In this document: positions 1-64,000 of the stretch, one piece after another | Layout: the number at the start of each line of letters is the position of its first letter | Position numbering within the stretch: position 1 is the first letter of the stretch | DNA from: an uncultured delta proteobacterium | Lineage (GTDB): Bacteria > Desulfobacterota > Syntrophia > Syntrophales > UBA2185 | Direction: 5' to 3' | Length of the DNA stretch: 64,000 nt | NCBI GenBank assembly: GCA_963729715.1 | Contig: CAVSPA010000006.1 | Location: 135,748 to 199,747 of the forward strand | Translations under genes and position numbers: made by a program | Notes under the pieces: generated by a model | What the model saw: only the letters and a program-made list of their open reading frames with translations | Databases searched by the model: none | What the model was told of the DNA's origin: nothing

Positions 1-774
1 CAGCAAGTTTAGTTCACCCGCTAAATATGCTCTTTTCAAATCGGCAGGAAGTCCCTTGAATGGTTCAAAGTTCAAAAGATATTTAACACCTTTCAATGAC
101 ATTCCCCGATGCCAGGTCAAGGGCGATGCCCAAACCGGCCGCAGATTATCGTGTGGATCATCCTCCTCAAAAATGCGAAAGCCGGAACCATGGAGATCAG
201 ATAATTTCTCAAAGGGTTCGCCGTAGGCGGCATGGAGAAGTGTTCTAATAAAATCCATTCCTCTTTCTGATGGTAGCTCACTGCCCTCAGAGGTGAAAAA
301 ACTCTTCCAAAAAGGACGGGCGGGCCCCTGCTCACTGCCGCCAAAGAATGTCCACCGTCTCCTGCCCTTGTCGTCATGGGTGAGAGAAAGAGCAAGCGGC
401 AGAAGCAAAACGAAGCGTTCATGATTTAACTTTCCCGCCTGCTTGGCAAGTTCCGGCGGCCAGTAAGGGTTATTGACCAATTTGCTCTTGGCAATGTGTT
501 TAGCGGGTTCCCCGCGAGCCAGATGAACCAAAGACTCCAGAACCTGGCGGGCGATATTTTCCAGCCCCGGACGCAATTCGTAATATTCTTCAAACTCTGT
601 GACCGGGAAACCATAAGGGTTCTCTTCAGAGAAGAAGCCGTGTATCCTCCCGCCGTAAGGGCTGCAGCCTAAATGGATCGGCGGCATGAACTCAGAATAA
701 GCCGCTATCGGGTGTTGCCCCCGTTCACCTGACGAACAACTTTTTATCAGACTCTTCCAACCCATGAGTGGCAT
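1..774 (-). CDS. hypothetical protein, N-terminal ~258 aa; gene runs off the window start
   Basis: Manual translation of the minus strand from ATG (forward 772-774) gives an uninterrupted, protein-like frame (MPLMGWKSLIKSCSSGERGQHPIAAYSEFMPP...EFEEYYELRPGLENIARQVLESL...) through position 1. It is absent from the ORF track only because it has no stop inside the window. The track ORFs 117-422 and 426-614 are other frames of the same DNA. Confidence 0.45.
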   Translation of the reverse strand, partial: MPLMGWKSLIKSCSSGERGQHPIAAYSEFMPPIHLGCSPYGGRIHGFFSEENPYGFPVTEFEEYYELRPGLENIARQVLESLVHLARGEPAKHIAKSKLVNNPYWPPELAKQAGKLNHERFVLLLPLALSLTHDDKGRRRWTFFGGSEQGPARPFWKSFFTSEGSELPSERGMDFIRTLLHAAYGEPFEKLSDLHGSGFRIFEEDDPHDNLRPVWASPLTWHRGMSLKGVKYLLNFEPFKGLPADLKRAYLAGELNLL

Positions 775-989
775 TTTATTTTTCTCACTTGTCCCGCGAA
801 GTTTGCCACAGTTGTAACAGATTTTTCCTGATGTTGCATCTTGATTATTGCCATGAGAATTTCCGTATGCTCACTGTAAGATCGGCCTTAACAGTTTCAG
901 CTTTCCATAAGGAAGAGGGGTGAGGACATGGTACTCTCGATCTGTTAAAGTTGAATATCACAAACAACAAAAGCAGAAAGGAGAAGTGA

Positions 990-1304
990 CCATGTCCGAG
1001 AGAGATTATAACAGGCAGGCAGCCAGGCGTCAAAGGATCAGTAAAGCGGGTAGTCGGGGTGGATGTCGGCAAGGCATTCAATGCAGTGGGATTTATGAAC
1101 AAGGACGGCAATGTATTGGGCAGCTATGCGAAGCTGTATAACAACCGGGAAGGGTTTGAGCAGTTTGTAAAGATGATTGAAGGGCTCAAAGCGAAGCATC
1201 GTCTCAGAGACGTCCTTATCGGGATGGAGCCGACGGGGCATTACTGGAGGAAGCTTGCCTATTTCGCGAAAGAGCATGGCTATAAGGAAGCCGCCATTAT
1301 TTAA
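990..1304 (+). pseudogene. IS110-family transposase, N-terminal DEDD-domain remnant (~100 aa, truncated)
   Basis: The frame reads ...KRVVGVDVGKAFNAVGFMNKDGNVLGSYAKLYNNREGFEQFVKMIEGLKAKHRLRDVLIGMEPTGHYWRKLAYFAKEHGYKEAAII*. This matches the conserved IS110 N-terminus (VGIDVSK...GMEPTGHYW). There is no ATG, only GTG at 1059, and a stop after ~100 codons where intact proteins run 330-400 aa. Confidence 0.6.
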
Positions 1305-1492
1305 ATGAATCTTCCCGATTTCTCCACCCTTGCAGTCAACAATCGTTGAGAAAGTAAAAGGTAGAGCCAGTCTTGACTCTGCCTTCGCATCCGATTTTTC
1401 TTGACTTTGCGACGCAACTGCCTTAGGCTACGCGCACAGGAAGCGCCGCCTAGTAGGCTGCTTAATGATCAACGCAGACATTTTGAAGTGCG

Positions 1493-1540
1493 AGAAATAG
1501 CCGCCATGCTCTTCGGAATTTTGGCGGCTATTTTATGTCT
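1493..1540 (+). terminator. 11-bp-stem hairpin (AATAGCCGCCA / TGGCGGCTATT) followed by TTTTATG
   Basis: Perfect 11-bp inverted repeat with a 15-nt loop and a T-rich tail, between the IS110 remnant and the DUF374 gene. It could be a terminator or a 5' leader structure. Confidence 0.3.
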
Positions 1541-1559
1541 GTATTAAAAGGAGATCCTG

Positions 1560-2207
1560 TTGCTGAAAAAATATCGATATATGCTGACTGGTAAGATTGA
1601 AGGTTCTTTTTATCACCTCATCCGCGCCTACAGCTGGACATTTCGACTACACATCGAAAACGAGAAGCCCTGGCAGGAGTATCTGCAGAATGGCGGCCGG
1701 GTTCTCTTGTGCTGCTGGCACCAAATCTTCTTCTCTGCCATACGCCACTTCAAGACCTATGCCTCGTATCATCCCGCGCTGATGATCAGCCAGAGCAAAG
1801 ACGGCGACATCGTCGCCGGTATCGCCGAGAAATCCGGCTGGCATGCAGTGCGGGGATCATCCTCACGAGATGGGGGCCGCGCCCTGAAAGAAATGATTGC
1901 TCACCTGAGATTATCGGGTCTTGCCGCTCACGTCGTGGACGGTCCGAAGGGGCCGGCCGGGGTCATCAAGGCCGGGGTGGTCAGCCTGGCGCGAGCCACC
2001 GGCGCCGTTGTTGTTCCAATCTACGCGACATCCGACCGTGCCTGGTATTTTAACAGCTGGGATCACTTCATGCTGCCGAAGCCTTTTGCGAGAGTGAACC
2101 TGCGCTTTGGCGAGATGCTGGATCTCACCTCCGGGGCGAGCGACAAGGATTTTGAACTCCAACGCGTCCGACTCCAGGAGATCATGCAACCCGGCCTACT
2201 CACTTGA
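1560..2207 (+). CDS. DUF374-family lysophospholipid acyltransferase-like protein
   Basis: 215-aa ORF with a TTG start and AAAAGGAG 6 nt upstream. Sequence ...LLCCWHQIFFSAIRHFKTYASYHPALMISQSKDGDIVAGIAEKSGWHAVRGSSSRDGGRALKEM... is typical of DUF374/LPLAT proteins found near lipid A/Kdo genes. Confidence 0.7.
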   Translation: MLKKYRYMLTGKIEGSFYHLIRAYSWTFRLHIENEKPWQEYLQNGGRVLLCCWHQIFFSAIRHFKTYASYHPALMISQSKDGDIVAGIAEKSGWHAVRGSSSRDGGRALKEMIAHLRLSGLAAHVVDGPKGPAGVIKAGVVSLARATGAVVVPIYATSDRAWYFNSWDHFMLPKPFARVNLRFGEMLDLTSGASDKDFELQRVRLQEIMQPGLLT

Positions 2208-2224
2208 TCCGTGCCTTGCCCTTA

Positions 2225-3700
2225 AATTCTTGTAATCTTCACAACCCGATTTTACACCTTCATTATAGATTTTAAATGGTATTCATGGTAGCTTGTGTTT
2301 ACAAAAGGAAAATCGTACTGTCAATTTGATTGTGTGAATTTTTCATAGGCCACTTCTTGAAAGAAGGGCAGGTTCTTTTGCACTTTTCCTACGGGGTTTG
2401 ATCTCCAATGCAGTTCCATTTTTAAAGAGATAAAGGCCAGAAGACGATAGCAGGCAGACTCTCCGGCCAATATCTCCATGGACTTTGTTCTCCGTTTAAA
2501 TTCCTTGTTCAGCCGTTCAATGATATTTGTGGTTCTCAATGAAATCCACTCTTCCTTGGGGAAGTTGAAAAAAGATAAACATGCGTCAATGGATCTTTCT
2601 AAACAACTTACGGCAGAAGGGATATCCTTCTCCCATTTTCTTTTGAAGATTTCAAAAAATTCCAGCGCCGTCTCCTTCGAAGAGGCATAGAAAATGGTTC
2701 TTACATCATTCGCCACAGCCTGTTTCAGTTTCTTAGGCACCTTCACCAGAACATTCCGGGCAACATGGACCTGGCAGCGTTGGACCTTGGCCTTGGGAAA
2801 TTCTTCTTCAAAGACAGATTCCAGTCCTGATAAACCATCCATGATCCCCAAGACGACTCTCTGGCCATCCAATCCACGAACTTTCAAATCCTTGAAGAAT
2901 TCCCTCCAGGAGGAAGCAGACTCTTTGTCCCCGGCCTGCAAACCCACAACCAGCTTGTTACCTCCTTCTGTAACACCAATGGCCACCAGAACAGGTATTA
3001 ACTCAATGCTTCTTCCCACACGCATACGGAAATTCACACCATCCACAAAGAGATATTTGATGGGTTCCTGGGATAGATCTCTCATCCTCCACTTCTCAAC
3101 GGCCTCTGTCAGATCAGTATTTGCGTGGCTGATCTCTGTATGGGAAATACGCCGCCCGATCAATCTACGGGAGATCATGGAAAGACTCCGGGTACTGATT
3201 CCCGTTAAAAACATCAGGCTTAAATCCCGGCTTATCTCTTCCTCGTACTGCTTGCTCCGGGGAATAACATTGGTCTTAAAATCACCCTCCCGGTCTCGGG
3301 GAATTTTGACCTGTACCTCCCCAATGTCTTTTAATGTGAAGCTACGATCATAGGTGCCATTGCGATGATTTACCTCGCCCTTACCACGTTCATAGGGTTC
3401 TCTCCCCAGAAAATGGGTGAGCTCCGCATTCATCAGCGCTGTCAGATATTGCCCAACGGTCTTTTTGATGTCCAATCGCACCATCTCAAAAAGTTGCTCC
3501 GGCTGCTCCTGAATCTCCTTGAAAATCTCCTTAACTTCGGTTACTGTAATTTCCAGTTTCATGGCGCTTTCTCCTTTCTCTCAGGTTTTGGGATAAACCC
3601 TTGTAAAGGAAAAGCGCCTTTTTTTCTACCCTTTGAAATTCACACAAATTATTTTACACTGCCGGAAAATATAAGATGACTTGGTCACTTCCCCTCCAAT
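2225..3700 (-). mobile_element. IS256-family insertion sequence (boundaries approximate)
   Basis: Intact Mutator/IS256-type transposase ORF. Inverted 12-15 bp match TTGTGTGAATTT at 2327-2344 versus 3639-3656. The element ends could not be fixed without other copies. Confidence 0.6.
2321..3562 (-). CDS. IS256-family transposase
   Basis: 413 aa: ...YLFVDGVNFRMRVGRSIELIPVLVAIGVTEGGNKLVVGLQAGDKESASSWREFFKDLKVRGL...VHVARNVLVKVPKKLKQAVANDVRTIF...NIIERLNKEFKRRTK. Canonical IS256 transposase motifs. Confidence 0.9.
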   Translation of the reverse strand: MKLEITVTEVKEIFKEIQEQPEQLFEMVRLDIKKTVGQYLTALMNAELTHFLGREPYERGKGEVNHRNGTYDRSFTLKDIGEVQVKIPRDREGDFKTNVIPRSKQYEEEISRDLSLMFLTGISTRSLSMISRRLIGRRISHTEISHANTDLTEAVEKWRMRDLSQEPIKYLFVDGVNFRMRVGRSIELIPVLVAIGVTEGGNKLVVGLQAGDKESASSWREFFKDLKVRGLDGQRVVLGIMDGLSGLESVFEEEFPKAKVQRCQVHVARNVLVKVPKKLKQAVANDVRTIFYASSKETALEFFEIFKRKWEKDIPSAVSCLERSIDACLSFFNFPKEEWISLRTTNIIERLNKEFKRRTKSMEILAGESACYRLLAFISLKMELHWRSNPVGKVQKNLPFFQEVAYEKFTQSN

Positions 3701-3802
3701 GCTTATCATAAACTTCTATCGCTTATTCTAACCAACCTCTTTTCTCAAAAGAGATGAGCAATCTTCTTTTCCGAACGCTATTCAACTTCTTGAGGGTTTA
3801 AT

Positions 3803-6800
3803 ATGGAAGACAAGAATAAAACTAAAGAACAACTAATCGAAGAACTCAATGAACTGCGTCAATGCGTGGCTGAATTGAAAGGTTCTGCAGAGGAAATTAA
3901 GCGAGCAAGAGTTAATCAAGAGAAGTTCACAGAAGCTTTTCTGCAGAATTCAATTCCCGTGGGCATCACTACATTAAAGGAAGGCAGATTTGTCGATGTC
4001 AGCAATGCTTTCCTTAAACTCATGGGACGTAAACGGGAAGAAGTGGTCGGATATACATCGATAGATATCGGATTTATTACCGAAGAGCAGAGAGTTACAT
4101 TTTTCGATGAATTAAATAAGAAAGGTCGAGTCGAAAACCTCGAAATGAAAGTCGGAACAGAAGGCGGAGCGTTGAGAGATGGATTATTCAATGCCGTCAC
4201 GATGAATCTTCATGATGAAGGGTATTTGCTGACTGTCATGACAGACATCTCCGAGCGGAAGCGTATGGAGGAAACGTTAATAGAGAGCGAAGGGCGGCTT
4301 ATGCAGGCACAGGCTATCGCTCATCTCGGAAGCTGGGAGATTGATCTGACAAATCAGACGATGTGGGCATCGGAAGAAGCCTTCCGTATCTATGGCATAG
4401 AATACACCGGGCCTGCATCTGCCTACATGCCCCTGGCAGAAGCTCAAGAAGTCGTTCATCCGGAAGACCGTCCGAGAATGGACAACGCGTTAAAGGCGCT
4501 ATTGCAGGAAAATAGGATATATGATCAGGAATTTCGGATATTCCGGGCCAACGATGGCGAATTGAGGGTGATCCATTCACGGGCAGATCTATTATTTTCA
4601 GAAGAAAGACTTCCAGTGAAGGTATTCGGAACAATACAAGATATTACCGACCGCAAGCAGGCAGAGGAAAAGTTACGGGAGAGCGAGGAGAGATACAGGC
4701 ATCTTGTCAAGCATGCGCCTGCTGGTATCTACGAGGTCGATTTTACAACGCTGAAGCTGTTGAGCGTAAACGATGCAATGTGTCGGTACACAGGCTATAC
4801 CAGAGAAGAATTTCTGTCGATGGACCCCATGCAATTGCACACCGAGGAAAGTCTGAAATCCCTTATACAAAGGCATGCCAACATTCTTGCAGGAGAGCCG
4901 GTCCCGGACAGTATCGAATATCAGCTGAAGCGCAAGGATGGCAGTGAGTTCTGGGCTCTTCTCAATAACCGCTTCTCCTACGGACCGAACAATCGGATCA
5001 CTTCGACGGTCATCGTGCATGACATCACTGAGAGCAAGAGGGCGCAGGACGCACAGATAGAGCAGCTCAACTTTCTGCAAGTGCTCATGGATACCATTCC
5101 GATTCCAGTATTCTTCAAGGACACCAAGGGTATTTACCTGGGATGCAATCGGGCTTGTGAGACCTTCTTTGGCCCAAGAGATCAATTGGTCGGGAAGACT
5201 GTATATGATGTCTCGCCAAAAGATATTGCAGACGTCTATTACCGAGCCGACCTCGAATTATTTAACAATCCCGGTATTCAAATTTATGAGACTGTCGCCA
5301 CCGACAAGACAGGAGCAAGGCACAATGTCATTTTTGACAAAGCCACATATCAGGATAAGAATGGAAATCTGGCTGGGTTGATCGGAGCAATAGTCGACAT
5401 TACCGACCGCAAGCGGGCGGAGGATGCCCTGCAGGCGAGTGAGGAAAAATACCGGGCCATCATCGAAAATATGCAAGAGGGCTACCATGAAGTAGACCTC
5501 AATGGTAACTTTACGTTCGTCAACGAGTCGACGTGCAGGATGTTGGGCTATGAGAGAGAAGAGTTGTTGGGGATGAATTACCGCCAATATGCGGATGAAG
5601 AAGATAACCGCAAGGTCTATCAAGTTTACAACCGGGTTTACCAAACCGGCGAACCGGTAGAGAACTTTGAGTGGCAGATTATTAGGAAGGACGGAGATCG
5701 CAGAGACATCGAAGTTTCCATTTCACTCATCAGAGACATGGATGATAATCCGACCGGATTCCGGGGCATCGTACGCGACACCACCGACCGCAAGCGGGCG
5801 GAACAGGAACTAGAAAAAGCGGAAAAAAGATACCGTAGCATCTTCGAAAACGCCATGGAAGGAATTTACCAGAGCACACCAGGTGGACGTTTTCTCCAGG
5901 TGAATCCTGCAATGGCGAGAATCTATGGCTACGACTCCCCTGATGATATGGAGCACAGCGTCACGGACATTGCCAAACAGGTGTACGTGAATCCGGATGA
6001 TAGGAAGTATCTGAAAGAAATACTTGAAAAGAATGACCACATTGAAAAGAATGAATATCAGGTACGCAGAAAAAATGGAGATGAAATCTGGGTTTCCAAT
6101 AATGCCCGCGCGGTGCGTGATAACGACGAGAATATCCTGTATTTCGAAGGACTTGTACAAGATATTACCGAGCGCAAGCAGACGGAGGAGGCACTCAGGA
6201 AAAGTGAAGCAAATTTTCAGCGTATTTTTGATGAATCACCCATCGGGGCTGCCATAGTTGCGCCTGATTACCGCTTCACCCGCGTGAACGAAGCCATGTG
6301 TCGCATGATGGGATATTCGCAGGAGGAATTCGCATCGCTGAGATTCCACGATATCACTCACCCGGACCACCTGGGCAGTGATGCAGAACAGGTCCGGCGT
6401 CTGGCGTCAGGAGAGACAGAGAGGTACGAGACGGAAAAAAGGTATATCCGCAAAGACGGGAATATCATCTGGGGGAAGCTGTCGGTACAGGCGATAAGAG
6501 ACGCAAGAGAACAGATTCTTTATTTTCTGCCGATGGTAGTGGATATCACCATACGTAAAAAAATGGAAGAAACGCTAAAGGCAGAACGCGAACGCCTCGC
6601 CTCGATCCTCGATGGGATTCCCGTTCCAACATTAGTTATTGACCGCAAGCGTCATGTTCTCCTATGGAACAGCAACAACGAAATATATACCGGTATTGCA
6701 AAGGAAGAAGTGTTGGGGAAGCCCTTGGATCTGAGTTCTATCTTTCGGGATAAAGTCTCTCCCACAGTGGCAGAATTAATAATGGAAATGGGAGACGAGG

Positions 6801-8152
6801 AATTGATCGCCAGATTCGGGATGCGTGGTTTGCGTAAAAGTGAAGTTCAACCGCACGCTTTCGAAAGTACAGGACGGATTTGGATTAGAGGAGAAGAAAA
6901 GGTCATCATCGTACAGGCAGCGAGGATTTTTGATACCAATGGAAAAGTAGTCGGTGCCATTCAAACAGCGCAGGACATTACGGATCGCACCCGGCTTGAG
7001 GCGCAATTGCGTCAGGCCCAGAAGATGGAAGCCATCGGGACACTTGCCGGCGGAATTGCCCACGACTTTAACAATATTCTCAGCGCAGTTTTAGGCTATA
7101 CGGAAATGGCCCTTGGGGAACCCAAGCTGGACAGCCATCTCCGGCGTTATCTTGATCAGGTATTCAAGGCTGGAGAGCGGGCAAGAGACCTGGTGAAACA
7201 GATACTCTCCTTCAGCCGCCAGAGCGACGAAAGACCGCGCCCCCTGAGGGTCAGCCCCATCGTAAAAGAAGTAATGAAGCTCCTCAGGGCATCCCTGCCA
7301 TCGACAATAAGGATACGCCAGGATGTCCAATCCGAACCGGACACAGTGCTGGCGGATCCCGCTCAGATCCATCAAATACTGATGAATCTCTGTACCAACG
7401 CAGCATACGCCATGCGAGGGAGACAAGGCGAATTGAAAATGAGTCTCATCCCGATGAATGTCGAACCGCCAGACGATCTGATTATTCATCATGACCTATT
7501 CCCTGGCAGGTATCTCAAATTGACCGTAGGCGATACGGGGGTCGGTATAGATAAAGAGATCATGGGCCGGATATTTGATCCCTTTTTTACAACCAAAAAA
7601 CTAGGTGAGGGAACCGGCCTGGGGCTTTCCGTAGTCTATGGCATCGTAAAAAGCTATGGAGGCGCAATTACCGTGCAAAGCGAGATGGGAAAAGGGACCG
7701 AATTCAACGTATACCTCCCCTTGCTGACTGAAATTGAGAGTAAACAGGAAGCGAAGGTCGAGGTGCCTATTCCTGGAGGGAAAGAGCGCATCCTTTTTGT
7801 GGATGATGAGGCAGCCCTGGTTCAGCTTGCAACGGACATATTGAGCGCTCTGGGGTATGAAGTTACAGGCAGGACAAGCAGCTTGGATGCCTTGGAACTC
7901 TTTCGGACCCGCCCTGACAGTTTTGACCTTGTGATCACTGATATGACCATGCCGAACATGACGGGAAGTGAACTTGCCCAGCAGCTCATGCGCATCCGTC
8001 CCGATATCCCCGTCATCCTCTGCACTGGATTCAGTGAAGCAGTGACACTGGAAAAGGCACGGGCGATCGGTGTGAAGGAGTTTATCATGAAACCCATTGT
8101 TCAGCGTCAGATAGCTGAAGCCATAAGGCGCGTGCTAGATAAGAAGGAATAG
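3803..8152 (+). CDS. hybrid sensor histidine kinase/response regulator with ~8 PAS/PAC domains
   Basis: 1449 aa. Repeated PAS/PAC units each end in DITDRK(R/Q)AE. HisKA H-box IAHDFNNILSAVLGYTEMAL; HATPase G-boxes GDTGVGIDKEIMGRIFDPFFTTK and GTGLGLSVVYGIV; C-terminal receiver ILFVDDEAALV...DLVITDMTMPNMTG. Confidence 0.9.
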   Translation: MEDKNKTKEQLIEELNELRQCVAELKGSAEEIKRARVNQEKFTEAFLQNSIPVGITTLKEGRFVDVSNAFLKLMGRKREEVVGYTSIDIGFITEEQRVTFFDELNKKGRVENLEMKVGTEGGALRDGLFNAVTMNLHDEGYLLTVMTDISERKRMEETLIESEGRLMQAQAIAHLGSWEIDLTNQTMWASEEAFRIYGIEYTGPASAYMPLAEAQEVVHPEDRPRMDNALKALLQENRIYDQEFRIFRANDGELRVIHSRADLLFSEERLPVKVFGTIQDITDRKQAEEKLRESEERYRHLVKHAPAGIYEVDFTTLKLLSVNDAMCRYTGYTREEFLSMDPMQLHTEESLKSLIQRHANILAGEPVPDSIEYQLKRKDGSEFWALLNNRFSYGPNNRITSTVIVHDITESKRAQDAQIEQLNFLQVLMDTIPIPVFFKDTKGIYLGCNRACETFFGPRDQLVGKTVYDVSPKDIADVYYRADLELFNNPGIQIYETVATDKTGARHNVIFDKATYQDKNGNLAGLIGAIVDITDRKRAEDALQASEEKYRAIIENMQEGYHEVDLNGNFTFVNESTCRMLGYEREELLGMNYRQYADEEDNRKVYQVYNRVYQTGEPVENFEWQIIRKDGDRRDIEVSISLIRDMDDNPTGFRGIVRDTTDRKRAEQELEKAEKRYRSIFENAMEGIYQSTPGGRFLQVNPAMARIYGYDSPDDMEHSVTDIAKQVYVNPDDRKYLKEILEKNDHIEKNEYQVRRKNGDEIWVSNNARAVRDNDENILYFEGLVQDITERKQTEEALRKSEANFQRIFDESPIGAAIVAPDYRFTRVNEAMCRMMGYSQEEFASLRFHDITHPDHLGSDAEQVRRLASGETERYETEKRYIRKDGNIIWGKLSVQAIRDAREQILYFLPMVVDITIRKKMEETLKAERERLASILDGIPVPTLVIDRKRHVLLWNSNNEIYTGIAKEEVLGKPLDLSSIFRDKVSPTVAELIMEMGDEELIARFGMRGLRKSEVQPHAFESTGRIWIRGEEKVIIVQAARIFDTNGKVVGAIQTAQDITDRTRLEAQLRQAQKMEAIGTLAGGIAHDFNNILSAVLGYTEMALGEPKLDSHLRRYLDQVFKAGERARDLVKQILSFSRQSDERPRPLRVSPIVKEVMKLLRASLPSTIRIRQDVQSEPDTVLADPAQIHQILMNLCTNAAYAMRGRQGELKMSLIPMNVEPPDDLIIHHDLFPGRYLKLTVGDTGVGIDKEIMGRIFDPFFTTKKLGEGTGLGLSVVYGIVKSYGGAITVQSEMGKGTEFNVYLPLLTEIESKQEAKVEVPIPGGKERILFVDDEAALVQLATDILSALGYEVTGRTSSLDALELFRTRPDSFDLVITDMTMPNMTGSELAQQLMRIRPDIPVILCTGFSEAVTLEKARAIGVKEFIMKPIVQRQIAEAIRRVLDKKE

Positions 8153-8200
8153 CTGCAGGCAGAGTAGTGCCGCCCCGCAAGTTTTATGCGATTCAAACTA

Positions 8201-8236
8201 AAAAAGGCAGAGCCATTTCTGGCGCTGCCTTTTTGT
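8201..8236. terminator. bidirectional rho-independent terminator between convergent genes
   Basis: AAAAAAGGCAGAGCC-ATTTCT-GGCGCTGCCTTTTTG: stem-loop with an A-run before and a T-run after, lying between the hybrid kinase (+) and the RRM gene (-). Confidence 0.6.
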
Positions 8237-8281
8237 CGATAAGATTAGAAGATGCAGTGAAGCAAATTACCTTCACCCCTC

Positions 8282-8611
8282 TTAGTATCTGCGACCACCT
8301 CCACCGAATCCGCCTCTTGATCCTCCACCACCTCGGCCGGAATCTCTTCTCGGACCTCCCTCTCTCTTGGGTTTGGCCTCATTCACAACAATTACATTGC
8401 CGTCAAGCTTTCCACCGTTGAACATTTCAATGGCTTTACGCGCGCCTTCCTCGGTTTCCATTTCCACGAATCCGAATCCCTTGGACTGCTTCGTGTAATT
8501 GTCTTTGATAACATTCACTGTAGTTACTGTTCCCGCCGTAGCGAAATTTTCCTTTAGGACATCTTCGGTAGCATTCGCCGTAAGATTGCCTACATATAAA
8601 TTCTTATTCAT
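8282..8611 (-). CDS. RRM-domain RNA-binding protein with glycine-rich tail
   Basis: 109 aa: LYVGNL (RNP-2), KGFGFVEM (RNP-1), C-terminal GGGGSRGGFGGGGRRY. Confidence 0.85.
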   Translation of the reverse strand: MNKNLYVGNLTANATEDVLKENFATAGTVTTVNVIKDNYTKQSKGFGFVEMETEEGARKAIEMFNGGKLDGNVIVVNEAKPKREGGPRRDSGRGGGGSRGGFGGGGRRY

Positions 8612-8690
8612 TTATTTTTCCTCTCATTTTAATTGTTAATGGTTCTTATGAACCCCGCGTCAACGATCACCGGTACGCAGGATCATTGGC

Positions 8691-8732
8691 AAAAACAAAA
8701 AGGCACTCACACTATTATATTTCGGAGTGCCT
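8691..8732 (-). terminator. rho-independent terminator after the cold-shock gene
   Basis: On the minus strand, AGGCACTC-loop-GAGTGCCT is followed by TTTTGTTTTT, directly after the cold-shock protein stop. Confidence 0.55.
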
Positions 8733-8752
8733 CTTGTTTGGTTCCCGTGAGC

Positions 8753-8953
8753 TTATAACGCTTTCACATTCTCTGCTGCCGGGCCTTTCTTGCCCTGGAC
8801 AACATCAAAGCTGACGCGCTGACCTTCATTTAAAGTCTTGAAGCCCTCGGCTTGAATGGCGCTGTGATGAACAAACAAATCGCCGCCTTCATCGTTTTCG
8901 ATGAAACCAAAGCCTTTATGTTCATTAAACCACTTTACTTTACCTTCTGACAT
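8753..8953 (-). CDS. cspA: cold-shock protein (CspA family)
   Basis: 66 aa: [63 protein letters not shown], the canonical CSD. Confidence 0.95.
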
Positions 8954-9213
8954 AGCTTTAATCCTCCTTTCTCAAATATTCTCTTAAGTCGGATTTTCAC
9001 TATGACAGAAAGTAAAAAACCGCCGATACTCTAAAAAGCATGGCGGCCATCCTTTGCAATTCAAAATGTCGAAATCCAAACTTACTTAGTAGTCATAGTA
9101 TAGGCAGCCTATCCTCAGAAGTCAAGGATTAATATTTAATTCTTTCAATCATGTGTTTTATCTCTCAAGTCGTTGCAAATGAACAACATCTTCCCGAAGT
9201 TTTGTTTTTCCAA

Positions 9214-9233
9214 TTTTGCACGTCTGTGCAAAA
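9214..9233. promoter_or_regulatory. perfect palindrome TTTTGCAC-GTCT-GTGCAAAA, ~260 nt upstream of the cold-shock gene
   Basis: 8-bp perfect inverted arms read directly in the sequence. A regulator site or cold-shock leader structure is possible. Confidence 0.25.
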
Positions 9234-9343
9234 TTTTAACCCGTTATCGCGGCAAAATAGAAGGTAGAACCAATTTAACTCTGCCTGGAATAAAGAAAGA
9301 ATAAACATTTGGCGGTTAATTTAGACGCACGGTATTGTTTTGC

Positions 9344-9490
9344 TCAGGCGTCGCCAAGTTCCTCCATACGTTTCCGTTCGGCCTGCTTCTTTTCACGGAT
9401 CAGCCTATCGCGTTCTTGCATGCACTGACGGCAGAACCGGGTATATCCGCACTGTCCTTTACAGTTCTCCCAGTCGCCAATGGAATCCAT
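9344..9490 (-). CDS. small Cys-rich protein (48 aa), possible zinc ribbon
   Basis: Manual translation MDSIGDWENCKGQCGYTRFCRQCMQERDRLIREKKQAERKRMEELGDA* with a CxxxC...CxxC pattern. It lies 118 nt downstream of the histidine kinase on the same strand. It falls below the ORF-track size cutoff and has a weak RBS. Confidence 0.35.
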   Translation of the reverse strand: MDSIGDWENCKGQCGYTRFCRQCMQERDRLIREKKQAERKRMEELGDA

Positions 9491-9607
9491 CGTTTTTTTT
9501 CAGTCAACTTTTCTTCCGCCGGATCAAGTTCGTTAACGTTAGCGGATATGGTAGCAAATCTTTTTGCCCATTTCAACCGGCGAGCCCAGCACGATCAAGG
9601 AGTAAGA

Positions 9608-10300
9608 CTAAGGTATATATATTGTGAAGGCGCCTCCCCCCAATGCGCCGCCGTTAAGTATGGAGATATAACCTTCCCTGTTCTCGTTCGTGTGAGATTT
9701 CGCCACGAGCATGGAAAAATAGAGGCCGAGTCCCGTGCTGCCTGTATCGAAATCGATTGTTCTCTTGTAGGATAATTCTTCCTTGTCATCGACAAGCATA
9801 CATTCCGGATAACCGCGACCGTTGTCCTCGATCCTCAGCAGGAGATATTCGTCCTCTTTATCGGCGCTGACCCTTACCTTGTCTTTTGTATAGCGATAAG
9901 AATTATTCAGCACGTTTTCCAAAACTCCGGATACCAAGCCGCGGTCAAAGGTCCAGAACAGCCCCTCGGGGCAGTACGTTTCGATTTCTATTCCCTTCGA
10001 ACTGAGGAGCGGCTTGTTTTGAATCACGATGTCGTCGATGATTTCGTCAACGGGGTGGTAATCCACGTTGATCGCAAACTGGGATTTCTCTTTCTTGTAC
10101 AAAGACAATAGGCGGATCATGCTGTGGTTCAAGCGTTTGATTTCATACTGCAGCGTGAAAAATCTTCCGTACGAGGAGCATTCTTTTTCTTTGCACTGTT
10201 CGATTGACTCTTCCAGCGTGTTAAAAAGTATCCCGAGAGAATTCTTCATATCGTGAAGAGAGGATGCGAGTATATCGAGAAAGTCTATTTTAGCTTCCAT
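9608..10300 (-). CDS. cytoplasmic sensor histidine kinase (HisKA + HATPase_c)
   Basis: 230 aa: H-box SSLHDMKNSLGIL, N-box VLENVLNNSYRYT, G-boxes IEDNGRGYP and GSTGLGLYFSMLVA. It overlaps the upstream regulator gene by 11 nt, suggesting an operon. Confidence 0.8.
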   Translation of the reverse strand: MEAKIDFLDILASSLHDMKNSLGILFNTLEESIEQCKEKECSSYGRFFTLQYEIKRLNHSMIRLLSLYKKEKSQFAINVDYHPVDEIIDDIVIQNKPLLSSKGIEIETYCPEGLFWTFDRGLVSGVLENVLNNSYRYTKDKVRVSADKEDEYLLLRIEDNGRGYPECMLVDDKEELSYKRTIDFDTGSTGLGLYFSMLVAKSHTNENREGYISILNGGALGGGAFTIYIP

Positions 10301-11961
10301 GACACGATGCCTCCGGGATCAGCTCTTTGTGCATGGTTGTCAGGATATCAAGATTCTTGTAAAGCGGATCAATGCTCCTTACGCGATCGATATATAACGT
10401 GGCTTTTTCAAGCAGGCGTGGCTGGCTGCCGTGTTTCTGCATGTACACCATGAGTGCATGTGCTGCGTTGGCGTTAATTGTCTTGTTGTCCGGCAGTCTG
10501 TCCACTGCCTGTTCAAAGAAGTTAATGGCTCTGCTCAGATTGCCTTCCTGGAAAAGCCTGATGCCGTCGTTATTGAGTTTGATGACTTCGCTGCGCGCCG
10601 TGGAGATAATCTCCCGTCCTTTATCTTCGATGTTTAGATCCTTAAAAATGGCCTGGACATTGCCGATCAATTCCTGGTTGTCGTGATTGCTTTGCACAAC
10701 GTGCCGGACTATCTTCTCGCCGCTTTTTTCGTCGCCCGTCAGGAATAGAGCTCTTGCAAGCTCAAGCTCGATATCGATGGGCAGTCTGCCGGGGAGAGTG
10801 GCCACCAGTTTATATGCCTTTTGCACTGCCTTGCCGGCATCCTCTGCGCGGTTCAGCTTTTTGAAAGCCAGGCTCTCCGCCACGGAGATCTGTATAGATG
10901 CTTCGGGATTATCGGAGAATTCGCTGCCGGCATCTCTTAAAACGTCAAGGCTTTCCATCGGAGAACCCTTGTCAACAAGCACCTTGGCCAGGCATGTATA
11001 ATCGGAAGGACTCTTGAGAAAAGAATGTTTGCCCTGTTTCACTGCCTCTTTAAAGGAATATTCGGCTGTCAAATGATCTTTATTCTTATGTGCAATGTTT
11101 CCGAGGGTTCTCTGACGAAGTAATGCTTTGGGAGATATGCGGACAGCGTCCTGCAGAACCCGCTGCGCTTCTAAGTCATTCCCCATTTTCTCATGTGTCT
11201 TGGCCAGCCAATCATACGCGGCAACAATCTTGTTGTTCTTTGCGATGATCTTTTCAAAAGCACCCTTTGCTCCGTTATAATCGCCGGTGATGAATTTAAC
11301 CTTCCCCAGACCGAACATCGCCCAAGGCAGATTACCCATGGCGAGGACCTTTTCATAAAATGCCGCCGCCTCGGCATAGGCCTGTTTCTTGATGAGAATT
11401 TCGCCTTTCAGTTTGAGCAAGTCGGACAGGCTTTTTGTGTGGCTGCTAATTTGCTCGTCACAAAGCGCGATTACACTTGTATAATCTTTTTTCTCGACAG
11501 CCTTTTCGATAGCTTTCAGGCTCTCTTTCTTTGCCGACAGGTTCCTTAATTTCTTTTCGAGAGCCTCTTTGGAAAAGGGCTTTATCAAATAATCATCGGG
11601 CTGATATTCAAGGGCGCCCATGATCATCTCCATGGTGTTCTCTGCTGTCACCATGATAAATACAGTGGAATGGTCCATGTACTCACGGCATCTTGCTTCT
11701 TCAAGAACCTGCTGGCCGTCCTTTCCGGGCCCAAGATTATAGTCACACAGGATGATGTCATATTTGCTTGAGGACATTTTTCTGGACGGCTTCCTCACCG
11801 CTTGCGGCGTCATCGATGTATGAGATACCAAACGACTTCAACATGGTCCTTAAGGTCAGGCGGAAATTGAGAAAATCCTCCACGACAAGGACCTTTTTCT
11901 TCTTCAAATCGTCTGTAGAAGAGGATTGGGAAGAAAGAATATTTTCCTGAGTTGTTACCAT
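10290..11961 (-). pseudogene. CheY-like receiver + TPR-repeat response regulator, interrupted by a +1 frameshift at an A5/T5 homopolymer
   Basis: The receiver N-terminus (KKVLVVEDFLNFRLTLRTMLKSFGISYIDDAASGEEAVQK) is ORF 11758-11961. The rest (SSSKYDIILCDYNLGPGKDGQQVLEEAR... then TPR repeats) is ORF 10290-11831 in another frame. Deleting one T from TTTTT at 11776-11780 restores ...EAVQKMSSSKYDIIL.... This may be a sequencing artefact rather than a true pseudogene. Confidence 0.7.
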
Positions 11962-12147
11962 CGTTATCCTCGACCGACTAAATCATATAAAATCGCCGGG
12001 CTGATAATTGCTGCTTCACATGGGCGGCTCCGACCTGCACCTGTCGGCGAATCTGATACGCCTTGCCTATCACTTATATACATCGGCAGATCATTAAGAA
12101 TCTTTAGAGGGATAACATCTTGAAGATCGTCTTTCCTGTCTTTCCTT

Positions 12148-12182
12148 GACACATAGGTGCTCTACCCGTATACTTTTATTAT
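12148..12182 (+). promoter_or_regulatory. sigma70-like promoter (TTGACA-N17-TATACT) for the Mop gene
   Basis: Read directly from the sequence, ~35 nt upstream of the RBS AAAGGAGG. Confidence 0.45.
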
Positions 12183-12216
12183 GCTCAATCAAATCCTTAT
12201 CTAAAAGGAGGTCACT

Positions 12217-12426
12217 ATGAATATAAGCGCGCGTAATGTACTGAAGGGGAAAATAATCAAAGTTACAAGGGGTGCTGTGAATACAGAAGTAGTTTTGGAA
12301 CTTCCATGCGGAGATCAGGTGGTTTCCATGATTTCCAAACAATCCGCAACGAAGCTCGGCTTGAAATCCGGTAAAAAAGCATATGCGGTCATAAAAGCCT
12401 CAAACGTAATGATAGCTGTCGATTAA
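12217..12426 (+). CDS. mop: molybdopterin-binding Mop/TOBE-domain protein
   Basis: 69 aa: MNISARNVLKGKIIKV...VVLEL.GD.VVSMISKQSATKLGLKSGKKAYAVIKASNVMIAV, the canonical TOBE/Mop single domain. Confidence 0.85.
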   Translation: MNISARNVLKGKIIKVTRGAVNTEVVLELPCGDQVVSMISKQSATKLGLKSGKKAYAVIKASNVMIAVD

Positions 12427-12792
12427 ACCTTTCGTTTCAAACGTAATGGAAAAAGGGTAAACAGTTCTTTGAAAGAACTCAATAGCTCTTATGGAGATGT
12501 GAGTTCTGTTACGATCAATAATAATTATGAACAGAGGAGCTACGACAAAGAAGGAATTAACTTTATGATAAACAAAGGCTCTGGGAAGGTTGAAACTATA
12601 ACGATCGTGCCAAAGACTGATAAGTCAAATCATCGAAAGCATGCAAGGGTTATGATTAATAATCAAATCGGTATTATACCCCGAGAATTTCGGGCACTAT
12701 CGGTGCCTGCCACTCGTCGTGACACTTTCTCCGACGATTTAGCGCCGGTCCTTATCGGTGCGCCAATACCACGGGCCGCGAAAGGACTACAG

Positions 12793-13743
12793 TTACGCAA
12801 TGTTATTCCATATATGTGTAGCATATAAGGTCGGAACGTGATCAACGAAATCGTCCGGGATAAAGTTTATAAACCCGCGCAGCATCTTACCCCGTGAATT
12901 GGCAATGTATGGCACTTCGCCGCTAATTGAGTCGGTTATCTTTTCCCGGCGGCTTGAGTTCCCATGAACCATCCCACTGCTGTCTATGTACTTCAGATCG
13001 CCAACATGCTTATATCGTATGGGGGGCGGCACTTTCGCAACGATGTCATTGTTATTGACGAACCGGAAGGCGCTGATGTGGAAGTCATCCGCGAAATCGA
13101 CATCCCCCACGCGGGGTGAGCCGAACGTATACAGGCCCTGGGCCTTCCCATATCTGTTGGCGGCGAGAGTGGCAAGGGCGGCGCCAAGGCTGTGACCAGT
13201 AAACCAGATGGTCCGGTTCGAGATATCTTTACTCTTAATACATTTGAGGAGACCTTTCTTCTCCCACACCTCGTCGAGTGCGTGGTTAAATCCCCGATGG
13301 ACCTTCCCGCCCTGGCCCGACTCCGTGAGGATGATGTCGGCGTCTGTTTTCAGATCGGCAATGATATTGCCGAAATCTAATCTCCCCTCGCGTCTGCGGA
13401 TCTCAGTCCCCCTGAATACGATCATGGCGAAATTGTCGTTATTGGCGACAAAGCACTGCGTACCGTTTCCCGTAAAGAATTTCACTTCCGTGAGACCCGC
13501 GTCTTGAAACCGCGGGCGGACAAAATCTTCCTCAGAATAGGCAAGCGTTGATGCTTCGATAAGCCACCATGCATTTATCATATCAAACGCTGTTGCGCTG
13601 TGCCGGAACGGGTAGTCATCTCCACCCTTAAAATAAGGATAATGTGGATAAGGGGGAGCGATAGCATCCAAGGTTATCTTCGGGAGAATTTCTGCGGGAT
13701 CTCGTTGTGGGTTTGCCATACTCACTCCTCTCACAGCGCTCAA
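12793..13743 (-). CDS. class-3 (fungal-type) lipase / alpha-beta hydrolase
   Basis: 316 aa with the nucleophile elbow TGHSLGAALATL and a downstream YTFGSPRVGD motif typical of the Lipase_3 family. Confidence 0.8.
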   Translation of the reverse strand: MSAVRGVSMANPQRDPAEILPKITLDAIAPPYPHYPYFKGGDDYPFRHSATAFDMINAWWLIEASTLAYSEEDFVRPRFQDAGLTEVKFFTGNGTQCFVANNDNFAMIVFRGTEIRRREGRLDFGNIIADLKTDADIILTESGQGGKVHRGFNHALDEVWEKKGLLKCIKSKDISNRTIWFTGHSLGAALATLAANRYGKAQGLYTFGSPRVGDVDFADDFHISAFRFVNNNDIVAKVPPPIRYKHVGDLKYIDSSGMVHGNSSRREKITDSISGEVPYIANSRGKMLRGFINFIPDDFVDHVPTLYATHIWNNIA

Positions 13744-13746
13744 AAT

Positions 13747-13812
13747 TGAATTCGGTAGCGAGCAAATGCCTAACGATACTGTTCCATTTAAGAATTCACG
13801 AAACCTCGCATG
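13747..13812. repeat. short variant of the AATTCGGTAGCGAGC...TTCCTTAAGAAT repeat family (copy C)
   Basis: AATTCGGTAGCGAGCAAATGCCTAACGATACTGTTCCATTTAAGAATTCACGAAACCTCGC aligns with the copies at 50417 and 60321 but lacks the internal hairpin module, which in the long copies is flanked by direct GCGAGC repeats. Confidence 0.5.
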
Positions 13813-14154
13813 CTTTGCGACAGACTGTATTGTCGCTCTTAGTACCGATAATATATTGCAGTTGCAATGCTGAAATATATGCTGAAAAATACGGGGTAAA
13901 AACTAATAGTAATAAAAAATTTACCCAATATTCGATAAGTTAAGGAAAACGGTGAATCTTCCTTAATTTTCGGTTGAGGGTTGCTTGCACTGTCCCTTTT
14001 TACCTCTAATTGTCGGGAAAAGAAATCATTTATCTGCATTGACATAAGCAGTTCAATCATATATGATACGGCTGCTTTGGCAGCAGGCAGGTACTGAAAG
14101 ATCTCCTCGGTTTACGCAAGGAATATAATTCATTAGATATATTTGAGGTAAGTA

Positions 14155-14244
14155 ATGGGAAGTGTCGTAAAAAAGAGAAAGAAGAAGATAAGTAAACACA
14201 AATACAAGAAGCGCTTGAAATCCAACAGGCATAAGAACAAATAA
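14155..14244 (+). CDS. tiny highly basic protein (29 aa), AURKAIP1/COX24-domain-like
   Basis: MGSVVKKRKKKISKHKYKKRLKSNRHKNK* with GAGGT 5 nt upstream and TTGACA-N17-TATGAT at 14029-14057. It resembles the widespread bacterial ~30-aa MGSVIKKRR... peptide family. Too short for the ORF track. Confidence 0.5.
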   Translation: MGSVVKKRKKKISKHKYKKRLKSNRHKNK

Positions 14245-14481
14245 GGGACATGATCAGATGTGCTGTAGAGATCCGATTGTTAAAGGGGGTCTATGGTACC
14301 GCTTCCCCTTCCTATAAAAAATCGGGGGGAATAATGTTCGTTTCTATGTGACGCACGCGACAAGAAGAAGGGGGTTGGTCGGTTAGGCTGGCCTTTTTTT
14401 TTGCCTGTATGGAAAGGCTTAATCTTCTTTAGTGAAGATGAAATGCAGATGCTCAATGTAATTTTTTGTGAGGACAGATAG

Positions 14482-15576
14482 ATGAGCAAAGTCCGTAAAA
14501 TGATGGACAATAATAAGAAGAGATTTGCACTTTTTTTAGTCTTTGCTCTTATGATTGTCTGTGTGGCAGGCGTTTTTTATTACCGCGAGTACAGAACGAG
14601 GTATGTTAGCACAGATGACGCATATGTTACGGGCAGGATTCATGTGATCGCATCGAAGGTTCCCGGTACGGTGAGGACAGTTTATGTTGAGGACAATCAG
14701 TTTGTAAAGAAGGATGATGTCCTCCTCGAGATCGACGACAGAGACTATGATGTCAGGGTCAAAGAAGCTGAATCCGCGCGGAATGCGGAGCATGCAAAAC
14801 TCGAAGAGGTTTCGACGAAGGTGGATGTGACAAAGAAGCAGTTGTTGGAATTGCAATTCACCGTGAAGTCGGCGCGGGCAAATCTGAATCTCCAGGAGGC
14901 AAATCTCAAGCAGGCGGATCTGGATTTCAAGAGGGCTCAGAAGCTTCGCGCGAAAGAGGTTGTGCCGGAAGAAAGGCTGGAAAAGGCCAAGACGAATTAT
15001 GACGTTACTGCTGCGCAGGTTGAAGCATCGAGAGAACACTTAAAGCAGGTTGAGGCTGCCCTCGAAACACAGAAGGCACTGATACAGCAGACAGAGTCGG
15101 CCTTTGAATCACAGAACTCCGTGGTGAAACAGAGGGAAGAAACGCGTAAAGCGGAGGATTTGAAGAAGAGTTATACGAAGATTTATGCGCCCGCGGATGG
15201 ATACATCACAAAGAAGTCCGTGGAGAACGGCAACCAGATCCAGCCAGGGCAGCCACTGATGGCCGTTGTTCCCCTCGATGATATCTGGGTAATTGCAAAT
15301 TATAAGGAAACGCAGATCGAGAATGTGAAGCCCGGTCAAAAGGCGAAGATCAAAGTGGATACGTATCCGGACCGTGATTTTGAGGGGACGGTGCAGAGCA
15401 TCATGGCTGGAACCGGCTCTATCTTTTCCCTGTTTCCTCCTGAGAATGCAACGGGAAATTATGTGAAAGTTGTCCAGCGGGTGCCGATAAAGATTGTCCT
15501 CAAGGAAGGGACGGATCCCAACCATATTCTCAGGGTCGGCATGTCTGTTGAACCGACAATCATCACGAAGGAATAG
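14482..15576 (+). CDS. HlyD/EmrA-family membrane fusion protein (efflux)
   Basis: 364 aa: N-terminal TM helix, long coiled-coil region, C-terminal beta-barrel motifs (YVTGRIHVIASKV...IYAPADGYITKKSVENGNQIQPGQPLMAVVP). Confidence 0.85.
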   Translation: MSKVRKMMDNNKKRFALFLVFALMIVCVAGVFYYREYRTRYVSTDDAYVTGRIHVIASKVPGTVRTVYVEDNQFVKKDDVLLEIDDRDYDVRVKEAESARNAEHAKLEEVSTKVDVTKKQLLELQFTVKSARANLNLQEANLKQADLDFKRAQKLRAKEVVPEERLEKAKTNYDVTAAQVEASREHLKQVEAALETQKALIQQTESAFESQNSVVKQREETRKAEDLKKSYTKIYAPADGYITKKSVENGNQIQPGQPLMAVVPLDDIWVIANYKETQIENVKPGQKAKIKVDTYPDRDFEGTVQSIMAGTGSIFSLFPPENATGNYVKVVQRVPIKIVLKEGTDPNHILRVGMSVEPTIITKE

Positions 15577-15583
15577 CTTCCTG

Positions 15584-17128
15584 GTGGATTCACATGTAAA
15601 CAAGTGGATGGTTGCCATAACCGTGATGCTTCCGACGCTCATGGTTATTATGGATACGTCGGTTGTCAATGTCTCTCTGGATCACATTCGCGGCAGCCTT
15701 TCCGCCGGCATCGATGAATCCACGTGGTCCATCACATCTTATCTTGCGGCCAACGCCATTGTCATCCCCATAACCGGATGGCTGAGCAGGCTCTTAGGCA
15801 GGAGACGCCTTCTCATCGTTTCCGTTTCACTTTTTACCGTGAGTTCGCTTTTGTGCGGTCTTGCCTGGAGCATACAAAGTCTCGTGGTTTTCCGGATTCT
15901 CCAGGGCCTTTCCGGCGGCTCCCTTCAACCTATATCCCAGTCCATACTTCTCGAGACTTTTCCGCCGTCGCAGCACGGTACGGCGATGGCCATTTTCGGA
16001 ATAGGGATCATGTTCGGACCGATCATCGGGCCTTTTCTGGGAGGGTGGATTACCGACAACTGGTCGTGGAACTGGATTTTCTTCATAAATATTCCCGCGG
16101 GCATCATCTCCGTCCTGATGACTGCACTCTTTATCGTGGACCCGGCATACATACGGGATATAAAGATGAAGATCGATTACTGGGGCCTCATATTTCTCAG
16201 CGTCGGCATTGGCTGCCTGCAGATCATGCTGGACAAGGGGCAGAGGGAGGATTGGTTTTCTTCAGACTTCATTATCTGGCTCTCTGTTGCGTCCGTAATG
16301 TCGCTCGTCATTTTTGTAATTGTGGAACTGTTTGTCAAGCATCCCATTGTTAATCTGAGGATATTGAGAAACTTTTCCTTCAGTCTCGGAAATATCATCA
16401 TATTTTTCGTTTTTGTTAATCTCTTTGGCAGTATTGTTCTTTTGCCCATGTATCTGCAGAGTCTGATGGGCTATACGTCAACCCTCGCCGGCCTTGTGCT
16501 CGCGCCCGGAGGCGTTGCGACGCTTATGGTCATGCCCATTGTCGGACTGCTTATAACCAGGATAAATTCGAAGGGTATTGTTGTTGCCGGTATCGTTGTG
16601 ACTGCCTACTCGACATATTTGATGTCCGCGTTCAACAGGCTGGCGGATTTCAACACGGTTGTGTGGCCAAGGATTATTATGGGTATTGGCGTGGGGTTGA
16701 TAATAATCCCGCTTACTACCCTCACCCTTTCCCGCATGAAAAAAGAGCAAATGGGAAATGCCACATCAATCTTTAATCTCGTGAGAAATATCGGGGGGAG
16801 CTTCGGTGTTGCCATTTCCACAACGATCCTGACACGGAGGGCCCAATTCCATCAGGCGCATCTTATCGACCATCTCACACCGTTTGATATGACATATGCC
16901 TTGGGCAGCAGTCGGGCCTCAGAGGCCCTGCAACAGAGAGGCCTGGAACCGGCCATTTCCGGTCAGGGAGGGCTTGCCGCCATATATGATCAGGTTGTCA
17001 GGGAAGCATCCATGATGTCTTTTAACGACGTCTTCTATCTCTTGTCTGTCATGCTGGTCTTGACTGTGCCCCTGGTCTTCTTCATGCGACGGATTTACCA
17101 TGACGCAGCGGATGATAAAAATCATTAA
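15584..17128 (+). CDS. MFS DHA2-family (EmrB/QacA-type) drug efflux transporter
   Basis: 14-TM-type sequence with NKWMVAITVMLPTLMVIMDTSVVNVSLDHI and GWLSRLLGRRRLLIVSVSLFTVSSLLCGLAWSIQSLVVFRILQGLSGG. The track start at 15494 overlaps hlyD. A GTG at 15584 (or ATG 15608) with AAGGAA upstream is more plausible. Confidence 0.85.
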   Translation: MDSHVNKWMVAITVMLPTLMVIMDTSVVNVSLDHIRGSLSAGIDESTWSITSYLAANAIVIPITGWLSRLLGRRRLLIVSVSLFTVSSLLCGLAWSIQSLVVFRILQGLSGGSLQPISQSILLETFPPSQHGTAMAIFGIGIMFGPIIGPFLGGWITDNWSWNWIFFINIPAGIISVLMTALFIVDPAYIRDIKMKIDYWGLIFLSVGIGCLQIMLDKGQREDWFSSDFIIWLSVASVMSLVIFVIVELFVKHPIVNLRILRNFSFSLGNIIIFFVFVNLFGSIVLLPMYLQSLMGYTSTLAGLVLAPGGVATLMVMPIVGLLITRINSKGIVVAGIVVTAYSTYLMSAFNRLADFNTVVWPRIIMGIGVGLIIIPLTTLTLSRMKKEQMGNATSIFNLVRNIGGSFGVAISTTILTRRAQFHQAHLIDHLTPFDMTYALGSSRASEALQQRGLEPAISGQGGLAAIYDQVVREASMMSFNDVFYLLSVMLVLTVPLVFFMRRIYHDAADDKNH

Positions 17129-17205
17129 AGGCAGTACATGTTCTTGACGAAGGTATAATAGCAACGTTAGCTGTATGATCTAACCTATTACCAGGGAGCG
17201 AACAG

Positions 17206-17661
17206 ATGAGTTCATTGAAAATCTTAAAGGAATTTCTTGCAAAGATAAAATCTCGAAAACAAGACAGAGACATTATGCAGATTGCCGATATCATCGGGCC
17301 GATGATAGAAAAAGCGGTCTGGGATATCTTCGTCAGTTACAGGGTGGAATTGTTGTCTGAAGAGATTATCTTTGTTATCCCAGCGATTTGGGGCGCCAAG
17401 AAGGACGGTGAACTCACTGCGACGCAAAAGGCGATTGGCGAACAGATTGCTCCTGTGATTAAGAGAATTTTCGAGCTCCTTGATATAAGGGATCTGGACT
17501 CCACCCAGGAATTTGCCCTCAATTATCTAGTTCGGGGGCTTATCGTATCAAAAATCACTTACATGATTGAGGCATTCCGGAGCAAGCTGAAGGACAGGTC
17601 ACTAGATGAGCAAGGACTTAAGGATGCCCTCTTGCGCTTCAAGCCGCAGGGCAACGCTTAA
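17206..17661 (+). CDS. hypothetical protein (151 aa)
   Basis: Clean ORF with no recognisable domain. The ORFs immediately downstream (17673-17954 plus, 17676-17963 minus) overlap each other and could not be resolved. Confidence 0.4.
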   Translation: MSSLKILKEFLAKIKSRKQDRDIMQIADIIGPMIEKAVWDIFVSYRVELLSEEIIFVIPAIWGAKKDGELTATQKAIGEQIAPVIKRIFELLDIRDLDSTQEFALNYLVRGLIVSKITYMIEAFRSKLKDRSLDEQGLKDALLRFKPQGNA

Positions 17662-17972
17662 ATCAGGAATCGTTGCTAAAGACTCGTACCGAAGGCAAGG
17701 GATTGCTTATCGAAACTGAAGCGCATATTAGCATGGACGAGCTCATTGCGGCTCTCGATGAAAGGATGATAAACGAGGAGACATTCATCGAGGGCAATGC
17801 GAATTTGGGGAAGGAGAGGAAGAACTCTCCGCTTATCTGTAACGATATCGGCAATGGCAATCGCGATGCTTTCCGCCACTGCGCTCGGCGGGAGAGTAAC
17901 AGGGTGGAGCGGCGCATTAGGAAGCGAGTCATTTGCTTTTTCTGCCGGCTGTGAAATGGTCATCTGCCGTAC

Positions 17973-18746
17973 CTACCTGAGAAACAGTGCAGGGTTAATT
18001 TTGAATGCAGGACTCCAGAAATAAAGGGGCGTCTGCTCGAAAGCTGGAGTAATTGCCTTCGGGAGGTTTCCCATGCGGATGAGGCCTGCATACGTATCGA
18101 GTTTGATGCCTTCTATCCGGGCTTTCATTCTCCAGAACGGCAGGTAGTGTGATACGTCACCCGCACCTTCCATTACAGCGAAATCCACCTTTCTAAATTC
18201 TTTTCCTTCGCATCGCCAGGCAGTGCTGCAATTTTTGCATATGAGAACCAAGGCTTCTTTCTCAACTTGGAGATCCCATCCGCACTGCGGACACAGAGTG
18301 GATATAAATGATATGCGCCAACTCTGGGGCTTGCTTGCAGCGAGCATGCGATCCACACCTTCAGTCTTCATCACGCACACGGGTCGCTTGAGAAGAGCGT
18401 CACAGAGGTTATTGTTCTCCATGTACACGGGTGAATAAATCAAACTGGTCGTTTCTCCGACAAAGATGTTGTGAACATTAGCAGGAGCGGGCGGCTCCGC
18501 AATGCCGAATTGCTTTTCCAATATCTGTGAGACGGATACGGCGGTGTTCTTCAGAACATCCTGAACCGGCATCTCTGGATCAAGGAACCAGCCCTCGATT
18601 TCCGGAGAGACAAATTTCAATTTTAATACCTGCGGCCTGAGTCCTAAAGACGGAGGGATGCCCCACGATTTCAGGGCCAGAATATTGGTGTCAACAAAGC
18701 GCTGAGTGAGCCCGCTTTCCTGCATGGCATAAGAGAGTCCTTTCAT
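17973..18746 (-). CDS. hypothetical protein with internal CxxC...CxxC zinc-ribbon (257 aa)
   Basis: ORF containing ...STLCPQCGWDLQVEKEALVLICKNCSTAWRCEG.... No family recognised. Confidence 0.45.
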   Translation of the reverse strand: MKGLSYAMQESGLTQRFVDTNILALKSWGIPPSLGLRPQVLKLKFVSPEIEGWFLDPEMPVQDVLKNTAVSVSQILEKQFGIAEPPAPANVHNIFVGETTSLIYSPVYMENNNLCDALLKRPVCVMKTEGVDRMLAASKPQSWRISFISTLCPQCGWDLQVEKEALVLICKNCSTAWRCEGKEFRKVDFAVMEGAGDVSHYLPFWRMKARIEGIKLDTYAGLIRMGNLPKAITPAFEQTPLYFWSPAFKINPALFLR

Positions 18747-18816
18747 ACGCCAGTAAGGGACAAAAAATACTTGACAATCATTATGCTTATCGTTAACTAT
18801 CTAAGAGCAAAAGGTT

Positions 18817-18839
18817 TATTTTACACTACCGAATACTGT
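18817..18839. repeat. 23-bp sequence resembling the subterminal region of the IS256 element at 3649-3671
   Basis: TTATTTTACACTACCGAATACTG versus TTATTTTACACTGCCGGAAAATA matches at 17 of 22 positions. Possible solo end or remnant of a second copy. Confidence 0.3.
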
Positions 18840-19100
18840 CAAGCCTCCCTGACCCGATAGAGGTCTCTTGTTTGTAATGTGCGGAGGTTTCTCGTCTCAA
18901 ATCTTTATCATTGCAGCCATCCTCGCGGATGGTCAGTCTGTCTGACATTTTTTTCTTTCACATGAGAACATGAAGGTGGTGGGAGAAATGTCAACCTGGA
19001 GAACGTTTATCAAGATACACAAAAAATCATTTGAGCACCTTTTTATTCGAAGGGAGGTTTCCTTGCCCCTGAAAGTTCGCCGCAATGAGAGGCATAAGAA

Positions 19101-20759
19101 ATGAAGTGTCCTAAATGCCAGTTTGAAAATAGAGATGGGGCGAAATTCTGCAAAGATTGCGGTCACAAATTGGAGGCCCTATGTTCCCAGTGCGGAGCTA
19201 TAAATCTGCCCGACAGTAAATTTTGCGATAGTTGCGGACGGAGATTAGATGAAACTGGACAAAAAGAAAAGGCAATTCCCGCACCTGAGGGCGAGCGCAA
19301 GCACGTCACAGTATTGTTTTCCGATGTGTCCGGCTATACGACTATGTCTGCGAGACTTGATCCTGAAGAAGTGAAGGAGATCATGGGGCAGATCATAGGT
19401 GGCGTAAACAGGGTCATTAAGCAGTATGGGGGATTCATGGAGAAGTATGTCGGTGATGCCGTCATGGCTCTCTTCGGTGCTCCTTTTGCCCAGGAAGATG
19501 ATCCGGTAAGGGCGATAAAAGCCGCCGGAGATATCCATGGCGTCGTTAAATCCCTGAGTCAGCGGTACGAAGAGAAGATCGGGAAACCGCTGGCAATGCA
19601 TACGGGCATCTGTACCGGCTTAGTCGTAACAGGTAACGTCAATTTAGAAAAAGGGACCCACGGAGTATTGGGAGATACGATCAACGTGGCTTTCCGGCTC
19701 TCTGCCCTGGCAAAGCCAGGCGAAATCATTGTGGACACTGGCACTTATCGCCGAGCGGCGGGACATTTCAATTTTGATACTCTCGAGCCGGCCACTGTGA
19801 ATGGCAAGACAGAACCCGTAAGGATTTTCAGGGTTATATCACCCGAGGAAAAACCCACCAAGACTCACCGCCTGTCCGGCATGAGGGCGGAACTTATAGG
19901 GCGTAAGGTGGAGATGGCTCAATTACAAGGAAGCCATATACAATTTGAAACAGGGGGCCGTGTTCTCCATCGTGGGCGATGCCGGCACAGGGAAAAGCAG
20001 GCTCATCGAAGAGTTCACGGCTGCATTGGACATCAAGGAGATTCGGTGAAGGGGGGGGACATTGTTATCCCTACAGCCAGAACATCCCCTACTTTCCCCT
20101 CATCAATCTCCTGAGCCGGGCATGGCAGATTCGCGAGGGTGACTCGGCCGATATGGTAAGACAAAAGGTCGAAGCCGGGGCGAAAAATCTGATCGGAGAC
20201 AGGAAAGACCGTATACCCTATGTGGGAAGCCTTTATTCCCTCAACTACGCGGAGATCGAAAGCGTCAGCCCCCATTTTTGGAAGGCTCGTCTTCATGAGA
20301 CGGTAAGGAAGATTTTTTCGGCGGCCCTTCCACGCATAGGTCCGACGGTCATCTGCGTTGAGGATCTGCATTGGGCAGATCCGTCCTTTGTAGAACTATT
20401 GCGTCACGTCCTTGCTGATTTCAGGTTTCCGGCGATCGTCCTGTGTACCTACAGACCTTCGTTTAGTCTCTTCACAGTCCATCAGGTGAACGGTCTGGGT
20501 AAGTTGTACCAGGAGATCAGACTCTATGATCTCTCAAAGGGCGGAGGAGAGTTTCCAAAAGGCCATAGAGGTAGCAAGAGAGATCGGGGCTAAGGGCGTG
20601 CTCGGTCAATGTTATCTCGACTTGGGGCAACTATACAAGGTCAAGAAGAAAACCGATCAGGCGAGGAAATGCATTGCCGACGCCGTGGAGACTTTTAAAG
20701 AGTGCGAGGCGGATGTCTTCCTGCAACAGGCCAGAGAGTCTTTAGAAGCTTTGATTTAA
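19101..20759 (+). pseudogene. adenylate/guanylate cyclase - AAA ATPase - TPR protein, disrupted by two frameshifts and an internal deletion
   Basis: Double zinc-ribbon N-terminus and class III cyclase domain (VTVLFSDVSGYTTMSARLDPEEV...YVGDAVMALFGAP...LGDTINVAFRL) in frame A to ~19930. Walker A (AVFSIVGDAGTGKSRLIEEF) is in a second frame. After the G8 run at 20051-20058 a third frame carries ...ICVEDLHWADPSFVELLRHV.... A terminal TPR (20526-20759) is in a fourth frame. Total length is ~550 codons against ~1100 aa for intact homologues. Confidence 0.75.
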
Positions 20760-20839
20760 ATATTTGAAGAAAAGTTATTGATTGAAGTTTTAATGATATA
20801 GCAATAATCTAAAAATCATAAATAAGTGGGCTATTTTTC

Positions 20840-21209
20840 ATGACGAGGGATGAGAAGGTCAAGTACTGGACAGAATCCGCAAAAAATGACTGGGTAGTTG
20901 CAGATCATTTTTTTGAAAAGATGAGACTATCCGTATGCCCTTTTCTTTGGCCATTTAACTGTCGAGAAACCGTTAGAAGCACTCTTTGTAAAAAAGTTTA
21001 ACGAATCACCACTGTTTACACACAGCCTCACTTATCTGGCTGAGAAGGTGGGTTTAACACCAACCGCTGAACAACTGGAGTTATTAGAAATAATAACAGA
21101 TTTCAATTTTGAGGTTCGATACCCGGACGAGAAATTTTCATTCCATGATAAATGTACAAATCATTTTTCTAAAACTTTCGTGCAAAAAATTGAGGAAATG
21201 CCAAGCTGA
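20840..21209 (+). pseudogene. HEPN-domain protein, frameshifted and with no partner nucleotidyltransferase
   Basis: MTRDEKVKYWTESAKNDWVVADHFFEKMR then, after a 1-nt shift near 20925, ALFFGHLTVEKPLEALFVKKFNESPLFTHSLTYLAEKVGLTPTAEQLELLEIITDFNFEVRYPDE.... Typical HEPN. No MNT-like ORF was found on either side. Confidence 0.65.
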
Positions 21210-21521
21210 GAATCACGACACAAGAAAATTCTTCCGGGAATGCGGTGCTGACGGTTGGGTTACGAGAACGGAAAAAACTCTTGCCGAGATTTCATGAGAA
21301 ATCGACCGCTACTTTTCGTGATCTTCAAACTTCAATATTGTGAACGCGTGAGGATAAGTAGATGAACGAAACAGACGACCTCTCTTGCTGCCTTCCTGAA
21401 ACATCGTGAACCTACTTATGGTTCTCCGTTGAAACTTTCAGTTAAGAATAGCCATCATGTAATTGCGATTTTCTGATGGTTGATGCATGAAACAGCATGA
21501 ATTCGTTAAGGGGGGAAATCA

Positions 21522-22004
21522 ATGAGAGCATTACTCATAAGAATCATACTTGTTACTTTTCTATTTGTCTTCTTCGTTTCAGGACAATTACAGTCACAAG
21601 AGGAGAGCGATGGTCGATTTATTGCAAAAGGCAACGGGACGGTATTGGATACCAAGACCGGCCTGATATGGGCGGCGCGGGACAACGGAAGCGATATCAG
21701 ATGGCCTAAGGCCAAGTCGTATTGTGAGAACTACCGCGGTGGCGGGTATACGGACTGGCGGATGCCGACACGTGACGAACTGGCGGGGTTGTATGATGCG
21801 AACAAATCCCAAAAAGTAGAATGCGGCGGTCTCCCCATCCATGTTGCTACAGACTTAATTCGTCTTACTTGCTTGTGGGCGTGGGCCTCTGAGAGGCGCG
21901 GTTCCTACGCTGCTGACTTCGATTTCATGGATGGCAAGTGGGGCTGGTATCACCGATTAATCCACTACAAGTGCCGGGCGCTCCCGGTGCGCTTTAGCAA
22001 ATAG
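21522..22004 (+). CDS. secreted DUF1566 (Lcl C-terminal domain) protein
   Basis: Signal peptide, then GTVLDTKTGLIWAARDNG...YCENYRGGGYTDWRMPTRDELAGLYD, the DUF1566 signature. Confidence 0.75.
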   Translation: MRALLIRIILVTFLFVFFVSGQLQSQEESDGRFIAKGNGTVLDTKTGLIWAARDNGSDIRWPKAKSYCENYRGGGYTDWRMPTRDELAGLYDANKSQKVECGGLPIHVATDLIRLTCLWAWASERRGSYAADFDFMDGKWGWYHRLIHYKCRALPVRFSK

Positions 22005-22639
22005 GTTATTTGGTTTTTTGATCATTTTCTTTTGGATATGGATCGCATCCATACACCTTTCTTTTGTTAATCTGTAATTCAATTAGTAATAGGTCACTGT
22101 TTGTTAGTAGGCGGAGGATGCAAGAATAATCAGCTAGTGACTATAGAAAAATTATTTTAGAGCTGTTCCCGCGGTGTACTTCCTTGTTATCCACAATTTA
22201 GAGGTAATAAAAATTATTCACGAGCTTTCTCTTCGTAATTAATAGCTCTATGGAGATTCCGACTACTCCTGGGATGCCTACATTCAGTAATAACGCCTCA
22301 TTTATGATGAGCGTGCGGCAGAGATCTGTCTGAATTGTGCATAAATTGTGATCAAAAATGCATTTATGATGGGCCAATCGACTAAAAGTGATTTCATTTA
22401 TCAAAATGACACCCGCTCTTACATCCCTTTCATAATCACCAGAATCACACCTCACATTTTATGGTCATTTTTTCATTGACACATAAGACCGTTTTTCTTA
22501 AACTTTCTCCACGAAAAAGGAAGTTCTTATCAAAAAACAAAATCAAATTTTCATTCGAAGAGCAATCCAATATATCATTTTGACGTTATCTTAAACTCGA
22601 AATCGGGTGGATCGAAACAATAAGACTAAGGAGGAAAGT

Positions 22640-23113
22640 ATGAGAAAGATAGCAACATGGATTGCAGTAGTTACAGCGACTTTAATGTTGAATATGATGT
22701 TTGCGCTACCATCATTTGCTCAAAAATCACAGGCGGCAGGGTCTAGCGTATCAATGGGTGCCTGGACTTTTGGCATTCCAGCACTTGATGCCGAAACATC
22801 ATTTACTGGAACGGAAGCAATAGTGGCCAAACCGGGTACGGTGAAGAAAATTGAGCCGATGACCGGTGTGAAAGGCGGCCTACAAATGAGATTCGTGCCG
22901 GATCAAGGTAATGCATGCAAAGTCTATATGGGGCCCAAGTGGTTCATTGAAAATCAGAAGGTCAAATTTATCGCCGGCGACAAGGTCGAAGTAAGGGGTA
23001 AGAAGTATGGTAACGCGATCATTGCCACGGAAATAAGCAAGGGCGATTTGACCATGAAACTTCGCAACGAGGAAGATGGTATGCCAATCTGGGAAAGTAG
23101 CTTCCGCCGGTAA
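22640..23113 (+). CDS. exported hypothetical protein
   Basis: AAGGAGG RBS, signal peptide MRKIATWIAVVTATLMLNMMFALPSFAQ, single Cys in ...GNACKVYMGPKWF.... The track start at 22607 is upstream of the RBS-supported ATG. Confidence 0.6.
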   Translation: MRKIATWIAVVTATLMLNMMFALPSFAQKSQAAGSSVSMGAWTFGIPALDAETSFTGTEAIVAKPGTVKKIEPMTGVKGGLQMRFVPDQGNACKVYMGPKWFIENQKVKFIAGDKVEVRGKKYGNAIIATEISKGDLTMKLRNEEDGMPIWESSFRR

Positions 23114-23340
23114 GTAAAAAGGTAATAATAAACAAGCGATCCACGACCCACCCAATTTTTGAGCCGGCTCAATGCATTATAATAAAGTTTTGATCTCGAC
23201 TTGCTAGTCAGTGAGTTTTAGACACAGCAATTAACAACATTTTACCCCGGAAGAAGGAGATAAAGATGGTGATGAGATGGTTACTGAAGGGTCTGTTTCT
23301 TTCTCTGCTCTTTGTTGACATATTTAGTGAGAAAATTAGC

Positions 23341-23369
23341 TTGACATAGAAGAAAAATCACTCTTATAC
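23341..23369 (+). promoter_or_regulatory. sigma70-like promoter TTGACA-N18-TATACT ahead of the HMA selenoprotein gene
   Basis: Read directly from the sequence, ~70 nt upstream of ATG 23436. Confidence 0.4.
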
Positions 23370-23435
23370 TTTGCCAACAAAAAAAGGACTTCTTATCAAT
23401 TATAATCTAACCCAAAAATAGTGAGCAGAATACCC

Positions 23436-23747
23436 ATGAAGCGGAGGAAACATTCCCTTATCGTCTGTCTTTTGAGTGTGATGCTCCTGCTCGTCACGTT
23501 ACAACCCCTTTTTGCTGCCGAAAGAATTATCAAAATGGTGGTTCCCGGATGCGAGTGACAGGACACGGCTAACAGGGTACGTGATGCCCTGAAGGAAATC
23601 CCGGGCGTGCTGGAGTATGATGCGGATCAATTTACTCACGAAGTAATGGTAAAATTCGACGACACAAAAACCAGTATCAATAAGATTGTAGAGGGTCTGG
23701 CCAAGCAAGAATTCCCGATCGAAGGGCAGCCGAAGATCACCCAGTAA
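23436..23747 (+). CDS. periplasmic heavy-metal-associated (HMA/MerP-like) protein with in-frame UGA: candidate selenoprotein with a G-C-E-U motif
   Basis: Manual translation: MKRRKHSLIVCLLSVMLLLVTLQPLFAAERIIKMVVPGCE[TGA]QDTANRVRDALKEIPGVLEYDADQFTHEVMVKFDDTKTSINKIVEGLAKQEFPIEGQPKITQ*. The HMA beta-alpha-beta-beta-alpha-beta pattern continues in frame across the TGA at 23556-23558. The TGA aligns with the first Cys of GMxCxxC. The gene is not in the ORF track. Confidence 0.7.
23573..23591 (+). promoter_or_regulatory. SECIS-like hairpin CAGGGT-ACGTGAT-GCCCTG, 14 nt downstream of the UGA
   Basis: 6-bp stem with a 7-nt loop containing GUG. Its size, spacing and CAG...CTG ends match the hairpin after the second UGA at 24254-24272. 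Confidence 0.6.
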
Positions 23748-23945
23748 GCTTGAAGAGATGCGGGGTGATTAATACACGCTCAAGACTATCTGACAAGTGG
23801 TTATCATAATGTGAACGAGGGACTATATTATGAAAAGCCGACAGTTTACATGGATATGGTTGTTTCTCGGCTTTTTTGTCTCTTTTACGCTGGCCCAAAC
23901 AATAGTAGCCAATAAAGAGACTACGACTCTCATAAGGAGGAATAA

Positions 23946-24371
23946 GTGAGAAAAACAGTATTTTTTTTGGTCATTGTGGTGCTTGCGGTGTGTTTTGCGG
24001 GAACGGCTGCTTTCGCCGCGACGGAGCTCACCCTCGAGAGCGTACAGAAGATATCTGTTGACGGGTTGAAAGCGCAGCTTGGGAATCCCGATGTCATCGT
24101 TATCGATGTGCGGACGGCCCACGACTGGGAGGGCAGCAAGACCAAGATCAGGGGGGCTGTTCGCGAGGACACCCACAATATTGCCTCCTGGATCAACAAG
24201 TATCCAAAAGAGAAAACACTCGTTTTTTATTGCAAGTGACTGAATGAAGCGACCAGTGCCAGTGTGGCACTGCAGTTCATGGCGAAAGGATACAAGAAAG
24301 TATACGCAGTGAAAGGTGGATGGAGGGCCTGGGAGGTAGCGAAGTACCCAGTCGAACCCAAGGGGGAATAA
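23946..24371 (+). CDS. periplasmic single-domain rhodanese with in-frame UGA in the active-site loop (Y-C-K-U): candidate selenoprotein
   Basis: GTG start with AAGGAGG. Signal peptide MRKTVFFLVIVVLAVCFAGTAAFAA. ...DVIVIDVRTAHDWEGSKTKIRGAV...KEKTLVFYCK[TGA]LNEATSASVALQFMAKGYKKVYAVKGGWRAWEVAKYPVEPKGE*. The rhodanese C-terminal consensus (G(Y/F)knVy.l.GG..aW...g.P) continues in frame after the TGA at 24237-24239. The ORF track stops at the TGA. Confidence 0.75.
24254..24272 (+). promoter_or_regulatory. SECIS-like hairpin CAGTGC-CAGTGTG-GCACTG (or 8-bp stem with GUG loop), 14 nt downstream of the UGA
   Basis: Perfect inverted repeat CAGTGCCA/TGGCACTG. Same 19-nt length, same 14-nt offset, and the same CAG...CTG and GTG-loop features as 23573-23591. 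Confidence 0.65.
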
Positions 24372-24402
24372 ATAGCTGCTTCCGAGATGCCGACCTCTGG
24401 AC

Positions 24403-24768
24403 TTATTGGATCTTCTTGAAGGTCATCTCTTTGGAGCCTGGGAGGGTCATCCGAATGGTGTCCTTCTCTATCTTTCCCACAATCACTCCCCCTGCTCTGG
24501 TGTTCACCCGCAACTCCCCCTGCTTGATGTACCACATAAAGGGGATCTCTATGAAGGTGCCCGCTACCTCATCAGAGGGCACTCTCCACAGACCATCTCC
24601 ATTCGCCTTCAATTCCAGGACGCTCTCACCCTGCTTCACCGACTCTTTCCCCGCCGCTTTGTATACCCCCACGTATTTATCTTTGGACTCGCATGACAGC
24701 AGAAGCATCAGAAGCACGCAAAGACCAACCATCAATACATATCCATGATATCTTGACGTGTGCATCAT
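24403..24768 (-). CDS. lipoprotein, hypothetical
   Basis: Lipobox LLLSC in the signal peptide MMHTSRYHGYVLMVGLCVLLMLLLSC. Last gene of the minus-strand operon. Confidence 0.6.
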   Translation of the reverse strand: MMHTSRYHGYVLMVGLCVLLMLLLSCESKDKYVGVYKAAGKESVKQGESVLELKANGDGLWRVPSDEVAGTFIEIPFMWYIKQGELRVNTRAGGVIVGKIEKDTIRMTLPGSKEMTFKKIQ

Positions 24769-24776
24769 AGGCCACC

Positions 24777-25280
24777 TTATCGCGATCCTGTAAGAGCAGC
24801 GACCCTGCCCTTCATGCTGGGCAGTAAGCCCCCCCTGCGGAAGATGAACAACCTGTCACAGAAGTAAATCTGTATCGTGAAGAGGAGCAGCACTACGTCC
24901 TCACTGACTTTCTTCCACCCAATGGGCTCCCCCACCGTATCATAACATCCACAGGTAATTGACGCTCCCCAGTACATGTTGGTCAGGACCATCGCGGTAA
25001 ACATGATCAACATCAAACCGATGAGGGTCGCTGCCGCCCTCGTCCTCAGCCCGATGATTAGAAACAGCCCGCTTACAAACTCGATCCACGGCAATAGTAC
25101 AGCCCCCACATTAAGAAACCAGTACGGGATCAGTTGATAGGCTGCCACCGCTTCCGCAAACTGTGCAGGGTGAGGTATCTTGCTCACGCTCGCGTACAGA
25201 AAGAAATAGCCCACGTAAACCCTTAGAATGAGCGCCAGATACGGACTCCTCACAATCCGCTTTAGAAATGTCCGGATCAT
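24777..25280 (-). CDS. MauE/DoxX-family membrane protein with C-terminal TCGCYD motif
   Basis: 167 aa, 4 TM segments, CGC near the end of the last helix, as in MauE-type thiol-disulfide proteins. Confidence 0.7.
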
Positions 25281-26203
25281 TCCTTCCCTTTCTCCTCCTC
25301 GACCGGATAGCCCTTTTTCTCCCAGGCCACCATCCCCCCCTCCAACACCTTCACATCCTTATGCCCACGAAGAAGGAGCTTGTCTGCCAGCTCCCAATCG
25401 TAGAGTTTGCTGAATGTTCCTCCATACACAATCACCTTTTTCCCCTTCTCATCCTCTCCGTAGGCCATCATGTACACGATATCAAAAAGAGAGAGCGGTA
25501 TGCTGATCGCCCCCTGGATATGCTTCTTTTCATAGAAGGCTTCAGGACCCGCATCCACGATGAGCGCTTCCCCCTTCTTCGCCTCTTCCATCGCCTGAGT
25601 AGCGCTGATCTCGGAAATCGCTTTCCTGTCAGGAAACTTCGGAAACAGGGGTATCCCGTTCGGGTTGGACTTATTGAATACGAGGGCAAGAATTACGCTC
25701 ACCCCGATCAGTAGCAGAAAATCAAACCAGGATATCCGATGTGCCTTGTAAAGTTGCTGCGCTTCCTTCTCAATGATCTCCTCATCCCTCAGAAGCCATC
25801 CCGACATCTGCTTCACAAAGGCTAGGGAAATATGGGGAAAGTCCTTCAGAATATGCTCAAACTGCACTTTAGAAAGCACCATCAGACAAGTCTCTTCCAC
25901 CGCCTCCACGTTCGCTGATCTCACCTCCCCTGTAAGCAGGGCCATCTCGCCAAAGCTTTCCCCCGCTCCCAGCACAGATAGGTCCGTCTCCAATCCTTCA
26001 GCGTCCTTCCTGAACACCCTCACTTTTCCTGAATGAATAATGTAAAACTTGTCCCCTGGATCCCCCTGCCTGAAGATGATCGTACGCCGTGATACCACCT
26101 GCTTCTCCATAGCCCGAGTGAGCTCACCCCACTTCTCTTTGGGCAATTGCTCGAAAAGGCTGCTTCCCGTAAGTCCCTCTTTCCCGCTCTCGTTCTCGCT
26201 CAT
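25277..26203 (-). CDS. cyclic-nucleotide-binding domain - TM - rhodanese-domain protein; the rhodanese domain lacks the catalytic Cys
   Basis: cNMP-binding signature ([22 protein letters not shown]), one TM segment ([18 protein letters not shown]), and a C-terminal rhodanese fold. The fold reads [25 protein letters not shown]...[47 protein letters not shown], with GGTFSK where C(R/K)xGx(R/T) is expected. Confidence 0.8.
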
Positions 26204-26209
26204 GGCATT

Positions 26210-26462
26210 CTACTGCTTCTTATGGATTTCCCTTACTTCCTTCACGTGTCCATCAATATCAAAGGTCACCTTCGTTGTCTGGTCGACGGGTTGACATCCA
26301 CAGACTTCACGCCCATCATTCTCGAGAGGATAATCCTTATGGACATGAAGGAGTGACTTTAGACGCACCCCCGGAGAGCTCAACACCACTCTTCTCTCGA
26401 CAACCGTCACCACTTGGCTCGTCGCAAACAGCGCAACCAATAGCGATCAGCACGCCGAGCAT
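26210..26462 (-). CDS. small Cys-rich lipoprotein, apparently frameshifted at a G5/C5 run (low confidence)
   Basis: GTG/ATG start at 26462 gives MLGVLIAIGC|AVCDEPSGDGCREKSGVELSGG.... Deleting one C from CCCCC at 26368-26372 joins it to ...VRLKSLLHVHKDYPLENDGREVCGCQPVDQTTKVTFDIDGHVKEVREIHKKQ*, ending 6 nt before the downstream ATG. Motifs: CxxC, GC, CGC. Confidence 0.3.
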
Positions 26463-26745
26463 CACAATCCATTTCCCTCTTGCGCCTATAAGACATCGTT
26501 TTTTGGAATGTTTATCGTATGGCGCAGATAGTTCTGGATGTCAAACAAATTCGGTGGCTCATTGTATGTTTCGAAGACCTCAAATGGCATCACGTTCCTC
26601 TGCGGAGTCCTGGACTACTTTAGGAGTGGAACAAATCTGGAATGGCAGCTTGACCCCCGCTACGGTAATCATTTCTCGCCATGCAGAGCTGTCCTTACCC
26701 CAAAAGATGCTTCTTCACCAAAAGATGAGAGACTGAAAGTGTCGG

Positions 26746-27870
26746 TTATATTCGTTCCCCGCACTGATTGCAGAACATGGATTTTGGCAGATTTTCGGTG
26801 CCGCACTTTGGGCACTTGAGTGACTCGGGTTTCTCTTCTACAGGGTGGCCGCACTGCACGCAAAATTTCGCATTGGGTGGAAGATTCTTGCCGCACTGAG
26901 AACATTGCTGAAAGACAACGATCTGGTGCCCGCAATGGGGGCAGAACTTGGCTTCTTTAGATACATTTTGCTGGCAGTCGGGACAGCTGAAAATTTCCGG
27001 TGTCGAGGTCTGCTGGGTCGGTGAGCTCTTAAATGCCTCGGCGAACATGGCGGGCATCATGAAGCCCATTCCCATGCCCAGTCCGGCTCCCGCCTGTCCC
27101 TGTGACTGGGCTGCTGTCTCCATGGCCATGGCCGCCTTCATCTTCAAGAGTTTATTGAGGTCATCAAAAATCCCGAGGCGGCTCTTATCGTCTATGGCCT
27201 TCTGAACTTCCGGCGGCGGCGTGATGGAATTGATATACAGCTGGGAGAGGCCCAAACCAAAGTGAGAAAAATCTTCTTCGAGGGCCTTTTTCAGACCGAG
27301 AGCGAGCTCATCGTATTTTGCGGGAAGGTTAAAGATGGTATCGATATGCTTTCCCATGAAATCGTTAAAGCGGGAAACGATTACACGGTTCAGGTATTCT
27401 TCAATGGCATCAGCAGTAAATACGCCCTGGGTTCCGACAAGACTGTTTATCAGGAGAATGGGCTGAAGAACCTGGATGTTAAAAACCCCGAATGCCCTGA
27501 GACGGATGAGTCCCAATTCTGAATCTCTGAAGGCGACGGGATCGCGTGTTCCCCATTTCAGATTGGGAAAGACTTTCATATTGACGAAGTAAACTTCTGC
27601 CCGCAGCGGGCTGGTCATTCCCCAGGGCAGGCTGAATATTTTTGTCAAAATTGGAATATTGGCCGTTTGTAGTGTGTGCCTGCCGGGCCCGAATGCATCA
27701 TAGGCCTTGCCGTTATAGAAAAAAACCGCGGCCTGACTTTCTCGAACCGTCATCTGTGCGCCGAACTTGATTTCACCAGATCCATTTTCGGGGATTCTAT
27801 GAACCAGCTCTTTCCCCTGCTCGTCAAACCATTCGATAACTTCCAGAAATATTAGGTTGTTGGTTCCCAT
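26746..27870 (-). CDS. SPFH/Band-7 domain protein with three C-terminal double zinc-ribbons
   Basis: 374 aa. SPFH core, then CPDCQQNV...FCPHCGHQ, CSQCGKNLPPNAKFCVQCGHP and CPKCGTENLPKSMFCNQCGERI. Confidence 0.75.
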   Translation of the reverse strand: MGTNNLIFLEVIEWFDEQGKELVHRIPENGSGEIKFGAQMTVRESQAAVFFYNGKAYDAFGPGRHTLQTANIPILTKIFSLPWGMTSPLRAEVYFVNMKVFPNLKWGTRDPVAFRDSELGLIRLRAFGVFNIQVLQPILLINSLVGTQGVFTADAIEEYLNRVIVSRFNDFMGKHIDTIFNLPAKYDELALGLKKALEEDFSHFGLGLSQLYINSITPPPEVQKAIDDKSRLGIFDDLNKLLKMKAAMAMETAAQSQGQAGAGLGMGMGFMMPAMFAEAFKSSPTQQTSTPEIFSCPDCQQNVSKEAKFCPHCGHQIVVFQQCSQCGKNLPPNAKFCVQCGHPVEEKPESLKCPKCGTENLPKSMFCNQCGERI

Positions 27871-28296
27871 ATATGCGGTCTTTCAAGATCGTTTTTCTTA
27901 TCGTCAGGGCATGTATAAAGCCTCTCATGACAAGCTGATGAGGCCGACTTTTAACTCCAAGCATGATAGGCAAGCGCAGATACTATGTCAAGGAGAAAGC
28001 AGTACGTGTATTCAGGGTTTCCGGACCCTCCTTGACCTCTCCCGCTTTTGCCGCGATTGTTTTTCAGTCAGTAGAAAAAGCCACATCGATTATTCGGTTC
28101 GCATTTTTGCGATAGTTACAATTTTGTAATTTTTAAATTTAAATGAACAAAATTGTTACAGATTATACCATCTAACATCAGAAACCTGATACAACAAATT
28201 AGTTAATACAGCTACTTACATAATATGACTCGGTTAGCATCAAAATTGCAAAACAATATCCTTGATATATCAAATAACCCGCGGGAGGTAAATTGT

Positions 28297-29529
28297 ATGA
28301 ACTCAGGCGATACAGCATGGGTATTAGTATCGACAGCGCTGGTCTTTTTTATGGTTCCAGGATTGGCGCTTTTTTATGGGGGCATGACACGCAGGAAGAA
28401 TGTCCTCTCCACCCTGATGCAATGCATCATCGTCGTGTGCCTGATAAGTGTCCAGTGGGTATTATTCGGTTACACGCTGGCGTTCGGACCCGATTCAGGC
28501 TTCGGAATACTTGGAAATCTCGACTTCATATGTCTGCGGAATGTGGGTTTCAACCCTTTCAATGAATATTCAAAAACAATCCCCCATCTCGCGTTTATGA
28601 TTTTTCAGTGCATGTTTGCCATTATTACACCCGCATTGGTCATTGGCGCATTTGCGGAGCGCATCAAATTTTCGTCTTTTTGCATTTTTTCCTTGCTGTG
28701 GGCTACTTTTGTCTACGACCCCATCGCACACTGGATTTGGGGAGCCGGTGGCTGGCTGAAAGAATTGGGAGGCCTTGATTTTGCCGGCGGTATGGTTGTT
28801 CATGGAAGCTCAGGTTTTGCCGCACTTGTCGTTTGTCTTCTGATTGGCCAGAGAGTCGGCTATCAAGAACAGCCTTTCCGGCCGCATAATCTTCCCTTTA
28901 CCGTATTGGGGGCCGGCATGCTCTGGTTCGGGTGGTTCGGCTTCAACGCTGGGAGCGCTCTTGAAGCGAGCGGGTTGGCAGTTAATGCCTTTGTCAGCAC
29001 CAATATTGCCGCTGCAGTTGCGGCTCTGACATGGGCAATCTGGGAGTGGCAGAAACACGGCGCACCGACCATGCTCGGTTTGGTTACCGGTATTATAGCC
29101 GGACTAGGGGCAATTACGCCGGCCTGTGGTTATGTAAGGCCTCTTGCGGCCATACCAATTGGAATTTTGGCAGGCGTTTTCTCTTTCCTCGCTGTAACAA
29201 AAATGAAAGCCAGACTGGGTTATGATGATTCGCTGGATGTTTTCGGCGTTCATGGAATTTGCGGCGTATGGGGAACAATTGCAACAGGCCTCTTTGCGGA
29301 AAAAGCAATTAATGCCGCCGGAGAAAACGGCTTTCTTTTCGGCAACGCTAAACTGCTACTCATACAGGGGCTTTATGTTGCTGTCACTATTTGTTACTCA
29401 GTCGCAGTAACCTGGATTCTGTATAAATTCGTTGATGCCTTTATGGGCATGAGGGTTGAGAAGAAGGATGAGATCATCGGCCTTGACCTGACCCAGCATC
29501 ACGAATCCGCCTACACCGTTGTGGAATAA
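28297..29529 (+). CDS. amtB: ammonium transporter AmtB
   Basis: GGGAGG RBS, then MNSGDTAWVLVSTALVFFMVPGLALFYGGMTRRKNV...DFAGGMVVHGSSGFAALV.... Canonical Amt family. The track start at 28225 precedes the RBS-supported ATG. Confidence 0.9.
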   Translation: MNSGDTAWVLVSTALVFFMVPGLALFYGGMTRRKNVLSTLMQCIIVVCLISVQWVLFGYTLAFGPDSGFGILGNLDFICLRNVGFNPFNEYSKTIPHLAFMIFQCMFAIITPALVIGAFAERIKFSSFCIFSLLWATFVYDPIAHWIWGAGGWLKELGGLDFAGGMVVHGSSGFAALVVCLLIGQRVGYQEQPFRPHNLPFTVLGAGMLWFGWFGFNAGSALEASGLAVNAFVSTNIAAAVAALTWAIWEWQKHGAPTMLGLVTGIIAGLGAITPACGYVRPLAAIPIGILAGVFSFLAVTKMKARLGYDDSLDVFGVHGICGVWGTIATGLFAEKAINAAGENGFLFGNAKLLLIQGLYVAVTICYSVAVTWILYKFVDAFMGMRVEKKDEIIGLDLTQHHESAYTVVE

Positions 29530-29544
29530 GGAGGGTAGTTAGCC

Positions 29545-29886
29545 ATGAAATATATAGTCGCGATAATACAGCCCCACAAACTGGACGAGGTGATGAAAAG
29601 CCTGGAGGATGTGGAGGTGAACTTGGTGACCGTATCGAATGTACTCGGACGCGGCAGGCAGAAGGGTTTGACGGAGATCTACCGGGGTGCGAAGGAGGTA
29701 GGGAGCCTGCTGAAGAAGATAAAGCTGGAGATAGCGTGCAACGAGGATTTTGTGGAGCCGACGGTACAGGCGATCATCAAGGGAGCACGGACGGGAGAGA
29801 TCGGAGACGGGAAGATATTCGTGATTGACCTCTACGATGTTATCCGGATCCGCACAGGCGAACGGGGCGGCAAGGCCATAGGATAA
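29545..29886 (+). CDS. glnK: P-II nitrogen regulatory protein GlnK
   Basis: 113 aa: [16 protein letters not shown]...T-loop GRGRQKG...[31 protein letters not shown]. Adjacent to amtB. Confidence 0.9.
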
Positions 29887-29904
29887 AGGAGAGGTGCGAG
29901 AGAT

Positions 29905-31320
29905 ATGAATCTTAAAGAGCTAATGAAGTATTCCAAGGACAAGCGTCTGGAGTTTATTGATCTGAAATTCACGGACATCCCAGGATTGTGGCAGCACATC
30001 ACGATACCGATCCAGCAGTTGGACGAGGACCTGGTTATCCATGGTATCGGTTTCGATGGTTCGAGCATCCGGGGGTTCCAGCCGATCAACGAGAGTGACA
30101 TGCTGATCAAGCCTGATCCTGAGACCGCATTCATCGATCCTTTCATGGCGGATCCCACGCTGAGCATGATCTGCAACGTCAAGGATCCCCTGACGCAGAT
30201 ACCGTATTCGCGTGACCCGCGTAACGTAGGACAGAAGGCGGAGAGGTACCTATCGGTCTGCGGGATAGCGGATCAGGTTTTTTTCGGTCCGGAGCCCGAG
30301 TTTTACGTCTTTGATGATGTACGTTTCGAACAGACTTACAACACGGGTTTTTACCGTGTCGATTCGAAGGAGGGATTCTGGAATACGGCAAGGGACGAGG
30401 GGCCGAATCTCGGATACAAGCCGCGCTACAAAGAAGGCTACTTTCCTGTGCCTCCCACAGACAGCCTGCAGAATCTCCGGGCGAAAATGTGCAAGGTGAT
30501 GACGGAAGTGGGGATTCCTGTGATTCTCCATCACCACGAGGTTGCCACGGCGGGCCAGTGCGAGATCGGTGTGCGTATCAATAACCTTGTGGACACGGGA
30601 GACATGTTGATGAAGTACAAGTATGTGGTAAAGAACGTCGCCCTGGCGCACGGGAAGACGGTGACGTTCATGCCGAAGCCGCTCTTCATGGATAACGGTT
30701 CGGGAATGCATGTGCACCAGAGCCTCTGGAAGAACGGCAGGAACCTATTTTATGAGCCAGGCGGATACGGAGGAATCAGCAAGCTCTGCCGCAACTATAT
30801 CGGGGGCCTGCTGCATCATGCTCCATCGCTTCTGGCCTTTACGTCACCCACGACGAATTCATACAGGAGACTCGTTCCGGGGTATGAGGCTCCGATCAAC
30901 CTGGTGTACTCGCAGCGGAACCGGAGCGCATGTGTGAGGATACCGATGTATTCACCCTCCGAGAAGGCGAAGCGTATAGAGTTTCGTTGTCCCGACTGTT
31001 CCTGCAATCCGTACCTGGCGCTTGCGGCGATGCTCATGGCGGGTCTGGACGGCATCGAGAACGAGATCGAGCCGCCGCCGCCCATCGATGAGGATATCTA
31101 TGAGCTTTCGCATGAGGAGAAGAGCCATATCAAGGCGACGCCCGGCTCCCTTTCAGAGGTGCTGGATGCGCTGGAGAAGGAGCACTCCTATCTTCTTAAA
31201 GGTGATGTCTTTACGGAGGACCTGATCCAGACGTGGATCGAGTACAAACGAAAGAGGGAGGACGACCTGATCAGGCTTCGTCCCCATCCTTACGAGTTTG
31301 CGTTGTACTACGATATTTAA
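29905..31320 (+). CDS. glnA: glutamine synthetase type I
   Basis: 471 aa with [22 protein letters not shown] and [10 protein letters not shown] motifs. Ends LYYDI. Confidence 0.9.
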
Positions 31321-31364
31321 ATGACAGGAATAAAACGATCAATATAAATTAGGAGGTTAAGGAC

Positions 31365-32636
31365 ATGGATATAGGAATGGTGAGCATTTTTATTGGCGTG
31401 CTGGTCATCATGGCAGTCATTATTTATATCAAGGCGAACATGAAGATCTGTGAGCCCAATGAGGTAATGATTTTCTCCGGCAGGCAGTTTAAGGATAAGG
31501 ACAAAAAGTCGGTGGGCTACCGTGTCATCAAGGGCGGCCGGGGTTTGAAGATCCCGCTTATCGAGACGGTGCGGACGATATCGTTAAACACGATGCCCAT
31601 CGAGATGGATGTAACGGGTGCGCTCACGAGGGGGACGATCCCCGTGAATGTGAAGGCCATAGCGAATATCAAGATTGCCGGCACCATGGAGGATGGTCTG
31701 GGCAATGCCATCGAGAGGTTCCTGGGTAAGAGCGCGACGGCGATAGTGACGACGGCAAGGGAAATCCTGGAAGGAACCCTGCGTGGCATCCTGGCGACGA
31801 TGGAGCCTGAGGAGGCGAATGCGAACCGGATAGCGTTGGCGCAACAAGTTGCCAGAGAGGCAAGGGAAGATATGCAGCGGCTGGGTCTGGTTCTGGATAC
31901 GTTCAAGATCCAGGAGATCAAGGATGACAAGGGGTATTTAGAGGCTATCGCACGGAAGAAGAACGCCGAGGTCCACCGGGATGCGCGGATCGTGGAGGCC
32001 GAATCGAATGCGGAGGCGAGCAAGAAGGAGTCCGAGGGCAAGAAGATTGCGGAAATTGCGGAGATCCAGGCCCGGCGGTCCGTTGTAGAGACGGAGATGA
32101 ATTTCAGGGTTCAGCAGGCACAATGGAAGGCTGACGCCAATCGTGCGGAGGAGAAGGCAAAGGTGGCAGGAGACATCTCGCGCATGGAGGAGACGAAGAC
32201 CCTTGAGGCTCGGCGTGTGGAGACGAACAAGCTGAAGTATCAGGCGGATGTGATAATTCCCGCGGCAGCGGAGAAGGAAGCATTACTGATGAAAGCTGCG
32301 GGAGCGGCGGCAAGCACGTTTGAGGAAGGGAAGGCGAAGGCGGAGGCGTTAAGGCTGCTACGTGAGCAGTGGGAACACCCGAACAGCAAGGACCTGTTCA
32401 TGATCCAGCTCATGCCGGAACTTGTGGGTCATGTATCGAAGGTGATTGCCTCCAATCTCAGTGTGGAAAGGCTGACTGTAGTTGATGGGGGCGGAAGTGG
32501 CAGCGGCGGCGGTATCCCCCACCTGGTAGGGAACCTGGCCGGCTCGGTCAATTCCTTCTTCGAACAGATGAAGACTATGACAGGCCTGGACCTCGCCAGG
32601 TTGATAGAAGAACACTACCAGGCGTCGTCTAAATAA
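31365..32636 (+). CDS. flotillin-like SPFH-domain membrane protein
   Basis: N-terminal TM, SPFH domain, long Ala/Glu-rich coiled-coil (EAESNAEASKKESEGKKIAEIAEIQARR...). Flotillin/YqiK-like architecture. Confidence 0.75.
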   Translation: MDIGMVSIFIGVLVIMAVIIYIKANMKICEPNEVMIFSGRQFKDKDKKSVGYRVIKGGRGLKIPLIETVRTISLNTMPIEMDVTGALTRGTIPVNVKAIANIKIAGTMEDGLGNAIERFLGKSATAIVTTAREILEGTLRGILATMEPEEANANRIALAQQVAREAREDMQRLGLVLDTFKIQEIKDDKGYLEAIARKKNAEVHRDARIVEAESNAEASKKESEGKKIAEIAEIQARRSVVETEMNFRVQQAQWKADANRAEEKAKVAGDISRMEETKTLEARRVETNKLKYQADVIIPAAAEKEALLMKAAGAAASTFEEGKAKAEALRLLREQWEHPNSKDLFMIQLMPELVGHVSKVIASNLSVERLTVVDGGGSGSGGGIPHLVGNLAGSVNSFFEQMKTMTGLDLARLIEEHYQASSK

Positions 32637-32955
32637 AAAAACATGTCGCAAAGGCAACTGCGGCATGTCTCACATTCCCGCGAAAATTCTCCTCCCCCCG
32701 CGGGAGGGGAATGACGGGAGGTAGCGATGAAAGGTGTTTTCACTCACCTCAACATCTCCCGCGATATATTGCGCAGTAAGACTCCACGGAATAATATATG
32801 TAGCACCTTCCATTTTATTTCTTCTGTCCATCTATTCTCATGCGGCGGGGCGGGGAGCCTGCGATAGGGTTTTTCCTTATTGTCCCCCTCCCGCTTTTCA
32901 CCGATTAGTAAAACTGGGTTTGATATTTACGAGGGAATATTGTAAACCTTTGTCC

Positions 32956-34374
32956 ATGAGACGGAAGGACGCACAGTATGCAAAGGTTTATCGAGGGAAG
33001 GCGCTGATTGCCGATCCCATATACCAGTATGCCTCTTTTACTGTGCCGACAACTGATTTTCCGGACGAGAAAACGGAAAAGGACCTGATCGATTCTCCCT
33101 GGGTTCAAAGATTGCGGAGAATTTACCAGCTCCAGAGTGCCCGCTGGGTGTATCCGGCCGCAGAGCACAGTCGATTCCAGCATTCCCTCGGGACCATGCA
33201 CGTGGCGGGCGAGTTCGGAAGATATCTTTATCCCAGCCTGAAAGAGGTGTGCAGGGATGCCCCTTCATTGAACTATGTTGAGGAGGTTCTCCGCGTTGCG
33301 GGACTTCTGCATGATGTGGGGCATGGCCCGTACGGGCATTTTTTCGATGACCACTTTCTCAGCCAGTATGACATTACCCATGAGGATCTGGGAAAAGCGA
33401 TTATCACGAAAAGGTTGGGGAAGATCATCCGTCAAATCCGAAGAAGCCCTAACGGTCCCTTTGCCGGTGGTGAATGCCTCGACCCAAATCACGTGGCAAT
33501 TCTGATTAAAATGCCGGAGGGGGATGAAACTGGGGTGCCGCGGTGGCTGCAGCTTCTGAGGCAGCTCTTTTCAGGCATTTACACCGTGGATAATCTCGAC
33601 TATGTGCAGAGAGACGCCTACATGACGGGGTTCTCCCTCGATATTGTGGATATTACGAGACTTCGCTTTTATACTTTCTTTACGAAAGACGGCTTCACCC
33701 TGCATCAGGCAGGCATCTCGGCCCTGAGTCGCTTCATAAATGCAAGATTGAATCTCTATACAAATGTCTATTTCCATAGGACGACGAGAGCTCTTGATCT
33801 TCATCTGCAGGAGATATTCAGGGAAACGATGCGCATAATCTTTCCATGGAATCCATTGGAGGCGCTTGACGAGTATCTGAATTGCGATGAATGGCATTTG
33901 TACTATATAGTTTTGGGCTGGCTCGGGGAAAAGGACCGGAAGAAACAGAGACTGAGTCAGGAATGGACAAAGCTTTACAGCAGGGAAGTGAAATGGAAGA
34001 TGTCTTTTTCAACAGAGATATCCATCGACCAGATTCAAAGGGGGACGAGATTCGCCCATGCAGGCGACTATGAAAAGCAACTCAGGAGTTTTCTTCCTGA
34101 AAAACTGAAAGGCATTCCATTTCGCGTCGATTTGGCAACACAGGACCCACGCCCCATAAACCCCATGGCAGAGACGGAAAAAAGGGTTAATATCTTCAAC
34201 CCGACCACGGGTACAACGTCCCCGGAGCCATTGAGAGACATCTACCGCTTTATACCGGCGCGTGTCGTTCATCTGCGCGTCTTTGCACTTTCCCACGATA
34301 ATGATGCAGCGATTTCCAAGGCCGCTGAAAAGATGCTTAGCGCCTTGGAGGGAACTGCAAAGACTAATGTATGA
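32956..34374 (+). CDS. HD-domain phosphohydrolase (dGTPase/SAMHD1-like)
   Basis: ...RFQHSLGTMHVAG...LLHDVGHGPYGH...VDNLDYVQRDAYMTG..., the HD motif. The track ORF starts at 32734, but MRRKDAQ at 32956 is the plausible start. Confidence 0.75.
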   Translation: MRRKDAQYAKVYRGKALIADPIYQYASFTVPTTDFPDEKTEKDLIDSPWVQRLRRIYQLQSARWVYPAAEHSRFQHSLGTMHVAGEFGRYLYPSLKEVCRDAPSLNYVEEVLRVAGLLHDVGHGPYGHFFDDHFLSQYDITHEDLGKAIITKRLGKIIRQIRRSPNGPFAGGECLDPNHVAILIKMPEGDETGVPRWLQLLRQLFSGIYTVDNLDYVQRDAYMTGFSLDIVDITRLRFYTFFTKDGFTLHQAGISALSRFINARLNLYTNVYFHRTTRALDLHLQEIFRETMRIIFPWNPLEALDEYLNCDEWHLYYIVLGWLGEKDRKKQRLSQEWTKLYSREVKWKMSFSTEISIDQIQRGTRFAHAGDYEKQLRSFLPEKLKGIPFRVDLATQDPRPINPMAETEKRVNIFNPTTGTTSPEPLRDIYRFIPARVVHLRVFALSHDNDAAISKAAEKMLSALEGTAKTNV

Positions 34375-34400
34375 CCCGATCATCGGAAATATTTTTTGTC

Positions 34401-34419
34401 TATAGTGTTGAACACTATA
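34401..34419. promoter_or_regulatory. perfect palindrome TATAGTGTT-G-AACACTATA upstream of the NrdD-like gene
   Basis: 9-bp perfect inverted arms read directly in the sequence. The half-sites ACACTAT/ATAGTGT resemble NrdR-box halves but are in inverted order relative to the classical box. Confidence 0.4.
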
Positions 34420-34493
34420 TGTCTTTTATCCCCCTACGCATTGCTTAGGGAAAACTCCGGGGAAAAATTATGACAAATTTAAGGTAATCGCGG

Positions 34494-36560
34494 ATGGCAA
34501 ATGACGAGACCACAGATATAACCCTGTTCGTGAAGACATCCGGCGAGGATATTGCCAGATGGAACCGGCAGAAAATTGTTGATGCCCTGATCCGTGAAAC
34601 GAACGTCAATGTAGATACGGCAGAGGCAATCAGCAGAGAAGTTGAAAAACAGATCATTTCATCCGGTATCGGTGTACTGACTACGCCCCTCATCAGGGAA
34701 CTGGTGGACGCAAAACTAATCGAGAGGGGCCTTGAACAGGCAAGAAAGATGCACGCCCTGCTGGGATTTCCCATTTATGATGTACGGCAGTTGATCCTTC
34801 TTCAGAATAAGGAAAACGCCAACATACCTCACAGTCCGGAAGGCACGAATCTGATACTTGCGGAAGGAATAAAGAAAGAATACTCACTCTATGAGGTCTT
34901 TTCTCGGGAAGTCGCAGATGCGCATGTTATGGGCGATATCCACCTTCATTCTCTGGGATACATAGACAGGCCGTACAGTTCATTTCAGTCTCTTGAATAT
35001 ATAAAGAAATTCGGTTTGAACCTTCCCCACTCCCTAACAGTTGCCAAACCGGCCAAACATGCGGAGGTACTCCTCGCCCATATGGTCAGATTCGGCGCCA
35101 TTCTGCAGGGGCATTTTGCCGGAGTCATCGGCTGGGATGCCGTTAATTTCTCTTTTGCACCCTATCTGGCAGAGATGAGCGAAAAGGAAGTCAGGCAATT
35201 CGCCCAGATGCTCATTTATGAATTCTCCCAATTGACATCGGCTAGGGGCGGGCAGGCCATGTTTACTGACATTCACCTCTACTGGGATGTTCCGGAACAT
35301 CTTCGGGATGTTCCGATTATCGGCCCGGGAGGAGAATTGACGGGGAGTAATTACGAAGATTTCGCCGCTGATGCAAGGAGATTTGCTTGGGCCATTTTCG
35401 AAGTCTTTATAAAAGGGGACGGTACGGGCAAGCCTTTCATATTTCCCAGGCCACTCGTTCATATTACCGGGAATTTTTTTCAAACGCCGGGTCATGAAGA
35501 CTTTCTCAATCTCATCTGCCGCGTTGCCGTTGACAAGGGAAATACATGCTTCCTTTTCGATCGCGAGGAGATGATTAAGGCTTATTCGTGCGGTTTTCCG
35601 GCCACCGCTGAAAAGGGTAATGTGTCTGCCGAGGCGAAGATGCCCTGGCGGATGAGATGTCCGGTCTTACAGAACGTGACACTGAACCTTCCCAGGCTGG
35701 GTTACAAAGTCGAGGGGGATGAGAAAAGATTATTGTCTATGCTCTCCGATCTTATGGAAGTGGCAGCAAAAGCCCACGTAGAGAAGAAGGATTTTATTGA
35801 GAAGCTACTCTCCCACGGTGACGAAGGACCGCTGTCCGTGCTCGCGATGAAGAGAGATGGCTATCCGTATCTGAGGATGGATCATGCATGCTTCCTCATC
35901 GGCACTGTGGGACTCAACGAACTTGTCCGGATTCATACGGGAAGCCAGTTGCATGAATCGGAAGATGCCCTGATGTTTGGTTTGAAACTGATCGCCCATA
36001 TGAAGGATGAGACCGAAAAACTGAGCCGGAAATATGGCTTGAATTTTATCTTGGAACAGACGCCTGCGGAAACCACAGCCTACCGTTTTGCACGGCTCGA
36101 TCTGCGATACTATTCTCCGAAGGCGGGTCATTTTGTGCAGGGTGATATTTCGAAGGGAGAGGTCTACTATACAAATTCAACCCATCTTAGCCCATCAGCC
36201 ACTGTGGATCCAATAGAACGTGTAAGACAGGAAGGCCGCTTTCATCCTTTGACAAAGGGAGGAGGCGTTACCCAGGTGTGGCTCGGCGATGTTCGACCTT
36301 CGAGTGAGGAAATCGTCGGGTTTATCACCAAGGCATTTACGGATACTGAGAACGATCAGCTTCTGTTCTGTCCTGAATTTACCACCTGTAGAGAATGCGG
36401 CCAGACATTCAGGCGCCTAAAAGATGAGTGTCAATTCTGCGGCTCGAAGGATGTGGAAGGGATAGCGAGGATTACCCAGTATTTCAGCAGGATATCCGGC
36501 TGGAATAGAGGTAAACTGGCTGAACTCAGGGACAGGAAGAGATACGAGGAAATCAGTTGA
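34494..36560 (+). CDS. nrdD: class III anaerobic ribonucleoside-triphosphate reductase (NrdD)-like protein; Gln at the glycyl-radical position
   Basis: 688 aa. N-terminal ATP-cone and C-terminal zinc ribbon CRECGQ...CQFCGS. The tail ARITQYFSRISGWNRGKLAELRDRKRY aligns to the NrdD glycyl-radical motif R-x-C-G-Y-L...N.GK..E...R with Q in place of G. No nrdG activase gene is adjacent. Confidence 0.7.
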   Translation: MANDETTDITLFVKTSGEDIARWNRQKIVDALIRETNVNVDTAEAISREVEKQIISSGIGVLTTPLIRELVDAKLIERGLEQARKMHALLGFPIYDVRQLILLQNKENANIPHSPEGTNLILAEGIKKEYSLYEVFSREVADAHVMGDIHLHSLGYIDRPYSSFQSLEYIKKFGLNLPHSLTVAKPAKHAEVLLAHMVRFGAILQGHFAGVIGWDAVNFSFAPYLAEMSEKEVRQFAQMLIYEFSQLTSARGGQAMFTDIHLYWDVPEHLRDVPIIGPGGELTGSNYEDFAADARRFAWAIFEVFIKGDGTGKPFIFPRPLVHITGNFFQTPGHEDFLNLICRVAVDKGNTCFLFDREEMIKAYSCGFPATAEKGNVSAEAKMPWRMRCPVLQNVTLNLPRLGYKVEGDEKRLLSMLSDLMEVAAKAHVEKKDFIEKLLSHGDEGPLSVLAMKRDGYPYLRMDHACFLIGTVGLNELVRIHTGSQLHESEDALMFGLKLIAHMKDETEKLSRKYGLNFILEQTPAETTAYRFARLDLRYYSPKAGHFVQGDISKGEVYYTNSTHLSPSATVDPIERVRQEGRFHPLTKGGGVTQVWLGDVRPSSEEIVGFITKAFTDTENDQLLFCPEFTTCRECGQTFRRLKDECQFCGSKDVEGIARITQYFSRISGWNRGKLAELRDRKRYEEIS

Positions 36561-36761
36561 CTCCGCATACGTCTAAGTATGCCTCATACCGTATGATTTG
36601 CACACCCTAGAACTCGCGTTTTCTACGCGGCCGTCTGTTTGTCAATCCTGCAAAAGATTTTTTTCGTATATCATTAATGCCCTGCCCTTGACATGGGATA
36701 GGCCGATAAATATATTACGCACAGAATTTGGCCATTTTAAACGCAAGACCGCATAGTTGAC

Positions 36762-37346
36762 ATGGAAGATCATATAGTAAAGATATTCAAGGAAAGCAGT
36801 AATCTGACGGATGTTTTCGTCGCAGAAAATCTTGATGGTATTGTCAGTGTCATTGAGGCAATTACGGCGGCATTGAAAGCAGGAAACAAAATACTGCTGT
36901 TTGGGAACGGTGGCTCCGCCGCTGATGCCCAGCATCTGGCAGCAGAATTTGTGAACCGCTTCGTTATAGAACGTCCGCCGCTTCCGGCAATTGCCTTGAG
37001 CACCGATACATCCGTGATTACGAGCATCGCTAACGATTATGACTTCTCTGAGATATTCAGCAAGCAGATCAGGGCGATAGGCCAGACAGGCGACGTGGCG
37101 TGGGGCATAAGCACCAGCGGTGCCTCTCCAAACATCATAAAAGCCATTGAAGCAGCAAAGAAGATAGGGATGATCACAGTAGGCATGACGGGGAAGGACG
37201 GGGGCGACATAGCCAAGATGGTGGACTATTCACTCAATGTTTCCTCTAACAGCACACCGCGCGTGCAGGAGGTCCACATTACCGTGGGCCATGTGATATG
37301 CGAGATGATTGACTATAAGCTCTTTCAGAGGCCGGATGCGAAATAA
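36762..37346 (+). CDS. gmhA: phosphoheptose isomerase (SIS domain)
   Basis: LLFGNGGSAADAQHLAAEF...GDVAWGISTSGASPNIIKAIEAAKKIGMITVGMTGKDGG...QEVHITVGHVICEMID. Confidence 0.85.
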   Translation: MEDHIVKIFKESSNLTDVFVAENLDGIVSVIEAITAALKAGNKILLFGNGGSAADAQHLAAEFVNRFVIERPPLPAIALSTDTSVITSIANDYDFSEIFSKQIRAIGQTGDVAWGISTSGASPNIIKAIEAAKKIGMITVGMTGKDGGDIAKMVDYSLNVSSNSTPRVQEVHITVGHVICEMIDYKLFQRPDAK

Positions 37347-37383
37347 AGGCGGCGACGCCGCCTCGGGCATAAGACGATCTGAA

Positions 37384-37974
37384 ATGATGAATCGACACCA
37401 TATGAGCCATAAAATAAAAAAGGAAGTTACAAAAGAAACACCGGATGTTCTGGAAAAAGAAGGGGAAGAGCAACAAATCTCCGGTGATGAGGATATAATG
37501 TTAAAGCTTCAGGAAAAGGAAAAGGAGGCAGCCGACAACTACGACAAATATGTGCGTGCGGTTGCGGAACTTGAAAATTACAGAAAACGCGCAGCAAGGG
37601 AGAAGGCTGATTCGATTAAATATGGCAATGAAAATATCATTAAGGATATCTTGCCCCTGGTAGACAGCATGGACAGGGCATTACAGCATGCTGACAGCTA
37701 TGGCTATTCCGATTCATTTAAGAAGGGATTAAAGCTCCTCCAGGATCAGCTCCTGGGTTGCCTCGGAAAACACGGCGTGCAGCAAATCGAGTGTGTTGAT
37801 AAAACTTTTGATCCAAACATCCATGAAGCCGTATTTCAAGTTGATACCGGCACCCATGAGGATAACAAAGTCGTTGAGGAACTGGAAAAGGGGTATCGTC
37901 TGCATGAGAGGCTGTTGAGGCCGGCCAAAGTGTCTATTTTTAAACTACCGAAGAAAGAAGATAGCAAGGAATAA
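37384..37974 (+). CDS. grpE: nucleotide exchange factor GrpE
   Basis: ...DKYVRAVAELENYRKRAAREKADSIKYGNENIIKDILPLVDSMDRAL...VDKTFDPNIHEAV..., the GrpE signature. The track ORF starts at 37309, but ATGATG at 37384 is more plausible. Confidence 0.85.
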   Translation: MMNRHHMSHKIKKEVTKETPDVLEKEGEEQQISGDEDIMLKLQEKEKEAADNYDKYVRAVAELENYRKRAAREKADSIKYGNENIIKDILPLVDSMDRALQHADSYGYSDSFKKGLKLLQDQLLGCLGKHGVQQIECVDKTFDPNIHEAVFQVDTGTHEDNKVVEELEKGYRLHERLLRPAKVSIFKLPKKEDSKE

Positions 37975-38013
37975 ATAAAAGGGGAAACCAGATATTAAGG
38001 AGGATTGTTAGAG

Positions 38014-39939
38014 ATGGGTAAGATTATAGGGATTGATTTAGGGACGACAAATTCATGTGTAGCAATTATGGAAGGAGGAGATCCCGTTGTAATAGCAAAT
38101 CAGGAAGGAAGCAGGACCACGCCTTCCATGGTGGCGTTTACAGATAGTGGTGAGAGGCTGGTCGGTCAAGTTGCCAAGCGACAGGCCGTAACCAATCCGG
38201 AAAATACCGTTTATGCCATAAAGAGGCTCATAGGGAGGAAGTTTTCCTCCAAAGAGGTTCAGTACGATAAATCGGTATGTCCTTACAGGATTACGGAGGC
38301 GCCCAACGGTGATGCCCAAGTGACCATAAAAGGACGGAATTACAGCCCGGCGGAAATATCAGCTTTTATTCTTATGAAGATGAAACAGACAGCGGAGGAT
38401 TACCTTGGAGAGAAAGTAACCGATGCGGTTATTACGGTGCCCGCGTACTTCAATGACTCTCAGAGGCAGGCTACGAAAGATGCAGGAAGAGTTGCCGGAT
38501 TGAATGTGCTCAGAATCATCAATGAACCGACGGCAGCAGCCCTTGCATACGGTCTTGATAAGAAAAAAGATGAAAAGATTGCCGTGTTCGACCTTGGCGG
38601 CGGGACGTTTGATATTTCCATCCTCGAGCTAGGAGACGGCGTTTTTGAAGTCAAGTCGACGAACGGAGATACCCATTTAGGTGGTGAAGACTTTGACCAG
38701 CGACTAATGGAATATATTGCCGTGGAATTCAAGAATGATTACGGTATTGATCTGCGTAATGACAGGATGGCCCTCCAGAGGATTAAGGAGGCGGCAGAAA
38801 AGGCGAAAATGGAACTTTCCACCGTTATGGAAACAGATATAAACCTTCCATTTATAACTGCCGATGCGTCAGGGCCTAAACATTTGACGATGAAATTGAC
38901 GAGAGCCAAGCTGGAATCTCTGATTGAGGACCTGATCGAAAAAACAGTAGGACCCTGCAGAACCGCGCTTAAGGACGCAAACCTGACGGCAAAAGACATC
39001 AATGAGGTTATTCTCGTTGGCGGTATGACCCGTATGCCCAGGGTTCAGCAGAAGGTTAAAGAGATATTTGAGAAGGAACCCCACAAAGGGGTGAACCCTG
39101 ATGAAGTGGTGGCAGTCGGCGCTGCTATCCAGGCGGGCGTCCTGGCAGGTGATGTTAAAGATGTCCTCCTTTTGGATGTGACACCCCTGTCTCTCGGAAT
39201 TGAGACCCTCGGTGGCGTGATGACGAGGCTGATCGAGAAGAATACCACCATTCCAACCCGGAAGAGCCAGATCTTTTCTACAGCTGCGGATAATCAGCCT
39301 GCCGTTAGCATTCACGTCCTGCAAGGTGAGAGGTCCATGGCGGCTGACAGCAGAACCCTGGGAAGATTTGAACTGGTAGGAATACCGCCCGCGCCGAGAG
39401 GTATGCCTCAGATTGAGGTGACCTTCGATATCGACGCCAACGGGATAGTTCATGTATCGGCAAAAGACCTTGGGACAGGCAAAGAGCAGAGCATCAAGAT
39501 TACTGCATCGAGCGGTTTGACTGAAGCAGAGATACAGAAACTGGTGAGAGAAGCGGAGGCTCATGGAGAGGAAGATAAGAAAAAGAAGGAGCTTATCGAG
39601 GCCAGAAATCAGGCGGATTCCATGGCATACAGCGCAGAGAAGAATGTCAAAGAATTCGGGGATAAGATTGATGCCACAGAAAAGGCACGTATCGAAGATG
39701 CCATTGCCAGAGTAAGGAAGGTCATCGAAGGGGATGACATTAACGCCATCAAGAGCGCCCAGGAAGAACTGACGAACGCATCACATAAGCTTGCTGAGGC
39801 CATGTATGCAAAGGCTTCAGCCTCACAGGCAGGCGCTGGCGCAGGTCCAGGGGCGCACGGAGGGCCCGCCGGTGAACAGCCGGGCGCGAGCAAGAAGGAT
39901 GAGGATGTGGTTGACGCTGACTTTGAAGACGTGAAATAA
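38014..39939 (+). CDS. dnaK: molecular chaperone DnaK (Hsp70)
   Basis: [27 protein letters not shown]...[12 protein letters not shown]...[14 protein letters not shown]. Confidence 0.95.
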
Positions 39940-39954
39940 TTACTGTGGTTCTCC

Positions 39955-39996
39955 ATGCCCGGGATTCATCACTGTGGATTCCCGGGCATTTTTTTG
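39955..39996 (+). terminator. rho-independent terminator after dnaK
   Basis: ATGCCCGGGATTCATCACTGTGGATTCCCGGGCAT followed by TTTTTTT. Confidence 0.7.
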
Positions 39997-40084
39997 TGCA
40001 TTTTTTTGTCGACGGACGATCTCCTTTCATATAAAATATACTGAGCGAGCGGATACTTGAGCCTCAAATTCTCGTGGTGACTAT

Positions 40085-41308
40085 ATGGGAGAAAAAAAAC
40101 ATTTTAAAAGATGGTTGATTTTGTCTCTCGTCCTGATGCCCTTTCTTTGGGATGTCCTCGCAGTGTTTCCCGCAGGGGCAGGAGCAAAGGGTTCTGTTGT
40201 TTCTATACCGGTTGACCGTTACGCGATCGGCTGTGTCCTGCCGCTATCGGGGCGAAACGCGGCCGCCGGGAACAGGGCTCTGGATGCCATTGTTCTAGCA
40301 TCCGGTCTATTCGATCCCATAGCCAAGACACCGATCAAGCTTATCATAGAAGATTCGCAAAGTCAGCCGGAAACAGCTAGGGCCGCCGTAGCAAAACTGG
40401 CTATCCAGGAAGGCGTGATCTGTATTCTCGGTCCCCTCGGCGCTGATGAGTCTCTGTATGCCGCCAGAGAGGCTCAGAGGTTGAAAGTCCCTATAATAAC
40501 CCTCACCCTGAGAGAGGGGATTATCGATGCAGGAAATTACGTCTTCCGTTCGTATCTAACTAATCGCGTGCAGATCGTTTCACTGGTTCAATATGCAATC
40601 CAGAAAATGGGCTTGGCCAGATTTGCGGTGCTTTACCCGGAAGATGATTACGGCCGCGAGATGGAAAAACTGTTCCGGGAAGAGATTCTGCGGAGGAAAG
40701 GAGAAATCCTGAAGGTCACTTCTTACCAGACGACCGAGACGGATTTTGCAGACGAGATCAAATCAATAAGCGATTTAAATAAGAACCCGCCGGCTGCTAA
40801 AGAAGGCGAAGGCCCAAGAGACGGGAACAAGCCTGACCTCGGTTTTGACGCTCTTTTTATTCCAGATTCCCCTGGTCGGATAAGCATGATCGTTCCCCAA
40901 TTGGCTTTTCATGATGTCAAGGGCATTAGACTGCTTGGCACAAGTGACTGGGATGCGCCGGAAATTTTGAAGGCAGGCAGCGAATTACTGGAAGGAGCCA
41001 TTTTCGTAAACGCCTTTTCTCCAAACAGCTTTTATCCCGAGGTGAATGACTTCACCGACATTTACTATACCAACTACAGCCGGGAACCGGACGCTTTGGA
41101 GGCGCTCGCCTACGATGCGGCCGGCATCATCGTAAAAATTCTCAGGGAGGACGGCGTCAAGACGAGAGATCAATTCAGAAAGAGCCTGCTCGATGTGAGG
41201 GATTACCGTGGCGTGACGGGTAGAACGTCATTTTCAGGGATGCGAGACGCCCGGAAAGAAGTTTTTGTCTTGACGATAAAGGATGGTCAGATCGTCCAGA
41301 TCAAATAG
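40085..41308 (+). CDS. periplasmic type-1 (LivK-like) solute-binding protein
   Basis: Signal peptide, then ...IGCVLPLSGRNAAAGNRALDAIVLA...LGPLGADESLYAAREAQRLKVPIITL. No permease gene is adjacent. Confidence 0.65.
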   Translation: MGEKKHFKRWLILSLVLMPFLWDVLAVFPAGAGAKGSVVSIPVDRYAIGCVLPLSGRNAAAGNRALDAIVLASGLFDPIAKTPIKLIIEDSQSQPETARAAVAKLAIQEGVICILGPLGADESLYAAREAQRLKVPIITLTLREGIIDAGNYVFRSYLTNRVQIVSLVQYAIQKMGLARFAVLYPEDDYGREMEKLFREEILRRKGEILKVTSYQTTETDFADEIKSISDLNKNPPAAKEGEGPRDGNKPDLGFDALFIPDSPGRISMIVPQLAFHDVKGIRLLGTSDWDAPEILKAGSELLEGAIFVNAFSPNSFYPEVNDFTDIYYTNYSREPDALEALAYDAAGIIVKILREDGVKTRDQFRKSLLDVRDYRGVTGRTSFSGMRDARKEVFVLTIKDGQIVQIK

Positions 41309-41324
41309 GTGTGGGAGAAGTTTT

Positions 41325-42089
41325 ATGAGGTTTCTTCTTACAAATGATGACGGCATATATGCAAGGGGACTGGGCGCCCTCTATCAGGAGCTCTCCAAGG
41401 ACGCAGATTGTCTCATCGTCGCGCCGGAGGTTGAACAGAGCGCGGTGGGACATGCGATCACGCTTTTCCGGCCCCTCATGGTACGGGCCGTAAAAAAAGA
41501 AGGAAGCTTTGTCGGATACGCCGTGAAAGGGACGCCGGCGGATTGTGTCAAGATCGGGATTAGGGAATTATCAGACAAACCAGTTGACCTAGTCGTGTCG
41601 GGGATCAATTTGGGCGCTAATGTGGGGACCAATGTGATCTATTCGGGGACCGTTTCAGCGGCGACCGAGGGGATCATCATGGGAATTCCGTCCATGGCGA
41701 TTTCTTTGGACACTCATAGAAATGCCGATTTTTCATTCGCCGCCCGATTTGCCCGAAAGATTGCGGCATTCATGCTGAAAGACAATCCCATAAAAGACTT
41801 CGCCATGAACATAAATATCCCGGCTGTTCCCGAAGAGGAGATCAAAGGGGTTATTGTGGCAAAGCAGGGCAGGGCACGGCTCATAGAGAGTTTTGAAAAA
41901 AGGATGGATCCAAGAGACAACATCTATTACTGGCTTGCCGGGGAAACCAAGCTCTCCGATGGAGAGGAAGTGGACTCCGATGCCTGCGCACTTCGCCACC
42001 ACATGATTTCCATAACACCTATCTATTATGATTTGACCCGGCACGACGTCCTGGCTGAGCTGAGCGAGAAAATCAGACAGAAGTTTTGA
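41325..42089 (+). CDS. surE: 5'/3'-nucleotidase SurE
   Basis: MRFLLTNDDGIYARGL...VVSGINLGANVGTNVIYSGTVSAATEG. The track start at 41283 overlaps the preceding gene. Confidence 0.85.
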   Translation: MRFLLTNDDGIYARGLGALYQELSKDADCLIVAPEVEQSAVGHAITLFRPLMVRAVKKEGSFVGYAVKGTPADCVKIGIRELSDKPVDLVVSGINLGANVGTNVIYSGTVSAATEGIIMGIPSMAISLDTHRNADFSFAARFARKIAAFMLKDNPIKDFAMNINIPAVPEEEIKGVIVAKQGRARLIESFEKRMDPRDNIYYWLAGETKLSDGEEVDSDACALRHHMISITPIYYDLTRHDVLAELSEKIRQKF

Positions 42090-42140
42090 TTGTCAGAACG
42101 CATGTGAGATGCATTAGCGTCGCCGCAAAACGCTTGCCGG

Positions 42141-42983
42141 TTATCGCGTGAGCAAGACGGGGATTGTGCTCTTGCGGATGACAGTTGAAGTGGTGCTGCC
42201 GAGAATCAGTTCCCTCAGCATGTTGTGGCCGTAGGCCCCCATGACCATTAATTCAACGGAACCTTCCTTGATGAACTTGATAATTTCACGGTCTTCCTTG
42301 CCTCTGAGAATGACGATGGCGCTGTCAATCTTCAAAGGTTCGAGAAAGTCCTCTACTTTTTTTGAAAGGCTTGCCCCCAGCTCATGATTATCCGTGATGA
42401 TAATGACAGTGAGAGGCCAGGCGGTCTGCTCGGATAATTCTGCCGCAAGCTTTAAGGCCTTGTCTGCCGGCGCGCTACTGTCGTATGCGAGCCCCACGCT
42501 CTCGATTTCCTGGAAGACTGCGGGTGTCACCATGACCGGCTTTCCTGAATTTCGCACGACTGATTCCGCAACAGAGCCCAGTATGCTGCCTCCGCTCGAA
42601 TGGAAATGTTCGCCTCTCTGGGATATGAGTATCCAGTCGGCGTTACCGCCCTCTTCAATAATCATTTGATCGATGACGCCCATGGCTTTCTTTATCTCAG
42701 GATGCAATCCTGCCTGTTCACACCTTGTTTTGAAGGCCTGCAAAACAATTTCCGCCCTTTCATCAAAACCGCCCTGCAATACCGGAAGAAATTCCTGGTA
42801 AGGCGGAAGGCCGACAGAACCTGAAATATCTGTAAATACCGGCCCCTGCAGCAACCTGATATCAACCACATGGAGACCGATCAATTGCGCATTAAGGCGC
42901 GTGGCTATATATATGCCGTATTCGATGGCGGTCTTGCCGTAATCGGAACCATCAGTCGGGATCAGGATCTTTTTTGCGATCAT
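42141..42983 (-). CDS. tandem universal stress protein (UspA x2)
   Basis: Two Usp domains, each ending with an ...MGAYGH... or ...GSV...V.R...PVL motif. Confidence 0.8.
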   Translation of the reverse strand: MIAKKILIPTDGSDYGKTAIEYGIYIATRLNAQLIGLHVVDIRLLQGPVFTDISGSVGLPPYQEFLPVLQGGFDERAEIVLQAFKTRCEQAGLHPEIKKAMGVIDQMIIEEGGNADWILISQRGEHFHSSGGSILGSVAESVVRNSGKPVMVTPAVFQEIESVGLAYDSSAPADKALKLAAELSEQTAWPLTVIIITDNHELGASLSKKVEDFLEPLKIDSAIVILRGKEDREIIKFIKEGSVELMVMGAYGHNMLRELILGSTTSTVIRKSTIPVLLTR

Positions 42984-43675
42984 TTACCCTTCTGCTCCTT
43001 TTCGAAGTTTGCCAGGTTCCTGAAGAGATCATCGACCATCTTTCCCTTCTCTCTCAAGTTGTCCTCTTCCGCGAATGTAGATGGTTCTTTTTCCTGGCCG
43101 TTTTCCCGATTTACCGGATCGTCTATGTCGAAAGACAGAAACTTTCCTTCCAGCTTCCCGTTCCTGAATGTTGACTTCTCCTTAGTCCTGCCGTTTTTAT
43201 AGTAGGCTATATACGCCCCGTCCCGTTTGTCGTTTACAAAGCTGCCCTTTTCTTTGACCTGACCATTCTTGTAATAACATATGTAATCGCCGTCCAGCTT
43301 GCCGTCTTTAAAATTTTCTATTTCTCGCGTCTGGCCTGTTGTAAAAAAAAGTGTATATCTTCCGTCCAGCTTGCCGTCTTTGTAGTTCTCCCTCTCTCTT
43401 ACCTGGCCGTTCTCATGATAAGAGACATATTCTCCATGCAGCTTATCATTCTTGAATGTACATTTTTCCCTGATCTGACCATCCCTGTGATAGGAAACAG
43501 CATCCCCATCTCTTCTGCCGTTACGAAAGTACAGATGGGCCATGACCTTCCCGTTGCCATAATAGGAGGTGTACTCACCTTCCAATTTTCCATTGAGGGT
43601 GAACGTCTTCTCCCTTATCTGGCCTTTTTCATCGGAGGATACTTCTTCCTTGATTTCATCCTTGGAAGACAACAT
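42980..43675 (-). CDS. MORN-repeat protein (YwqK-like)
   Basis: Eight or more repeats of the Y..G....G.....NG...G form (e.g. YYGNGKVMAHLYFRNGRRDGDAVSYHRDGQIREKCTFKNDKLHGEY). It overlaps the uspA start by 4 nt. Confidence 0.7.
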   Translation of the reverse strand: MLSSKDEIKEEVSSDEKGQIREKTFTLNGKLEGEYTSYYGNGKVMAHLYFRNGRRDGDAVSYHRDGQIREKCTFKNDKLHGEYVSYHENGQVRERENYKDGKLDGRYTLFFTTGQTREIENFKDGKLDGDYICYYKNGQVKEKGSFVNDKRDGAYIAYYKNGRTKEKSTFRNGKLEGKFLSFDIDDPVNRENGQEKEPSTFAEEDNLREKGKMVDDLFRNLANFEKEQKGK

Positions 43676-43812
43676 GTGCAGTCCTTATGTGAGAGAATAG
43701 TTATCTTCTCTTGCAGTTCTGATGCTGTTATCTGCTACCTTAATGTCTTGACGGTCTTTCTGTCAAGGACACTTATGTCCGCGTCCCTTATTTTTCCCTC
43801 GTGTCAGATATC

Positions 43813-44508
43813 TCATAGTTTTCTCCCTTTTGTGGCGATGTCCTCCAGGATTGTGCGATCCAGTATCCTCATGCGTGAACCGTCCGATCTAATTACTCCC
43901 TGCCTGCCCATTTTGCCGAGGATACGGGACAGCGTTTCCGGGATTGTACCTAAGATAGAGGCCAACTGCCCTTTGGAGATATCGAGATCGAATTCGTCTT
44001 TATTGGAAGACCTCTTGCTTGCATAGAGAAGATAAGCTGCCAGGCGCCCGGGTACCTCCTTCAAGGAAAGGTCCTCGATCAGCGCCGCAAATCTTCGGAG
44101 ACGCCACGACAGTAGTGCCAGCATGTTGAGAGACAGTGAAGGGTCTTTTTTGACAAGCTCGATAAATGAGTTTCCGGGAAAGTATACGAGGGAGGAATTG
44201 ATATTGGCCTCCGCGTGCGCCGGATATTCCTGGCCGGTAAAAACAGGCACCTCGCCAAATATCTCTCCGGTTCCCATCATGTGGAGGATCTGTTCTTTCC
44301 CTTCCGGTGAGAGTTTAAATATCTTCACCCTGCCGGAAATGATCGCATAAAAGCCCACGCCTTCATCACCTTCGGAGAAGATTGTCTGGCCTTTTTTGTA
44401 AGAGCGGTTTACCGCGATTCTGGCCAGAGCCTCATGCTGCCCTCGTGACAGTCCTTCGAAAAGAGGGATGGTGACAATGTGATCGAGCAGCTTCATGGGA
44501 ATCCTCAT
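43813..44508 (-). CDS. Crp/Fnr-family transcriptional regulator (HcpR-like)
   Basis: cNMP-binding fold plus C-terminal HTH ISKGQLASILGTIPETLSRILGKM. Confidence 0.8.
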   Translation of the reverse strand: MRIPMKLLDHIVTIPLFEGLSRGQHEALARIAVNRSYKKGQTIFSEGDEGVGFYAIISGRVKIFKLSPEGKEQILHMMGTGEIFGEVPVFTGQEYPAHAEANINSSLVYFPGNSFIELVKKDPSLSLNMLALLSWRLRRFAALIEDLSLKEVPGRLAAYLLYASKRSSNKDEFDLDISKGQLASILGTIPETLSRILGKMGRQGVIRSDGSRMRILDRTILEDIATKGRKL

Positions 44509-44616
44509 TGTAAACCTATCGGTCCTTTTTGTTTGCGACTCTTTTTTGACTTGGGGTCATTATAATGCAATAAATTGTTGCCCAAAAGGAAAAAATAGAA
44601 AATAAAGTTAAAAAAA

Positions 44617-44630
44617 TTGACTTTTGTCAA
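44617..44630. promoter_or_regulatory. Crp/Fnr-type palindrome TTGAC-TTTT-GTCAA in the divergent promoter region
   Basis: Perfect 5-4-5 inverted repeat between the regulator gene (start 44508, minus) and the ferredoxin gene (44724, plus). Confidence 0.5.
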
Positions 44631-44723
44631 TGCGTGAAGAAATGAAGACGAGTATATTAAAGGAAATTTCGCAAGAACTGAAGACGACGTTCAGCGGGAA
44701 TTTCGGAAGATAGGGGGGAATTT

Positions 44724-45479
44724 ATGAGGAAGCACAGAAAGATCATTAAGATTGACGAGAAGAAATGTGACGGCTGCGGTTTATGTGTTCCTGCCTGCGC
44801 CGAGGGCGCTATCCAGATAAGGGATGGCAAGGCTAAATTAGTGGCGGAGATATATTGCGATGGCTTGGGGGCCTGTCTGGGTGAGTGTCCCAGGGGCGCC
44901 CTCAAAATTATTGAACGTGAGGCGGATGACTTTGACGAGGCGGCCGTGGAGGAGCGCCTGAAATCCCAAGAAACAGGGCCGGTACCCGAAGCGCCGACCA
45001 TGGCTTGCGGATGCCCGTCTTCGCAAATCATCAGTTTTGCATCGCTACAGCCGAACGGGAAAGCAAGTAAGACCGTCGCACAGGAAGGTATCGCTTCGGC
45101 CCTCTCGCACTGGCCGGTTCAGATCCGGCTCGTACCGCCGACTGCCCCGTTTCTAAAGAAAGCAGACCTTCTGGTTGTGGCGGATTGTACGCCTGTTGCC
45201 TATCCGCGGCTGCACGAGGACTTCATGAAAGGCAGGGTAGTCCTTATGGGCTGTCCGAAATTCGATGAAACGGATATGTACGTTCATAGATTTGCGCAGG
45301 TATTCAAGGAGGCGGATATCAGGAGCATAACTGTGCTTGTCATGGAAGTGCCGTGCTGCCAAGGACTTCCCGAAATCATACGCAAAGGGATGAATATGGC
45401 CGGCAAAAATATCTCCTTGGAAAAAGTGGTTATCGGTAGAACAGGAGAGGTCTTGAAAAGGGAATCTCTCAAAGGATGA
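44724..45479 (+). CDS. 4Fe-4S ferredoxin-domain protein (frdX-like)
   Basis: CDGCGLCVPACAEGAI...CDGLGACLGECPRGAL, then a conserved ...ADCTPVAY...GCPKFD...MEVPCCQGL module. Confidence 0.7.
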   Translation: MRKHRKIIKIDEKKCDGCGLCVPACAEGAIQIRDGKAKLVAEIYCDGLGACLGECPRGALKIIEREADDFDEAAVEERLKSQETGPVPEAPTMACGCPSSQIISFASLQPNGKASKTVAQEGIASALSHWPVQIRLVPPTAPFLKKADLLVVADCTPVAYPRLHEDFMKGRVVLMGCPKFDETDMYVHRFAQVFKEADIRSITVLVMEVPCCQGLPEIIRKGMNMAGKNISLEKVVIGRTGEVLKRESLKG

Positions 45480-45488
45480 TATCTTTTA

Positions 45489-46025
45489 TCACTTTTTCTC
45501 CTTTTCATCCCGTAATCTTTTAAAAGCAAAGACCATCTTGCGGAAATCTCTTCTCAAGGCGGGGTCGCCAAGCTGTTCATCATCTATTACTGGTATCAGA
45601 GAAAAGTGTTTGATGAAGGCTCCCCCAAATATACCGGGTACTGTACTGCACTTTTCGCCGGATGTTGAAAAAATTGTAACGCCCCGTATCGCCGAGCTCG
45701 GTGATTTGCTTTTAAAAATAAATCCGCAGAGGTCCTCTTTTTCGAGTTTCGCAAGTTTCTTTTCTGTCCATTTCATCATTCCGTCGGTGTGGTCGATACC
45801 CGTAGAAATCGTTACGAGGCGCGGCTTTTCCGGGTCGCCAACTAGGTGCATGGGTTCTCGCGGTATTCCGAGTCCGTATTCAACCTCCGGGCAGACAGGC
45901 ATCCATGCAAAATATTTTCCCAAGGAATCTGTTATGTAGCGATTGTGCCGGTGTCCCCCATCGTATCTTACTTTCTTTCCCAGGAGGCAGGGGCTTATTC
46001 CTACACGTGGTTTTTTCACAGTCAT
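45489..46025 (-). CDS. DUF523-domain protein (TudS thiouracil desulfidase-like)
   Basis: MTVKKPRVGISPCLLGKKVRYDGG...MPVCPEVEYGLG..., Cys motifs of DUF523. Confidence 0.65.
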   Translation of the reverse strand: MTVKKPRVGISPCLLGKKVRYDGGHRHNRYITDSLGKYFAWMPVCPEVEYGLGIPREPMHLVGDPEKPRLVTISTGIDHTDGMMKWTEKKLAKLEKEDLCGFIFKSKSPSSAIRGVTIFSTSGEKCSTVPGIFGGAFIKHFSLIPVIDDEQLGDPALRRDFRKMVFAFKRLRDEKEKK

Positions 46026-46221
46026 AATAAGGCGCTCTCTGAAGAAAGATTAGAGTCGATAGGCATTTGACTTTCATGTCATATTTTTTGACTGAGCAAT
46101 TATCAAAGAGTAACTGCACCCTGTCAATATGAAAATCATTGTAACTTTCATCGATGTTGACAAAGAGATCAACTTTTTTATAAGATATATTCTATTGTAA
46201 TTGAACTTAGGAGGCGCAACA

Positions 46222-46956
46222 ATGTTGATTAAAAGAGCCGTCGGTATTATTTTAGTGGTTACTGCCTTTGCCATCGTTCTCGGATGTGCAAGCTACGAAT
46301 CGAAGGTAGTGCCCTTCAAAATGCCCGCAGCCTACCCCAATGCAAAGGAAGTTGCAGGGGCAACCATCGCCGCCCAGGCCTATAGCGACAAGAAAGAAGC
46401 AGAGGACGCTTTTGGATTTGATATCATCGGTGCGGGTTTGATGCCTGTGAGGATCATTTTTGATAACAAGGGGAAGCACCCGATTGATATAGTGGCCAAT
46501 CAAACGTACCTGGTCGATGCAGATAATAACCTCTGGCCCGTGCTCGAGGATAGGATGGCATACGATCGCATACAGAAGAAAACGGAGTTCGGAAAGGTGG
46601 CCCCGGAAGCAGGAAAATACGGGGTGCTGGGCGGCATTGCCGGCGGCGTCATCGGCGCGGCAATAGGCATTGTATCCGGCCATAATGTCGCTGATGCGGC
46701 AATGAAAGGGGCGGCCTTGGGCGCGGCCGCTGGGATCACGGGCGGTGGCTTAAAGGGAATGAGCGATACCGATGTTCAGTCACAAATCAGATCGGACCTC
46801 GAAAAAAGGTCCCTCGAACGCCGTTCCGTCATGCCCGGAGAAATTGCGCAGGGGTTCATATTCTTCCCGGGCGAATCGAAAAAGGCTGTCGAGCTGCGGC
46901 TGCAGATCAAAGAGGCTGATACGGGGAAAAGCTATCCGCTCGTCATGAAATTTTAG
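46222..46956 (+). CDS. lipoprotein with Gly-rich TM-like segment, hypothetical
   Basis: AGGAGG RBS. MLIKRAVGIILVVTAFAIVLGC lipobox. The track start at 46201 precedes the RBS. Confidence 0.6.
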   Translation: MLIKRAVGIILVVTAFAIVLGCASYESKVVPFKMPAAYPNAKEVAGATIAAQAYSDKKEAEDAFGFDIIGAGLMPVRIIFDNKGKHPIDIVANQTYLVDADNNLWPVLEDRMAYDRIQKKTEFGKVAPEAGKYGVLGGIAGGVIGAAIGIVSGHNVADAAMKGAALGAAAGITGGGLKGMSDTDVQSQIRSDLEKRSLERRSVMPGEIAQGFIFFPGESKKAVELRLQIKEADTGKSYPLVMKF

Positions 46957-48486
46957 ATTGTTCAATGACGCATTCATGAGAATCCTCCCCTCTATGCGGG
47001 GGGAGATGGGAGAATGCTTTTCGAGATAGGAAACGAGAACATCTCTCAGAGCCGTGCCGTACGTAAAATTCTTCCCTTCCTTGAAGGGCGAAAATGCATC
47101 TCCGCCGGCGGCAAGGTAATCGATTGTCGTTACCGTATAGATCTTTTCAGGAGCTAAGGATCGTCTTCCTATATGTACTTCCCGAACCCGGGAGCCCGCC
47201 GGTTCAGATAGATCGTACCTTATTTCCATGCCCGAAACCTGCAGGATGCCATGCTCCAGCTTCGCGTTCTGCTCGAGGATTTCCAGGATTTGCTTTCCTG
47301 TAAGTTTCATAGTGACAAGGCTGTTATCGAACGGCAAAAGCGTGAAGACCTGCTCCATCGTAATTCTCCCTTTTGGGATATTGTTCCTGATAGCGCCACT
47401 GTTGATGAAGGCCATATCCGCGCCTGTCCTCTTCCGCATGACGTCGCATATAAGATTTCCTATGTTGGATTCTCGCTGGTGATACCTTACCAGAGGAACG
47501 GAAGTCTCACCGACAACTTTGCCGTATTCTTTCTCTATCCGGCCATAATAGGCTTGAACGATTTTTGCCAACTCCTTATCATATGGCCTGTCCCTGCCTG
47601 CCATAACTTTTTCGAGCTCTTTCTCTTCCGTATGGCTGATGATCTTCCCGGTATCGGGATCTATCTTGAGTTTTAAGACGCCGAGATATAATCCGTAGGC
47701 GCCCGCCTGGACGATTATTGTGTTCCCAGCCGCCACGGGATTCTCCAATGCCGTGTGACTGTGTCCGCCCACAATGATATGGATGCCGGAAGTTCGCTGA
47801 GCCAAGTCTTTGTCGGCGTCTAATCCGAGGTGGGAAAGGACGATGATGATTACGGCCCCTTCGTCCTTTGCCTTTTCTATGAACCGGGGAAGAACGTCTT
47901 CGGGCCTATCAACGGTCATGTGTTTAAGGCGGCCAGGTGCCGTGATGCGCGGAACTTCGGGCGTGGTCATGCCTATAATCGCGATTTTCACTTTCTTTCT
48001 TTCGACTATAATGTATGGCTTAACACCTGGGAGATATCTGCCTCTTTCATCCTTTATATTTGCGGAGAGATAGGGAAATCTGGACCAAGAGACAAGCTGC
48101 CGGAGAGTATCCATTCCCCAATCGAATTCGTGATTCCCGATGGCCATCGCATCGAACTTCAGAAAGTTCATCACATCTGCCACGGATCGGCCCTTGAAGA
48201 GGTTGGAGACGGGCGTTCCTTGGAACATGTCCCCAGCGGAAAGCAGCAAAATGCCGTCAGGATTTTTTGACCGCTCTTCCTCGATCATACGGGCGAGATA
48301 GGCGGCGCCTCCGACCATTTGCCTTTCACCTGAAGTTTCTTCAATATAAGGCAGAATGCGGCCGTGCGTATCGTTTATATGGAGGATCGTTAAATCGACA
48401 GGCACAGCTTCCTTCGCGAGAAGGGCCGGTGGAAAGGAAAAAATGAGAAGCGAAAGAAGGATAATTATCCTCGCCATCCTTTTCAT
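46780..48486 (-). CDS. periplasmic bifunctional metallophosphatase/5'-nucleotidase (UshA-like)
   Basis: Signal peptide MKRMARIIILLSLLIFSFPPALLA. LHINDTHGRI, GNHEFDWG and GGHSHT metallophosphatase motifs, plus a 5'-nucleotidase C-terminal domain. The last ~60 codons overlap the convergent lipoprotein gene antisense. Confidence 0.8.
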   Translation of the reverse strand: MKRMARIIILLSLLIFSFPPALLAKEAVPVDLTILHINDTHGRILPYIEETSGERQMVGGAAYLARMIEEERSKNPDGILLLSAGDMFQGTPVSNLFKGRSVADVMNFLKFDAMAIGNHEFDWGMDTLRQLVSWSRFPYLSANIKDERGRYLPGVKPYIIVERKKVKIAIIGMTTPEVPRITAPGRLKHMTVDRPEDVLPRFIEKAKDEGAVIIIVLSHLGLDADKDLAQRTSGIHIIVGGHSHTALENPVAAGNTIIVQAGAYGLYLGVLKLKIDPDTGKIISHTEEKELEKVMAGRDRPYDKELAKIVQAYYGRIEKEYGKVVGETSVPLVRYHQRESNIGNLICDVMRKRTGADMAFINSGAIRNNIPKGRITMEQVFTLLPFDNSLVTMKLTGKQILEILEQNAKLEHGILQVSGMEIRYDLSEPAGSRVREVHIGRRSLAPEKIYTVTTIDYLAAGGDAFSPFKEGKNFTYGTALRDVLVSYLEKHSPISPRIEGRILMNASLNNLKFHDERIAFPRISLFDLQPQLDSLFRFAREEYEPLRNFSGHDGTAFEGPFFEVRSDL

Positions 48487-48962
48487 AAGGAAACCTCTGA
48501 AATCTTTTGAGTCCGTCTTCGCCCGTATCATGTGTAGATCCTTATCTAAGAAATAAAGAAATGTTATCCAACATATCCAGCCCATCGCGATGTTGCAAGC
48601 CCTAAAGTAACAGCTTTTTACGAAGTTATTAGTTATATAATCCTGAAAAATGAAGGTAATAATAAGTAATAATTTGTAACTTTTTGTATTGCAATGTTGC
48701 TCTCATTGTGTATAATGTCATGCCACAAGGATATGAAGAACGAAGTCCATGTTCATTCTGGGCGGGAAAAGCACGAAATCTTCAATGAAGAATCCTGGGG
48801 AAGCACCTTCTGTGCTTTTCTTTCATAACGCAAGAGAGTTTAACAAAACCGTATTAATGCTGTCATGAAGCTGTAAGACTCTGAGAGTATATTGACCGCA
48901 AAGGAATGATCGTTCCACAAATTATGCCCGGGAAAGATCATTAAATAATAGGAAGGGAGGAG

Positions 48963-50318
48963 ATGATGAGAAAGGTCTGTATTTTTTTGCTGTCGATTGG
49001 TCTGGTCATGGCGTTCGTCTTGCCCGTATCTGCGGCGGATGTAAAGTTCAGCGGGTCGTATGTGGCACAGGGCTACTACGACAACAACCGCGCGTTATTG
49101 CAAAATGGCGGTGCGTCCGTATCCAATGTGTGGCAGAGGCTGAGGATTCAGACAGACTTCAGGGTTCAGGAAGGCCTGATGCTGACGACTCGGTTCGATG
49201 CCCTGGAAAAGATATGGGGCGCAGCCCGTTCTACAACAGCGACTTCAGTTAGTATCGCTGGCAATGACCAGGAAAGTGAGAACATCAAGTTTGAGTATGC
49301 GTTTGCGACGTTTAATATTCCCGGCAATGTTGGCACTTTAAAAGTGGGTTACCAGCAGCAGGGCACATGGGGTACGGCATTTGGCGACACCGGCGAACAG
49401 GACTATGGAATGAGGGTCAAGTGGGATTGGGTAACCGGTTCTTTCTTCTGGGGAGCCCGTTGGGACAAGGTGGAAGGAAAGAAGGAATACAGTAGTCTCG
49501 GTCCTGCCGGCAATGTCAACGTATCCACTTATGCTGTGGACCACGACTCGGAAAAGTATTCTGTCCTCGGCGGGTACACCTGGAGCAAGGGTGATGCCGG
49601 TCTGCAAATCACATATTATATCGATACCAGCACTGCCGATAATCCTATCACCGGATATAAAGCAAGGTACATCCTGTGGTATCCGTATGCTAGGGCGACG
49701 TTCGGTCCTGTTTATGTCGAGACAGAGTGGGGTTGGTACACGGGTAAAAGACAAGAGTACCTTAATGCCGCAACCCACGTGGACCAAGATTATACAGGCT
49801 GGCGCGGTTATATCATGGCCAGTCTTGACCTTGCACCGGCCTATGTAGGCGCTTTGGCATTCTATTCGTCGGGTACTGATATAAATTCACAAAATACGTA
49901 TTCAGGTGGAGCCAAGATCGGCACCGACTTTCAGCCTTGCCTGATTCTCTGGAACTACGATCTCGGCAGGTGGAACGGCGTATTGGGTGGCCAGAATGGC
50001 GTTACAACTGCAGGTGCTTACAATTCGGACAATGTTGTGGCATGGCAGATCTTCGCCGGCGTCAAGCCCGTACCAAAACTGGATGTGAAGGCGAGCTTCA
50101 CCGGCGCCAGTCTGGACCAGAATGTAGTAAACAATCAGATATCCAAGAACATGGGCAACGAATTTGATCTCAGCGCAACCTACAAGATCTATGACAATCT
50201 GTCATACATGGTTGGCTATGCCTACCTTTGGGCAGGCGATGCCTTTATGGGCAGCAATTCCAATGCCCAACTCAGTAACGACTATCTTGTGACGCACAAG
50301 CTGACGCTTAGTTTCTAA
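48963..50318 (+). CDS. outer-membrane porin (beta-barrel)
   Basis: Signal peptide ending VSA, alternating amphipathic beta-strand pattern, C-terminal LTLSF. Confidence 0.7.
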   Translation: MMRKVCIFLLSIGLVMAFVLPVSAADVKFSGSYVAQGYYDNNRALLQNGGASVSNVWQRLRIQTDFRVQEGLMLTTRFDALEKIWGAARSTTATSVSIAGNDQESENIKFEYAFATFNIPGNVGTLKVGYQQQGTWGTAFGDTGEQDYGMRVKWDWVTGSFFWGARWDKVEGKKEYSSLGPAGNVNVSTYAVDHDSEKYSVLGGYTWSKGDAGLQITYYIDTSTADNPITGYKARYILWYPYARATFGPVYVETEWGWYTGKRQEYLNAATHVDQDYTGWRGYIMASLDLAPAYVGALAFYSSGTDINSQNTYSGGAKIGTDFQPCLILWNYDLGRWNGVLGGQNGVTTAGAYNSDNVVAWQIFAGVKPVPKLDVKASFTGASLDQNVVNNQISKNMGNEFDLSATYKIYDNLSYMVGYAYLWAGDAFMGSNSNAQLSNDYLVTHKLTLSF

Positions 50319-50349
50319 TCTAGCTGCATAAGTTCCATTACACTGAAAA

Positions 50350-50383
50350 GAGCCCCGGTTTACTGACGGGGCTCTCTGTTGTT
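50350..50383 (+). terminator. rho-independent terminator after the porin gene
   Basis: GAGCCCCG-GTTTACTGA-CGGGGCTC followed by TCTGTTGTT. Confidence 0.6.
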
Positions 50384-50416
50384 ACCTGAGATTCTTCTAT
50401 CTTTTGCTGTTGGCTT

Positions 50417-50531
50417 AATTCGGTAGCGAGCACAAACACCCTCGGCTGCTGTGGGGTAAGCGAGCAAATACCGAACGACATCTTTCCTTAAGAATCGAAG
50501 ATTCTCCGCGGCAAACCGCGGTGAGCTTCAA
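50417..50531. repeat. ~115-bp hairpin-rich intergenic repeat (copy A)
   Basis: ~80% identical over its length to 60321-60436, sharing AATTC.GTAGCGAGC ... GGGGTAAGCGAGC ... GAACGA ... TTCCTTAAGAATCGAAGATTCTCCGC ... GAGCTTCAA. Contains several hairpins (GAATC-gaa-GATTC; CCGCGG-caaa-CCGCGG). Confidence 0.7.
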
Positions 50532-50534
50532 TTA

Positions 50535-51075
50535 GTGTCCCTTTCGGGGATGGTGGAAACCCCTCGCCTTTAGGCGAAGAAAAGTTTATATACTGTCGTT
50601 ATGCGACGTTATCAACTAGGAGCACATAGAACGAGTGACCTCAAGGTTCACTTAATCTGGATACCGAAATACCGTAAAAAAGTATTGGTAGGGCCAGTGG
50701 CGGTTCGCGCGCGAGATGTCTTGCGCCAAATTGCCTTGGAACATGAACTTGATATAATTACCGGCAAAGTAGCGAGCGATCATGTTCATATGTTCATTTC
50801 ATATAGACCGAGCCATGATGTTAGCAAAACCGTTCAATGGTTAAAAGGGATAAGCTCGCGAATTTTGCTATCTGAATTTTCCCATTTAAAAAAGCAATTT
50901 TGGGGCAGACATCTCTGGGCGCGAGGGTATCTGGCCGTAAGTTCCGGCAACATAACGGATGAAATGATCCAGCACTATATTCAAGAGCAAGAAGTGGAGC
51001 CGGTGACTGATGGCAGTCGATTTGAAATCGCCCCCTCTTAAACCCCTCGACTTATAGTCGAGGGTAATTCAGTTT
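50535..51075 (+). mobile_element. IS200/IS605-family insertion sequence (tnpA only; ends approximate)
   Basis: Y1-transposase gene flanked by small hairpins: TCCC-tttc-GGGA and CGCC-ttta-GGCG on the left, CCCTCGAC-ttata-GTCGAGGG on the right. It abuts repeat copy A. Confidence 0.6.
50601..51041 (+). CDS. tnpA: IS200/IS605-family transposase TnpA (HUH Y1)
   Basis: 146 aa: ...HLIWIPKYRKKVL...HVHMFISYRP...VQWLKGISSRILLSEF..LKKQFWGRHLWARGYLAVSSG.ITDEMIQHYIQEQ. Confidence 0.9.
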   Translation: MRRYQLGAHRTSDLKVHLIWIPKYRKKVLVGPVAVRARDVLRQIALEHELDIITGKVASDHVHMFISYRPSHDVSKTVQWLKGISSRILLSEFSHLKKQFWGRHLWARGYLAVSSGNITDEMIQHYIQEQEVEPVTDGSRFEIAPS

Positions 51076-51112
51076 TACGTATGATGCTCAATTTTTTTAT
51101 CACGGGGGAGCT

Positions 51113-52030
51113 ATGTCAGAGGAGGTGATGAACACCAAGGAGGTGGCCCGCCACCTCGATATTCATGAGAAACAGGTGTACATCCTGATTAAGTCCGGAA
51201 GGATTCCCGCTACCAAGGTCACGGGGAAGTGGATCTTCCCCAAGAAATTAATTGATGAATGGATTGAAACGAATGCGAAGCAGGGGCTCAAAGAAGCAAG
51301 ACAGAAGAGCAGGCAGATAGAAGGGGGACTCCTTGCATCGGGAAGCAACGATCCTATCCTCGACATGCTGCAAACTTATATAAAAAAGCGTCACCCCGAT
51401 TTCTATATCTTTTCTGCAAATACAGGGAGCACAGAAGGACTCAAGGCCCTCAATAAGGGTCTTACCGATATCGCCTGGTCACACTTGCTTGATGCAAAAA
51501 GCGGCCAGTACAATATTCCTTATCTGTCTACCTACCTGCCTGATATAAAAGCTGTAGTGGTAAATTTCTTCCAAAGGGAATTGGGATTGATCGTGGCTCA
51601 TGGCAATCCTTTGCATATTAGCGGCTTCGCCGATCTCGCGGAAAAAGGGGTGAAGATTGTGAACCGGCAGAAGGGTTCCGGAACACGGGTCCTTCTTGAT
51701 TACCATATGGACAACTTAGGCATTCCGACCCGTGATATCTCCGGCTATGATACGGAGGTCTTTACGCATTTCGAAGTGGGACTTGCTGTTCTGTCAAAGG
51801 AAGCGGACATAGGCGTAGCCACGGCTGCAGTGGCTAAACTCCTCGGTCTTTCTTTCGTTCCCGTCACGCGCGAGAACTTCGATATGATCCTTGATCAGTC
51901 AACCTTTTTCACCAAAGGGGTTCAAGCCCTCATCGAAGTTCTCAAGTCGAGTGATTTTAGGAAGCGTGTTGAAAAACTTGGCGGGTACGATTTTAAAGAT
52001 TCAGGAAAGGTTCTGTATTCGACGACATGA
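51113..52030 (+). CDS. TunR-like regulator: excisionase-type HTH fused to a periplasmic-binding-protein-like domain
   Basis: MNTKEVARHLDIHEKQVYILIKSGRIPATKVTGKWIFPKKLIDEWI followed by a PBP-like domain. Immediately upstream of the tungstate transporter genes. Confidence 0.65.
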   Translation: MSEEVMNTKEVARHLDIHEKQVYILIKSGRIPATKVTGKWIFPKKLIDEWIETNAKQGLKEARQKSRQIEGGLLASGSNDPILDMLQTYIKKRHPDFYIFSANTGSTEGLKALNKGLTDIAWSHLLDAKSGQYNIPYLSTYLPDIKAVVVNFFQRELGLIVAHGNPLHISGFADLAEKGVKIVNRQKGSGTRVLLDYHMDNLGIPTRDISGYDTEVFTHFEVGLAVLSKEADIGVATAAVAKLLGLSFVPVTRENFDMILDQSTFFTKGVQALIEVLKSSDFRKRVEKLGGYDFKDSGKVLYSTT

Positions 52031-52049
52031 TTGAAAGAGAAACCTATCC

Positions 52050-52922
52050 ATGAAGAAAGAATTTCAAATGACAAAATGGTTGTGCGGCTTCTTGTTCTTG
52101 CTGGCCGTGGTCTTTCCGGGGTCATCCATAGCGCAAACCGGGAAGTTCATCCTTCTGGCCAGTACGATCGGTCCCATTGATGCGGGTATTGTGGGTCTCC
52201 TGGAGGATCAATTCGAGAAGGAGACGGGAATCCGCGTGCGGCATGTGGGTGTGGGCACAGGGGCGGCCCTGAAGATTGCGGAGCAGGGGAATGTCGATCT
52301 GGTCTTGGTGCATGCAAAATCACTCGAAGAGAAATTCATCAGGGATGGTTTCGGAACAGAGAGAATTCCCCTGATGTACAACGATTTCGTCATTGTCGGT
52401 CCTGCAAATGACCCGGCAGGCATCAAGGGCTTGAGCGTCGCGACGGAGGCCCTTAGAAAAATTTCTGAGACAGACGCTACATTCATAAGCCGCGGAGACA
52501 AATCGGGTACCCATGTGGCGGAAATGGAGCTCTGGGCAAAAGCGGGGATCAAGCCCTCCGGCGCTTGGTACAAGATCTACGAGAGGGGAGCAGAGGGAAA
52601 TGTCGCGACGCTCCGCTACACGGACCAGCAGCAGGCTTATACGGTGATGGACAGAGCGACCTATCTATCGATAAAGAATCAAATCAAACTTGTCATTCTC
52701 GTCGAAAGGGATGAGGCGCTGTTGAATTATATTTCCCTCATACCGGTTAATGCGAAAAAATCTCCCAGGGTGAATGAGAAAGACGTCCAAACCTTTATCG
52801 CATGGCTCACCTCTCCGGAAAAAGGTCAGAAGATCATCCGTGATTTCGGCAAGGACAAGGTCGGAGCCCCTTTGTTTTTCCCGAATTCAAAAGAGTGGGT
52901 GAAAGCGCAGGGGAAGAAATAG
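52050..52922 (+). CDS. TupA/WtpA-like oxyanion ABC substrate-binding protein, divergent first copy
   Basis: Signal peptide. Aligns along its length with the next gene but has LLASTIGPIDAG where TupA has TTTSTxDSG. Confidence 0.7.
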   Translation: MKKEFQMTKWLCGFLFLLAVVFPGSSIAQTGKFILLASTIGPIDAGIVGLLEDQFEKETGIRVRHVGVGTGAALKIAEQGNVDLVLVHAKSLEEKFIRDGFGTERIPLMYNDFVIVGPANDPAGIKGLSVATEALRKISETDATFISRGDKSGTHVAEMELWAKAGIKPSGAWYKIYERGAEGNVATLRYTDQQQAYTVMDRATYLSIKNQIKLVILVERDEALLNYISLIPVNAKKSPRVNEKDVQTFIAWLTSPEKGQKIIRDFGKDKVGAPLFFPNSKEWVKAQGKK

Positions 52923-52966
52923 CTGCAAAATTCATATCAAGATAACGCCCTTTATCAGGAGGTAAA

Positions 52967-53836
52967 ATGATGAAAAGACTTAATCGTACTTGCTCGATCG
53001 CACTGATCATATCCGTCATGTCCGTCCTATTCTGCGTGCTACCCGCAATTGCCGCGCCGCCTCAGCAGAAAAATATTATTCTTGCAACGACCACGAGCAC
53101 ACAGGACTCTGGTCTTCTTGATGTCCTCTTGCCTGTCTTTGAAAAGACAACGGGCTATTTTGTTAAGACGATCGCCGTAGGTTCCGGCCAGGCCATGGCC
53201 ATGGGCCAAAAGGGAGAGGCGGATGTGCTCTTAGTCCATTCACCGGATGCGGAGAAGAAGTTCATGGCGGGAGGTTATGGCATCAATAGAAGGCTCGTTA
53301 TGCATAATGATTTTATTATTGTGGGACCGAAGACAGACCGGGCGGGAATCAAGGGATTAAGGTCTTCTCTTGAGGCCTTCAGGAAGATTGCTTCCACAAA
53401 TGCCGTTTTTATGTCGCGAGGAGATAACTCGGGAACCGATGCCAAAGAGAAGTCCATATGGAAGGCTGCCGGGATAAATCCGGAGGGACAAAAGTGGTAC
53501 CAGCAGACAGGCCTCGGGATGGGACAGACACTGAATGTCGCTGCCGAGAAAAAAACGTATACCCTTGCCGACCGGGGAACATATCTGGCTTTGAAGAAAA
53601 ATCTCGGCCTCGATATCCTGGCGGAAGGGGATGCCGTCCTTCTCAATATCTACCATGTCATCGATGTTAATCCTGCCAAGTGGCCCAAGGTGAATAGTGG
53701 CGGTGCGAAGGCGTTTGCCAACTTCATGGTGTCCAGGCAGGCTCAGGACATTATCAAAAAATTCGGCGTGGAGAAATACGGCTCGCCGTTGTTCTTCCCC
53801 GATGCTGGAAAAAAGGAAGAAGCGCTTGGCAAATGA
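52967..53836 (+). CDS. tupA: tungstate ABC transporter substrate-binding protein TupA
   Basis: Signal peptide. ILATTTSTQDSGLLDVLLPVFEKTTGYFVKTIAVGSGQAMAMGQKGEADVLLVHSPDAE, including the TTTST motif. Confidence 0.8.
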   Translation: MMKRLNRTCSIALIISVMSVLFCVLPAIAAPPQQKNIILATTTSTQDSGLLDVLLPVFEKTTGYFVKTIAVGSGQAMAMGQKGEADVLLVHSPDAEKKFMAGGYGINRRLVMHNDFIIVGPKTDRAGIKGLRSSLEAFRKIASTNAVFMSRGDNSGTDAKEKSIWKAAGINPEGQKWYQQTGLGMGQTLNVAAEKKTYTLADRGTYLALKKNLGLDILAEGDAVLLNIYHVIDVNPAKWPKVNSGGAKAFANFMVSRQAQDIIKKFGVEKYGSPLFFPDAGKKEEALGK

Positions 53837-53881
53837 TAATGCATTTTTCATGACGTGAGTCTTCTCTATAGGCAATAGTTC

Positions 53882-54580
53882 ATGGACATAATTATCGAAG
53901 GAATAAAGCAGGCCTTTATTCTTCTCTTCACTCTCGATCCTGAAGTCATAGGCATCACCTGGCTTTCCCTCAAGGTGTCCGGGATAGCGACGTTTATCAG
54001 TCTGCTAATCGGGGTGTCCGTGGGAACCTTAGTTGCCCTGACGCAATTCCCCGGGCGCAGGATCGTCGTCAGCCTGATCAATACAGGAATGGGACTGCCT
54101 CCGGTGGTGGTGGGTCTCTTTGTTAGTATTTTCCTCTGGCGGAACGGTCCCCTCGGTTTTCTGGAGATTCTTTACACGCCAACAGCCATCATCATTGCAC
54201 AGGCCATTATTGCCACACCCATAGTCATGGGCATCAGCCTCGCTGCCATACAGCAGCTTCCCGCAAATCTCAGATTGCAGATCCTGGCCCTTGGTGCTAC
54301 CCGCCTTCAGATGGTGTGGATTCTCGTCAAGGAGGCGCGGCTGCCGCTCCTGGCGGCCATCATGGCGGGGTTCGGCGGTGTTATCTCCGAAGTAGGGGCG
54401 TCCATAATGGTCGGTGGAAATATCAAAGGATACACACGCGTCCTGACGACGGCAACGGTAATGGAAACGAGCAAAGGCAATTTCGATATCGCCATGGCCC
54501 TCAGTATTATTCTGCTGCTTCTCGCCTTCTTCATCAATGCCGTCCTGACACATGTCCAGCAGAGAGAAAGGCCGCGATGA
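53882..54580 (+). CDS. tupB: tungstate ABC transporter permease TupB
   Basis: Five or six TM segments and an ABC permease EAA-like loop (...ALGATRLQMVWILVKEARLPLLAAIMAGFGGVISEVGAS). Confidence 0.8.
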   Translation: MDIIIEGIKQAFILLFTLDPEVIGITWLSLKVSGIATFISLLIGVSVGTLVALTQFPGRRIVVSLINTGMGLPPVVVGLFVSIFLWRNGPLGFLEILYTPTAIIIAQAIIATPIVMGISLAAIQQLPANLRLQILALGATRLQMVWILVKEARLPLLAAIMAGFGGVISEVGASIMVGGNIKGYTRVLTTATVMETSKGNFDIAMALSIILLLLAFFINAVLTHVQQRERPR

Positions 54581-55692
54581 ACTCTGAGAAATATATACTC
54601 GAGGCGAAAAATCTCCAAGTCAAAAGGGGCGGAGTATCTGTTCTGGACATCTCCTATCTCGGCGTCCCGGAGGGCAAAGTCCTTTGCCTAATCGGGCCGA
54701 ACGGCGCAGGAAAGTCATCGTTGCTTTTGGCATTGTCGTGTCTCTTGAAATCGTCTCAGGGTGAGATTATCTTCAGAGGGAAAAGGATAGGATCAAATTA
54801 TTCTGTATTCGATTATCGAAGGCATCTTGCCATGGTATTTCAGGAACCCCTTCTGTTTGATACGACGGTTTTTGAAAATGTGGCAGCGGGTTTGAAAATT
54901 CGCAGCGTGACGCAGGAGGAAGTGAAACGCGTCGTGGAGGAATACCTGGAACGTTTCGGCATTGGCCATCTTGCCAAGCGTTCCGCCCGGAAGCTCTCCG
55001 GCGGGGAAGCGCAGCGGACGAGCCTTGCGCGGGCCTTTGCCATAAGGCCTGAAATCATTCTCCTTGACGAGCCTTTTTCGTCCCTCGACCCGCCGACCCG
55101 TGAATCCCTGATGGGAGACCTGGAGCTGATTCTTCGTGAGACAAGGACAACAGGTATAATGGCAACCCATGACCAGATGGAAGCCCTGAGGCTGTCGGAT
55201 CAGATCGCTGTGATGAGTGAGGGAAGGATTATGCAGATAGGGCCTCCCGCGGAACTCATGAACCATCCCGCGGATGAATTCGTTGCTTCTTTTGTCGGGA
55301 CGGAGACGATTCTGACGGGGAAAGTTATAAGAAGGAATGCAGGAACCTTTTCAGTTTCCGTTGCAAGCAGGGAGATTGAAGCTGTGGGCGATGCAAGCCT
55401 CGGGGAGTCTGTAATTCTCTGCATCCGCCCGGAGAATGTTACTGTGTTGACGGGTGCCTCGAAGGAAATTACCAGCGCCCGAAATGTATTCTCGAGTGTG
55501 GTAAAGAGGATTATCCCCTCCGGCGCCTTCTATAAAGTAGAGCTTGATTGTGGTTTTCCCCTGATTACCTACGTGACAAATAATGCCCGCGAAGACCTGT
55601 CTATGCACGAGGGCATGGATCTTACGGCGTCCTTCAAGGCGACAGCCATTCACGTCATAAGAAAAAAATTATTGCCAAGCTCAGGCGAGTGA
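54577..55692 (+). CDS. tupC: tungstate ABC transporter ATP-binding protein TupC with C-terminal TOBE domain
   Basis: ATGA overlap with tupB. Walker A GPNGAGKSS, signature LSGGEAQR, Walker B ILLDEPFSSLD, C-terminal Mop/TOBE. The track start at 54316 is inside tupB. Confidence 0.85.
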   Translation: MNSEKYILEAKNLQVKRGGVSVLDISYLGVPEGKVLCLIGPNGAGKSSLLLALSCLLKSSQGEIIFRGKRIGSNYSVFDYRRHLAMVFQEPLLFDTTVFENVAAGLKIRSVTQEEVKRVVEEYLERFGIGHLAKRSARKLSGGEAQRTSLARAFAIRPEIILLDEPFSSLDPPTRESLMGDLELILRETRTTGIMATHDQMEALRLSDQIAVMSEGRIMQIGPPAELMNHPADEFVASFVGTETILTGKVIRRNAGTFSVSVASREIEAVGDASLGESVILCIRPENVTVLTGASKEITSARNVFSSVVKRIIPSGAFYKVELDCGFPLITYVTNNAREDLSMHEGMDLTASFKATAIHVIRKKLLPSSGE

Positions 55693-55729
55693 TGCAGGAC
55701 GTAAGCCGCATATGCGAAAGAAGGCTATC

Positions 55730-56298
55730 ATGGAATTCCGTGAACTCTTGAAGAATAGAAGGTCCATTCGTGATTATGAGGAGAAAGAGGTTTCACTGGT
55801 TACAGTCGCGGACATCATCAGAAGAGAATCATGTCTCGCCCCGAGTTCGGGCAATGGTCAGTCCTGGCAGTTTGTCGTTATCAACCGGAAGGAGACCATG
55901 AAAAGGCTATCTGATGAGAGCAAGAAAACCCTCCTTTCTGATATTGCCCAAAATCCCGACTCTCCCGCGAAGAAGTACGAAGATATTTTGCGAAACGAAG
56001 AATTTAACGTCTTCTACAATGCCCATGCCTGGTTTACATCATCGGTCCCCGTGACTACCTGTCGCTCGATGTGAACTGCTCCCTCTTTGCCTGCTACTTC
56101 ATACTCACTGCCGCAGCGCGTGGTTTGCGAACCTGCTGGATAGGTCTTGCAACAAACGTGAGGAGTCCAGAACTCATGCGGGAAATAGGCATACCTAAGG
56201 GCTGCAGGATAGTGGCTCCCATCATCATCGGCTACCCAAAGAGCATACCGGAGCCTTCCGACAGAAATGCGCCCCGGATACTGAAAGTCGTCTCCTGA
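55730..56298 (+). pseudogene. nitroreductase-family protein with a -1 frameshift near 56030
   Basis: MEFRELLKNRRSIRDYEEKEV...FYNA| then, in another frame, LVYIIGPRDYLSLDVNCSLFACYFILTAAARGLRTCWIGLA.... The two parts join to a canonical nitroreductase if one base is restored. No homopolymer at the site. Confidence 0.65.
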
Positions 56299-56406
56299 TA
56301 CCTTCACGGGCAGATAGTTGTGACTGAAGGCCGAGGGTCTATCATCCGTGCGCGGTCTATCCGCCGAGGAGGACCTTCCGTGCCTCGGCATCCGATGTGC
56401 CGGGAA

Positions 56407-56601
56407 TTATTCTTTTGTCTTGACCTTGATAAGGATGCTTCTGCAGCATTCAGCGTTCTTGATCTCGAAACGGTCAGGTCTTTCCACAATCTGATACTGG
56501 CCGTTCGATTCAACCTCCAGGCTGTCCTTCGTCAAGCCGCCGTCCTTGGGGATGAACATCGTTCGACCGATGGGAACCACACCTTCCTTTAATACTGCCA
56601 T
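56407..56601 (-). CDS. small hypothetical protein (64 aa)
   Basis: AGGAG 6 nt upstream of the ATG. No family recognised. Confidence 0.4.
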   Translation of the reverse strand: MAVLKEGVVPIGRTMFIPKDGGLTKDSLEVESNGQYQIVERPDRFEIKNAECCRSILIKVKTKE

Positions 56602-56673
56602 AATAAACTCCTAAATAAAAATTCTAAATTAAAGTTCAAATGCTGATTCAAACAAACGTGGGTTATACATCAA

Positions 56674-57162
56674 CTATTTCAACCGTTCTTTGGATAGCAC
56701 GACGTCATCGATCCAGACGGTTCCTTTTCCATTGATGACAAGGTTCAAGGTGACTCTCTCAGGCTTCTGGCCCTTCTGAACCATGAACGGAGTCTGGATC
56801 GTTTTCCAGTTTGTCTTCTGGCTCACGGCATCATTCATCCCTCTGGAGAAAAACTGCCCGCCTGCAACATTTACCCACATCTCCAAAAATGCGGCGCCAT
56901 CAAGATCAGTCTTCACCTTGGCCTTGTATACGAGCGTCGCACCCTCCACGCCAAGACCGGTAACCTGCCCCATGCAGATTGTCGTCGGCCATTGGGTTGT
57001 GATCTTGATCGAAGCCCTGCCTTCAACCTTCACTTTGTTATCCGTCTGGATGGTCGTTCCGAGGGCAGACGCGTCGTCGAGACTCAACTTCTTTAAGTCT
57101 TGGGATCAAGCCGGGCCGGCTACTAATGCCAGCATAATTAAGACCAACAGAGTTCGTCTCAT
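56674..57162 (-). CDS. secreted hypothetical protein whose signal peptide and mature domain are separated by an in-frame TGA
   Basis: Minus-strand manual translation from ATG (forward 57160-57162): MRRTLLVLIMLALVAGPA[TGA]SQDLKKLSLDDASALGTTIQ... It continues in frame into track ORF 56674-57087. The TGA is forward 57106-57108. GGAAGGAG RBS upstream of the ATG. Confidence 0.4.
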
Positions 57163-57421
57163 CTTATCTCCTTCCGCATAACGATTAATATACCAACTTG
57201 GCTTTGATAAACAATTTATCAGATATTCAACTTATTTCAATAATAATTGAAAAGCAAATATTAATGGAAATCAACATGGTATGGACGTTCTACTGCTTGT
57301 ATATTGTGTCAACAGGAATAGAAAAACAAGCTGGTAATACGTGTATATACTGTCAATTGCTCATTCCTGAAAATAATGTTTGTTTCCCTTAAACGCACTT
57401 TATTAAATAACGAATTAATGT

Positions 57422-57451
57422 TTGACATCGGGGTCTTTCTTTACCTATAAT
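57422..57451 (+). promoter_or_regulatory. near-consensus sigma70 promoter TTGACA-N18-TATAAT
   Basis: Read directly from the sequence. It is followed by a ~110-nt GC-rich leader with CCCCTC...GAGGG pairing before the GpsA-like gene. Confidence 0.5.
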
Positions 57452-57569
57452 CACAATTCCGGATCGGATGGCATCATACAGCGCCCCTCAATTCCTCACG
57501 GAGAGGGTTAGAGGTCAGGGCTGCTCAATCGCTAAGTAAAATGAAGATAAGGCTCAAAGATCATCCATC

Positions 57570-58775
57570 ATGAGGATAAAAAATTTAGATACGGGCAGGA
57601 TAGGAATTATCGGGCCGGGGAGGCTCGGCACGTCCCTCGCGTATAAGTTCGGCAGGGATAATAAAAGGGTAACCCTCTATTATCATGATACCGACGTATG
57701 CCGTGCGATCAATACGGATCACCTCAATCCCAAACACCTTACCAAGGAACTTGCGCGCAGACTCGGTGGTATGGACAATGTACCCAGGTTATCTCCTACG
57801 GTCTATGCAACGAATGACCTGGAGCGCGTCGTTGACGATAACGATTTCATTTTTCTTACGATCACCATGAACAGGCTTCCGGAGTTTCTGGATTACCTGA
57901 AGCCGATGCTTGAAAAGAAAGCTGGAGACACGTGCCTTGTCACTCCGATCAAGGGTCTTATTTCCGATGAGATCACGAAGGAACTGATCACGCCATCGCA
58001 ACTGATAAACAATAATCTGTTAAATTTGAAGGAAAAGTATGAAGTGGTATGTATCGGCGGCCCCTTCTTTGATATGGATATCATGCTGGGGCACCCCGTA
58101 TGCGTCACCGTGGCAGGGGAAAAAAATATAGCAAAGATAATAAGAGATGAGATCATAAGGTTCAACCGCAGGGAATTCACGTCATTCTATAATTTTGATA
58201 TTGTCGGGGTCGAGGCGTGCGGTGCTCTCAAAAACATTGTGGCAAACATCATGGGAGTCCTGCATTCTCTGGATCTTGGCGATTCAATCCCGGGCACCAT
58301 ATTTGCCAGGTCCGGCGTGGAGATACGCTCGCTCGCGAAATTGCTGGGAGGCGGTTTTCAGGCGTTTCACAGCCAGGCAGGAGTGGGAGATATGTATATA
58401 ACCCTGTCATCCGTCGCCAGCAAGAATTACCGGTATGGAAAATTTTATTACGAATTATATACGGGAAATCCCATTGAAACAAATATCAAGGTGCTTGAGA
58501 AGATCGATGGCACACCGGAAGGGCCGAATACCATAAGAAACGTAAATAAATATCTGGAAAAGAAAAATATGTACAGCCCGCTTTTTCATTGCGCCTATAA
58601 GATATTTAATGAAGTGGGGCATAAGAAGGATATCAAAGAGCAGATCATCCAGGCGTGCCAATACGACAGAAGAACGAGAGAGTATATCGGGCCCGTATCG
58701 AGGGTGCTATATAAACTCTTTCCCAACTTGTGGTACCGAAGGCATAAAGGGCTGCTGTCGAACCTCGAAGTATAA
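57570..58775 (+). CDS. NAD(P)H-dependent glycerol-3-phosphate dehydrogenase-like protein (divergent GpsA family with ~70-aa C-terminal extension)
   Basis: N-terminal Rossmann IGIIGPGRLGTSLA and ...VEACGALKNIVANIMGV..., as in GpsA, but long inserts and an extended tail. Confidence 0.6.
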   Translation: MRIKNLDTGRIGIIGPGRLGTSLAYKFGRDNKRVTLYYHDTDVCRAINTDHLNPKHLTKELARRLGGMDNVPRLSPTVYATNDLERVVDDNDFIFLTITMNRLPEFLDYLKPMLEKKAGDTCLVTPIKGLISDEITKELITPSQLINNNLLNLKEKYEVVCIGGPFFDMDIMLGHPVCVTVAGEKNIAKIIRDEIIRFNRREFTSFYNFDIVGVEACGALKNIVANIMGVLHSLDLGDSIPGTIFARSGVEIRSLAKLLGGGFQAFHSQAGVGDMYITLSSVASKNYRYGKFYYELYTGNPIETNIKVLEKIDGTPEGPNTIRNVNKYLEKKNMYSPLFHCAYKIFNEVGHKKDIKEQIIQACQYDRRTREYIGPVSRVLYKLFPNLWYRRHKGLLSNLEV

Positions 58776-58861
58776 CTGGGAGTGTCTCTGGCATTGGTAC
58801 GAGACAGGGATAATAGCAGGGCTTGGCAAAGCTCTCAATAAATACCAAAGGAGAACATGAT

Positions 58862-60223
58862 ATGGAACAGGTCAAGGTAGTATTGAACGACAACGAGATA
58901 CCGAAGCAATGGTACAACATCCAGGCAGACTTGCCGACTCCCATGAAGCCTCCGCTTCATCCGGGGACGGGGAAACCTGTCGGGCCTGATGATCTATCCC
59001 CTGTCTTCCCCATGAATCTCATAGAACAGGAAGTCAGCCAGCAGCGCTGGATTGACATTCCCGAACCTGTTCTGGAGAAATATCTCTTATGGCGACCGAC
59101 GCCACTTTACCGGGCCTTTAATTTTGAGAAACTCCTCGGCGCTCCTGTGAAGATATACTACAAGAATGAAGGCGTCAGCCCTGCCGGTTCGCATAAGCCG
59201 AATACAGCCATTGCCCAAGCCTACTACAATAAGATTTTTGGAATTAAGCGGCTCGCCACCGAAACCGGGGCAGGGCAGTGGGGAAGCGCGCTGGCCATGT
59301 CATGCAAGATGTTCGATCTTGAATGCAGGGTATATATGGTGAGGGTCAGCTACGAGCAGAAGCCTTACCGTCGCATGATGATGAATACGTGGGGAGCAGA
59401 ATGCATCCCCAGTCCGAGCACCATGACAAACGCAGGAAAGCAAGTGTTGGCGGAACACCCGGATTCGCCGGGCAGCCTTGGTATTGCCATCAGTGAAGCT
59501 GTTGAAGATGCCGTCACCCATAAAGACTCGCGCTATTCCCTCGGGAGTGTTCTGAATCACGTCCTCTTACACCAGACCATCATAGGCCTGGAGGCGCAGA
59601 AGCAGATGAAAAAGATAGGCGTATATCCTGATGTCGTGATAGGCTGTGCAGGCGGAGGAAGCAATTTTGCCGGTATAGCCCTTCCATACACGAGAGATAA
59701 GATTCATGGCAAGAAAGTCCAGATCATCGCCGCGGAACCGACATCATGCCCGACCATGACCAAAGGACCATTTGCCTATGACTTCGGTGACCTTGCCAAA
59801 ATGACGCCCCTCCTTCCCATGCATACCTTGGGACACGACTTTGTGCCTGCGCCCATACACGCAGGAGGATTGCGCTATCACGGCATGGCCCCCATCGTCA
59901 GCCACCTCGTCAATGAAAAATTGGTTGAGGCGAGGGCATATAACCAAATGGAGACCTTTGATGCGGGCGTGAAGTGGGCCCGGACCGAAGGTTTTATACC
60001 GGCGCCGGAAACGAATCACGCCATTGCCGCCGTGGTGGATGTGGCCATGAAAGCGAAACAGGAAGGCAAGGAGAAAATCATCCTATTCGATTGGAGCGGC
60101 CACGGCCTAGTTGACCTTGCCGCTTATGACGCCTATTTCGCGGGAAAGCTTGAGGCCTATGAGCTGCCGGATGATGAGATACGGAGAGCATTGAAGGCCA
60201 TTGAGGGACTGCCGAAGCCATAA
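58862..60223 (+). CDS. TrpB2-type tryptophan synthase beta-like PLP enzyme
   Basis: [25 protein letters not shown]...[23 protein letters not shown]...[16 protein letters not shown]. TrpB2 hallmark N-terminus and PLP lysine motif. The track start at 58823 is upstream of the conserved start. Confidence 0.75.
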
Positions 60224-60248
60224 ATAAATATAGCCTTCCATAAACGCT

Positions 60249-60298
60249 TAAGCCGTCAGGGGAAAAACAAGATTCCCCTTGACGGCTTATTTGTTTTT
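60249..60298 (+). terminator. rho-independent terminator after the TrpB2 gene
   Basis: AAGCCGTCAGGGG-loop-CCCCTTGACGGCTT followed by ATTTGTTTTT. Confidence 0.65.
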
Positions 60299-60320
60299 AG
60301 ACATGGTATGGGCATTCCTC

Positions 60321-60436
60321 AATTCTGTAGCGAGCGCAGTCCCCGCAGCCTGCTGCGGGGTAAGCGAGCGACTGACGAACGAAAACTGTTCCTTAAGAAT
60401 CGAAGATTCTCCGCAGCTTGCTACGGAGAGCTTCAA
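60321..60436. repeat. ~115-bp hairpin-rich intergenic repeat (copy B)
   Basis: Pairs with 50417-50531. Contains the perfect hairpin CCCCGCAG-cctg-CTGCGGGG, GAATC-gaa-GATTC, and CTCCGCAGC...CGGAG. Confidence 0.7.
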
Positions 60437-60736
60437 GTGGCATTATTAATACAGCGAGCTGATATCGTGGATAAGTATGACCAATTAGAACTCAGGTGTG
60501 CACGGCTTGGGGGTGAGGTCAAGTTCTCATACTGCCGGAAGGAGGGCGGGAACCTGCCGTGCCTTCGTGTCATCAATTGCTGGTATCCCTTTTTCCCCAT
60601 AGAACAGTATCTGAGAGAGACCATGACTGAAGAGTCATGGAACGCTTTTGTCGGTCAGATGCCTAAAGACAAAATCACTACGCTTATCGAACTCGTTGAG
60701 GCGGCGAAAAAAAGTGCTCAAATCAAAGATGAATGA
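60437..60736 (+). CDS. small Cys-containing hypothetical protein translationally coupled to rarA
   Basis: In-frame GTG at 60437 or 60467. ...DKYDQLELRCARLGGEVKFSYCRKEGGNLPCLRVINCWYPFFPIEQYLRETMTEESWNAFVGQMPKDKITTLIELVEAAKKSAQIKDE*. Its stop overlaps the rarA ATG in an ATGA. The track ORF start at 60308 lies inside the repeat and is unlikely. Confidence 0.5.
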   Translation: MALLIQRADIVDKYDQLELRCARLGGEVKFSYCRKEGGNLPCLRVINCWYPFFPIEQYLRETMTEESWNAFVGQMPKDKITTLIELVEAAKKSAQIKDE

Positions 60737-62097
60737 CTATTATGGATCTCTTTGATCAGAAAGATACCGACATCGATCTTAGTCCTCTGGCAGACAAAGT
60801 GCGCCCCCGGGCTCTTGACGAATTCATCGGGCAGTCACACCTCCTGGGCCCAGGCAGCCTGCTTCGGCGCGCCATTGAAGAAGACAGGCTTTTCTCGATG
60901 ATCTTCTGGGGACCGCCCGGCTCCGGAAAGACCACCCTGGCCCGCGTCATTGCCCATGAAACAAAATCCCATTTTGTGAGCTTCTCTGCGGTTCTTTCGG
61001 GCGTTAAAGAGATCAGGTCTGTTGTTGATGAGGCGCAATCTCAATGGCGCTACCACCGTAAGAAGACGATCCTCTTTGTAGATGAAATCCACAGATTCAA
61101 CAAGGCACAGCAGGACGCCTTCTTGCCCCATGTCGAAAAAGGCCTTATTACACTCATTGGTGCGACTACGGAGAATCCCTCTTTTGAAGTAATCTCGCCG
61201 CTGCTATCCAGGACGCGGGTCATGCTGCTCAAGCCTTATTCGAACAGCGAACTGGCGGTTATTATCAACCGGGCCGTGCATGACAAAGAAAAAGGCTTCG
61301 GAGACCTTGCTCTTGAGATAGAGCCGGATGCCATTGAGCATATCATATGGTCAGCCGACGGAGACGCGCGCATGGCCTTAAACAACCTCGAGGCAGCAGC
61401 GTCTCTCCTGCGGAATGAGCAGATAGGCGCAAGAAAAATTACGCGCGCCGTAGTGGAGGAAGCCCTCCAGAAGAAGGCGTTGCAGTATGACAAGGGAGGG
61501 GAGGAACACTACAATCTCATCTCGGCGTTTCACAAGAGCCTTCGCGGCAGTGACCCTGACGCCGCCCTCTACTGGTTGGGCCGCATGCTTGCCGCCGGCG
61601 AAGACCCTCTCTACATAGCCAGGCGCATGGTGAGATTCGCTTCCGAGGACGTTGGCAACGCCGATCCTGCAGCCTTGGGGATATCGGTTTCGGCCATGCA
61701 GGCGTTTCATTTTATCGGTCTCCCTGAAGGGGAACTCGCCCTGGCCCAGGCCGCCGTTTACCTTGCTACTGCTCCCAAGAGCAATTCACTTTATGTGGCT
61801 TACGGCAAGGTCAAAGAAAGGATAAGTGAAACCGGCACCCTCGCCGTGCCGCTTCATATAAGGAATGCTCCGACACGGTTGATGAAAGATCTTGGCTATG
61901 GCAAGGGGTATCAGTATGCCCATGAATTTGAGGATGCCTATGTTCCCCAAGACTATCTGCCGGACGAACTCATGGGAGAGGTATATTACAGGCCTACGGC
62001 AAGGGGACATGAGAAGGTCATCAAAGATAGAATCGAGAAGTGGCGAAAGCTGCGAGAATCGACGCATGAACGAGGCAAAAAAAAGGGGGAGACGTGA
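60733..62097 (+). CDS. rarA: replication-associated recombination protein A (RarA/MgsA AAA+ ATPase)
   Basis: LRPRALDEFIGQSHLLGPGSLLRRAIEEDRLFSMIFWGPPGSGKTTLARVIA...ILFVDEIHRFNKAQQDAFLPHVE...SLRGSDPDAALYWLGRML. Confidence 0.95.
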   Translation: MTIMDLFDQKDTDIDLSPLADKVRPRALDEFIGQSHLLGPGSLLRRAIEEDRLFSMIFWGPPGSGKTTLARVIAHETKSHFVSFSAVLSGVKEIRSVVDEAQSQWRYHRKKTILFVDEIHRFNKAQQDAFLPHVEKGLITLIGATTENPSFEVISPLLSRTRVMLLKPYSNSELAVIINRAVHDKEKGFGDLALEIEPDAIEHIIWSADGDARMALNNLEAAASLLRNEQIGARKITRAVVEEALQKKALQYDKGGEEHYNLISAFHKSLRGSDPDAALYWLGRMLAAGEDPLYIARRMVRFASEDVGNADPAALGISVSAMQAFHFIGLPEGELALAQAAVYLATAPKSNSLYVAYGKVKERISETGTLAVPLHIRNAPTRLMKDLGYGKGYQYAHEFEDAYVPQDYLPDELMGEVYYRPTARGHEKVIKDRIEKWRKLRESTHERGKKKGET

Positions 62098-62121
62098 TGT
62101 CTCCCCAAGGTCAGGAGGAGT

Positions 62122-62146
62122 GAAGGTGTTCACCTTCTTAGTTTTG
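62122..62146 (+). terminator. rho-independent terminator after rarA
   Basis: GAAGGTG-tt-CACCTTC followed by TTAGTTTTGG. Confidence 0.55.
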
Positions 62147-62590
62147 GAGTTTACTACCGGCCAATCATGCCCGTTTATTAACCGATAATTAACTTGTTGT
62201 TATGCTTTCAGAATGCATATGTCATGCCATGATCTTGTAAGTTTATATAAGTTGTTTATATCACAGCACTAATGAGAGTATATCTGAGGCAAATGGCATG
62301 TATGCCGTGGGAAAGGAAGGGCAATAAATGTCGATGCGGAATAACGGTAAATATTTATAGTGCTTGAAAAAACAAGTAGTTAAGGGATAAACGTCAATTG
62401 TTTTTGGGATCGACATAATTGTCGGATTTTATTTTTCCAGAAAAAAGAAGTCATTGACTTTTAATTCTGATGAAATATGATGGCATGCACTCCAAAAGAC
62501 AGCAGAAATGCCGCATCCCTTCGGTGAATACGAATTGGGTATTTCGAGATAAAGAAGAATATAAATAATAACTTGCATAGGCATTCGCAG

Positions 62591-64000
62591 ATGAAGACGC
62601 AGAATAAAGTTATATGGCAGCAGCACCGCACTCCCGACTATGGCCGACGTTTTTTGCAGCCCATCGCTGTTACGATTGTCTGCAGCGTTTTCATCTGTCT
62701 TATCTTGATCATGGGGATCATGGACATCCGGCGAAGTGACAGGAGCCTCATGGGCTTCATGGAGAGCCAGGGCCTGGCCATAATCGGTGTCGTCGAGAGG
62801 CTCGCCCAGGAAAACCTCAATGCGCTGATTCAGGCGTATCAGAGGGATAGCGGCGGTACCTTTGCTCCCCCTGTTGATGAGGCCTTATTACCGCAGAAGT
62901 CACTGACCGCTGCGCTTGTGGATATGGGACGCGAAATTGATAATCAATGGAAGGCAAATCACCTGAGCGATGAATATCTGAGGAAATTTGCAGAAGAGAA
63001 GGGGCTGTGGTTTGTTGCCGTCTTGGATAGAAGGGGAAAGGTCGTCTACCAGAACAGGGCTCTCCATGCGGATCTTACTGATGGGGATGCGAACAGGGTT
63101 TTGGGAAGAGATGCCATCACTATTGATCTTTTCTCACGACTCGGCAAGGACAAGAAGATCGGGTTTGTGGCACTACGGCGCACAGATGGCAGTGGGACAG
63201 TCATCATCGCTCTGGATCGCGACGGGCAGCGATATTGGGGCATTAAGGTATCGGTGGAAAAGGCCCTGGAAAGATTGGGACAGGGACAGGGTTTGGTCTA
63301 TATTAAGGTCATGGATCAGCGAGACATGATCCTGGGCAGTTCTGGGCAAGCACCTGATACAGAGGAACAAGGCAAGATGCGTATCGATGAAATCCTTGCC
63401 GGCACAAAAAAATTTGAAAGCAAAAAGATTGTCTCCCACGGCAAAAAAATCCTGGAGATGGCTGCACCCATATACCTGTTTGGCAGGGTGGCAGGGGTTG
63501 CTAGGCTTGGTCTTGATAGCGAGGGAACGGATGAAATTCTTGCTGAGAACAAGCGTAATATGATCTTCTTTATGTCATCGGTTATTCTAATTACGCTTTT
63601 GGCAATGTGGATACTCTATCACAATCAGAATAGGCATCTGGCGGGGATCGTCGAGATGGAAAGGCAGCTCGAAAAAGCCGAGAGACTGTCTGCCCTTGGG
63701 CAGCTCGCCGCAGGCGTCGCGCACGAGATTCGCAATCCACTTAATGCCATAAGTATGGCCAGTCAGAGACTTAAGCGGGAGTTTATGCCGGCAGATGACG
63801 ACAAGATCAAGGAGTTCCAGACACTAGCCAGTGTTATTCGCGACGAAATCAGACGTCTGGATGGGATTATCGAGGAGTTTCTGACATTCTCAAAGAGCCG
63901 GCGTTTGGAGCTGCACGACTACCCCGTTGCCGAGGTTCTTCAGAAGATTGTCAATCTCATCCAGGAAGAGGCGAAATTGAAAGGTATCACTCTGGAAACC
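62591..64000 (+). CDS. membrane sensor histidine kinase (N-terminal part; continues beyond window end)
   Basis: Manual translation from ATG 62591: TM segment, periplasmic-type sensor region, second TM, then HisKA (ERLSALGQLAAGVAHEIRNPLNAI). Absent from the track because there is no stop inside the window. Confidence 0.75.
   Translation, partial: MKTQNKVIWQQHRTPDYGRRFLQPIAVTIVCSVFICLILIMGIMDIRRSDRSLMGFMESQGLAIIGVVERLAQENLNALIQAYQRDSGGTFAPPVDEALLPQKSLTAALVDMGREIDNQWKANHLSDEYLRKFAEEKGLWFVAVLDRRGKVVYQNRALHADLTDGDANRVLGRDAITIDLFSRLGKDKKIGFVALRRTDGSGTVIIALDRDGQRYWGIKVSVEKALERLGQGQGLVYIKVMDQRDMILGSSGQAPDTEEQGKMRIDEILAGTKKFESKKIVSHGKKILEMAAPIYLFGRVAGVARLGLDSEGTDEILAENKRNMIFFMSSVILITLLAMWILYHNQNRHLAGIVEMERQLEKAERLSALGQLAAGVAHEIRNPLNAISMASQRLKREFMPADDDKIKEFQTLASVIRDEIRRLDGIIEEFLTFSKSRRLELHDYPVAEVLQKIVNLIQEEAKLKGITLET

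Follow-up and report, generated by a model that had tools for sequence, protein, structure and literature searches.

A conserved operon for a probable MauE-type redox enzyme with a putative Cys-less rhodanese subunit, and the periplasmic selenoprotein genes beside it, in an uncultured deltaproteobacterium

Introduction

MauE, a membrane protein of methylamine utilisation, occurs in Thermodesulfobacteriota outside mau clusters, as does the operon described here, and the MauE proteins of D. aliphaticivorans and C. abyssi complement E. coli dsbB in a manner that requires the CXC motif (2026 preprint, 10.64898/2026.03.05.709764). That preprint also cites earlier work suggesting that MauE might act as a reductase. 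Among selenoprotein rhodaneses, the NF041203 family constitutes form 3, characterized by a CxU motif (PMC13188914). Here we describe a stretch of 64,000 nucleotides (the window) in which a MauE gene lies within a minus-strand operon that faces two selenoprotein genes (Table 1).

Table 1. Features of the window discussed in the text.
Positions	Strand	Feature	Details
19101-20114	+	Zn-ribbon + class III adenylate/guanylate cyclase	Pfam Guanylate_cyc 1.1e-20
22640-23113	+	Exported 157-aa protein	MamS_MamX domain (precomputed annotation)
23436-23747	+	MerP-like HMA-domain selenoprotein (HMA-Sec), periplasmic	Sec TGA 23556-23558, motif VPGCE-U-QDT (GCE-U-QDT)
23573-23591	+	SECIS-like hairpin, HMA gene	CAGGGUA-CGUGA-UGCCCUG, begins 17 nt past UGA
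23830-23949	+	39-codon ORF, 5' remnant (signal peptide) of a peroxiredoxin-like (Prx-like) selenoprotein gene	
23946-24371	+	CxU-type selenoprotein rhodanese (FYCK-U; Sec-rhodanese), periplasmic	Sec TGA 24237-24239
24254-24272	+	SECIS-like hairpin, rhodanese gene	CAGUGCCA-GUG-UGGCACUG, begins 17 nt past UGA
24403-24768	-	Small lipoprotein, third operon gene	Lipobox LLSC
24777-25280	-	MauE-family four-TM membrane protein, CGC in TM3-TM4 loop	Putative DsbB-like quinone-linked thiol oxidase
25277-26203	-	cNMP_binding + one TM + Rhodanese, putative regulatory subunit	Loop VYGGTFSK, no catalytic Cys
26210-26272	-	C-terminal remnant of MauD/TlpA-like thioredoxin gene, not intact	KVTFDIDGHVKEVREIHKKQ*
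26273-26465	-	Indel-variable non-coding or decayed stretch	Read earlier as N-terminus of a Cys-rich lipoprotein

Results

The minus-strand operon

The putative regulatory subunit consists of an N-terminal cNMP-binding domain (Pfam cNMP_binding, 2.6e-25), predicted to be cytoplasmic, a TM helix at approximately residues 159-176 and a C-terminal rhodanese fold (Pfam Rhodanese, 2.9e-12) predicted to be periplasmic. AF2 gives a barrel, a long helix, a TM helix and an alpha/beta domain as its secondary structure with low overall confidence, the full-length model being poor (pLDDT 63). Seventeen homologues share an invariant YGGT.S loop and have no conserved Cys in the periplasmic part, and the VYG[GRN]x.S loop of the pseudo-rhodaneses never contains Cys; when compared with PDB 6mxv, a gap or G is aligned at the position of the catalytic Cys. 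The lack of Cys in the loop, the Pfam domains and the single TM helix agree with the view of the earlier note on this DNA, that a catalytically dead rhodanese domain stands opposite a cytoplasmic ligand-binding domain. The MauE/DoxX membrane protein with CGC that it had named is likewise present, with matches to Pfam MauE (3.2e-26) and DoxX (3.7e-10), and its orthologues (19-20) conserve CGC[YF]D and the K/E of SKI...FAE. The last gene of the operon is a lipoprotein, as had been proposed, whose mature part is Cys-free and predicted to form an 8-stranded beta-barrel. Gaps of 6 nt or less, or overlaps, had been described for the operon; this holds for the cNMP protein and MauE genes, which overlap by 4 nt, but not for MauE and the lipoprotein, which are 8 nt apart.

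A Cys-rich lipoprotein at 26210-26462, formerly counted as the fourth operon gene, was rejected as the product of two joined frames, a 42-aa ORF (26337-26465, closed by TAA at 26337-26339) and a 76-aa ORF (26210-26440). This region shows a 1-nt indel against another assembly of the same strain and, in the related locus L002, indels of -1, -2, +1 and -4 that break the frame; in L001 there is no start codon for the putative lipoprotein and the sequence further upstream is unrelated. Profile searches gave no family match for 26273-26465. The remnant at 26210-26272 matches the ...VIKDFDGLVKEIREIHKKQ* of full-length thioredoxin-fold genes that occupy this position in 13 distant loci, and only these last ~20 codons of the putative lipoprotein are conserved. 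Because the putative lipoprotein is made of two frames, is ridden with indels and retains only these conserved end codons, the operon is taken to have three intact genes, the fourth being the decayed remnant of a thioredoxin gene.

The operon was compared across 26 loci that carry the cNMP/pseudo-rhodanese-MauE core (the window and L001-L025), in a set that spans MAGs of Syntrophales, Syntrophorhabdales, Syntrophobacteraceae and Desulfobacteraceae. In each of the 24 fetched loci that extend as far as the MauE position, MauE follows the pseudo-rhodanese gene; the lipoprotein is present in 22 of 25 fetched loci, and 13 loci have a thioredoxin-fold gene with signal peptide and CxxC immediately upstream and at no other place. 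In L007, L018 and L021 the first Cys of this thioredoxin is replaced by TGA, accompanied by a hairpin with compensatory changes. The conserved unit of the 26 genomic loci comprises a MauD-like thioredoxin (Cys or Sec), an input domain-TM-Cys-less periplasmic rhodanese, MauE and the small beta-barrel lipoprotein. The input domain of pseudo-rhodanese relatives can be REC (P0262), cNMP plus GAF (P0269), GAF (P0341) or missing (L023), and P0323 is one protein with the order cNMP-TM-rhodanese-extra TM-MauE, a fusion that supports a physical complex and a periplasmic rhodanese domain. The cyclase of the window is a possible source of ligand for the cNMP domain. In L001, L010, L017 and L052, too, cyclase genes are no more than one or two genes away from the operon, a proximity that is weak evidence because these lineages may carry many cyclases.

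The two selenoprotein genes

Both genes with an in-frame TGA encode real selenoproteins, as the earlier note had suspected, on the evidence of the TGA itself, family matches and hairpins; both also have signal-peptide-like N-termini. The first matches Pfam HMA (36.3 bits against a cut-off of 24.8; 7.4e-9) and the second NCBIfam NF041203, rhodanese_LYCAU (169 bits against a cut-off of 115). A stop codon occupies the Sec position in 83/83 tblastn matches to NF041203 members in metagenome loci, and the coding sequence 3' of it is conserved. The 5-bp core of the rhodanese hairpin is paired in 98.6% of cells across 70 family members, with compensatory changes in three of the five pairs, and the observed values were reached by none of 500 shuffles. 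For HMA-Sec, the codon is TGA in all three related loci read as DNA, the hairpin is kept in L001, L002 and L028 with a change from U-G to U-A, and all 14 inspected homologues have W at the Sec position, end just before it or begin after it; no Cys homologue was found among 19 clusters. Among solved structures, HMA-Sec comes closest to CopA domains and MerP (1osd/1afi; E ~4e-7). Aligned there with GMTCxxC, U takes the place of the first Cys and Thr that of the second, and the extra Cys falls on the Met. HMA-Sec is a narrow MerP-like family with GCEU replacing GMTCxxC.

Gene neighbourhoods

The selenoprotein genes and the operon face each other, in the orientation described earlier; because they are convergent, they are not co-transcribed. 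Homologues of HMA-Sec elsewhere adjoin a Prx-like selenoprotein gene, which normally comes after HMA-Sec, and not MauE; in L108 the homologue lies beside cytochrome bd and a CydB-pyridine-nucleotide-disulfide-oxidoreductase fusion. The 39-codon ORF of the window (MKSRQFTWIWLFLGFFVSF..ANKETTTL) corresponds to MEKRRFTWIWLFLGFFVFF..ANKETSSL in the Prx-Sec genes of L109-L112, and the DNA alignment is colinear until the RBS/start of the rhodanese gene. Given that this 5' remnant is retained, the adjacency of HMA-Sec and Sec-rhodanese is a recent lineage-specific rearrangement; their junctions differ among the window, L001, L002 and L028. The exported single-Cys protein noted upstream does have one Cys, but this residue is not conserved in its homologues. 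PF26390 is assigned to the gene call of this protein in L026, and no relative was found in the PDB. Its gene lies beside HMA-Sec in L109 and near it in L001 and L002, its position varying among loci. The plus-strand genes are parted by long AT-rich spacers, one of which has its own promoter-like site.

By the neighbourhood analysis, the arrangement of HMA-Sec, Sec-rhodanese, cNMP-TM-rhodanese and MauE is not conserved as a module: the Sec-rhodanese is adjacent to the operon in 7 of the 26 core loci and not nearby in the other 19, and HMA-Sec is present in 3/26. MauE is a neighbour in 6 of the 57 metagenomic Sec-rhodanese loci that were informative, and the other 51 have none nearby. Where the Sec-rhodanese gene adjoins MauE, it does so in three independent arrangements: it follows the lipoprotein gene in convergent orientation (window, L001-3, L006, L009, L028), precedes the cNMP gene divergently (L008, L048, L052), or converges on a second MauE subtype, CGCFG, only ~26% identical (L044, L092, L105). 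All seven genomic cases of adjacency fall among the 13 loci without a thioredoxin gene, a pattern that is confounded by phylogeny and perhaps reflects only one or two events. Of the two selenoprotein genes, only the Sec-rhodanese is linked to MauE repeatedly, and this in the smaller part of its loci. No mention of this recurrent adjacency was met in the literature found.

Discussion

We lean towards a reading in which the span holds two separate things, a conserved MauE thiol/selenol oxidoreductase operon with a gated pseudo-rhodanese and a loose periplasmic selenoprotein islet with the Sec-rhodanese as partner candidate. Gene content, Sec status, patterns of conservation and the fusions are observed; the direction of electron flow, the gating and the role of the Sec-rhodanese as partner are inferred. 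The operon itself is best read as a cytoplasmically gated periplasmic thiol/selenol oxidase and not as a chalcogen/metal relay, a preference due to the reported replacement of DsbB by MauE (preprint 10.64898/2026.03.05.709764). MauE is probably a DsbB-like disulfide-forming membrane enzyme under a cyclic-nucleotide-gated inactive rhodanese; this putative function is drawn by analogy from one preprint on other MauE proteins. A thiol/selenol-redox character of the cluster is supported, as is the predicted periplasmic location of all soluble players.

In the mechanism that we infer, the CGC loop of MauE would be periplasmic, and electrons would most likely pass from a periplasmic redox partner to membrane quinone, as in DsbB. 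The pseudo-rhodanese, having lost its Cys and hence unable to carry sulfur or selenium, may be a regulator or adaptor that, upon binding of ligand in the cytoplasm, would present partner proteins at MauE or block them; this gating is proposed from domain architecture only. The small beta-barrel lipoprotein would be the third subunit. The ancestral periplasmic partner would be the MauD/TlpA-like thioredoxin encoded just upstream (CPxC; UPxC in some lineages), whose gene has decayed in the lineage of the window; as its replacement, in the role of partner or client, the Sec-rhodanese is the strongest candidate. The islet consists of separately spaced genes (MamS/MamX-like, MerP-like HMA with CxU, rhodanese with CxU), to which HMA-Sec came by a rearrangement that truncated its usual Prx-like neighbour.

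Operon and selenoprotein genes could also be pure neighbours, functionally unconnected, with a shuffled islet abutting the operon in one clade. This is unlikely, albeit worth keeping in mind: the convergent orientation, the AT-rich spacers with their promoter-like site, the differing junctions, the varying position of the 157-aa gene and the fact that, in most loci, either family occurs without the other all suit it, but the Sec-rhodanese lies beside MauE-family genes in three structurally different arrangements, one of them with the distant subtype, and 6/57 is far above a rough, uncomputed expectation of <<1% for a family with a few copies per genome.

We hold it to be quite unlikely that the module runs in reverse, with MauE and its partners supplying periplasmic selenoproteins with reductant, as a defence of a strict anaerobe against peroxide, oxygen or electrophiles. 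The recipients would be the thioredoxin-like UPxC protein, the CxU rhodanese and the Prx-like Sec protein. TlpA-like thioredoxins are usually reductants, a point in favour of such a flow, together with the Prx-like neighbours of HMA-Sec homologues and the cytochrome bd and CydB fusion of L108. It would also accord with the possible reductase cited in the preprint and, according to PMC9227533, with the role of M. tuberculosis DoxX and the rhodanese-type SseA in oxidative-stress defence, but complementation of a dsbB deletion by MauE is an oxidase function (preprint 10.64898/2026.03.05.709764), MauE has a single Cys pair and lacks a cytoplasmic entry for electrons like that of DsbD, and the Prx-like gene is truncated in the window.

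The earlier model, of all six genes as one regulated relay of selenium, sulfur or thiophilic metal (Hg, Cu) across the inner membrane, we now find very improbable. Rhodaneses can carry persulfide or perselenide, all soluble parts are predicted to be periplasmic and HMA-Sec is, among named families, closest to periplasmic MerP, all of which would fit a relay. So would the existence of many metal-linked selenoproteins (PMC13188914). Transport across the membrane is nevertheless unsupported because the operon has no transporter (MerT/MerA, P-type ATPase and YeeE-type genes are all absent from the cluster), MauE is reported as a DsbB-like electron conduit and the anchored rhodanese is without Cys; in addition, HMA-Sec and the operon occur together only in three close relatives (L001, L002, L028), with the Prx-like partner elsewhere, and HMA-Sec misses the MerP equivalog cut-off (42.8 against 92.55), its CxxC being replaced. 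Least credible is a DoxD/DoxX-type thiosulfate:quinone oxidoreductase-like sulfur-oxidation unit with rhodanese domains handling thiosulfate, which the DoxX match and the two rhodanese-fold proteins would allow, but the MauE model scores far higher (92.6 against 40.7 bits), CGC and a thioredoxin partner in the ancestral state are typical of MauE/MauD, and the unit has an inactive anchored rhodanese and no DoxA-like subunit.

Comparison with known systems

Read as a gated thiol/selenol oxidase, the operon shares with MauE/MauD the CXC in the TM3-TM4 loop and, in its distant relatives, a periplasmic CxxC thioredoxin-fold partner. Unlike MauE/MauD, it adds the conserved input-TM-pseudo-rhodanese subunit and the beta-barrel lipoprotein, its thioredoxin partner is Sec or Cys across loci and lost in the window, and Y-D follows the CXC in the window subfamily in place of the usual F-G. 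The proposed likeness to DsbB-DsbA and VKOR-thioredoxin lies in a four-helix membrane protein that would re-oxidise a soluble or tethered periplasmic partner and pass electrons to quinone, whereas there is no sequence relationship and the candidate partner in the window is a selenoprotein. No description of DsbB or VKOR gated by a cytoplasmic second-messenger domain was met in the literature, in the absence of a targeted search.

TsoB (NF045694, PMC13188914) sets a precedent in joining a Sec-rhodanese with a membrane thiol-disulfide protein, although its rhodanese is fused to a DsbD-like protein and not to MauE, its motif is UxxxxU, and the window Sec-rhodanese matches it weakly (34 bits against a cut-off of 805). 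With the NF041203 family, whose cut-off it exceeds, this protein shares CxU, TGA and the SECIS-like hairpin, but its motif is FYCKU and the commonest is LYCAU. The M. tuberculosis DoxX-SseA-SodA system, as described in PMC9227533, also has a DoxX/MauE-superfamily membrane protein cooperating with a rhodanese-fold thiol oxidoreductase; it belongs to another subfamily, SseA is a cytoplasmic two-domain Cys rhodanese, and cNMP input and selenium are lacking. HMA-Sec resembles Hg(II)-binding MerP (PDB 1osd, 1afi), its best named match, in HMA fold, signal peptide and similar size, but has GCEUxxT for GMTCxxC with the CxU pair shifted two residues, lies below the equivalog cut-off, has no mer operon and usually neighbours a Prx-like selenoprotein. 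In classical two-domain rhodaneses an inactive N-domain is combined with a catalytic C-domain. By analogy only, the anchored pseudo-rhodanese could combine with the soluble Sec-rhodanese to restore such an inactive/active pair in trans, the two being, unlike the classical domains, on separate polypeptides.

Gene organization of the region

The genes of this region form two convergent units whose stop codons lie 31 nt apart, a well-spaced series on the plus strand and a tight operon on the minus strand. The low G+C content at 22-24 kb of the window has its source in long AT-rich spacers and not in the genes themselves. No tRNA was detected in the 64-kb window with ARAGORN, and at gathering thresholds the window had no Rfam match, including at either of the two selenocysteine (Sec) hairpins described below.

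Coordinates of the genes in the two convergent units
Gene product	Position in window	Strand	Remarks
Exported 157-aa protein	22640-23113	+	
HMA-domain protein (HMA-Sec)	23436-23747	+	TGA at 23556-23558, motif VPGCE-U-QDT
Rhodanese (Sec-rhodanese)	23946-24371	+	TGA at 24237-24239, motif FYCK-U
Lipoprotein	24403-24768	-	8-nt gap after MauE/DoxX gene
MauE/DoxX	24777-25280	-	4-nt overlap with cNMP_binding-TM-Rhodanese gene
cNMP_binding-TM-Rhodanese protein	25277-26203	-	First gene of the tight operon

The single Cys of the exported 157-aa protein, pointed out in the earlier note, is present but is not conserved among its relatives: these MamS/MamX-like proteins end in WECC in L001 (15137-15604) and L109 (8-367), and in WESS in the window and L002. 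The protein gave no PDB match in a sequence search with E up to 1, none in the Pfam copy used and none in NCBIfam; the lipoprotein and two small ORFs upstream of the operon had no match in Pfam or NCBIfam. An exported protein with an Lcl C-terminal domain (21522-22004, +) lies between a cyclase region and the selenoprotein islet, and is also found inside the selenoprotein islet of L001. Upstream of the operon, an SPFH/band-7 protein whose C-terminal part bears multiple zinc ribbons (26746-27870, -) is followed by a divergent amtB-glnK-glnA cluster (28225-31320, +); synteny of both is restricted to the closest relative, L002, and neither shows an operon link.

The Cys-rich lipoprotein that the earlier note placed at the head of the operon (26210-26462) does not correspond to a gene: the segment with CxxC and GC and the segment with CGC are read in separate frames, the first of which ends at a TAA. 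The second assembly, L026, seemingly of the same strain, differs here by one base, a single-base indel (GATCGCT at about 26446 of the window, GATCGGCT at about 7760 of L026), and some of the frame breaks in the window may be assembly errors. The region carries four indels in L002, none of them a multiple of three, and in L001 the sequence upstream is unrelated and its counterpart has no start codon. Only the last ~20 codons (KVTFDIDGHVKEVREIHKKQ and the stop) are conserved, and this remnant matches the C-terminus of a full-length gene that occupies the same position in more distant loci. An intact MauD/TlpA-like gene was not found at 26210-26465, which had no family match in Pfam or NCBIfam, and five MauD-like queries gave no tblastn match at E<1e-4. 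A programmed frameshift in the ORF upstream of the operon was considered and rejected, since the indels vary among relatives and the region is entirely missing in L001.

Two selenoprotein genes supported by sequence

Both in-frame TGA genes, taken for selenoprotein candidates in the earlier note, are borne out as such by sequence evidence. By its sequence, the Sec-rhodanese is a member of the known selenoprotein family NF041203 (rhodanese_LYCAU), against which the whole protein, with U replaced by C, scored 169.3 bits (cut-off 115); this family is rhodanese form 3, CxU, in a 2026 review (PMC13188914). The TGA lies two residues past a Cys and the frame continues beyond it (FYCK-TGA-LNEATSAS). 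Using the N-terminal half of the protein we found 80 metagenomic loci, and all 83 family matches obtained from them by tblastn have a stop codon at the Sec site with conserved coding sequence beyond. A bacterial SECIS-type hairpin is located at +17 from the UGA, and its 5-bp core, which begins about 19 nt past that codon, shows pairing in 98.6% of the cells across 70 sequences, with compensatory changes in three of the five pairs; none of 500 shuffles reached the observed values.

Family members also occur in other arrangements. A second CxU paralogue (YCT-U) adjoins the MamS/MamX-like gene in L001 (14558-14986, -), L067 carries three tandem copies (37-1390), and three members have two Sec residues (UxU). 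UxU rhodaneses have reportedly been seen before in Olavius symbionts.

The HMA-Sec protein scored 36.3 bits against Pfam HMA (gathering score 24.8) and, judged on sequence, is a MerP-like domain lacking the motif by which MerP is defined. In place of the metal-binding GMTCxxC it has VPGCEUQDT, which aligns to VPGMTCSAC of MerP with Cys at the Met position, U as the first Cys and Thr as the second. Its score against the MerP equivalog TIGR02052 was 42.8, missing the cut-off of 92.55, and it fell below the cut-offs of both curated NCBIfam HMA selenoprotein models that it matched; it was not found in the table of selenoprotein families of the review (PMC13188914). No MerT, MerA or MerR gene lies near it in the window. 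The family is very small, with 19 clusters at 90% identity, none of which falls below 70% identity to the query. In all 14 cluster sequences inspected, the protein has W at the Sec site, ends just before it or starts after it, and the W is consistent with a gene caller reading TGA as Trp. Cys homologues were absent from these 14 sequences, out of the 19 clusters returned; the Sec/Cys pairing argument could not be used, and we relied on conservation of the frame instead. At the DNA level the site is TGA in three related loci, and a hairpin 17 nt downstream of the UGA is kept in three relatives.

In five further loci with HMA-Sec homologues (L108-L112), HMA-Sec is followed by a periplasmic peroxiredoxin (Prx)-like selenoprotein (FTPV-U-TGE), and in L109 a MamS/MamX-like gene precedes it. 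The L108 cluster (3946-8931) comprises CydA, an 844-aa protein in which cytochrome bd subunit II (CydB) is fused to a pyridine-nucleotide-disulfide oxidoreductase, HMA-Sec, and a Prx-like protein with a signal peptide and in-frame TGA, possibly a periplasmic oxygen/peroxide defence built on selenoproteins. What the window holds of the Prx-like gene is a 39-codon ORF (23830-23949), a signal-peptide remnant to which the rhodanese gene is joined directly; the annotation is corrected here, as it is for the supposed lipoprotein gene, a pseudogene remnant. The HMA-Sec/Sec-rhodanese junction in L001, L002 and L028 differs from that of the window. Taken together, the Prx remnant and the varying junctions indicate that the pairing of these two genes is a recent rearrangement.

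A conserved, probable redox operon and its selenoprotein neighbours

Scanning 185,579 species genomes for relatives of the cNMP-rhodanese protein yielded 25 loci (L001-L025), without exception from Thermodesulfobacteriota-type MAGs. The rhodanese domain of this protein, which has no active-site Cys (pseudo-rhodanese), is followed by MauE in 24 of the 24 loci whose sequence reaches that position, and tblastn detected the lipoprotein in 22 of 25. The lipoprotein family (179 clusters, zero Pfam matches) is predicted to form an 8-stranded beta-barrel (pLDDT 81) resembling small lipocalin/avidin-like lipoproteins. Immediately upstream, 13 loci have a gene for a MauD/TlpA-like thioredoxin-fold protein (AhpC-TSA/Redoxin/Thioredoxin_8) with a signal peptide and CxxC; in the remaining 12 loci and the window there is no thioredoxin gene within 10 kb. 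TGA replaces the codon for the first Cys of the thioredoxin CPxC in L007 (1439), L018 (9601) and L021 (8222), giving UPxC, where the other loci have Cys. The UPxC genes carry a hairpin about 22 nt downstream with compensatory variants (CCTGT/ACAGG, CCCTGT/ACAGGG, CCTAT/ATAGG).

Of the arrangement whose conservation the earlier note proposed to check, the pseudo-rhodanese-MauE order held in every locus that reaches MauE, but the Sec-rhodanese adjoins the operon in only 7 of 26 loci (the window and L001-L025) and HMA-Sec in just three of them: the window, L001 and L002. Among 57 informative metagenomic Sec-rhodanese loci, six have a MauE neighbour. The adjacencies are of three kinds. In one, the Sec-rhodanese gene is convergent with the operon and follows the lipoprotein; in another (L008, L048, L052) it is divergent and lies ahead of the cNMP gene; in the third (L044, L092, L105) it is convergent with another MauE subtype, only about 26% identical. 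Three separate forms suggest that the link between CxU rhodanese and MauE is real, though a minority pattern. Of the 13 loci without the thioredoxin gene, 7 have the Sec-rhodanese next to the operon, versus 0 of 13 with it, a phylogenetically confounded contrast that is not a statistical result and that fits replacement of a lost thioredoxin by the Sec-rhodanese. The facts in the earlier note were mostly right. Its reading of them as one relay for trafficking across the membrane is unsupported; in part the combination reflects a conserved redox operon, in part a juxtaposition peculiar to this lineage.

The membrane-anchored pseudo-rhodanese

The claim of an anchored rhodanese lacking its catalytic Cys is true of the window protein and of all homologues examined. 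The loop reads VYGGTFSK in the window, the Cys position is missing in the alignment to 6mxv, and no homologue examined has a Cys in the loop VYG[GRN]x.S. The cNMP domain scored 88.6 bits in Pfam (versus 27.5) and contains the CAP/CRP-type phosphate-binding cassette (FGE..A....R[ST]A), the E of which is Q or H in some relatives. At E<=1e-10, a TM-plus-rhodanese query against 1.84 billion representatives returned 235 relatives. Almost all of the 150 best-scoring ones carry the module at the C-terminal end; the N-terminal input domain is cNMP, cNMP+GAF, GAF, a response-regulator receiver (REC), or none. One protein of the representative library (P0323, 479 aa) is a natural single-chain fusion of cNMP domain, TM helix, Cys-less rhodanese, extra TM helix and MauE, which argues for a physical complex of pseudo-rhodanese and MauE; the extra helix is also consistent with a rhodanese domain in the periplasm ahead of an N-in MauE. 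For the full-length cNMP-rhodanese protein AF2 gave a poor model (pLDDT 63), from which we took the order of secondary-structure elements alone.

Class III cyclase genes occur near the operon in seven loci, adjacent in four, which is weak evidence for a source of the cNMP ligand, as these lineages may be rich in cyclases; the same applies to the window cyclase (19101-20114). There, plus-strand segments for a Zn-ribbon/class III cyclase (19101-20114), AAA_16 (19979-20593) and a TPR-like protein (20526-20759) overlap in different frames, which looks like one large cyclase-AAA-TPR gene (19101-20759) frameshifted as a pseudogene or by assembly indels. The region is split differently in L026.

MauE and the proposed mechanism

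The window MauE (Pfam MauE, 92.6 bits; gathering score 27) is a member of a family for which a function was proposed only recently. In E. coli ΔdsbB, MauE from Desulfatibacillum and from Caldithrix restored both motility and the activity of PhoA, the CXC of the periplasmic TM3-TM4 loop was required, and quinone docks as in DsbB (preprint 10.64898/2026.03.05.709764). Read from the sequence, the window protein has this CXC in SITCGCYD, flanked by the hydrophobic stretches 84-104 and 125-143. Of 20 operon MauE orthologues, 19 have CGC, the exception being an interrupted gene in L011 (10923-13241), in which an insert of ~1.8 kb, perhaps a mobile element, lies between query residues 112 and 106. 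According to the preprint, Phe-Gly right after CXC is highly conserved in MauE; the operon subfamily has [YF]-D instead (Y-D in the window), and the second subtype adjoining the Sec-rhodanese (L044, L092, L105) has CGCFG. A conserved Lys and Glu near TM1/TM2, another MauE feature (preprint 10.64898/2026.03.05.709764), may correspond to the S-K-I...F-A-E conserved among operon orthologues.

In light of the preprint results and the CGC of the window MauE, the operon most likely encodes a putative DsbB-like thiol/selenol oxidase. MauE would take electrons in the DsbB-like direction, its original periplasmic partner would be the MauD-like thioredoxin, and the Cys-less rhodanese would serve as an adaptor, or as a gate that responds to a signal in the cytoplasm. 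The fuller scheme, which we consider rather unlikely, is that oxidative folding of proteins, or selenenylsulfide formation, in the periplasm of these anaerobes is switched from inside: interchangeable cNMP, REC or GAF inputs, working through a lone TM helix, would make the Cys-less rhodanese dock the UPxC thioredoxin or the CxU rhodanese, as DsbA-equivalent, onto MauE. If true, it would amount to a second-messenger-gated, selenium-based disulfide relay. The gating by itself, if it occurs, would mean that redox chemistry in the periplasm is controlled from the inside out, of which there are few examples, and would give a testable partner to the CxU rhodanese, a selenoprotein family catalogued without a function.

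We found no literature description of the input-domain-TM-pseudo-rhodanese/MauE/lipoprotein module, nor any report linking MauE with rhodanese or selenocysteine. The proposal that MauE ranks second among disulfide-forming enzymes of bacteria in how common it is dates from very recently. From this locus and its relatives, MauE seems to have a conserved set of accessory proteins, consisting of the input-domain-TM-pseudo-rhodanese, the beta-barrel lipoprotein and a thioredoxin varying between Sec and Cys. The module is best called a variant of the MauE/MauD (DsbB/DsbA-like) kind.

What the first reader, a model, noticed from the sequence alone, without database searches (positions are those of the whole stretch)
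23436..24371. Two adjacent unannotated selenoprotein candidates (periplasmic HMA protein and periplasmic rhodanese), each with a C-x-U motif and a matching SECIS-like hairpin 14 nt after the UGA
Both genes are invisible or truncated in the ORF track because of in-frame TGA codons at 23556-23558 and 24237-24239. In both, domain-conserved sequence continues in the same frame after the TGA: the HMA alpha-helix ...ANRVRDALKEIPGV... and the rhodanese C-terminus ...KGYKKVYAVKGGWRAWEVAKYPVE. Each TGA is followed at exactly 14 nt by a 19-nt hairpin that begins CAG, ends CTG, and has GUG in the loop (CAGGGT-ACGTGAT-GCCCTG and CAGTGC-CAGTGTG-GCACTG). That geometry is what a bacterial SelB-binding SECIS needs. 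The Sec sits two residues after a Cys in both proteins, G-C-E-U in the metal-binding loop and Y-C-K-U in the rhodanese active-site loop, which suggests selenenylsulfide redox chemistry. Both proteins carry signal peptides.
Basis: partly seen in the sequence, partly recalled or inferred. Interest (0 to 1): 0.85.

Follow-up and report, generated by a model that had tools for sequence, protein, structure and literature searches.

The report
Two adjacent exported selenoprotein genes
Two neighbouring small genes that appear broken by a stop codon most likely encode exported proteins containing selenocysteine: one belongs to a known rhodanese selenoprotein family, and the other is a mercury-binding-protein-like form missing from the selenoprotein lists I checked.

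Summary
ORF 23436-23747 (HMA/MerP-like) has an in-frame TGA at 23556-58. ORF 23946-24371 (rhodanese) has one at 24237-39. Each TGA is followed, 14 nt later, by a 19-nt hairpin that meets the published bacterial SECIS model. Only about 2% of random TGAs in the window do.

Comparative data support selenocysteine:
- The TGA is kept in all 27 HMA sequences compared (window plus 26 loci) and in all 7 readable syntenic rhodanese orthologues, plus two distant homologues.
- Purifying selection is the same after the stop as before it.
- Synonymous variation is suppressed inside the HMA hairpin.
- The rhodanese hairpin carries a compensatory A-U to C-G change.
- A second assembly has the same TGAs.
- TGA ends 10 of 25 Pfam-supported genes, so the code is standard.

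In both proteins Sec occupies the canonical active Cys position, with an extra Cys two residues upstream.

The rhodanese is a member of NCBIfam NF041203, an already catalogued C-x-U selenoprotein family. The HMA protein (C-x-U-x-x-T) passes no curated family cutoff and is not in a 2026 catalogue of 119 families. It belongs to a wider signal-peptide MerP-like group with C-x-C and C-x-U forms.

The Sec machinery could not be checked, and function is inferred.

The parts
23341..23370 (+). Sigma-70-like promoter (TTGACA-18-TATACT, 11 of 12 matches) upstream of the HMA-like gene
   Evidence: Consensus scan only. The segment 23316-23363 is 98% identical to the stretch just upstream of the HMA gene in L018. 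Function not shown.
23436..23747 (+). HMA/MerP-like selenoprotein gene: 103 codons, Sec at codon 41, motif V-P-G-C39-E-U41-Q-D-T44
   Evidence: Translation. Pfam HMA 36.3 bits. Best PDB matches by sequence and by fold are MerP 1afi and 1osd. AF2 model pLDDT 86 with beta-alpha-beta-beta-alpha-beta order. The in-frame TGA is kept in all 27 sequences compared, window included. pN/pS is 0.205 after the TGA and 0.200 before it.
23436..23516 (+). Predicted Sec-type signal peptide (MKRRKHSLIVCLLSVMLLLVTLQPLFA|AE)
   Evidence: Read from the sequence. Helix 2-21 in the AF2 model. pN/pS is higher here, 0.42, as expected for a signal peptide. No signal-peptide predictor was run.
23556..23558 (+). UGA read as selenocysteine (U41)
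   Evidence: Invariant TGA in all 22 distinct CDS. It aligns with the first Cys of MerP's CxxC. Cys stands here in relatives P0140, P0141, P0147, P0149-P0151 and others; genuine Cys codons were confirmed for P0140 and P0150.
23573..23591 (+). bSECIS-type hairpin CAGGGUA-CGUGA-UGCCCUG, 14 nt after the UGA
   Evidence: -8.7 kcal/mol. The upper 5 pairs are kept in 22 of 22 sequences and the loop is [C/G]GUGN. Third-position entropy is about 0 at codons 48-51 against about 0.8 at other four-fold sites, Mann-Whitney p = 0.0016. An equivalent hairpin is present at the same offset in a relative of about 40% identity, L033.
23830..23949 (+). 39-codon ORF: remnant of the signal-peptide end of a periplasmic Sec-peroxiredoxin gene that follows the HMA gene in other loci
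   Evidence: tblastn hits to 17 loci. The intact gene in L014 from 4365 reads ..FFPAAFTPV*TGE... Window 23403-23933 aligns to L014 3968-4483.
23946..24371 (+). Rhodanese selenoprotein gene: 141 codons, GTG start, Sec at codon 98, motif F-Y-C96-K-U98
   Evidence: Translation. NCBIfam NF041203 rhodanese_LYCAU 169.3 bits, cutoff 115. Seven readable syntenic orthologues and two distant homologues keep the TGA. 100 of the 120 best database homologues end exactly at [FY]C-x.
23946..24017 (+). Predicted signal peptide (MRKTVFFLVIVVLAVCFAGTAAFA|ATE)
   Evidence: Read from the sequence (A-x-A site). No predictor was run.
24237..24239 (+). UGA read as selenocysteine (U98)
   Evidence: It aligns with the catalytic Cys of rhodanese 6mxv (CGGGFRS against ULNEATS). 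TGA is conserved in L005, L009, L011, L018, L019, L020, L026, L037 and L038.
24254..24272 (+). bSECIS-type hairpin CAGUGCCA-GUG-UGGCACUG, 14 nt after the UGA
   Evidence: -11.4 kcal/mol. The top pair A-U becomes C-G in L005, L020 and L026 through two non-synonymous changes, which is compensatory. The same hairpin and the same 14-nt offset occur in homologues of 44-53% identity, L037 and L038.
23266..23349 (+). 27-codon remnant of a second Sec-rhodanese gene (motif Y-C-T-U), lost from the window by a deletion of about 1.39 kb
   Evidence: The intact gene is in L018 (2335-2760) and L005. The deletion breakpoints were mapped by blastn.
24403..26203 (-). Syntenic convergent neighbours: lipoprotein-like ORF, MauE/DoxX membrane protein, and a cNMP-binding/membrane/Cys-less rhodanese-domain protein. 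A functional link is only inferred.
   Evidence: Pfam. The same order follows the rhodanese in L005, L009, L018, L020, L026 and L032.

Best explanation
Both ORFs are intact genes for small exported (periplasmic) selenoproteins of a Syntrophales-like deltaproteobacterium. During translation, the UGA at codon 41 (HMA-like protein) and at codon 98 (rhodanese) is read as selenocysteine. A stem-loop 14 nt downstream, with a G-U-containing apical loop, recruits SelB-GTP-Sec-tRNA(Sec) to the ribosome. That step is inferred from the standard bacterial mechanism.

In each protein Sec replaces the canonical reactive cysteine: the first Cys of the CxxC loop in the MerP fold, and the catalytic Cys of the rhodanese loop. 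In each, an additional Cys lies two residues upstream, giving C-x-U.

The rhodanese belongs to the known family NF041203.

The HMA-like protein has lost the second Cys of CxxC (now Thr) and gained a Cys in place of the conserved Met. I think it most likely binds a thiophilic metal or metalloid ion (Hg, Cu(I), As(III)-like) between Cys39-S and Sec41-Se in the periplasm, as MerP does between its two cysteines. It may then hand the ion on or sequester it. An alternative use of the same pair, as a Se-S redox couple, is listed as a rival.

Shown here: the genes, the conserved UGA, the conserved hairpins, the fold, and the residue correspondence.
Inferred: Sec insertion itself, export, and ligand or chemistry.
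For: - UGA conservation with intact coding. All 27 HMA sequences compared (22 distinct CDS) and all 7 readable syntenic rhodanese orthologues have the same in-frame TGA. For the HMA gene, pN/pS is 0.205 downstream and 0.200 upstream.
- The TGAs are not an assembly error. L032, an independent ENA assembly 99.4% identical to the window, has both.
- The genetic code is standard. TGA terminates 10 of 25 Pfam-supported genes in the window.
- SECIS. Both hairpins meet the published model. The background rate is 11 of 600. The HMA stem is kept in 22 of 22 sequences, with suppressed synonymous change (p = 0.0016). The rhodanese stem has an A-U to C-G compensatory change and persists at 44-53% protein identity. 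The HMA, rhodanese and paralogue loops share CGUG.
- Cys/Sec interchange. Wider HMA relatives carry C-x-C where this protein has C-x-U. Genuine Cys codons were confirmed for P0140 and P0150. 'W' was confirmed to be TGA in P0001-type calls and in P0142, P0143 and P0158.
- Family membership. NF041203 scores 169 bits against a cutoff of 115 and is listed in the catalogue.
- MerP likeness. TIGR02052 is the best NCBIfam model for 32 of 33 relatives. 1afi and 1osd are the best sequence and fold matches. The closest Cys form lies beside arsR-arsD-arsA.
- Lineage. The closest genome hits are Syntrophales and uncultured deltaproteobacterium MAGs. Deltaproteobacteria are a selenoprotein-rich group (PMC5029168).
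Against: - No selA, selB, selC or selD was seen. The window and 18 related loci contain no tRNA. Pfam scans of the 10 ORFs flanking the finding and 20 larger ORFs elsewhere in the window found no sel gene.
- Rfam has no match at either hairpin.
- Folding energies are unremarkable against shuffles.
- The HMA hairpin shows conservation and one-sided changes only, with no double compensatory change.
- For function, no mer, cop or ars genes lie next to the HMA gene in the window or in the loci examined. Its constant partner is a redox-type selenoprotein (rhodanese or peroxiredoxin), which fits a redox role at least as well as a metal role.
- The protein fails the MerP and UxxU family cutoffs.
Confidence: 0.85

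Rival explanations
1. Same genes and same Sec insertion, but the HMA-like protein is not a metal binder. Its Cys39-x-Sec41 pair cycles between selenol/thiol and an intramolecular selenenylsulfide. It would act as a small periplasmic redox or chalcogen (S/Se) carrier for the selenoprotein encoded next to it, either the Sec-peroxiredoxin or the Sec-rhodanese.
For: In every locus the gene directly downstream of the HMA gene is a periplasmic Sec redox protein. It is a rhodanese C-x-U in 8 loci and a peroxiredoxin T-x-x-U in about 17. The second metal-binding Cys is replaced by Thr, giving U-x-x-T, a motif listed for redox selenoproteins such as GPX-like and OsmC-like. Both adjacent proteins carry the same C-x-U arrangement. 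No metal-resistance genes are adjacent. MauE/DoxX and a TlpA-like thioredoxin occur nearby.
Against: The fold and the closest sequences are MerP and CopZ, not any oxidoreductase. No Pfam thioredoxin-type family and no NF041383 match appeared among hits at E <= 1. No HMA-fold redox carrier is known to me (own knowledge). Adjacency alone does not show a partnership.
Confidence: 0.3
2. The TGAs are genuine stops: either pseudogenes from nonsense mutations, or short functional peptides of 40 and 97 residues. On this view the downstream in-frame similarity is decaying sequence.
For: Most public gene calls stop there: P0018 and P0019 for HMA, and about 100 of 120 rhodanese homologues.
Against: The TGA is at the same codon in all 27 HMA sequences and all 7 readable rhodanese orthologues. 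Selection downstream is as strong as upstream (pN/pS 0.205 against 0.200). A stop at that point would cut each domain at its active loop. The truncated calls are what standard gene finders produce for selenoproteins.
Confidence: 0.02
3. UGA is read by something other than Sec-tRNA. Candidates are genome-wide reassignment (code 4 or 25, Trp or Gly) or local near-cognate read-through inserting Trp or Cys.
For: Several pipelines translated these genes with 'W'.
Against: TGA ends 10 of 25 Pfam-supported genes in the window, and the long housekeeping ORFs among them have no internal TGA. The 'W' calls are on short contigs, and the DNA there is TGA. The position aligns with catalytic or metal-binding Cys, and Cys-containing relatives exist. 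A conserved SECIS-type hairpin follows at a fixed distance.
Confidence: 0.04

Closest known systems
Rhodanese-like selenoprotein form 3 (NCBIfam NF041203 'rhodanese_LYCAU', motif C-x-U; first predicted by Kryukov & Gladyshev, listed in PMC13188914 Table 1)
   Same: The window's rhodanese scores 169 bits against a cutoff of 115 over the full model. It has the same [LF]-Y-C-x-U motif. It is small and carries a signal peptide. Its hairpin and 14-nt offset match those of distant members. UxU double-Sec variants among the homologues match the form described for Olavius symbionts (PMC1976440).
   Different: Nothing essential. Lys stands where the family name has Ala (FYCKU against LYCAU); K, S, A and N all occur among homologues.
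MerP, the periplasmic Hg(II)-binding protein of mer operons (TIGR02052; PDB 1afi, 1osd)
   Same: Signal peptide plus a single HMA domain of about 72 residues. Best sequence match (33 bits, ungapped over 65 residues) and best fold match (TM 0.81-0.87). Shared V-P-G before the loop and F-D-D-T-K-T/A-S in strand 3 and helix 2.
   Different: The loop is C-E-U-Q-D-T rather than M-T-C-x-x-C. Sec stands at the first Cys, Thr at the second, and Cys replaces Met. The score is 42.8 against a cutoff of 92.55. No merT, merA or merR is nearby.
Known HMA-type selenoproteins: UxxU metal-binding protein (NF041115), MerT/CopZ fusion selenoprotein (NF045683), UxxC in cation-transporting ATPase, and 'MerP' listed in the GOS selenoproteome (PMC2398784)
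   Same: HMA fold with Sec in the metal-binding loop. 19 of 33 wider relatives give weak NF041115 matches and 13 of 33 give NF045683 matches.
   Different: There is one Sec rather than two, and the motif is C-x-U-x-x-T rather than U-x-x-U or U-x-x-C. The NF041115 score is 18.9 against a cutoff of 95. The protein is a stand-alone exported domain rather than a fusion. The GOS 'MerP' entry gives no motif or sequence, so identity with it cannot be judged.
Other C-x-U selenoproteins in the 2026 catalogue (thioredoxin-like Sec.1 PF13192, UshA-like NF041198, ferredoxin-thioredoxin reductase NF041072) and the VPGUxxT thioredoxin-like family NF041383
   Same: Cys two residues before Sec. The local string V-P-G-(C-E)-U-x-x-T resembles VPGUxxT.
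   Different: No Pfam or NCBIfam match to any of them appeared among hits at E <= 1. The fold is ferredoxin-like HMA, not thioredoxin.

Membership tests
Bacterial selenoprotein gene (Sec-UGA plus bSECIS) | In-frame UGA conserved among orthologues, with the coding frame under selection on both sides | tested here: met
   HMA: TGA in all 27 sequences compared, pN/pS 0.205 after and 0.200 before. Rhodanese: TGA in all 7 readable syntenic orthologues and 2 distant homologues.
Bacterial selenoprotein gene (Sec-UGA plus bSECIS) | [quoted passage not shown] | tested here: met
   Loops CGUGA and GUG, spacing 21 and 22 nt, -8.7 and -11.4 kcal/mol. Conserved, with one compensatory pair in the rhodanese. 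No Rfam model matched.
Bacterial selenoprotein gene (Sec-UGA plus bSECIS) | Cys-containing homologues aligning Cys with the UGA position | tested here: met
   HMA: C-x-C relatives including P0140, P0141, P0147 and P0149-P0151, with genuine Cys codons confirmed for P0140 and P0150. Rhodanese: U aligns with the catalytic Cys of PDB 6mxv. No Cys form was found among the 120 closest homologues.
Bacterial selenoprotein gene (Sec-UGA plus bSECIS) | selA, selB, selC (tRNA-Sec) and selD present in the same genome | not testable with these tools
   None in the 64-kb window or in 18 related loci. The rest of the genome could not be read. The lineage (Syntrophales / deltaproteobacterial MAGs) belongs to a selenoprotein-rich group.
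Bacterial selenoprotein gene (Sec-UGA plus bSECIS) | Selenium physically present in the full-length product | not testable with these tools
   Needs 75Se labelling or mass spectrometry.
NCBIfam NF041203 rhodanese_LYCAU | Whole-protein score above the curated cutoff, with the [LF]YC-x-U motif | tested here: met
   169.3 bits against 115, model positions 3-126 of 126. Motif FYCKU.
Pfam HMA (PF00403) | Score above the gathering threshold and a beta-alpha-beta-beta-alpha-beta fold | tested here: met
   36.3 bits against 24.8. The AF2 secondary-structure order and PDB neighbours are all HMA domains.
MerP (TIGR02052) | Score above the equivalog cutoff | tested here: not met
   42.8 bits against 92.55.
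MerP (TIGR02052) | G-M-T-C-x-x-C Hg(II)-binding loop | tested here: not met
   The loop is G-C-E-U-Q-D-T.
MerP (TIGR02052) | Located in a mer operon with merT, merA and merR | tested here: not met
   The ORFs within about 4-5 kb on either side and the larger ORFs elsewhere in the window show no mer genes. None appeared in the ORFs scanned in the related locus L007 or in the tblastn synteny comparison.
UxxU metal-binding selenoprotein (NF041115) | Score above the cutoff and two Sec in a U-x-x-U loop | tested here: not met
   18.9 bits against 95, with a single TGA.
VPGUxxT thioredoxin-like selenoprotein (NF041383) | Match to the family model | tested here: not met
   Not among the NCBIfam hits at E <= 1. 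The fold is HMA.

The most novel reading that the evidence does not exclude
The HMA-like gene may represent a broad, so far uncatalogued class of exported MerP-fold proteins. In this class the classical C-x-x-C is replaced by [C]-x-[U/C]-x-x-[T/S], and Sec and Cys forms interchange across many lineages. On this reading the proteins work as periplasmic selenol-based redox or chalcogen carriers, not as metal chaperones, and are dedicated to an adjacent Sec-peroxiredoxin or Sec-rhodanese. That would be a new job for the HMA fold, and part of a small recombining 'selenoprotein cassette' locus.
Probability: 0.25. Interest if true: 0.6.

Novelty: new variant of a known kind. Interest (0 to 1): 0.4.

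Why it matters
Selenoprotein genes are routinely mis-annotated. Here the public gene calls are either cut at the TGA or translated with Trp under the wrong genetic code.

The rhodanese adds nothing new beyond one more member of NF041203.

The HMA-like protein adds a Sec form of the MerP fold with a shifted ligand pair (Cys-x-Sec, with Thr replacing the second Cys). This form is absent from NCBIfam 20.0 and from a 2026 catalogue of 119 families. It has many Cys and Sec relatives, which would support building a new family model.

A Se-S site in the periplasm of anaerobic soil and peat bacteria is relevant to how such organisms handle Hg, Cu, As or reactive sulfur and selenium species.

The locus is also a compact example of selenoprotein gene turnover. 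A Sec-peroxiredoxin has been swapped for a Sec-rhodanese, and a second Sec-rhodanese has been deleted.

Tried and rejected
- Rfam, at gathering thresholds on the whole window and in E-value mode on 23300-24500: no SECIS or other relevant family. Uninformative, because bacterial SECIS elements are diverse.
- tRNA-Sec search with ARAGORN in the window and 18 loci: no tRNA at all.
- Search for sel genes by Pfam, covering the 10 ORFs flanking the finding and 20 larger ORFs elsewhere in the window: none. They are housekeeping and signalling genes.
- Folding z-scores: not significant, so not used as evidence.
- Scan for other read-through candidates in the window: only these two are convincing. The UshA-like ORF 46780-48585 was checked because a UshA-like C-x-U selenoprotein family exists; it has an ordinary stop and no Sec extension.
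- Neighbourhoods of type-b loci (L007, L014) and of wider relatives (L033, L036, L039-L042): no consistent metal-resistance or redox context beyond the adjacent Sec-Prx.
It was repeated with database homologues only.
- Pairing of the HMA gene with the rhodanese in distant genomes (L037, L038): absent, so the adjacency is specific to this clade.
- Literature searches for an HMA or MerP C-x-U selenoprotein: only a bare 'MerP' line in the GOS table, with no motif.
Full report
**1. What is in the sequence**

The region reads as the first stage described.

- ORF 23436-23747 (+) translates to MKRRKHSLIVCLLSVMLLLVTLQPLFAAERIIKMVVPGCE*QDTANRVRDALKEIPGV...KITQ. The in-frame TGA is at 23556-23558.
- ORF 23946-24371 (+) has a GTG start with AGGAGG 7 nt upstream. 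It translates to ...KEKTLVFYCK*LNEATSASVALQFMAKGYKKVYAVKGGWRAWEVAKYPVEPKGE. The TGA is at 24237-24239.
- With Cys substituted for the stop, Pfam places one HMA domain (residues 36-89, 36.3 bits) and one Rhodanese domain (residues 38-130, 52.7 bits) across the stops.

Each TGA is followed, after exactly 14 nt, by a perfect 19-nt hairpin:
- CAGGGUA-CGUGA-UGCCCUG (23573-23591, -8.7 kcal/mol)
- CAGUGCCA-GUG-UGGCACUG (24254-24272, -11.4 kcal/mol)

**2. Is this more than chance?**

The published bacterial SECIS model requires four things (PMC13188914):
- a 3-9 nt apical loop on a stem of at least 4 bp;
- G in one of the first two loop positions;
- 16-37 nt between the UGA and the loop;
- MFE <= -7.5 kcal/mol.

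Both hairpins comply, with spacings of 21 and 22 nt. I implemented a strict version (perfect helix only) and applied it to 600 random TGA trinucleotides of the window. Eleven qualified, or 1.8%. On the other hand, the folding energies of the 55-nt stretches are ordinary compared with shuffles (z = -0.85 and -1.06). Rfam has no matching family. The case therefore has to rest on comparative evidence.

**3. Comparative evidence, HMA-like gene**

A protein search returned 19 close homologues at 70-83% identity. All either stop at ...VPGCE or show 'W' at the critical position. Reading the DNA shows that 'W' is TGA, translated by gene callers under code 4.

Scans of one genome per species and of JGI metagenomes added further loci. 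In 27 sequences, of which 22 are distinct CDS, the TGA is invariant at codon 41.

- Selection. Pooled pairwise pN/pS is 0.200 for the mature part before the TGA and 0.205 for the 62 codons after it. The signal peptide is at 0.42.
- Stem. The five upper base pairs of the hairpin are intact in 22 of 22 sequences. The loop is [C/G]GUGN.
- Synonymous sites. Four-fold sites inside the hairpin (codons 48-51) have near-zero third-position entropy. Other four-fold sites average about 0.8 bits (Mann-Whitney p = 0.0016). That pattern is expected if an RNA structure is under constraint on top of the coding sequence.
- Stem variation is one-sided only (U-G to U-A); no double compensatory change was seen.
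- A relative of only about 40% identity (L033) has a TGA at the same codon and can form an equivalent hairpin at the same place (AGGGUA-GGUUC-UAUCCU, read from the sequence; RNAfold's minimum-energy fold of that stretch pairs it differently).

**4. Comparative evidence, rhodanese**

- Eight loci carry the same HMA-then-rhodanese arrangement. One of them (L015) is cut off before the Sec codon; the other seven all keep the rhodanese TGA.
- In L005, L020 and L026 the top stem pair A-U is replaced by C-G. This happens through two non-synonymous substitutions (Ser-Val to Arg-Ala). It is a compensatory change that preserves the helix.
- Homologues of 44-53% identity from unrelated contigs (L037, L038) have the TGA, the 14-nt spacer and the same GUGCC...GGCAC stem.
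- Of the 120 best database homologues, 100 end exactly at [FY]-C-x. About nine end at ...LVFY, which is the UxU double-Sec form described for Olavius symbionts (PMC1976440). Four read through with 'W'.

**5. Excluding artefacts**

- L032 is an independently assembled ENA contig, 99.4% identical to the window over 15.5 kb. It has identical genes with both TGAs.
- Among 25 Pfam-supported genes of the window, the stop codons are TAA 11, TGA 10 and TAG 4. UGA is therefore a normal terminator here, and the code-4 translations in databases are artefacts.
- Pseudogenes are excluded by the selection data.

**6. Where Sec sits**

The HMA-like protein aligns without gaps to MerP (1afi, 1osd). V-P-G-C-E-U-Q-D-T lies over V-P-G-M-T-C-A-A-C. 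Three things follow:
- Sec41 takes the place of the first metal-binding Cys.
- The second Cys is Thr44.
- Cys39 replaces the conserved Met.

An AlphaFold2 model of homologue P0001 (83% identical to the window protein, with Trp at the Sec position) has pLDDT 86. It shows an N-terminal helix, consistent with a signal peptide, then beta-alpha-beta-beta-alpha-beta. Residues 36-41 lie in the loop before helix 1. Its best PDB neighbours are MerP (TM 0.81-0.87), followed by CopA, CopZ and Atx1 domains.

In the rhodanese, the ungapped alignment with PDB 6mxv puts U98-L-N-E-A-T-S over the catalytic loop C-G-G-G-F-R-S. Sec is therefore the catalytic residue, and Cys96 is an extra residue at position -2. 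Both proteins share the arrangement 'extra Cys, x, Sec at the canonical reactive position'.

**7. Relation to known families**

*Rhodanese.* It is a clear member of NCBIfam NF041203 'rhodanese-related (seleno)protein' (169 bits, cutoff 115). [quoted passage not shown] It is already known.

*HMA-like protein.* It passes no curated NCBIfam cutoff:
- MerP, 42.8 against 92.55;
- UxxU_metal_bind NF041115, 18.9 against 95;
- no match to the VPGUxxT family NF041383.

The catalogue has no PF00403-based C-x-U family. Known HMA-type selenoproteins are the UxxU protein, the UxxC ATPase domain, a MerT/CopZ fusion (NF045683), and a bare 'MerP' line (two sequences, no motif) in the GOS selenoproteome (PMC2398784).

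A profile search of 1.8 billion cluster representatives found 303 relatives with E <= 0.001. Many of the best 150 listed are signal-peptide proteins of about 100 residues. Their loops fall into these classes:
- C-x-C-x-x-[T/S], for example P0140 at 59% identity and P0150; genuine Cys codons were confirmed for these two;
- C-x-'W'-x-x-T, where 'W' is TGA; confirmed for P0142 and P0143;
- [I/M]-T-'W', including G-M-T-U in P0158;
- [I/M]-T-C-x-x-[S/T].

The window's protein is therefore the Sec form within a wider MerP-like group. That group has abandoned the second Cys, and Sec and Cys interchange at the first one. This is the classical signature used to call selenoproteins.

**8. Context**

- Lineage. 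The closest genome hits are Syntrophales and 'uncultured delta proteobacterium' MAGs.
- Promoter. A strong sigma-70-like promoter match (11 of 12) lies at 23341-23370, in a segment that is 98% conserved.
- Type a loci (8). These have HMA, then Sec-rhodanese, then convergently a lipoprotein-like ORF, MauE/DoxX and a cNMP-binding/membrane/Cys-less rhodanese-domain protein. The window has this arrangement.
- Type b loci (about 17). Here the HMA gene is followed by a periplasmic Sec-peroxiredoxin (FFPAAFTPV-U-TGE).
- Peroxiredoxin remnant. The window retains a 39-codon remnant of that peroxiredoxin's N-terminus (23830-23949) just before the rhodanese start.
- Second rhodanese remnant. A 27-codon remnant (23266-23349) is left from a second Sec-rhodanese (Y-C-T-U). 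That gene was removed, together with a TlpA-like thioredoxin, by a deletion of about 1.39 kb relative to L018.
- Overall. The locus is a small, recombining cluster of exported Sec proteins.
- Metal genes. No mer, cop or ars genes are adjacent, although the closest Cys form lies beside arsR-arsD-arsA.

**9. Mechanism and its limits**

Shown:
- two intact, conserved reading frames through UGA;
- conserved SECIS-type hairpins at a fixed offset;
- the MerP and rhodanese folds;
- the residue correspondence.

Inferred from the established bacterial pathway (SelA, SelB, SelC, SelD):
- SelB-dependent Sec insertion;
- export.

The Sec machinery could not be examined. There is no tRNA and no sel gene in the window or in 18 related loci, and the rest of the genome could not be read.

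For function, I favour a periplasmic soft-metal or metalloid-binding role for the HMA-like protein, using a Cys39-S/Sec41-Se pair. The support is that MerP is the nearest relative in every comparison. A Se-S redox or chalcogen-carrier role serving the adjacent Sec-Prx or Sec-rhodanese is a serious rival, which I put at about 0.3. It rests on the invariable pairing with a redox selenoprotein and on the U-x-x-T motif.

**10. Verdict**

The rhodanese is a new member of a known family. The HMA-like protein is a new variant of a known kind: an HMA/MerP-type selenoprotein with a shifted C-x-U-x-x-T site. It deserves a family model and a metal-versus-redox test. Interest is moderate (0.4). New bacterial selenoprotein subfamilies are found regularly, and nothing here challenges the known recoding mechanism.

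Noticed in passing
window 23266-23349 (+); L018 2335-2760; L005 about 7800-8236: This 27-codon ORF (MVMRWLLKGLFLSLLF...) is the N-terminal remnant of a second exported Sec-rhodanese (motif Y-C-T-U-HDEATSA, with its own CGUGC-loop hairpin). That gene is intact in related loci. The window has a clean deletion of about 1.39 kb, which also removed a TlpA-like CxxC thioredoxin gene.
   Followed up: yes
window 23830-23949 (+); L014 4365-4760; L002 1038-1562; L007 from 5910: This 39-codon ORF is the signal-peptide remnant of a periplasmic Sec-peroxiredoxin (FFPAAFTPV-U-TGE, with a longer SECIS-like structure). That gene follows the HMA gene in about 17 other loci. In the window the rhodanese gene has taken its place.
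   Followed up: partly
window 24403-26203 (-): A conserved convergent gene trio: a lipoprotein-like ORF, a MauE/DoxX membrane protein, and a cNMP-binding/membrane/rhodanese-domain protein. The active-site loop of that rhodanese domain has no Cys (..[13 protein letters not shown]..), so it is probably a sensor rather than an enzyme. The trio is syntenic in L005, L009, L018, L020, L026 and L032.
   Followed up: partly
database proteins P0001-P0016, P0024, P0033, P0142, P0143, P0158 (loci L002-L004, L033, L036, L039-L041): Public metagenome gene calls translate the Sec-TGA as Trp. The caller evidently chose genetic code 4 on short contigs. This produces spurious 'W' residues at Sec positions in large protein collections.
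   Followed up: yes
rhodanese homologues P0058, P0088, P0090, P0093, P0095, P0104, P0108, P0116, P0129: About nine of the 120 closest rhodanese homologues end at ...LVFY, two codons earlier than the rest. This implies a U-x-U double-Sec form, as reported for Olavius symbionts.
   Followed up: no
L034 1385-5232; L035 1519-5366: The closest all-Cys relative of the HMA-like protein (P0140, C-E-C, 59% identity) lies convergent to an arsR-arsD-arsA cluster and downstream of a sigma-54 activator. This hints at a link to metalloids.
   Followed up: no
L001 7333-9867: In a contig that shows frameshifts in the HMA gene, the gene upstream of the HMA homologue is called as a fusion of cytochrome bd subunit II with a pyridine-nucleotide-disulfide oxidoreductase. 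This could be a real fusion or an assembly or calling artefact.
   Followed up: no
window 19101-20593 (+); window 2321-3562 (-): An adenylate-cyclase/zinc-ribbon ORF overlaps an AAA_16 ORF in another frame. The same region is also split in L032, so this may be a disrupted large signalling gene. A Mutator-family transposase lies at 2321-3562.
   Followed up: no

Follow-up and report, generated by a model that had tools for sequence, protein, structure and literature searches.

A class III ribonucleotide reductase homologue stripped of its radical-chemistry residues, and its possible role as a nucleotide sensor for an HD-domain dNTPase

To our knowledge, every ribonucleotide reductase (RNR), whatever its class, requires a thiyl radical together with a conserved cysteine. 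In the 64-kb stretch of DNA analysed here (the window), an open reading frame related to the class III reductase NrdD carries a glutamine at the glycyl-radical position and lies immediately downstream of a gene for an HD-domain protein (Table 1). Does this protein still reduce ribonucleotides, or has a reductase scaffold been kept for another role? The sequence-only reading, made from the letters of the DNA before any comparison, had suggested a non-radical pseudo-enzyme or regulatory paralogue. Our comparisons strongly support and extend the idea of a non-radical pseudo-enzyme or regulatory protein: the radical glycine, the active-site cysteine, the HxHD aspartate and a conserved thiyl cysteine are missing throughout a clade of NrdD-like proteins that is under purifying selection.

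Table 1. Features of the NrdD-like locus and its surroundings, in window coordinates
Feature	Position	Strand	Basis or remark
SAMHD1/EF1143-type HD gene, putative dNTP triphosphohydrolase	32956..34374	+	472 aa; Pfam HD, PDB phmmer, homologues
Spacer from HD gene to NrdD-like gene	34375..34493	+	119 nt; no sigma-70-like promoter match
Perfect 9-1-9 palindrome TATAGTGTTGAACACTATA	34401..34419	.	Specific to strain
NrdD-like gene	34494..36560	+	688 aa; class III RNR fold without radical-chemistry residues; profiles, AF2, Foldseek
N-terminal ATP-cone-like domain, aa 1-100	34494..34793	+	Pfam ATP-cone, 24.1 bits
NxN flap NKENAN, aa 105-110	34806..34823	+	N105, E107, A109 and N110 invariant
HxHD motif degraded to HLHS	34941..34952	+	Alignment; Asp replaced by Ser153
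Ser162 in place of active-site Cys	34977..34979	+	phmmer alignment, PYS vs PYC
Specificity-site and loop-2 segment, aa 235-261	35196..35276	+	Mapping onto T. maritima NrdD
Degenerate finger loop EEMIKAYSCGFPATAEKGNVSAE	35565..35633	+	Replaces invariant KISECCRLSFKLE of canonical relatives
Zn ribbon CxxC...CxxC (C632, C635, C646, C649)	36387..36440	+	Four Cys invariant
Former glycyl-radical domain motif ARITQYFSRISGWNRGKLAELRDRKRY, aa 658-684	36465..36545	+	Alignments; Gln662 codon at 36477-36479
Terminator-like hairpin after NrdD-like gene	36614..36630	+	
GmhA/DiaA-type SIS protein gene	36762..37346		Next gene after NrdD-like gene

Family, fold and the former radical site

The Pfam NRDD profile (PF13597) matched the NrdD-like ORF over its full length (E=1e-127), and the protein scored 355 bits against TIGR02487, the NCBIfam NrdD equivalog, for which the cutoff is 326. 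Its AF2 model reached a pTM of 0.82, and NrdD structures made up all of the top Foldseek matches (E about 1e-31 to 1e-22); the sequence family and the ten-stranded barrel fold are both those of NrdD. The ATP-cone at the N-terminus gave a weak match, its 24.1 bits lying under the Pfam cutoff of 25.8, and was modelled with low confidence. The zinc ribbon described in the sequence-only reading is present in full, and its four cysteines are invariant in an alignment of 66 sequences. An exact-sequence lookup of the NrdD-like protein returned no match; among canonical proteins it is closest, at about 60% identity, to nrdG-linked NrdDs from Syntrophorhabdus, Desulfobacterales and ORM2a.

In phmmer alignments against the PDB, the RITQY segment of the protein fell on RITGY of P. 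copri and RIVGY of T. maritima NrdD (8p23 and 4coi), placing Gln662 on the radical glycine of both, as had been proposed from the sequence alone. The codon is indeed CAG, which would need two substitutions to become GGN. Within the former glycyl-radical motif, conservation extends to Tyr663 and the WN.GK.AEL.DR stretch. Other homologues with this substitution, raised earlier as a point to check, proved numerous: about 150 (59–92% identity) carry Gln, or rarely Lys, Arg, His, Leu or Glu, at the glycine position. Two other explanations of the glutamine were rejected. The glycine of 'SGW' (G669) cannot be the radical residue, its column being Ser in canonical relatives and Gly, Asp or Ser in the clade, and a sequencing or assembly error is contradicted by the recurrence of the same substitutions in dozens of independent assemblies, at a dN/dS of about 0.1.

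Lost catalytic residues and retained nucleotide sites

We compared 34 clade members with 31 nrdG-linked canonical relatives, in all of which the radical glycine, active-site cysteine, HxHD aspartate and finger-loop cysteine positions are invariant. The active-site cysteine on the first barrel strand (C125 in T. maritima) is reported to be conserved in all known RNRs (PMC4493059). Ser162 of the NrdD-like protein aligns with this residue and with C171 of P. copri, and the column holds Cys in 31 of 31 canonical sequences versus Ser (25), Ala (7) or Asn (2) in the clade. Within the triphosphate-binding motif HxHD (PMC4493059), both histidines (H150 and H152) are invariant, and the aspartate found in every one of the 31 canonical sequences is replaced by Gly or Ser.

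The thiyl-radical cysteine, exemplified by C290 in MGCR of T4 and C330 in SCCR of T. maritima, is borne by the finger loop KISECCRLSFKLE of the canonical relatives, which are invariant at SECCRL. The corresponding loop of the NrdD-like protein reads YSCGF; MAFFT places a glycine at the thiyl position and phmmer the single cysteine. Across the clade, this loop is hypervariable in both sequence and length, with indels, the thiyl cysteine is not conserved, and seven members (L011, L012, L023, L035, L042, L077 and L078) have no cysteine in it at all. Its pLDDT in the AF2 model is about 47–54. Because the glycine, Cys162, the HxHD aspartate and a conserved thiyl cysteine have all been lost, and no activase is encoded nearby (see below), the comparison shows a protein that, judged by its residues, cannot reduce ribonucleotides, its catalysis having been lost.

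The retained sites map onto residues that contact ligands in the NrdDs of T. maritima and P. copri. In P. copri NrdD, the NxN flap contacts the γ-phosphate and base of the substrate (PMC11226230), and N108 and N110 of this flap are invariant or nearly so in the 66-sequence alignment. The same holds for Q238, Q246, R251, Q254 and F257, which correspond to Q210, Q218, R221, Q224 and Y227 of T. maritima (alignment and PMC4493059). Besides the two histidines and the zinc-ribbon cysteines, the Glu526–Tyr663 pair is also invariant. Position 261, Asn in canonical sequences, is His in 34 of 34 clade members, and the substitutions that are invariant in the clade and its own comprise K199R, S206G, F242Y, Q247L, N261H, K319R, Y352C and S527T.

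The NrdD-like gene is under purifying selection and is strongly conserved throughout Syntrophales. Overall dN/dS is 0.08–0.11, at dS values of 0.4 to above 1.5; it is lowest (0.03–0.06) in the ATP-cone (aa 1–100, at 0.03–0.05) and in residues 101–350, and highest (0.12–0.29) in the finger loop. In the NJ tree, linkage to the HD gene comes first and is followed by the stepwise loss of C162, of the second finger-loop cysteine and of the glycine; L063, although HD-linked, retains C162, RCCR, the glycine and all catalytic residues. The NrdD-like gene may be the degenerated orthologue of its lineage, since none of the 80 related assemblies bore a canonical and a degenerate copy together among the hits kept.

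The HD-domain partner and the surrounding locus

The ORF upstream of the NrdD-like gene mechanically begins at GTG 32734, and homologues favour ATG 32956. The H...HD...D motifs of its product are whole (HSRFQHSLG at 33166, LLHDVGHGP at 33304 and DYVQRDAY at 33598), and phmmer against the PDB returned 2hek (4e-26), EF1143 (2o6i, 7e-26) and SAMHD1 (about 1e-14). Its homologues, from a protein search that returned only relatives of at least 71% identity, are 471–473 aa long and 71–95% identical. With 25.8 bits against a cutoff of 439, it falls far under the NCBIfam dGTPase cutoffs and therefore, by profile score, is not a Dgt-type dGTPase; we assign it as a putative dNTP triphosphohydrolase of the SAMHD1/EF1143 type, with its HD motifs and N-terminal half aligning to 2hek, 2o6i, 2q14 and SAMHD1. 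Of the earlier description of a dGTPase-like HD gene, the location directly upstream stands, and the gene is a conserved partner that in many relatives is translationally coupled to the NrdD-like gene; a Dgt-type identity does not stand.

Among 80 related genomes or assemblies, an upstream HD gene without nrdG occurs at about 41 loci and a downstream nrdG (at 100–520 nt) without an HD gene at 30; no locus combines the two. The HD catalytic motifs are whole in all HD-linked loci compared. In 13 of 37 related loci, no more than 14 nt separate the HD gene from the NrdD-like gene, and these include cases of ATGA and TGATG stop/start overlap. The longer spacer of the window lacks such an overlap, which we count against the idea, discussed below, of a sensor for the HD protein. 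An apparent 1203-aa fusion of the two in L076 was discarded, as it consists of separate HD and NrdD-like genes, read in different frames and overlapping at ATGA. Gene order is shared clade-wide: glnA, a flotillin-like gene, the HD gene, the NrdD-like gene, a gmhA-like gene, grpE and dnaK. No HD gene lies within 10 kb of at least one Gln-type member, L023, which comes from a complete chromosome; L016 and L021 are also without one. More remote radical-less NrdD-like lineages have nrdR and DUF6198, a uridine-kinase-like gene, or ribD as neighbours, and because no HD neighbour occurred in the contexts of these lineages that were examined, the HD pairing is specific to the NrdD-like clade.

The absence of nrdG, remarked on earlier for the immediate neighbourhood, extends to the whole 64-kb window and to the clade: no plausible CxxxCxxC radical-SAM ORF was found in the window, where the sole match is an antisense ORF, and no CxxxCxxC activase lies near the gene in the approximately 41 HD-linked loci. 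A regex search for NrdR gave none in the window or in any related locus. The 16-bp NrdR box ACACWATATATWGTGT, reportedly described by Rodionov and Gelfand in 2005, is said to lie upstream of nrd genes, most often as a tandem pair spaced by about 31 bp. Allowing up to 3 mismatches, we found this 16-mer neither in the window nor before the HD/NrdD-like genes of any locus; the same scan located boxes at about -95 to -132 before canonical nrdD in roughly 20 loci, including tandem boxes at -132 and -101 in L048. The window ORFs of at least 550 aa encode a PAS histidine kinase, a 5'-nucleotidase, DnaK and the NrdD-like protein, with no second RNR among them.

A palindrome upstream of the gene had been taken for an operator. 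The perfect palindrome TATAGTGTT-G-AACACTATA is real and ends 74 nt before the ATG of the NrdD-like gene; its role as an operator found no support. Five perfect palindromes with 9-nt arms occur in the window, versus 1.3 expected from shuffles. In L001 and L022 the homologous stretch differs at 6 of 19 positions and has lost its symmetry, and in L005 and L007 the palindrome is absent from a wholly different sequence. The arms match half-sites of NrdR whose order is everted, and we rejected an NrdR operator given the lack of any box within 3 mismatches in a scan that does find boxes before canonical nrdD. A conserved operator or RNA element was rejected as well: besides the degradation or absence in these relatives, the 8-bp hairpin that the palindrome could form as RNA sits in a spacer whose fold is no better than shuffles (z = -0.94), and the 119-nt spacer contains no promoter-like site. 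Downstream, the next gene is gmhA-like, as previously noted. The terminator-like hairpin, together with a strong promoter-like site at 36688–36716 ahead of the gmhA-like gene, grpE and dnaK, suggests that the HD gene belongs with the NrdD-like gene in one unit, apart from these three.

A retained nucleotide sensor and competing readings

We favour, at a probability of roughly 55%, the reading that a dead class III reductase has been kept as a nucleotide sensor that probably regulates the HD dNTPase, a regulatory role that we infer. As part of this reading, its parent would have been a thioredoxin-type (NrdD2/NrdDh-like) class III RNR with an 'ECCR' finger loop. With the NrdD2/NrdDh enzymes of T. 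maritima and N. bacilliformis, the clade shares the fold, ATP-cone, NxN flap, HxH, specificity site and loop 2, the LEQTPAE and YYTNST motifs, the zinc ribbon, and a C-terminal loop with Tyr and WN.GK.AEL.DR. Unlike them, it lacks the radical glycine, the C125 equivalent, the HxHD aspartate and a conserved thiyl cysteine or 'CCR'; unlike canonical NrdD, it has no adjacent NrdG gene or NrdR box and has an HD gene upstream. The NrdD-like protein is thus probably a nucleotide-sensing partner, not a maker of DNA precursors.

In active NrdDs, ATP/dATP and (d)NTPs drive an order–disorder switch of the flap and the C-terminal domain. The NrdD-like protein, which keeps the barrel, ATP-cone, specificity site, loop 2, NxN flap, HxH phosphate clamp, zinc ribbon and buried C-terminal loop, would still bind these nucleotides and would read the pool of ATP, dATP and dNTPs through its ATP-cone, specificity site and former active site. 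The order–disorder switch, which involves the NxN flap and the ex-radical domain at the C-terminus and once served activation by NrdG, may have been reused for pool sensing and would gate the hydrolysis of dNTPs by the HD protein, where we infer both the contact and the direction of regulation. The pair would act as a governor of the dNTP pool, not as a source of dNTPs. More tentatively, the former RNR could have become a subunit of a SAMHD1-like dNTPase and serve as its allosteric sensor. Such an RNR-derived governor of dNTPs, so far found mainly in Syntrophales, would be one case of a broader, hitherto undescribed set of radical-less NrdD-like proteins with varied partners (NrdR, uridine-kinase-like). 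SAMHD1/EF1143 dNTPases are regulated through their own allosteric nucleotide sites, and we know of none reported with an RNR-derived partner; here, in contrast to such self-regulated enzymes, the putative HD dNTPase is paired with an RNR-derived gene. Besides the longer spacer of the window, several points speak against a sensor: without the HxHD aspartate, the former active site might bind NTPs less tightly; the ATP-cone match is under the Pfam cutoff and the domain is modelled with low confidence; L023, L016 and L021 lack the HD gene; and the HD adjacency could have been inherited from an ancestor with an active nrdD next to an HD gene.

The last of these points leads to the strongest competitor, which we consider unlikely without being negligible: the protein is non-catalytic and selected, and acts independently of the HD protein as a nucleotide-binding regulator, buffer or scaffold, the gene order being a leftover of an ancestral operon. 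L063, HD-linked with C162, RCCR and the glycine in place, indicates that the adjacency is older than the loss of catalysis; L023 has the Gln form without a nearby HD gene, and the other radical-less lineages occupy other contexts. The retention of the adjacency over order-level divergence, at saturated dS, argues against such a leftover, as do the recurrent stop/start overlaps and the strict mutual exclusion of HD and nrdG linkage.

A dNTP-depleting anti-phage module formed by the two genes is improbable. SAMHD1-like and dGTPase enzymes are described as bacterial defence effectors (bioRxiv 10.1101/2021.04.26.441389), and the HD protein has a weak PADLOC dGTPase match (E=2.6e-5) confined to the HD motif. 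That match spans about 45 of 395 profile positions, however, the NrdD-like protein has no PADLOC match, and the housekeeping synteny, inherited vertically and kept across an order, is unlike that of a defence island.

Slightly less probable still is a working RNR with an unusual radical site, based either on a radical at the α-carbon of the glutamine or on one supplied by an HD metallocofactor. Some HD-domain proteins are diiron oxygenases, which lends the latter some plausibility, and the fold and buried C-terminal loop are conserved. Moreover, aminoacyl radical enzymes, PFL-like members of the glycyl-radical-enzyme superfamily, resemble the NrdD-like clade in that the 'essential' glycine is replaced clade-wide, in their case by Ala, Ser or Thr, and they form stable radicals (PMC11528403). 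These enzymes nevertheless keep the catalytic cysteine and an adjacent, cognate radical-SAM activase (PMC11528403), whereas the NrdD-like clade has neither and carries bulky or charged residues (Q/K/R/H/L/E) at a glycine position that tolerates all of them. Ser162 in place of the cysteine reported in all known RNRs and the several members devoid of any finger-loop cysteine also weigh against radical chemistry.

A functionless gene, whether a decaying relic or a sequencing or assembly artefact, would fit the loss of all radical residues and the faster evolution of the finger loop, but is already refuted by the conservation data, namely a whole 688-aa ORF, the same substitutions across dozens of independent assemblies, dN/dS of about 0.1 at dS of 0.4 to above 1.5, and clade-specific invariant residues.

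Reuse of an RNR catalytic-subunit homologue has a counterpart in the betaherpesvirus proteins M45/UL45, inactive homologues of the class I RNR large subunit that act on host cell-death signalling. As in the NrdD-like clade, catalysis was lost and the protein kept for another role; M45/UL45 are class I and viral, whereas the NrdD-like proteins are class III, bacterial, chromosomal and dNTPase-linked. We found no prior description of a radical-less NrdD clade in the searchable literature. A large, conserved NrdD clade without the glycine and both cysteines shows that a use other than catalysis has been found for the class III scaffold. Since the NrdD-like protein passes the TIGR02487 equivalog cutoff, it will be annotated as an anaerobic RNR in genomes and MAGs, a misannotation that will mislead metabolic reconstructions of Syntrophales, which are key syntrophs in methanogenic systems. 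The series from active-looking HD-linked forms through Cys-less to Gly-less ones offers a natural experiment in the origin of a pseudoenzyme, and the pairing with a SAMHD1-type dNTPase provides a testable idea of how strict anaerobes may balance dNTP synthesis and degradation.

Radical site of the NrdD-like protein

By sequence the gene encodes a full-length NrdD: Pfam NRDD covers its product end to end (E=1e-127), with a sub-threshold ATP-cone match. An AlphaFold2 model built from a 66-sequence input reached a pTM of 0.82, and all its best structural matches were solved class III RNRs (P. copri, S. thermophilus, T. maritima and phage T4; E ~1e-31 to 1e-22). The C-terminal tail reads ARITQYFSRISGWNRGKLAELRDRKRY. 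In phmmer alignments against PDB sequences, RITQY pairs with RITGY of P. copri and RIVGY of T. maritima, which places Gln662 (codon CAG) exactly on the radical glycine, as the sequence-only reading had proposed. The glycine of "SGW" was excluded as an alternative radical glycine; canonical relatives have Ser in its column, and clade members G, D or S.

The search for further homologues with Gln was productive: almost all of the 120 best database homologues (63–92% identity; Syntrophales and "Deltaproteobacteria" MAGs) carry RITQY, with H, L, E or R at this position in occasional members and RITGY in a few at ~64% identity. Across 80 loci from GTDB species representatives, the residue is Q in 29, K in 3, R in 2 and G in 45, with one unreadable (L006). 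Gln662 is a feature of the clade and no error.

We grouped 81 aligned proteins according to their gene context. PYCSGQ (containing C162), IHLHD, the finger loop KISECCRLSFKLE and RITGY are all invariant in 31 canonical, nrdG-linked sequences. In the group without the radical Gly, the C162 column holds Ser (25), Ala (7) or Asn (2), with Ser162 in the window; the HxHD triphosphate motif has Gly or Ser for its Asp (HLHS in the window); and the finger loop is hypervariable, carries indels and is devoid of any Cys in seven members (L011, L012, L023, L035, L042, L077 and L078). The Cys replaced by Ser162, equivalent to T. maritima C125, is described as common to all known RNRs (PMC4493059). The T4 thiyl Cys290 (MGCR) aligns with the second Cys of T. 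maritima SCCR; the window protein has YSCGF there, where MAFFT places the Gly and phmmer the single Cys. The conserved Arg of the finger-loop motif is missing in either alignment, and the region is of low confidence in the model (pLDDT ~47–54). Judged from its residues, the protein cannot work as a glycyl-radical ribonucleotide reductase.

Coupling to a SAMHD1-type HD gene

A radical-SAM ORF (CNFRCPFCHN) lies 100–520 nt downstream in 30 canonical loci, none of which has the HD gene, while in about 41 loci a homologue of the window HD gene (58–93% identity) is the immediate upstream neighbour and a radical-SAM gene is missing; the two occur together in no locus. With the exception of L023, every member without the Gly that has enough flank has the HD neighbour, and the HD motifs are intact throughout the loci with the gene. 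In 13 of 37 loci the spacer between the two genes measures ≤14 nt, and among these are stop/start overlaps of the ATGA and TGATG kind. Across the clade, the HD gene and the NrdD-like gene are followed by the gmhA-like gene, grpE and dnaK in a conserved order. In the window, a hairpin and a promoter-like site part the pair from the genes downstream.

Features of the window around the NrdD-like gene
Feature	Position	Strand	Remark
HD gene	32956..34374		supported start
Perfect palindrome TATAGTGTTGAACACTATA	34401-34419		upstream of the NrdD-like gene
NrdD-like gene	34494..36560	+	688 aa
Gln662 codon	36477-36479
Terminator-like hairpin	36614-36630		between the NrdD-like gene and downstream genes
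Strong promoter-like site	36688-36716		downstream of the hairpin
SIS_2 protein ("gmhA" neighbour)	36762-37346		assessed by profile scores
5'-nucleotidase/metallophosphoesterase gene	46780-48585	-	600 aa
Further perfect palindromes with 9-nt arms	9213-9234; 17289-17307; 51044-51064; 60341-60360

The earlier description of the neighbour as an HD-domain dGTPase-like gene holds for the domain, its matches being of SAMHD1/EF1143 type (2hek, 4e-26; 2o6i, 7e-26; SAMHD1, ~1e-14), but not for a Dgt-type dGTPase. The statement that nrdG is not nearby was borne out, as we found no plausible radical-SAM ORF within the 64-kb window; it also contains no NrdR gene and no other RNR-sized gene. The following gene, read as gmhA, does encode a SIS_2 protein and always lies between the NrdD-like gene and grpE-dnaK, but its scores fall just below the GmhA equivalog cutoffs (204.6 vs 209.45 bits; 226.6 vs 276), and the DnaA-associating DiaA model also matches (168.6 vs 352), so the protein may be either GmhA or DiaA-like. 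A further nucleotide-catabolism gene, the 5'-nucleotidase, lies ~10 kb downstream and shows no link to the pair.

Scanning for NrdR boxes (≤3 mismatches to the consensus) revealed them ~95–132 nt upstream of canonical nrdD in ~20 loci (L024, L031, L041, L044, L051–L062, L067 and others); in L048 (58-104) two of them stand in tandem at a distance of 31 bp. Their clear presence before canonical nrdDG in Syntrophorhabdus, ORM2a and relatives indicates that NrdR is used there for the real class III RNR. None precedes the HD or NrdD-like genes in any locus, and none occurs within the window. Genetically, the NrdD-like gene is thus tied to the SAMHD1-type HD gene and has no tie to NrdG or NrdR.

The proposal that the palindrome is an operator did not survive comparison: its symmetry is gone in the closest relatives (L001, L022), L005 and L007 are entirely different at the site, many relatives have zero spacer, and no promoter-like site was found beside it. 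It was also rejected as an NrdR box, though its arms match NrdR half-sites in everted order. The window holds five perfect palindromes with 9-nt arms against ~1.3 expected from shuffles. As RNA, the spacer shows no better fold than shuffled sequences do. We treat the palindrome as a strain-specific feature. Elsewhere, the spacers of the closest relatives (L001, L005, L007, L008 and L022) contain a short, GC-rich hairpin (ctgtccccgcgaaggcggggatcg and variants) that the window lacks, that of L009 a 3.2-kb insertion with tandem ggtccccgttaaac repeats beside a run of N, and that of L004 a 745-bp insertion.

Nucleotide-site residues and evolutionary series

In the 66-sequence clade alignment, the NxN flap (N108-A-N110), H150, H152, Q238, Q246, R251, Q254, F257, E526, the YYTNST motif, Y663 and the tail W670-N-x-G-K...E-L..R are invariant or nearly so, and all four Cys of the Zn ribbon are present and invariant. 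We mapped ligand contacts using phmmer alignments and structural papers. On T. maritima NrdD, Q238 falls on Q210, which serves the effector Mg/phosphate; Q246 on Q218 in the effector base pocket; R251 and Q254 on R221 and Q224, the loop-2 residues in contact with the substrate base; and F257 on Y227, which stacks on the base (PMC4493059). In P. copri, the equivalent flap together with Glu581 (E526 here) and Tyr712 (Y663 here) builds a network that links the substrate with the flap, loop 2 and the C-terminal domain; this network becomes disordered when dATP occupies the ATP-cone (PMC11226230). The predicted nucleotide-site residues are thus conserved. Further substitutions set the clade apart from canonical NrdD and are invariant within it (K199R, S206G, F242Y, Q247L, N261H, K319R, Y352C and S527T). 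Of these, K199R sits at the position of the T. maritima effector-pocket residue Gln161 and N261H directly after loop 2; taken together they look like a retuning of nucleotide binding and not like decay.

In a midpoint-rooted neighbour-joining tree, a single clade holds the sequences without the Gly, which are all HD-linked as far as flank allows. As sister groups it has HD-linked sequences (L025, L038, L050, L065, L080, L032 and L037) that keep the Gly but are already without C162 and/or the second finger-loop Cys; L063 is HD-linked with no nrdG nearby, yet keeps all catalytic residues. Apart from these stands a clade of the nrdG-linked NrdDs, canonical throughout. HD linkage therefore predates the loss of the radical residues, which proceeded in steps. 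Among the hits kept, none of the 80 assemblies contains both types, so instead of an additional paralogue the protein may be an orthologue that has degenerated.

Proposed role and related scaffolds

We consider it highly probable (about 0.9) that the NrdD-like protein is non-catalytic but functional. It would still bind ATP/dATP and (d)NTPs and could serve the putative HD dNTPase as its sensor or regulatory partner, possibly through the conserved flap/C-terminal-domain switch. The full statement, partnership included, is only slightly favoured; its closest competitor, a role unrelated to the HD protein, has to be set against the genetic coupling.

An unconventional radical enzyme has its nearest precedent in the Ala/Ser/Thr aminoacyl radical enzymes, which retain the Cys and activase and remain radical enzymes (PMC11528403), whereas the clade has no conserved finger-loop Cys and no adjacent radical-SAM gene. 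A non-functional relic would accord with the lost catalytic residues, but pairwise dN/dS between the window gene and its relatives is 0.08–0.11 (dS 0.4 to >1.5), with constraint strongest in the ATP-cone and residues 101–350 (0.03–0.06) and weakest in the finger-loop region (0.12–0.29), and therefore argues for a functional gene under purifying selection. A defence module formed by the two genes appears improbable, the defence dGTPase profile matching the HD protein weakly and in part.

A HMMER search of the full library returned 150 representatives, with non-canonical tails in P0139 (RITRY), P0147 (RVTTY), P0136 and P0148 (IAGHY), and different ones again in P0151, P0155 and P0166. More than 25, of ~740–775 aa (P0167, P0192, P0197, P0202, P0204, P0217 and others), lack the Zn ribbon and C-terminal radical domain altogether, as well as the C162-equivalent and finger-loop Cys, and have an N-terminal extension of ~150 aa; one (L081, 2922-5243) is directly followed by a PRK/uridine-kinase-family gene. 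The P0136 gene (L085, 4532-7767; L086, 189-3424) has the tail KIAGHY and PYS in place of PYC, with an overlapping nrdR before it, a DUF6198 gene after it and no nrdG nearby. Gene contexts of these proteins vary (overlapping nrdR and DUF6198; a uridine-kinase-like gene; ribD), and those examined lack NrdG. From these contexts and the many non-canonical representatives, radical-less NrdD scaffolds seem widespread; we found no description of them in the searchable literature.

Although it lacks the catalytic residues, the NrdD-like protein clears the threshold that NCBIfam sets for its NrdD equivalog TIGR02487 (355 vs 326 bits). Automated pipelines will label it an anaerobic ribonucleoside-triphosphate reductase, as the source names of its homologues already do.
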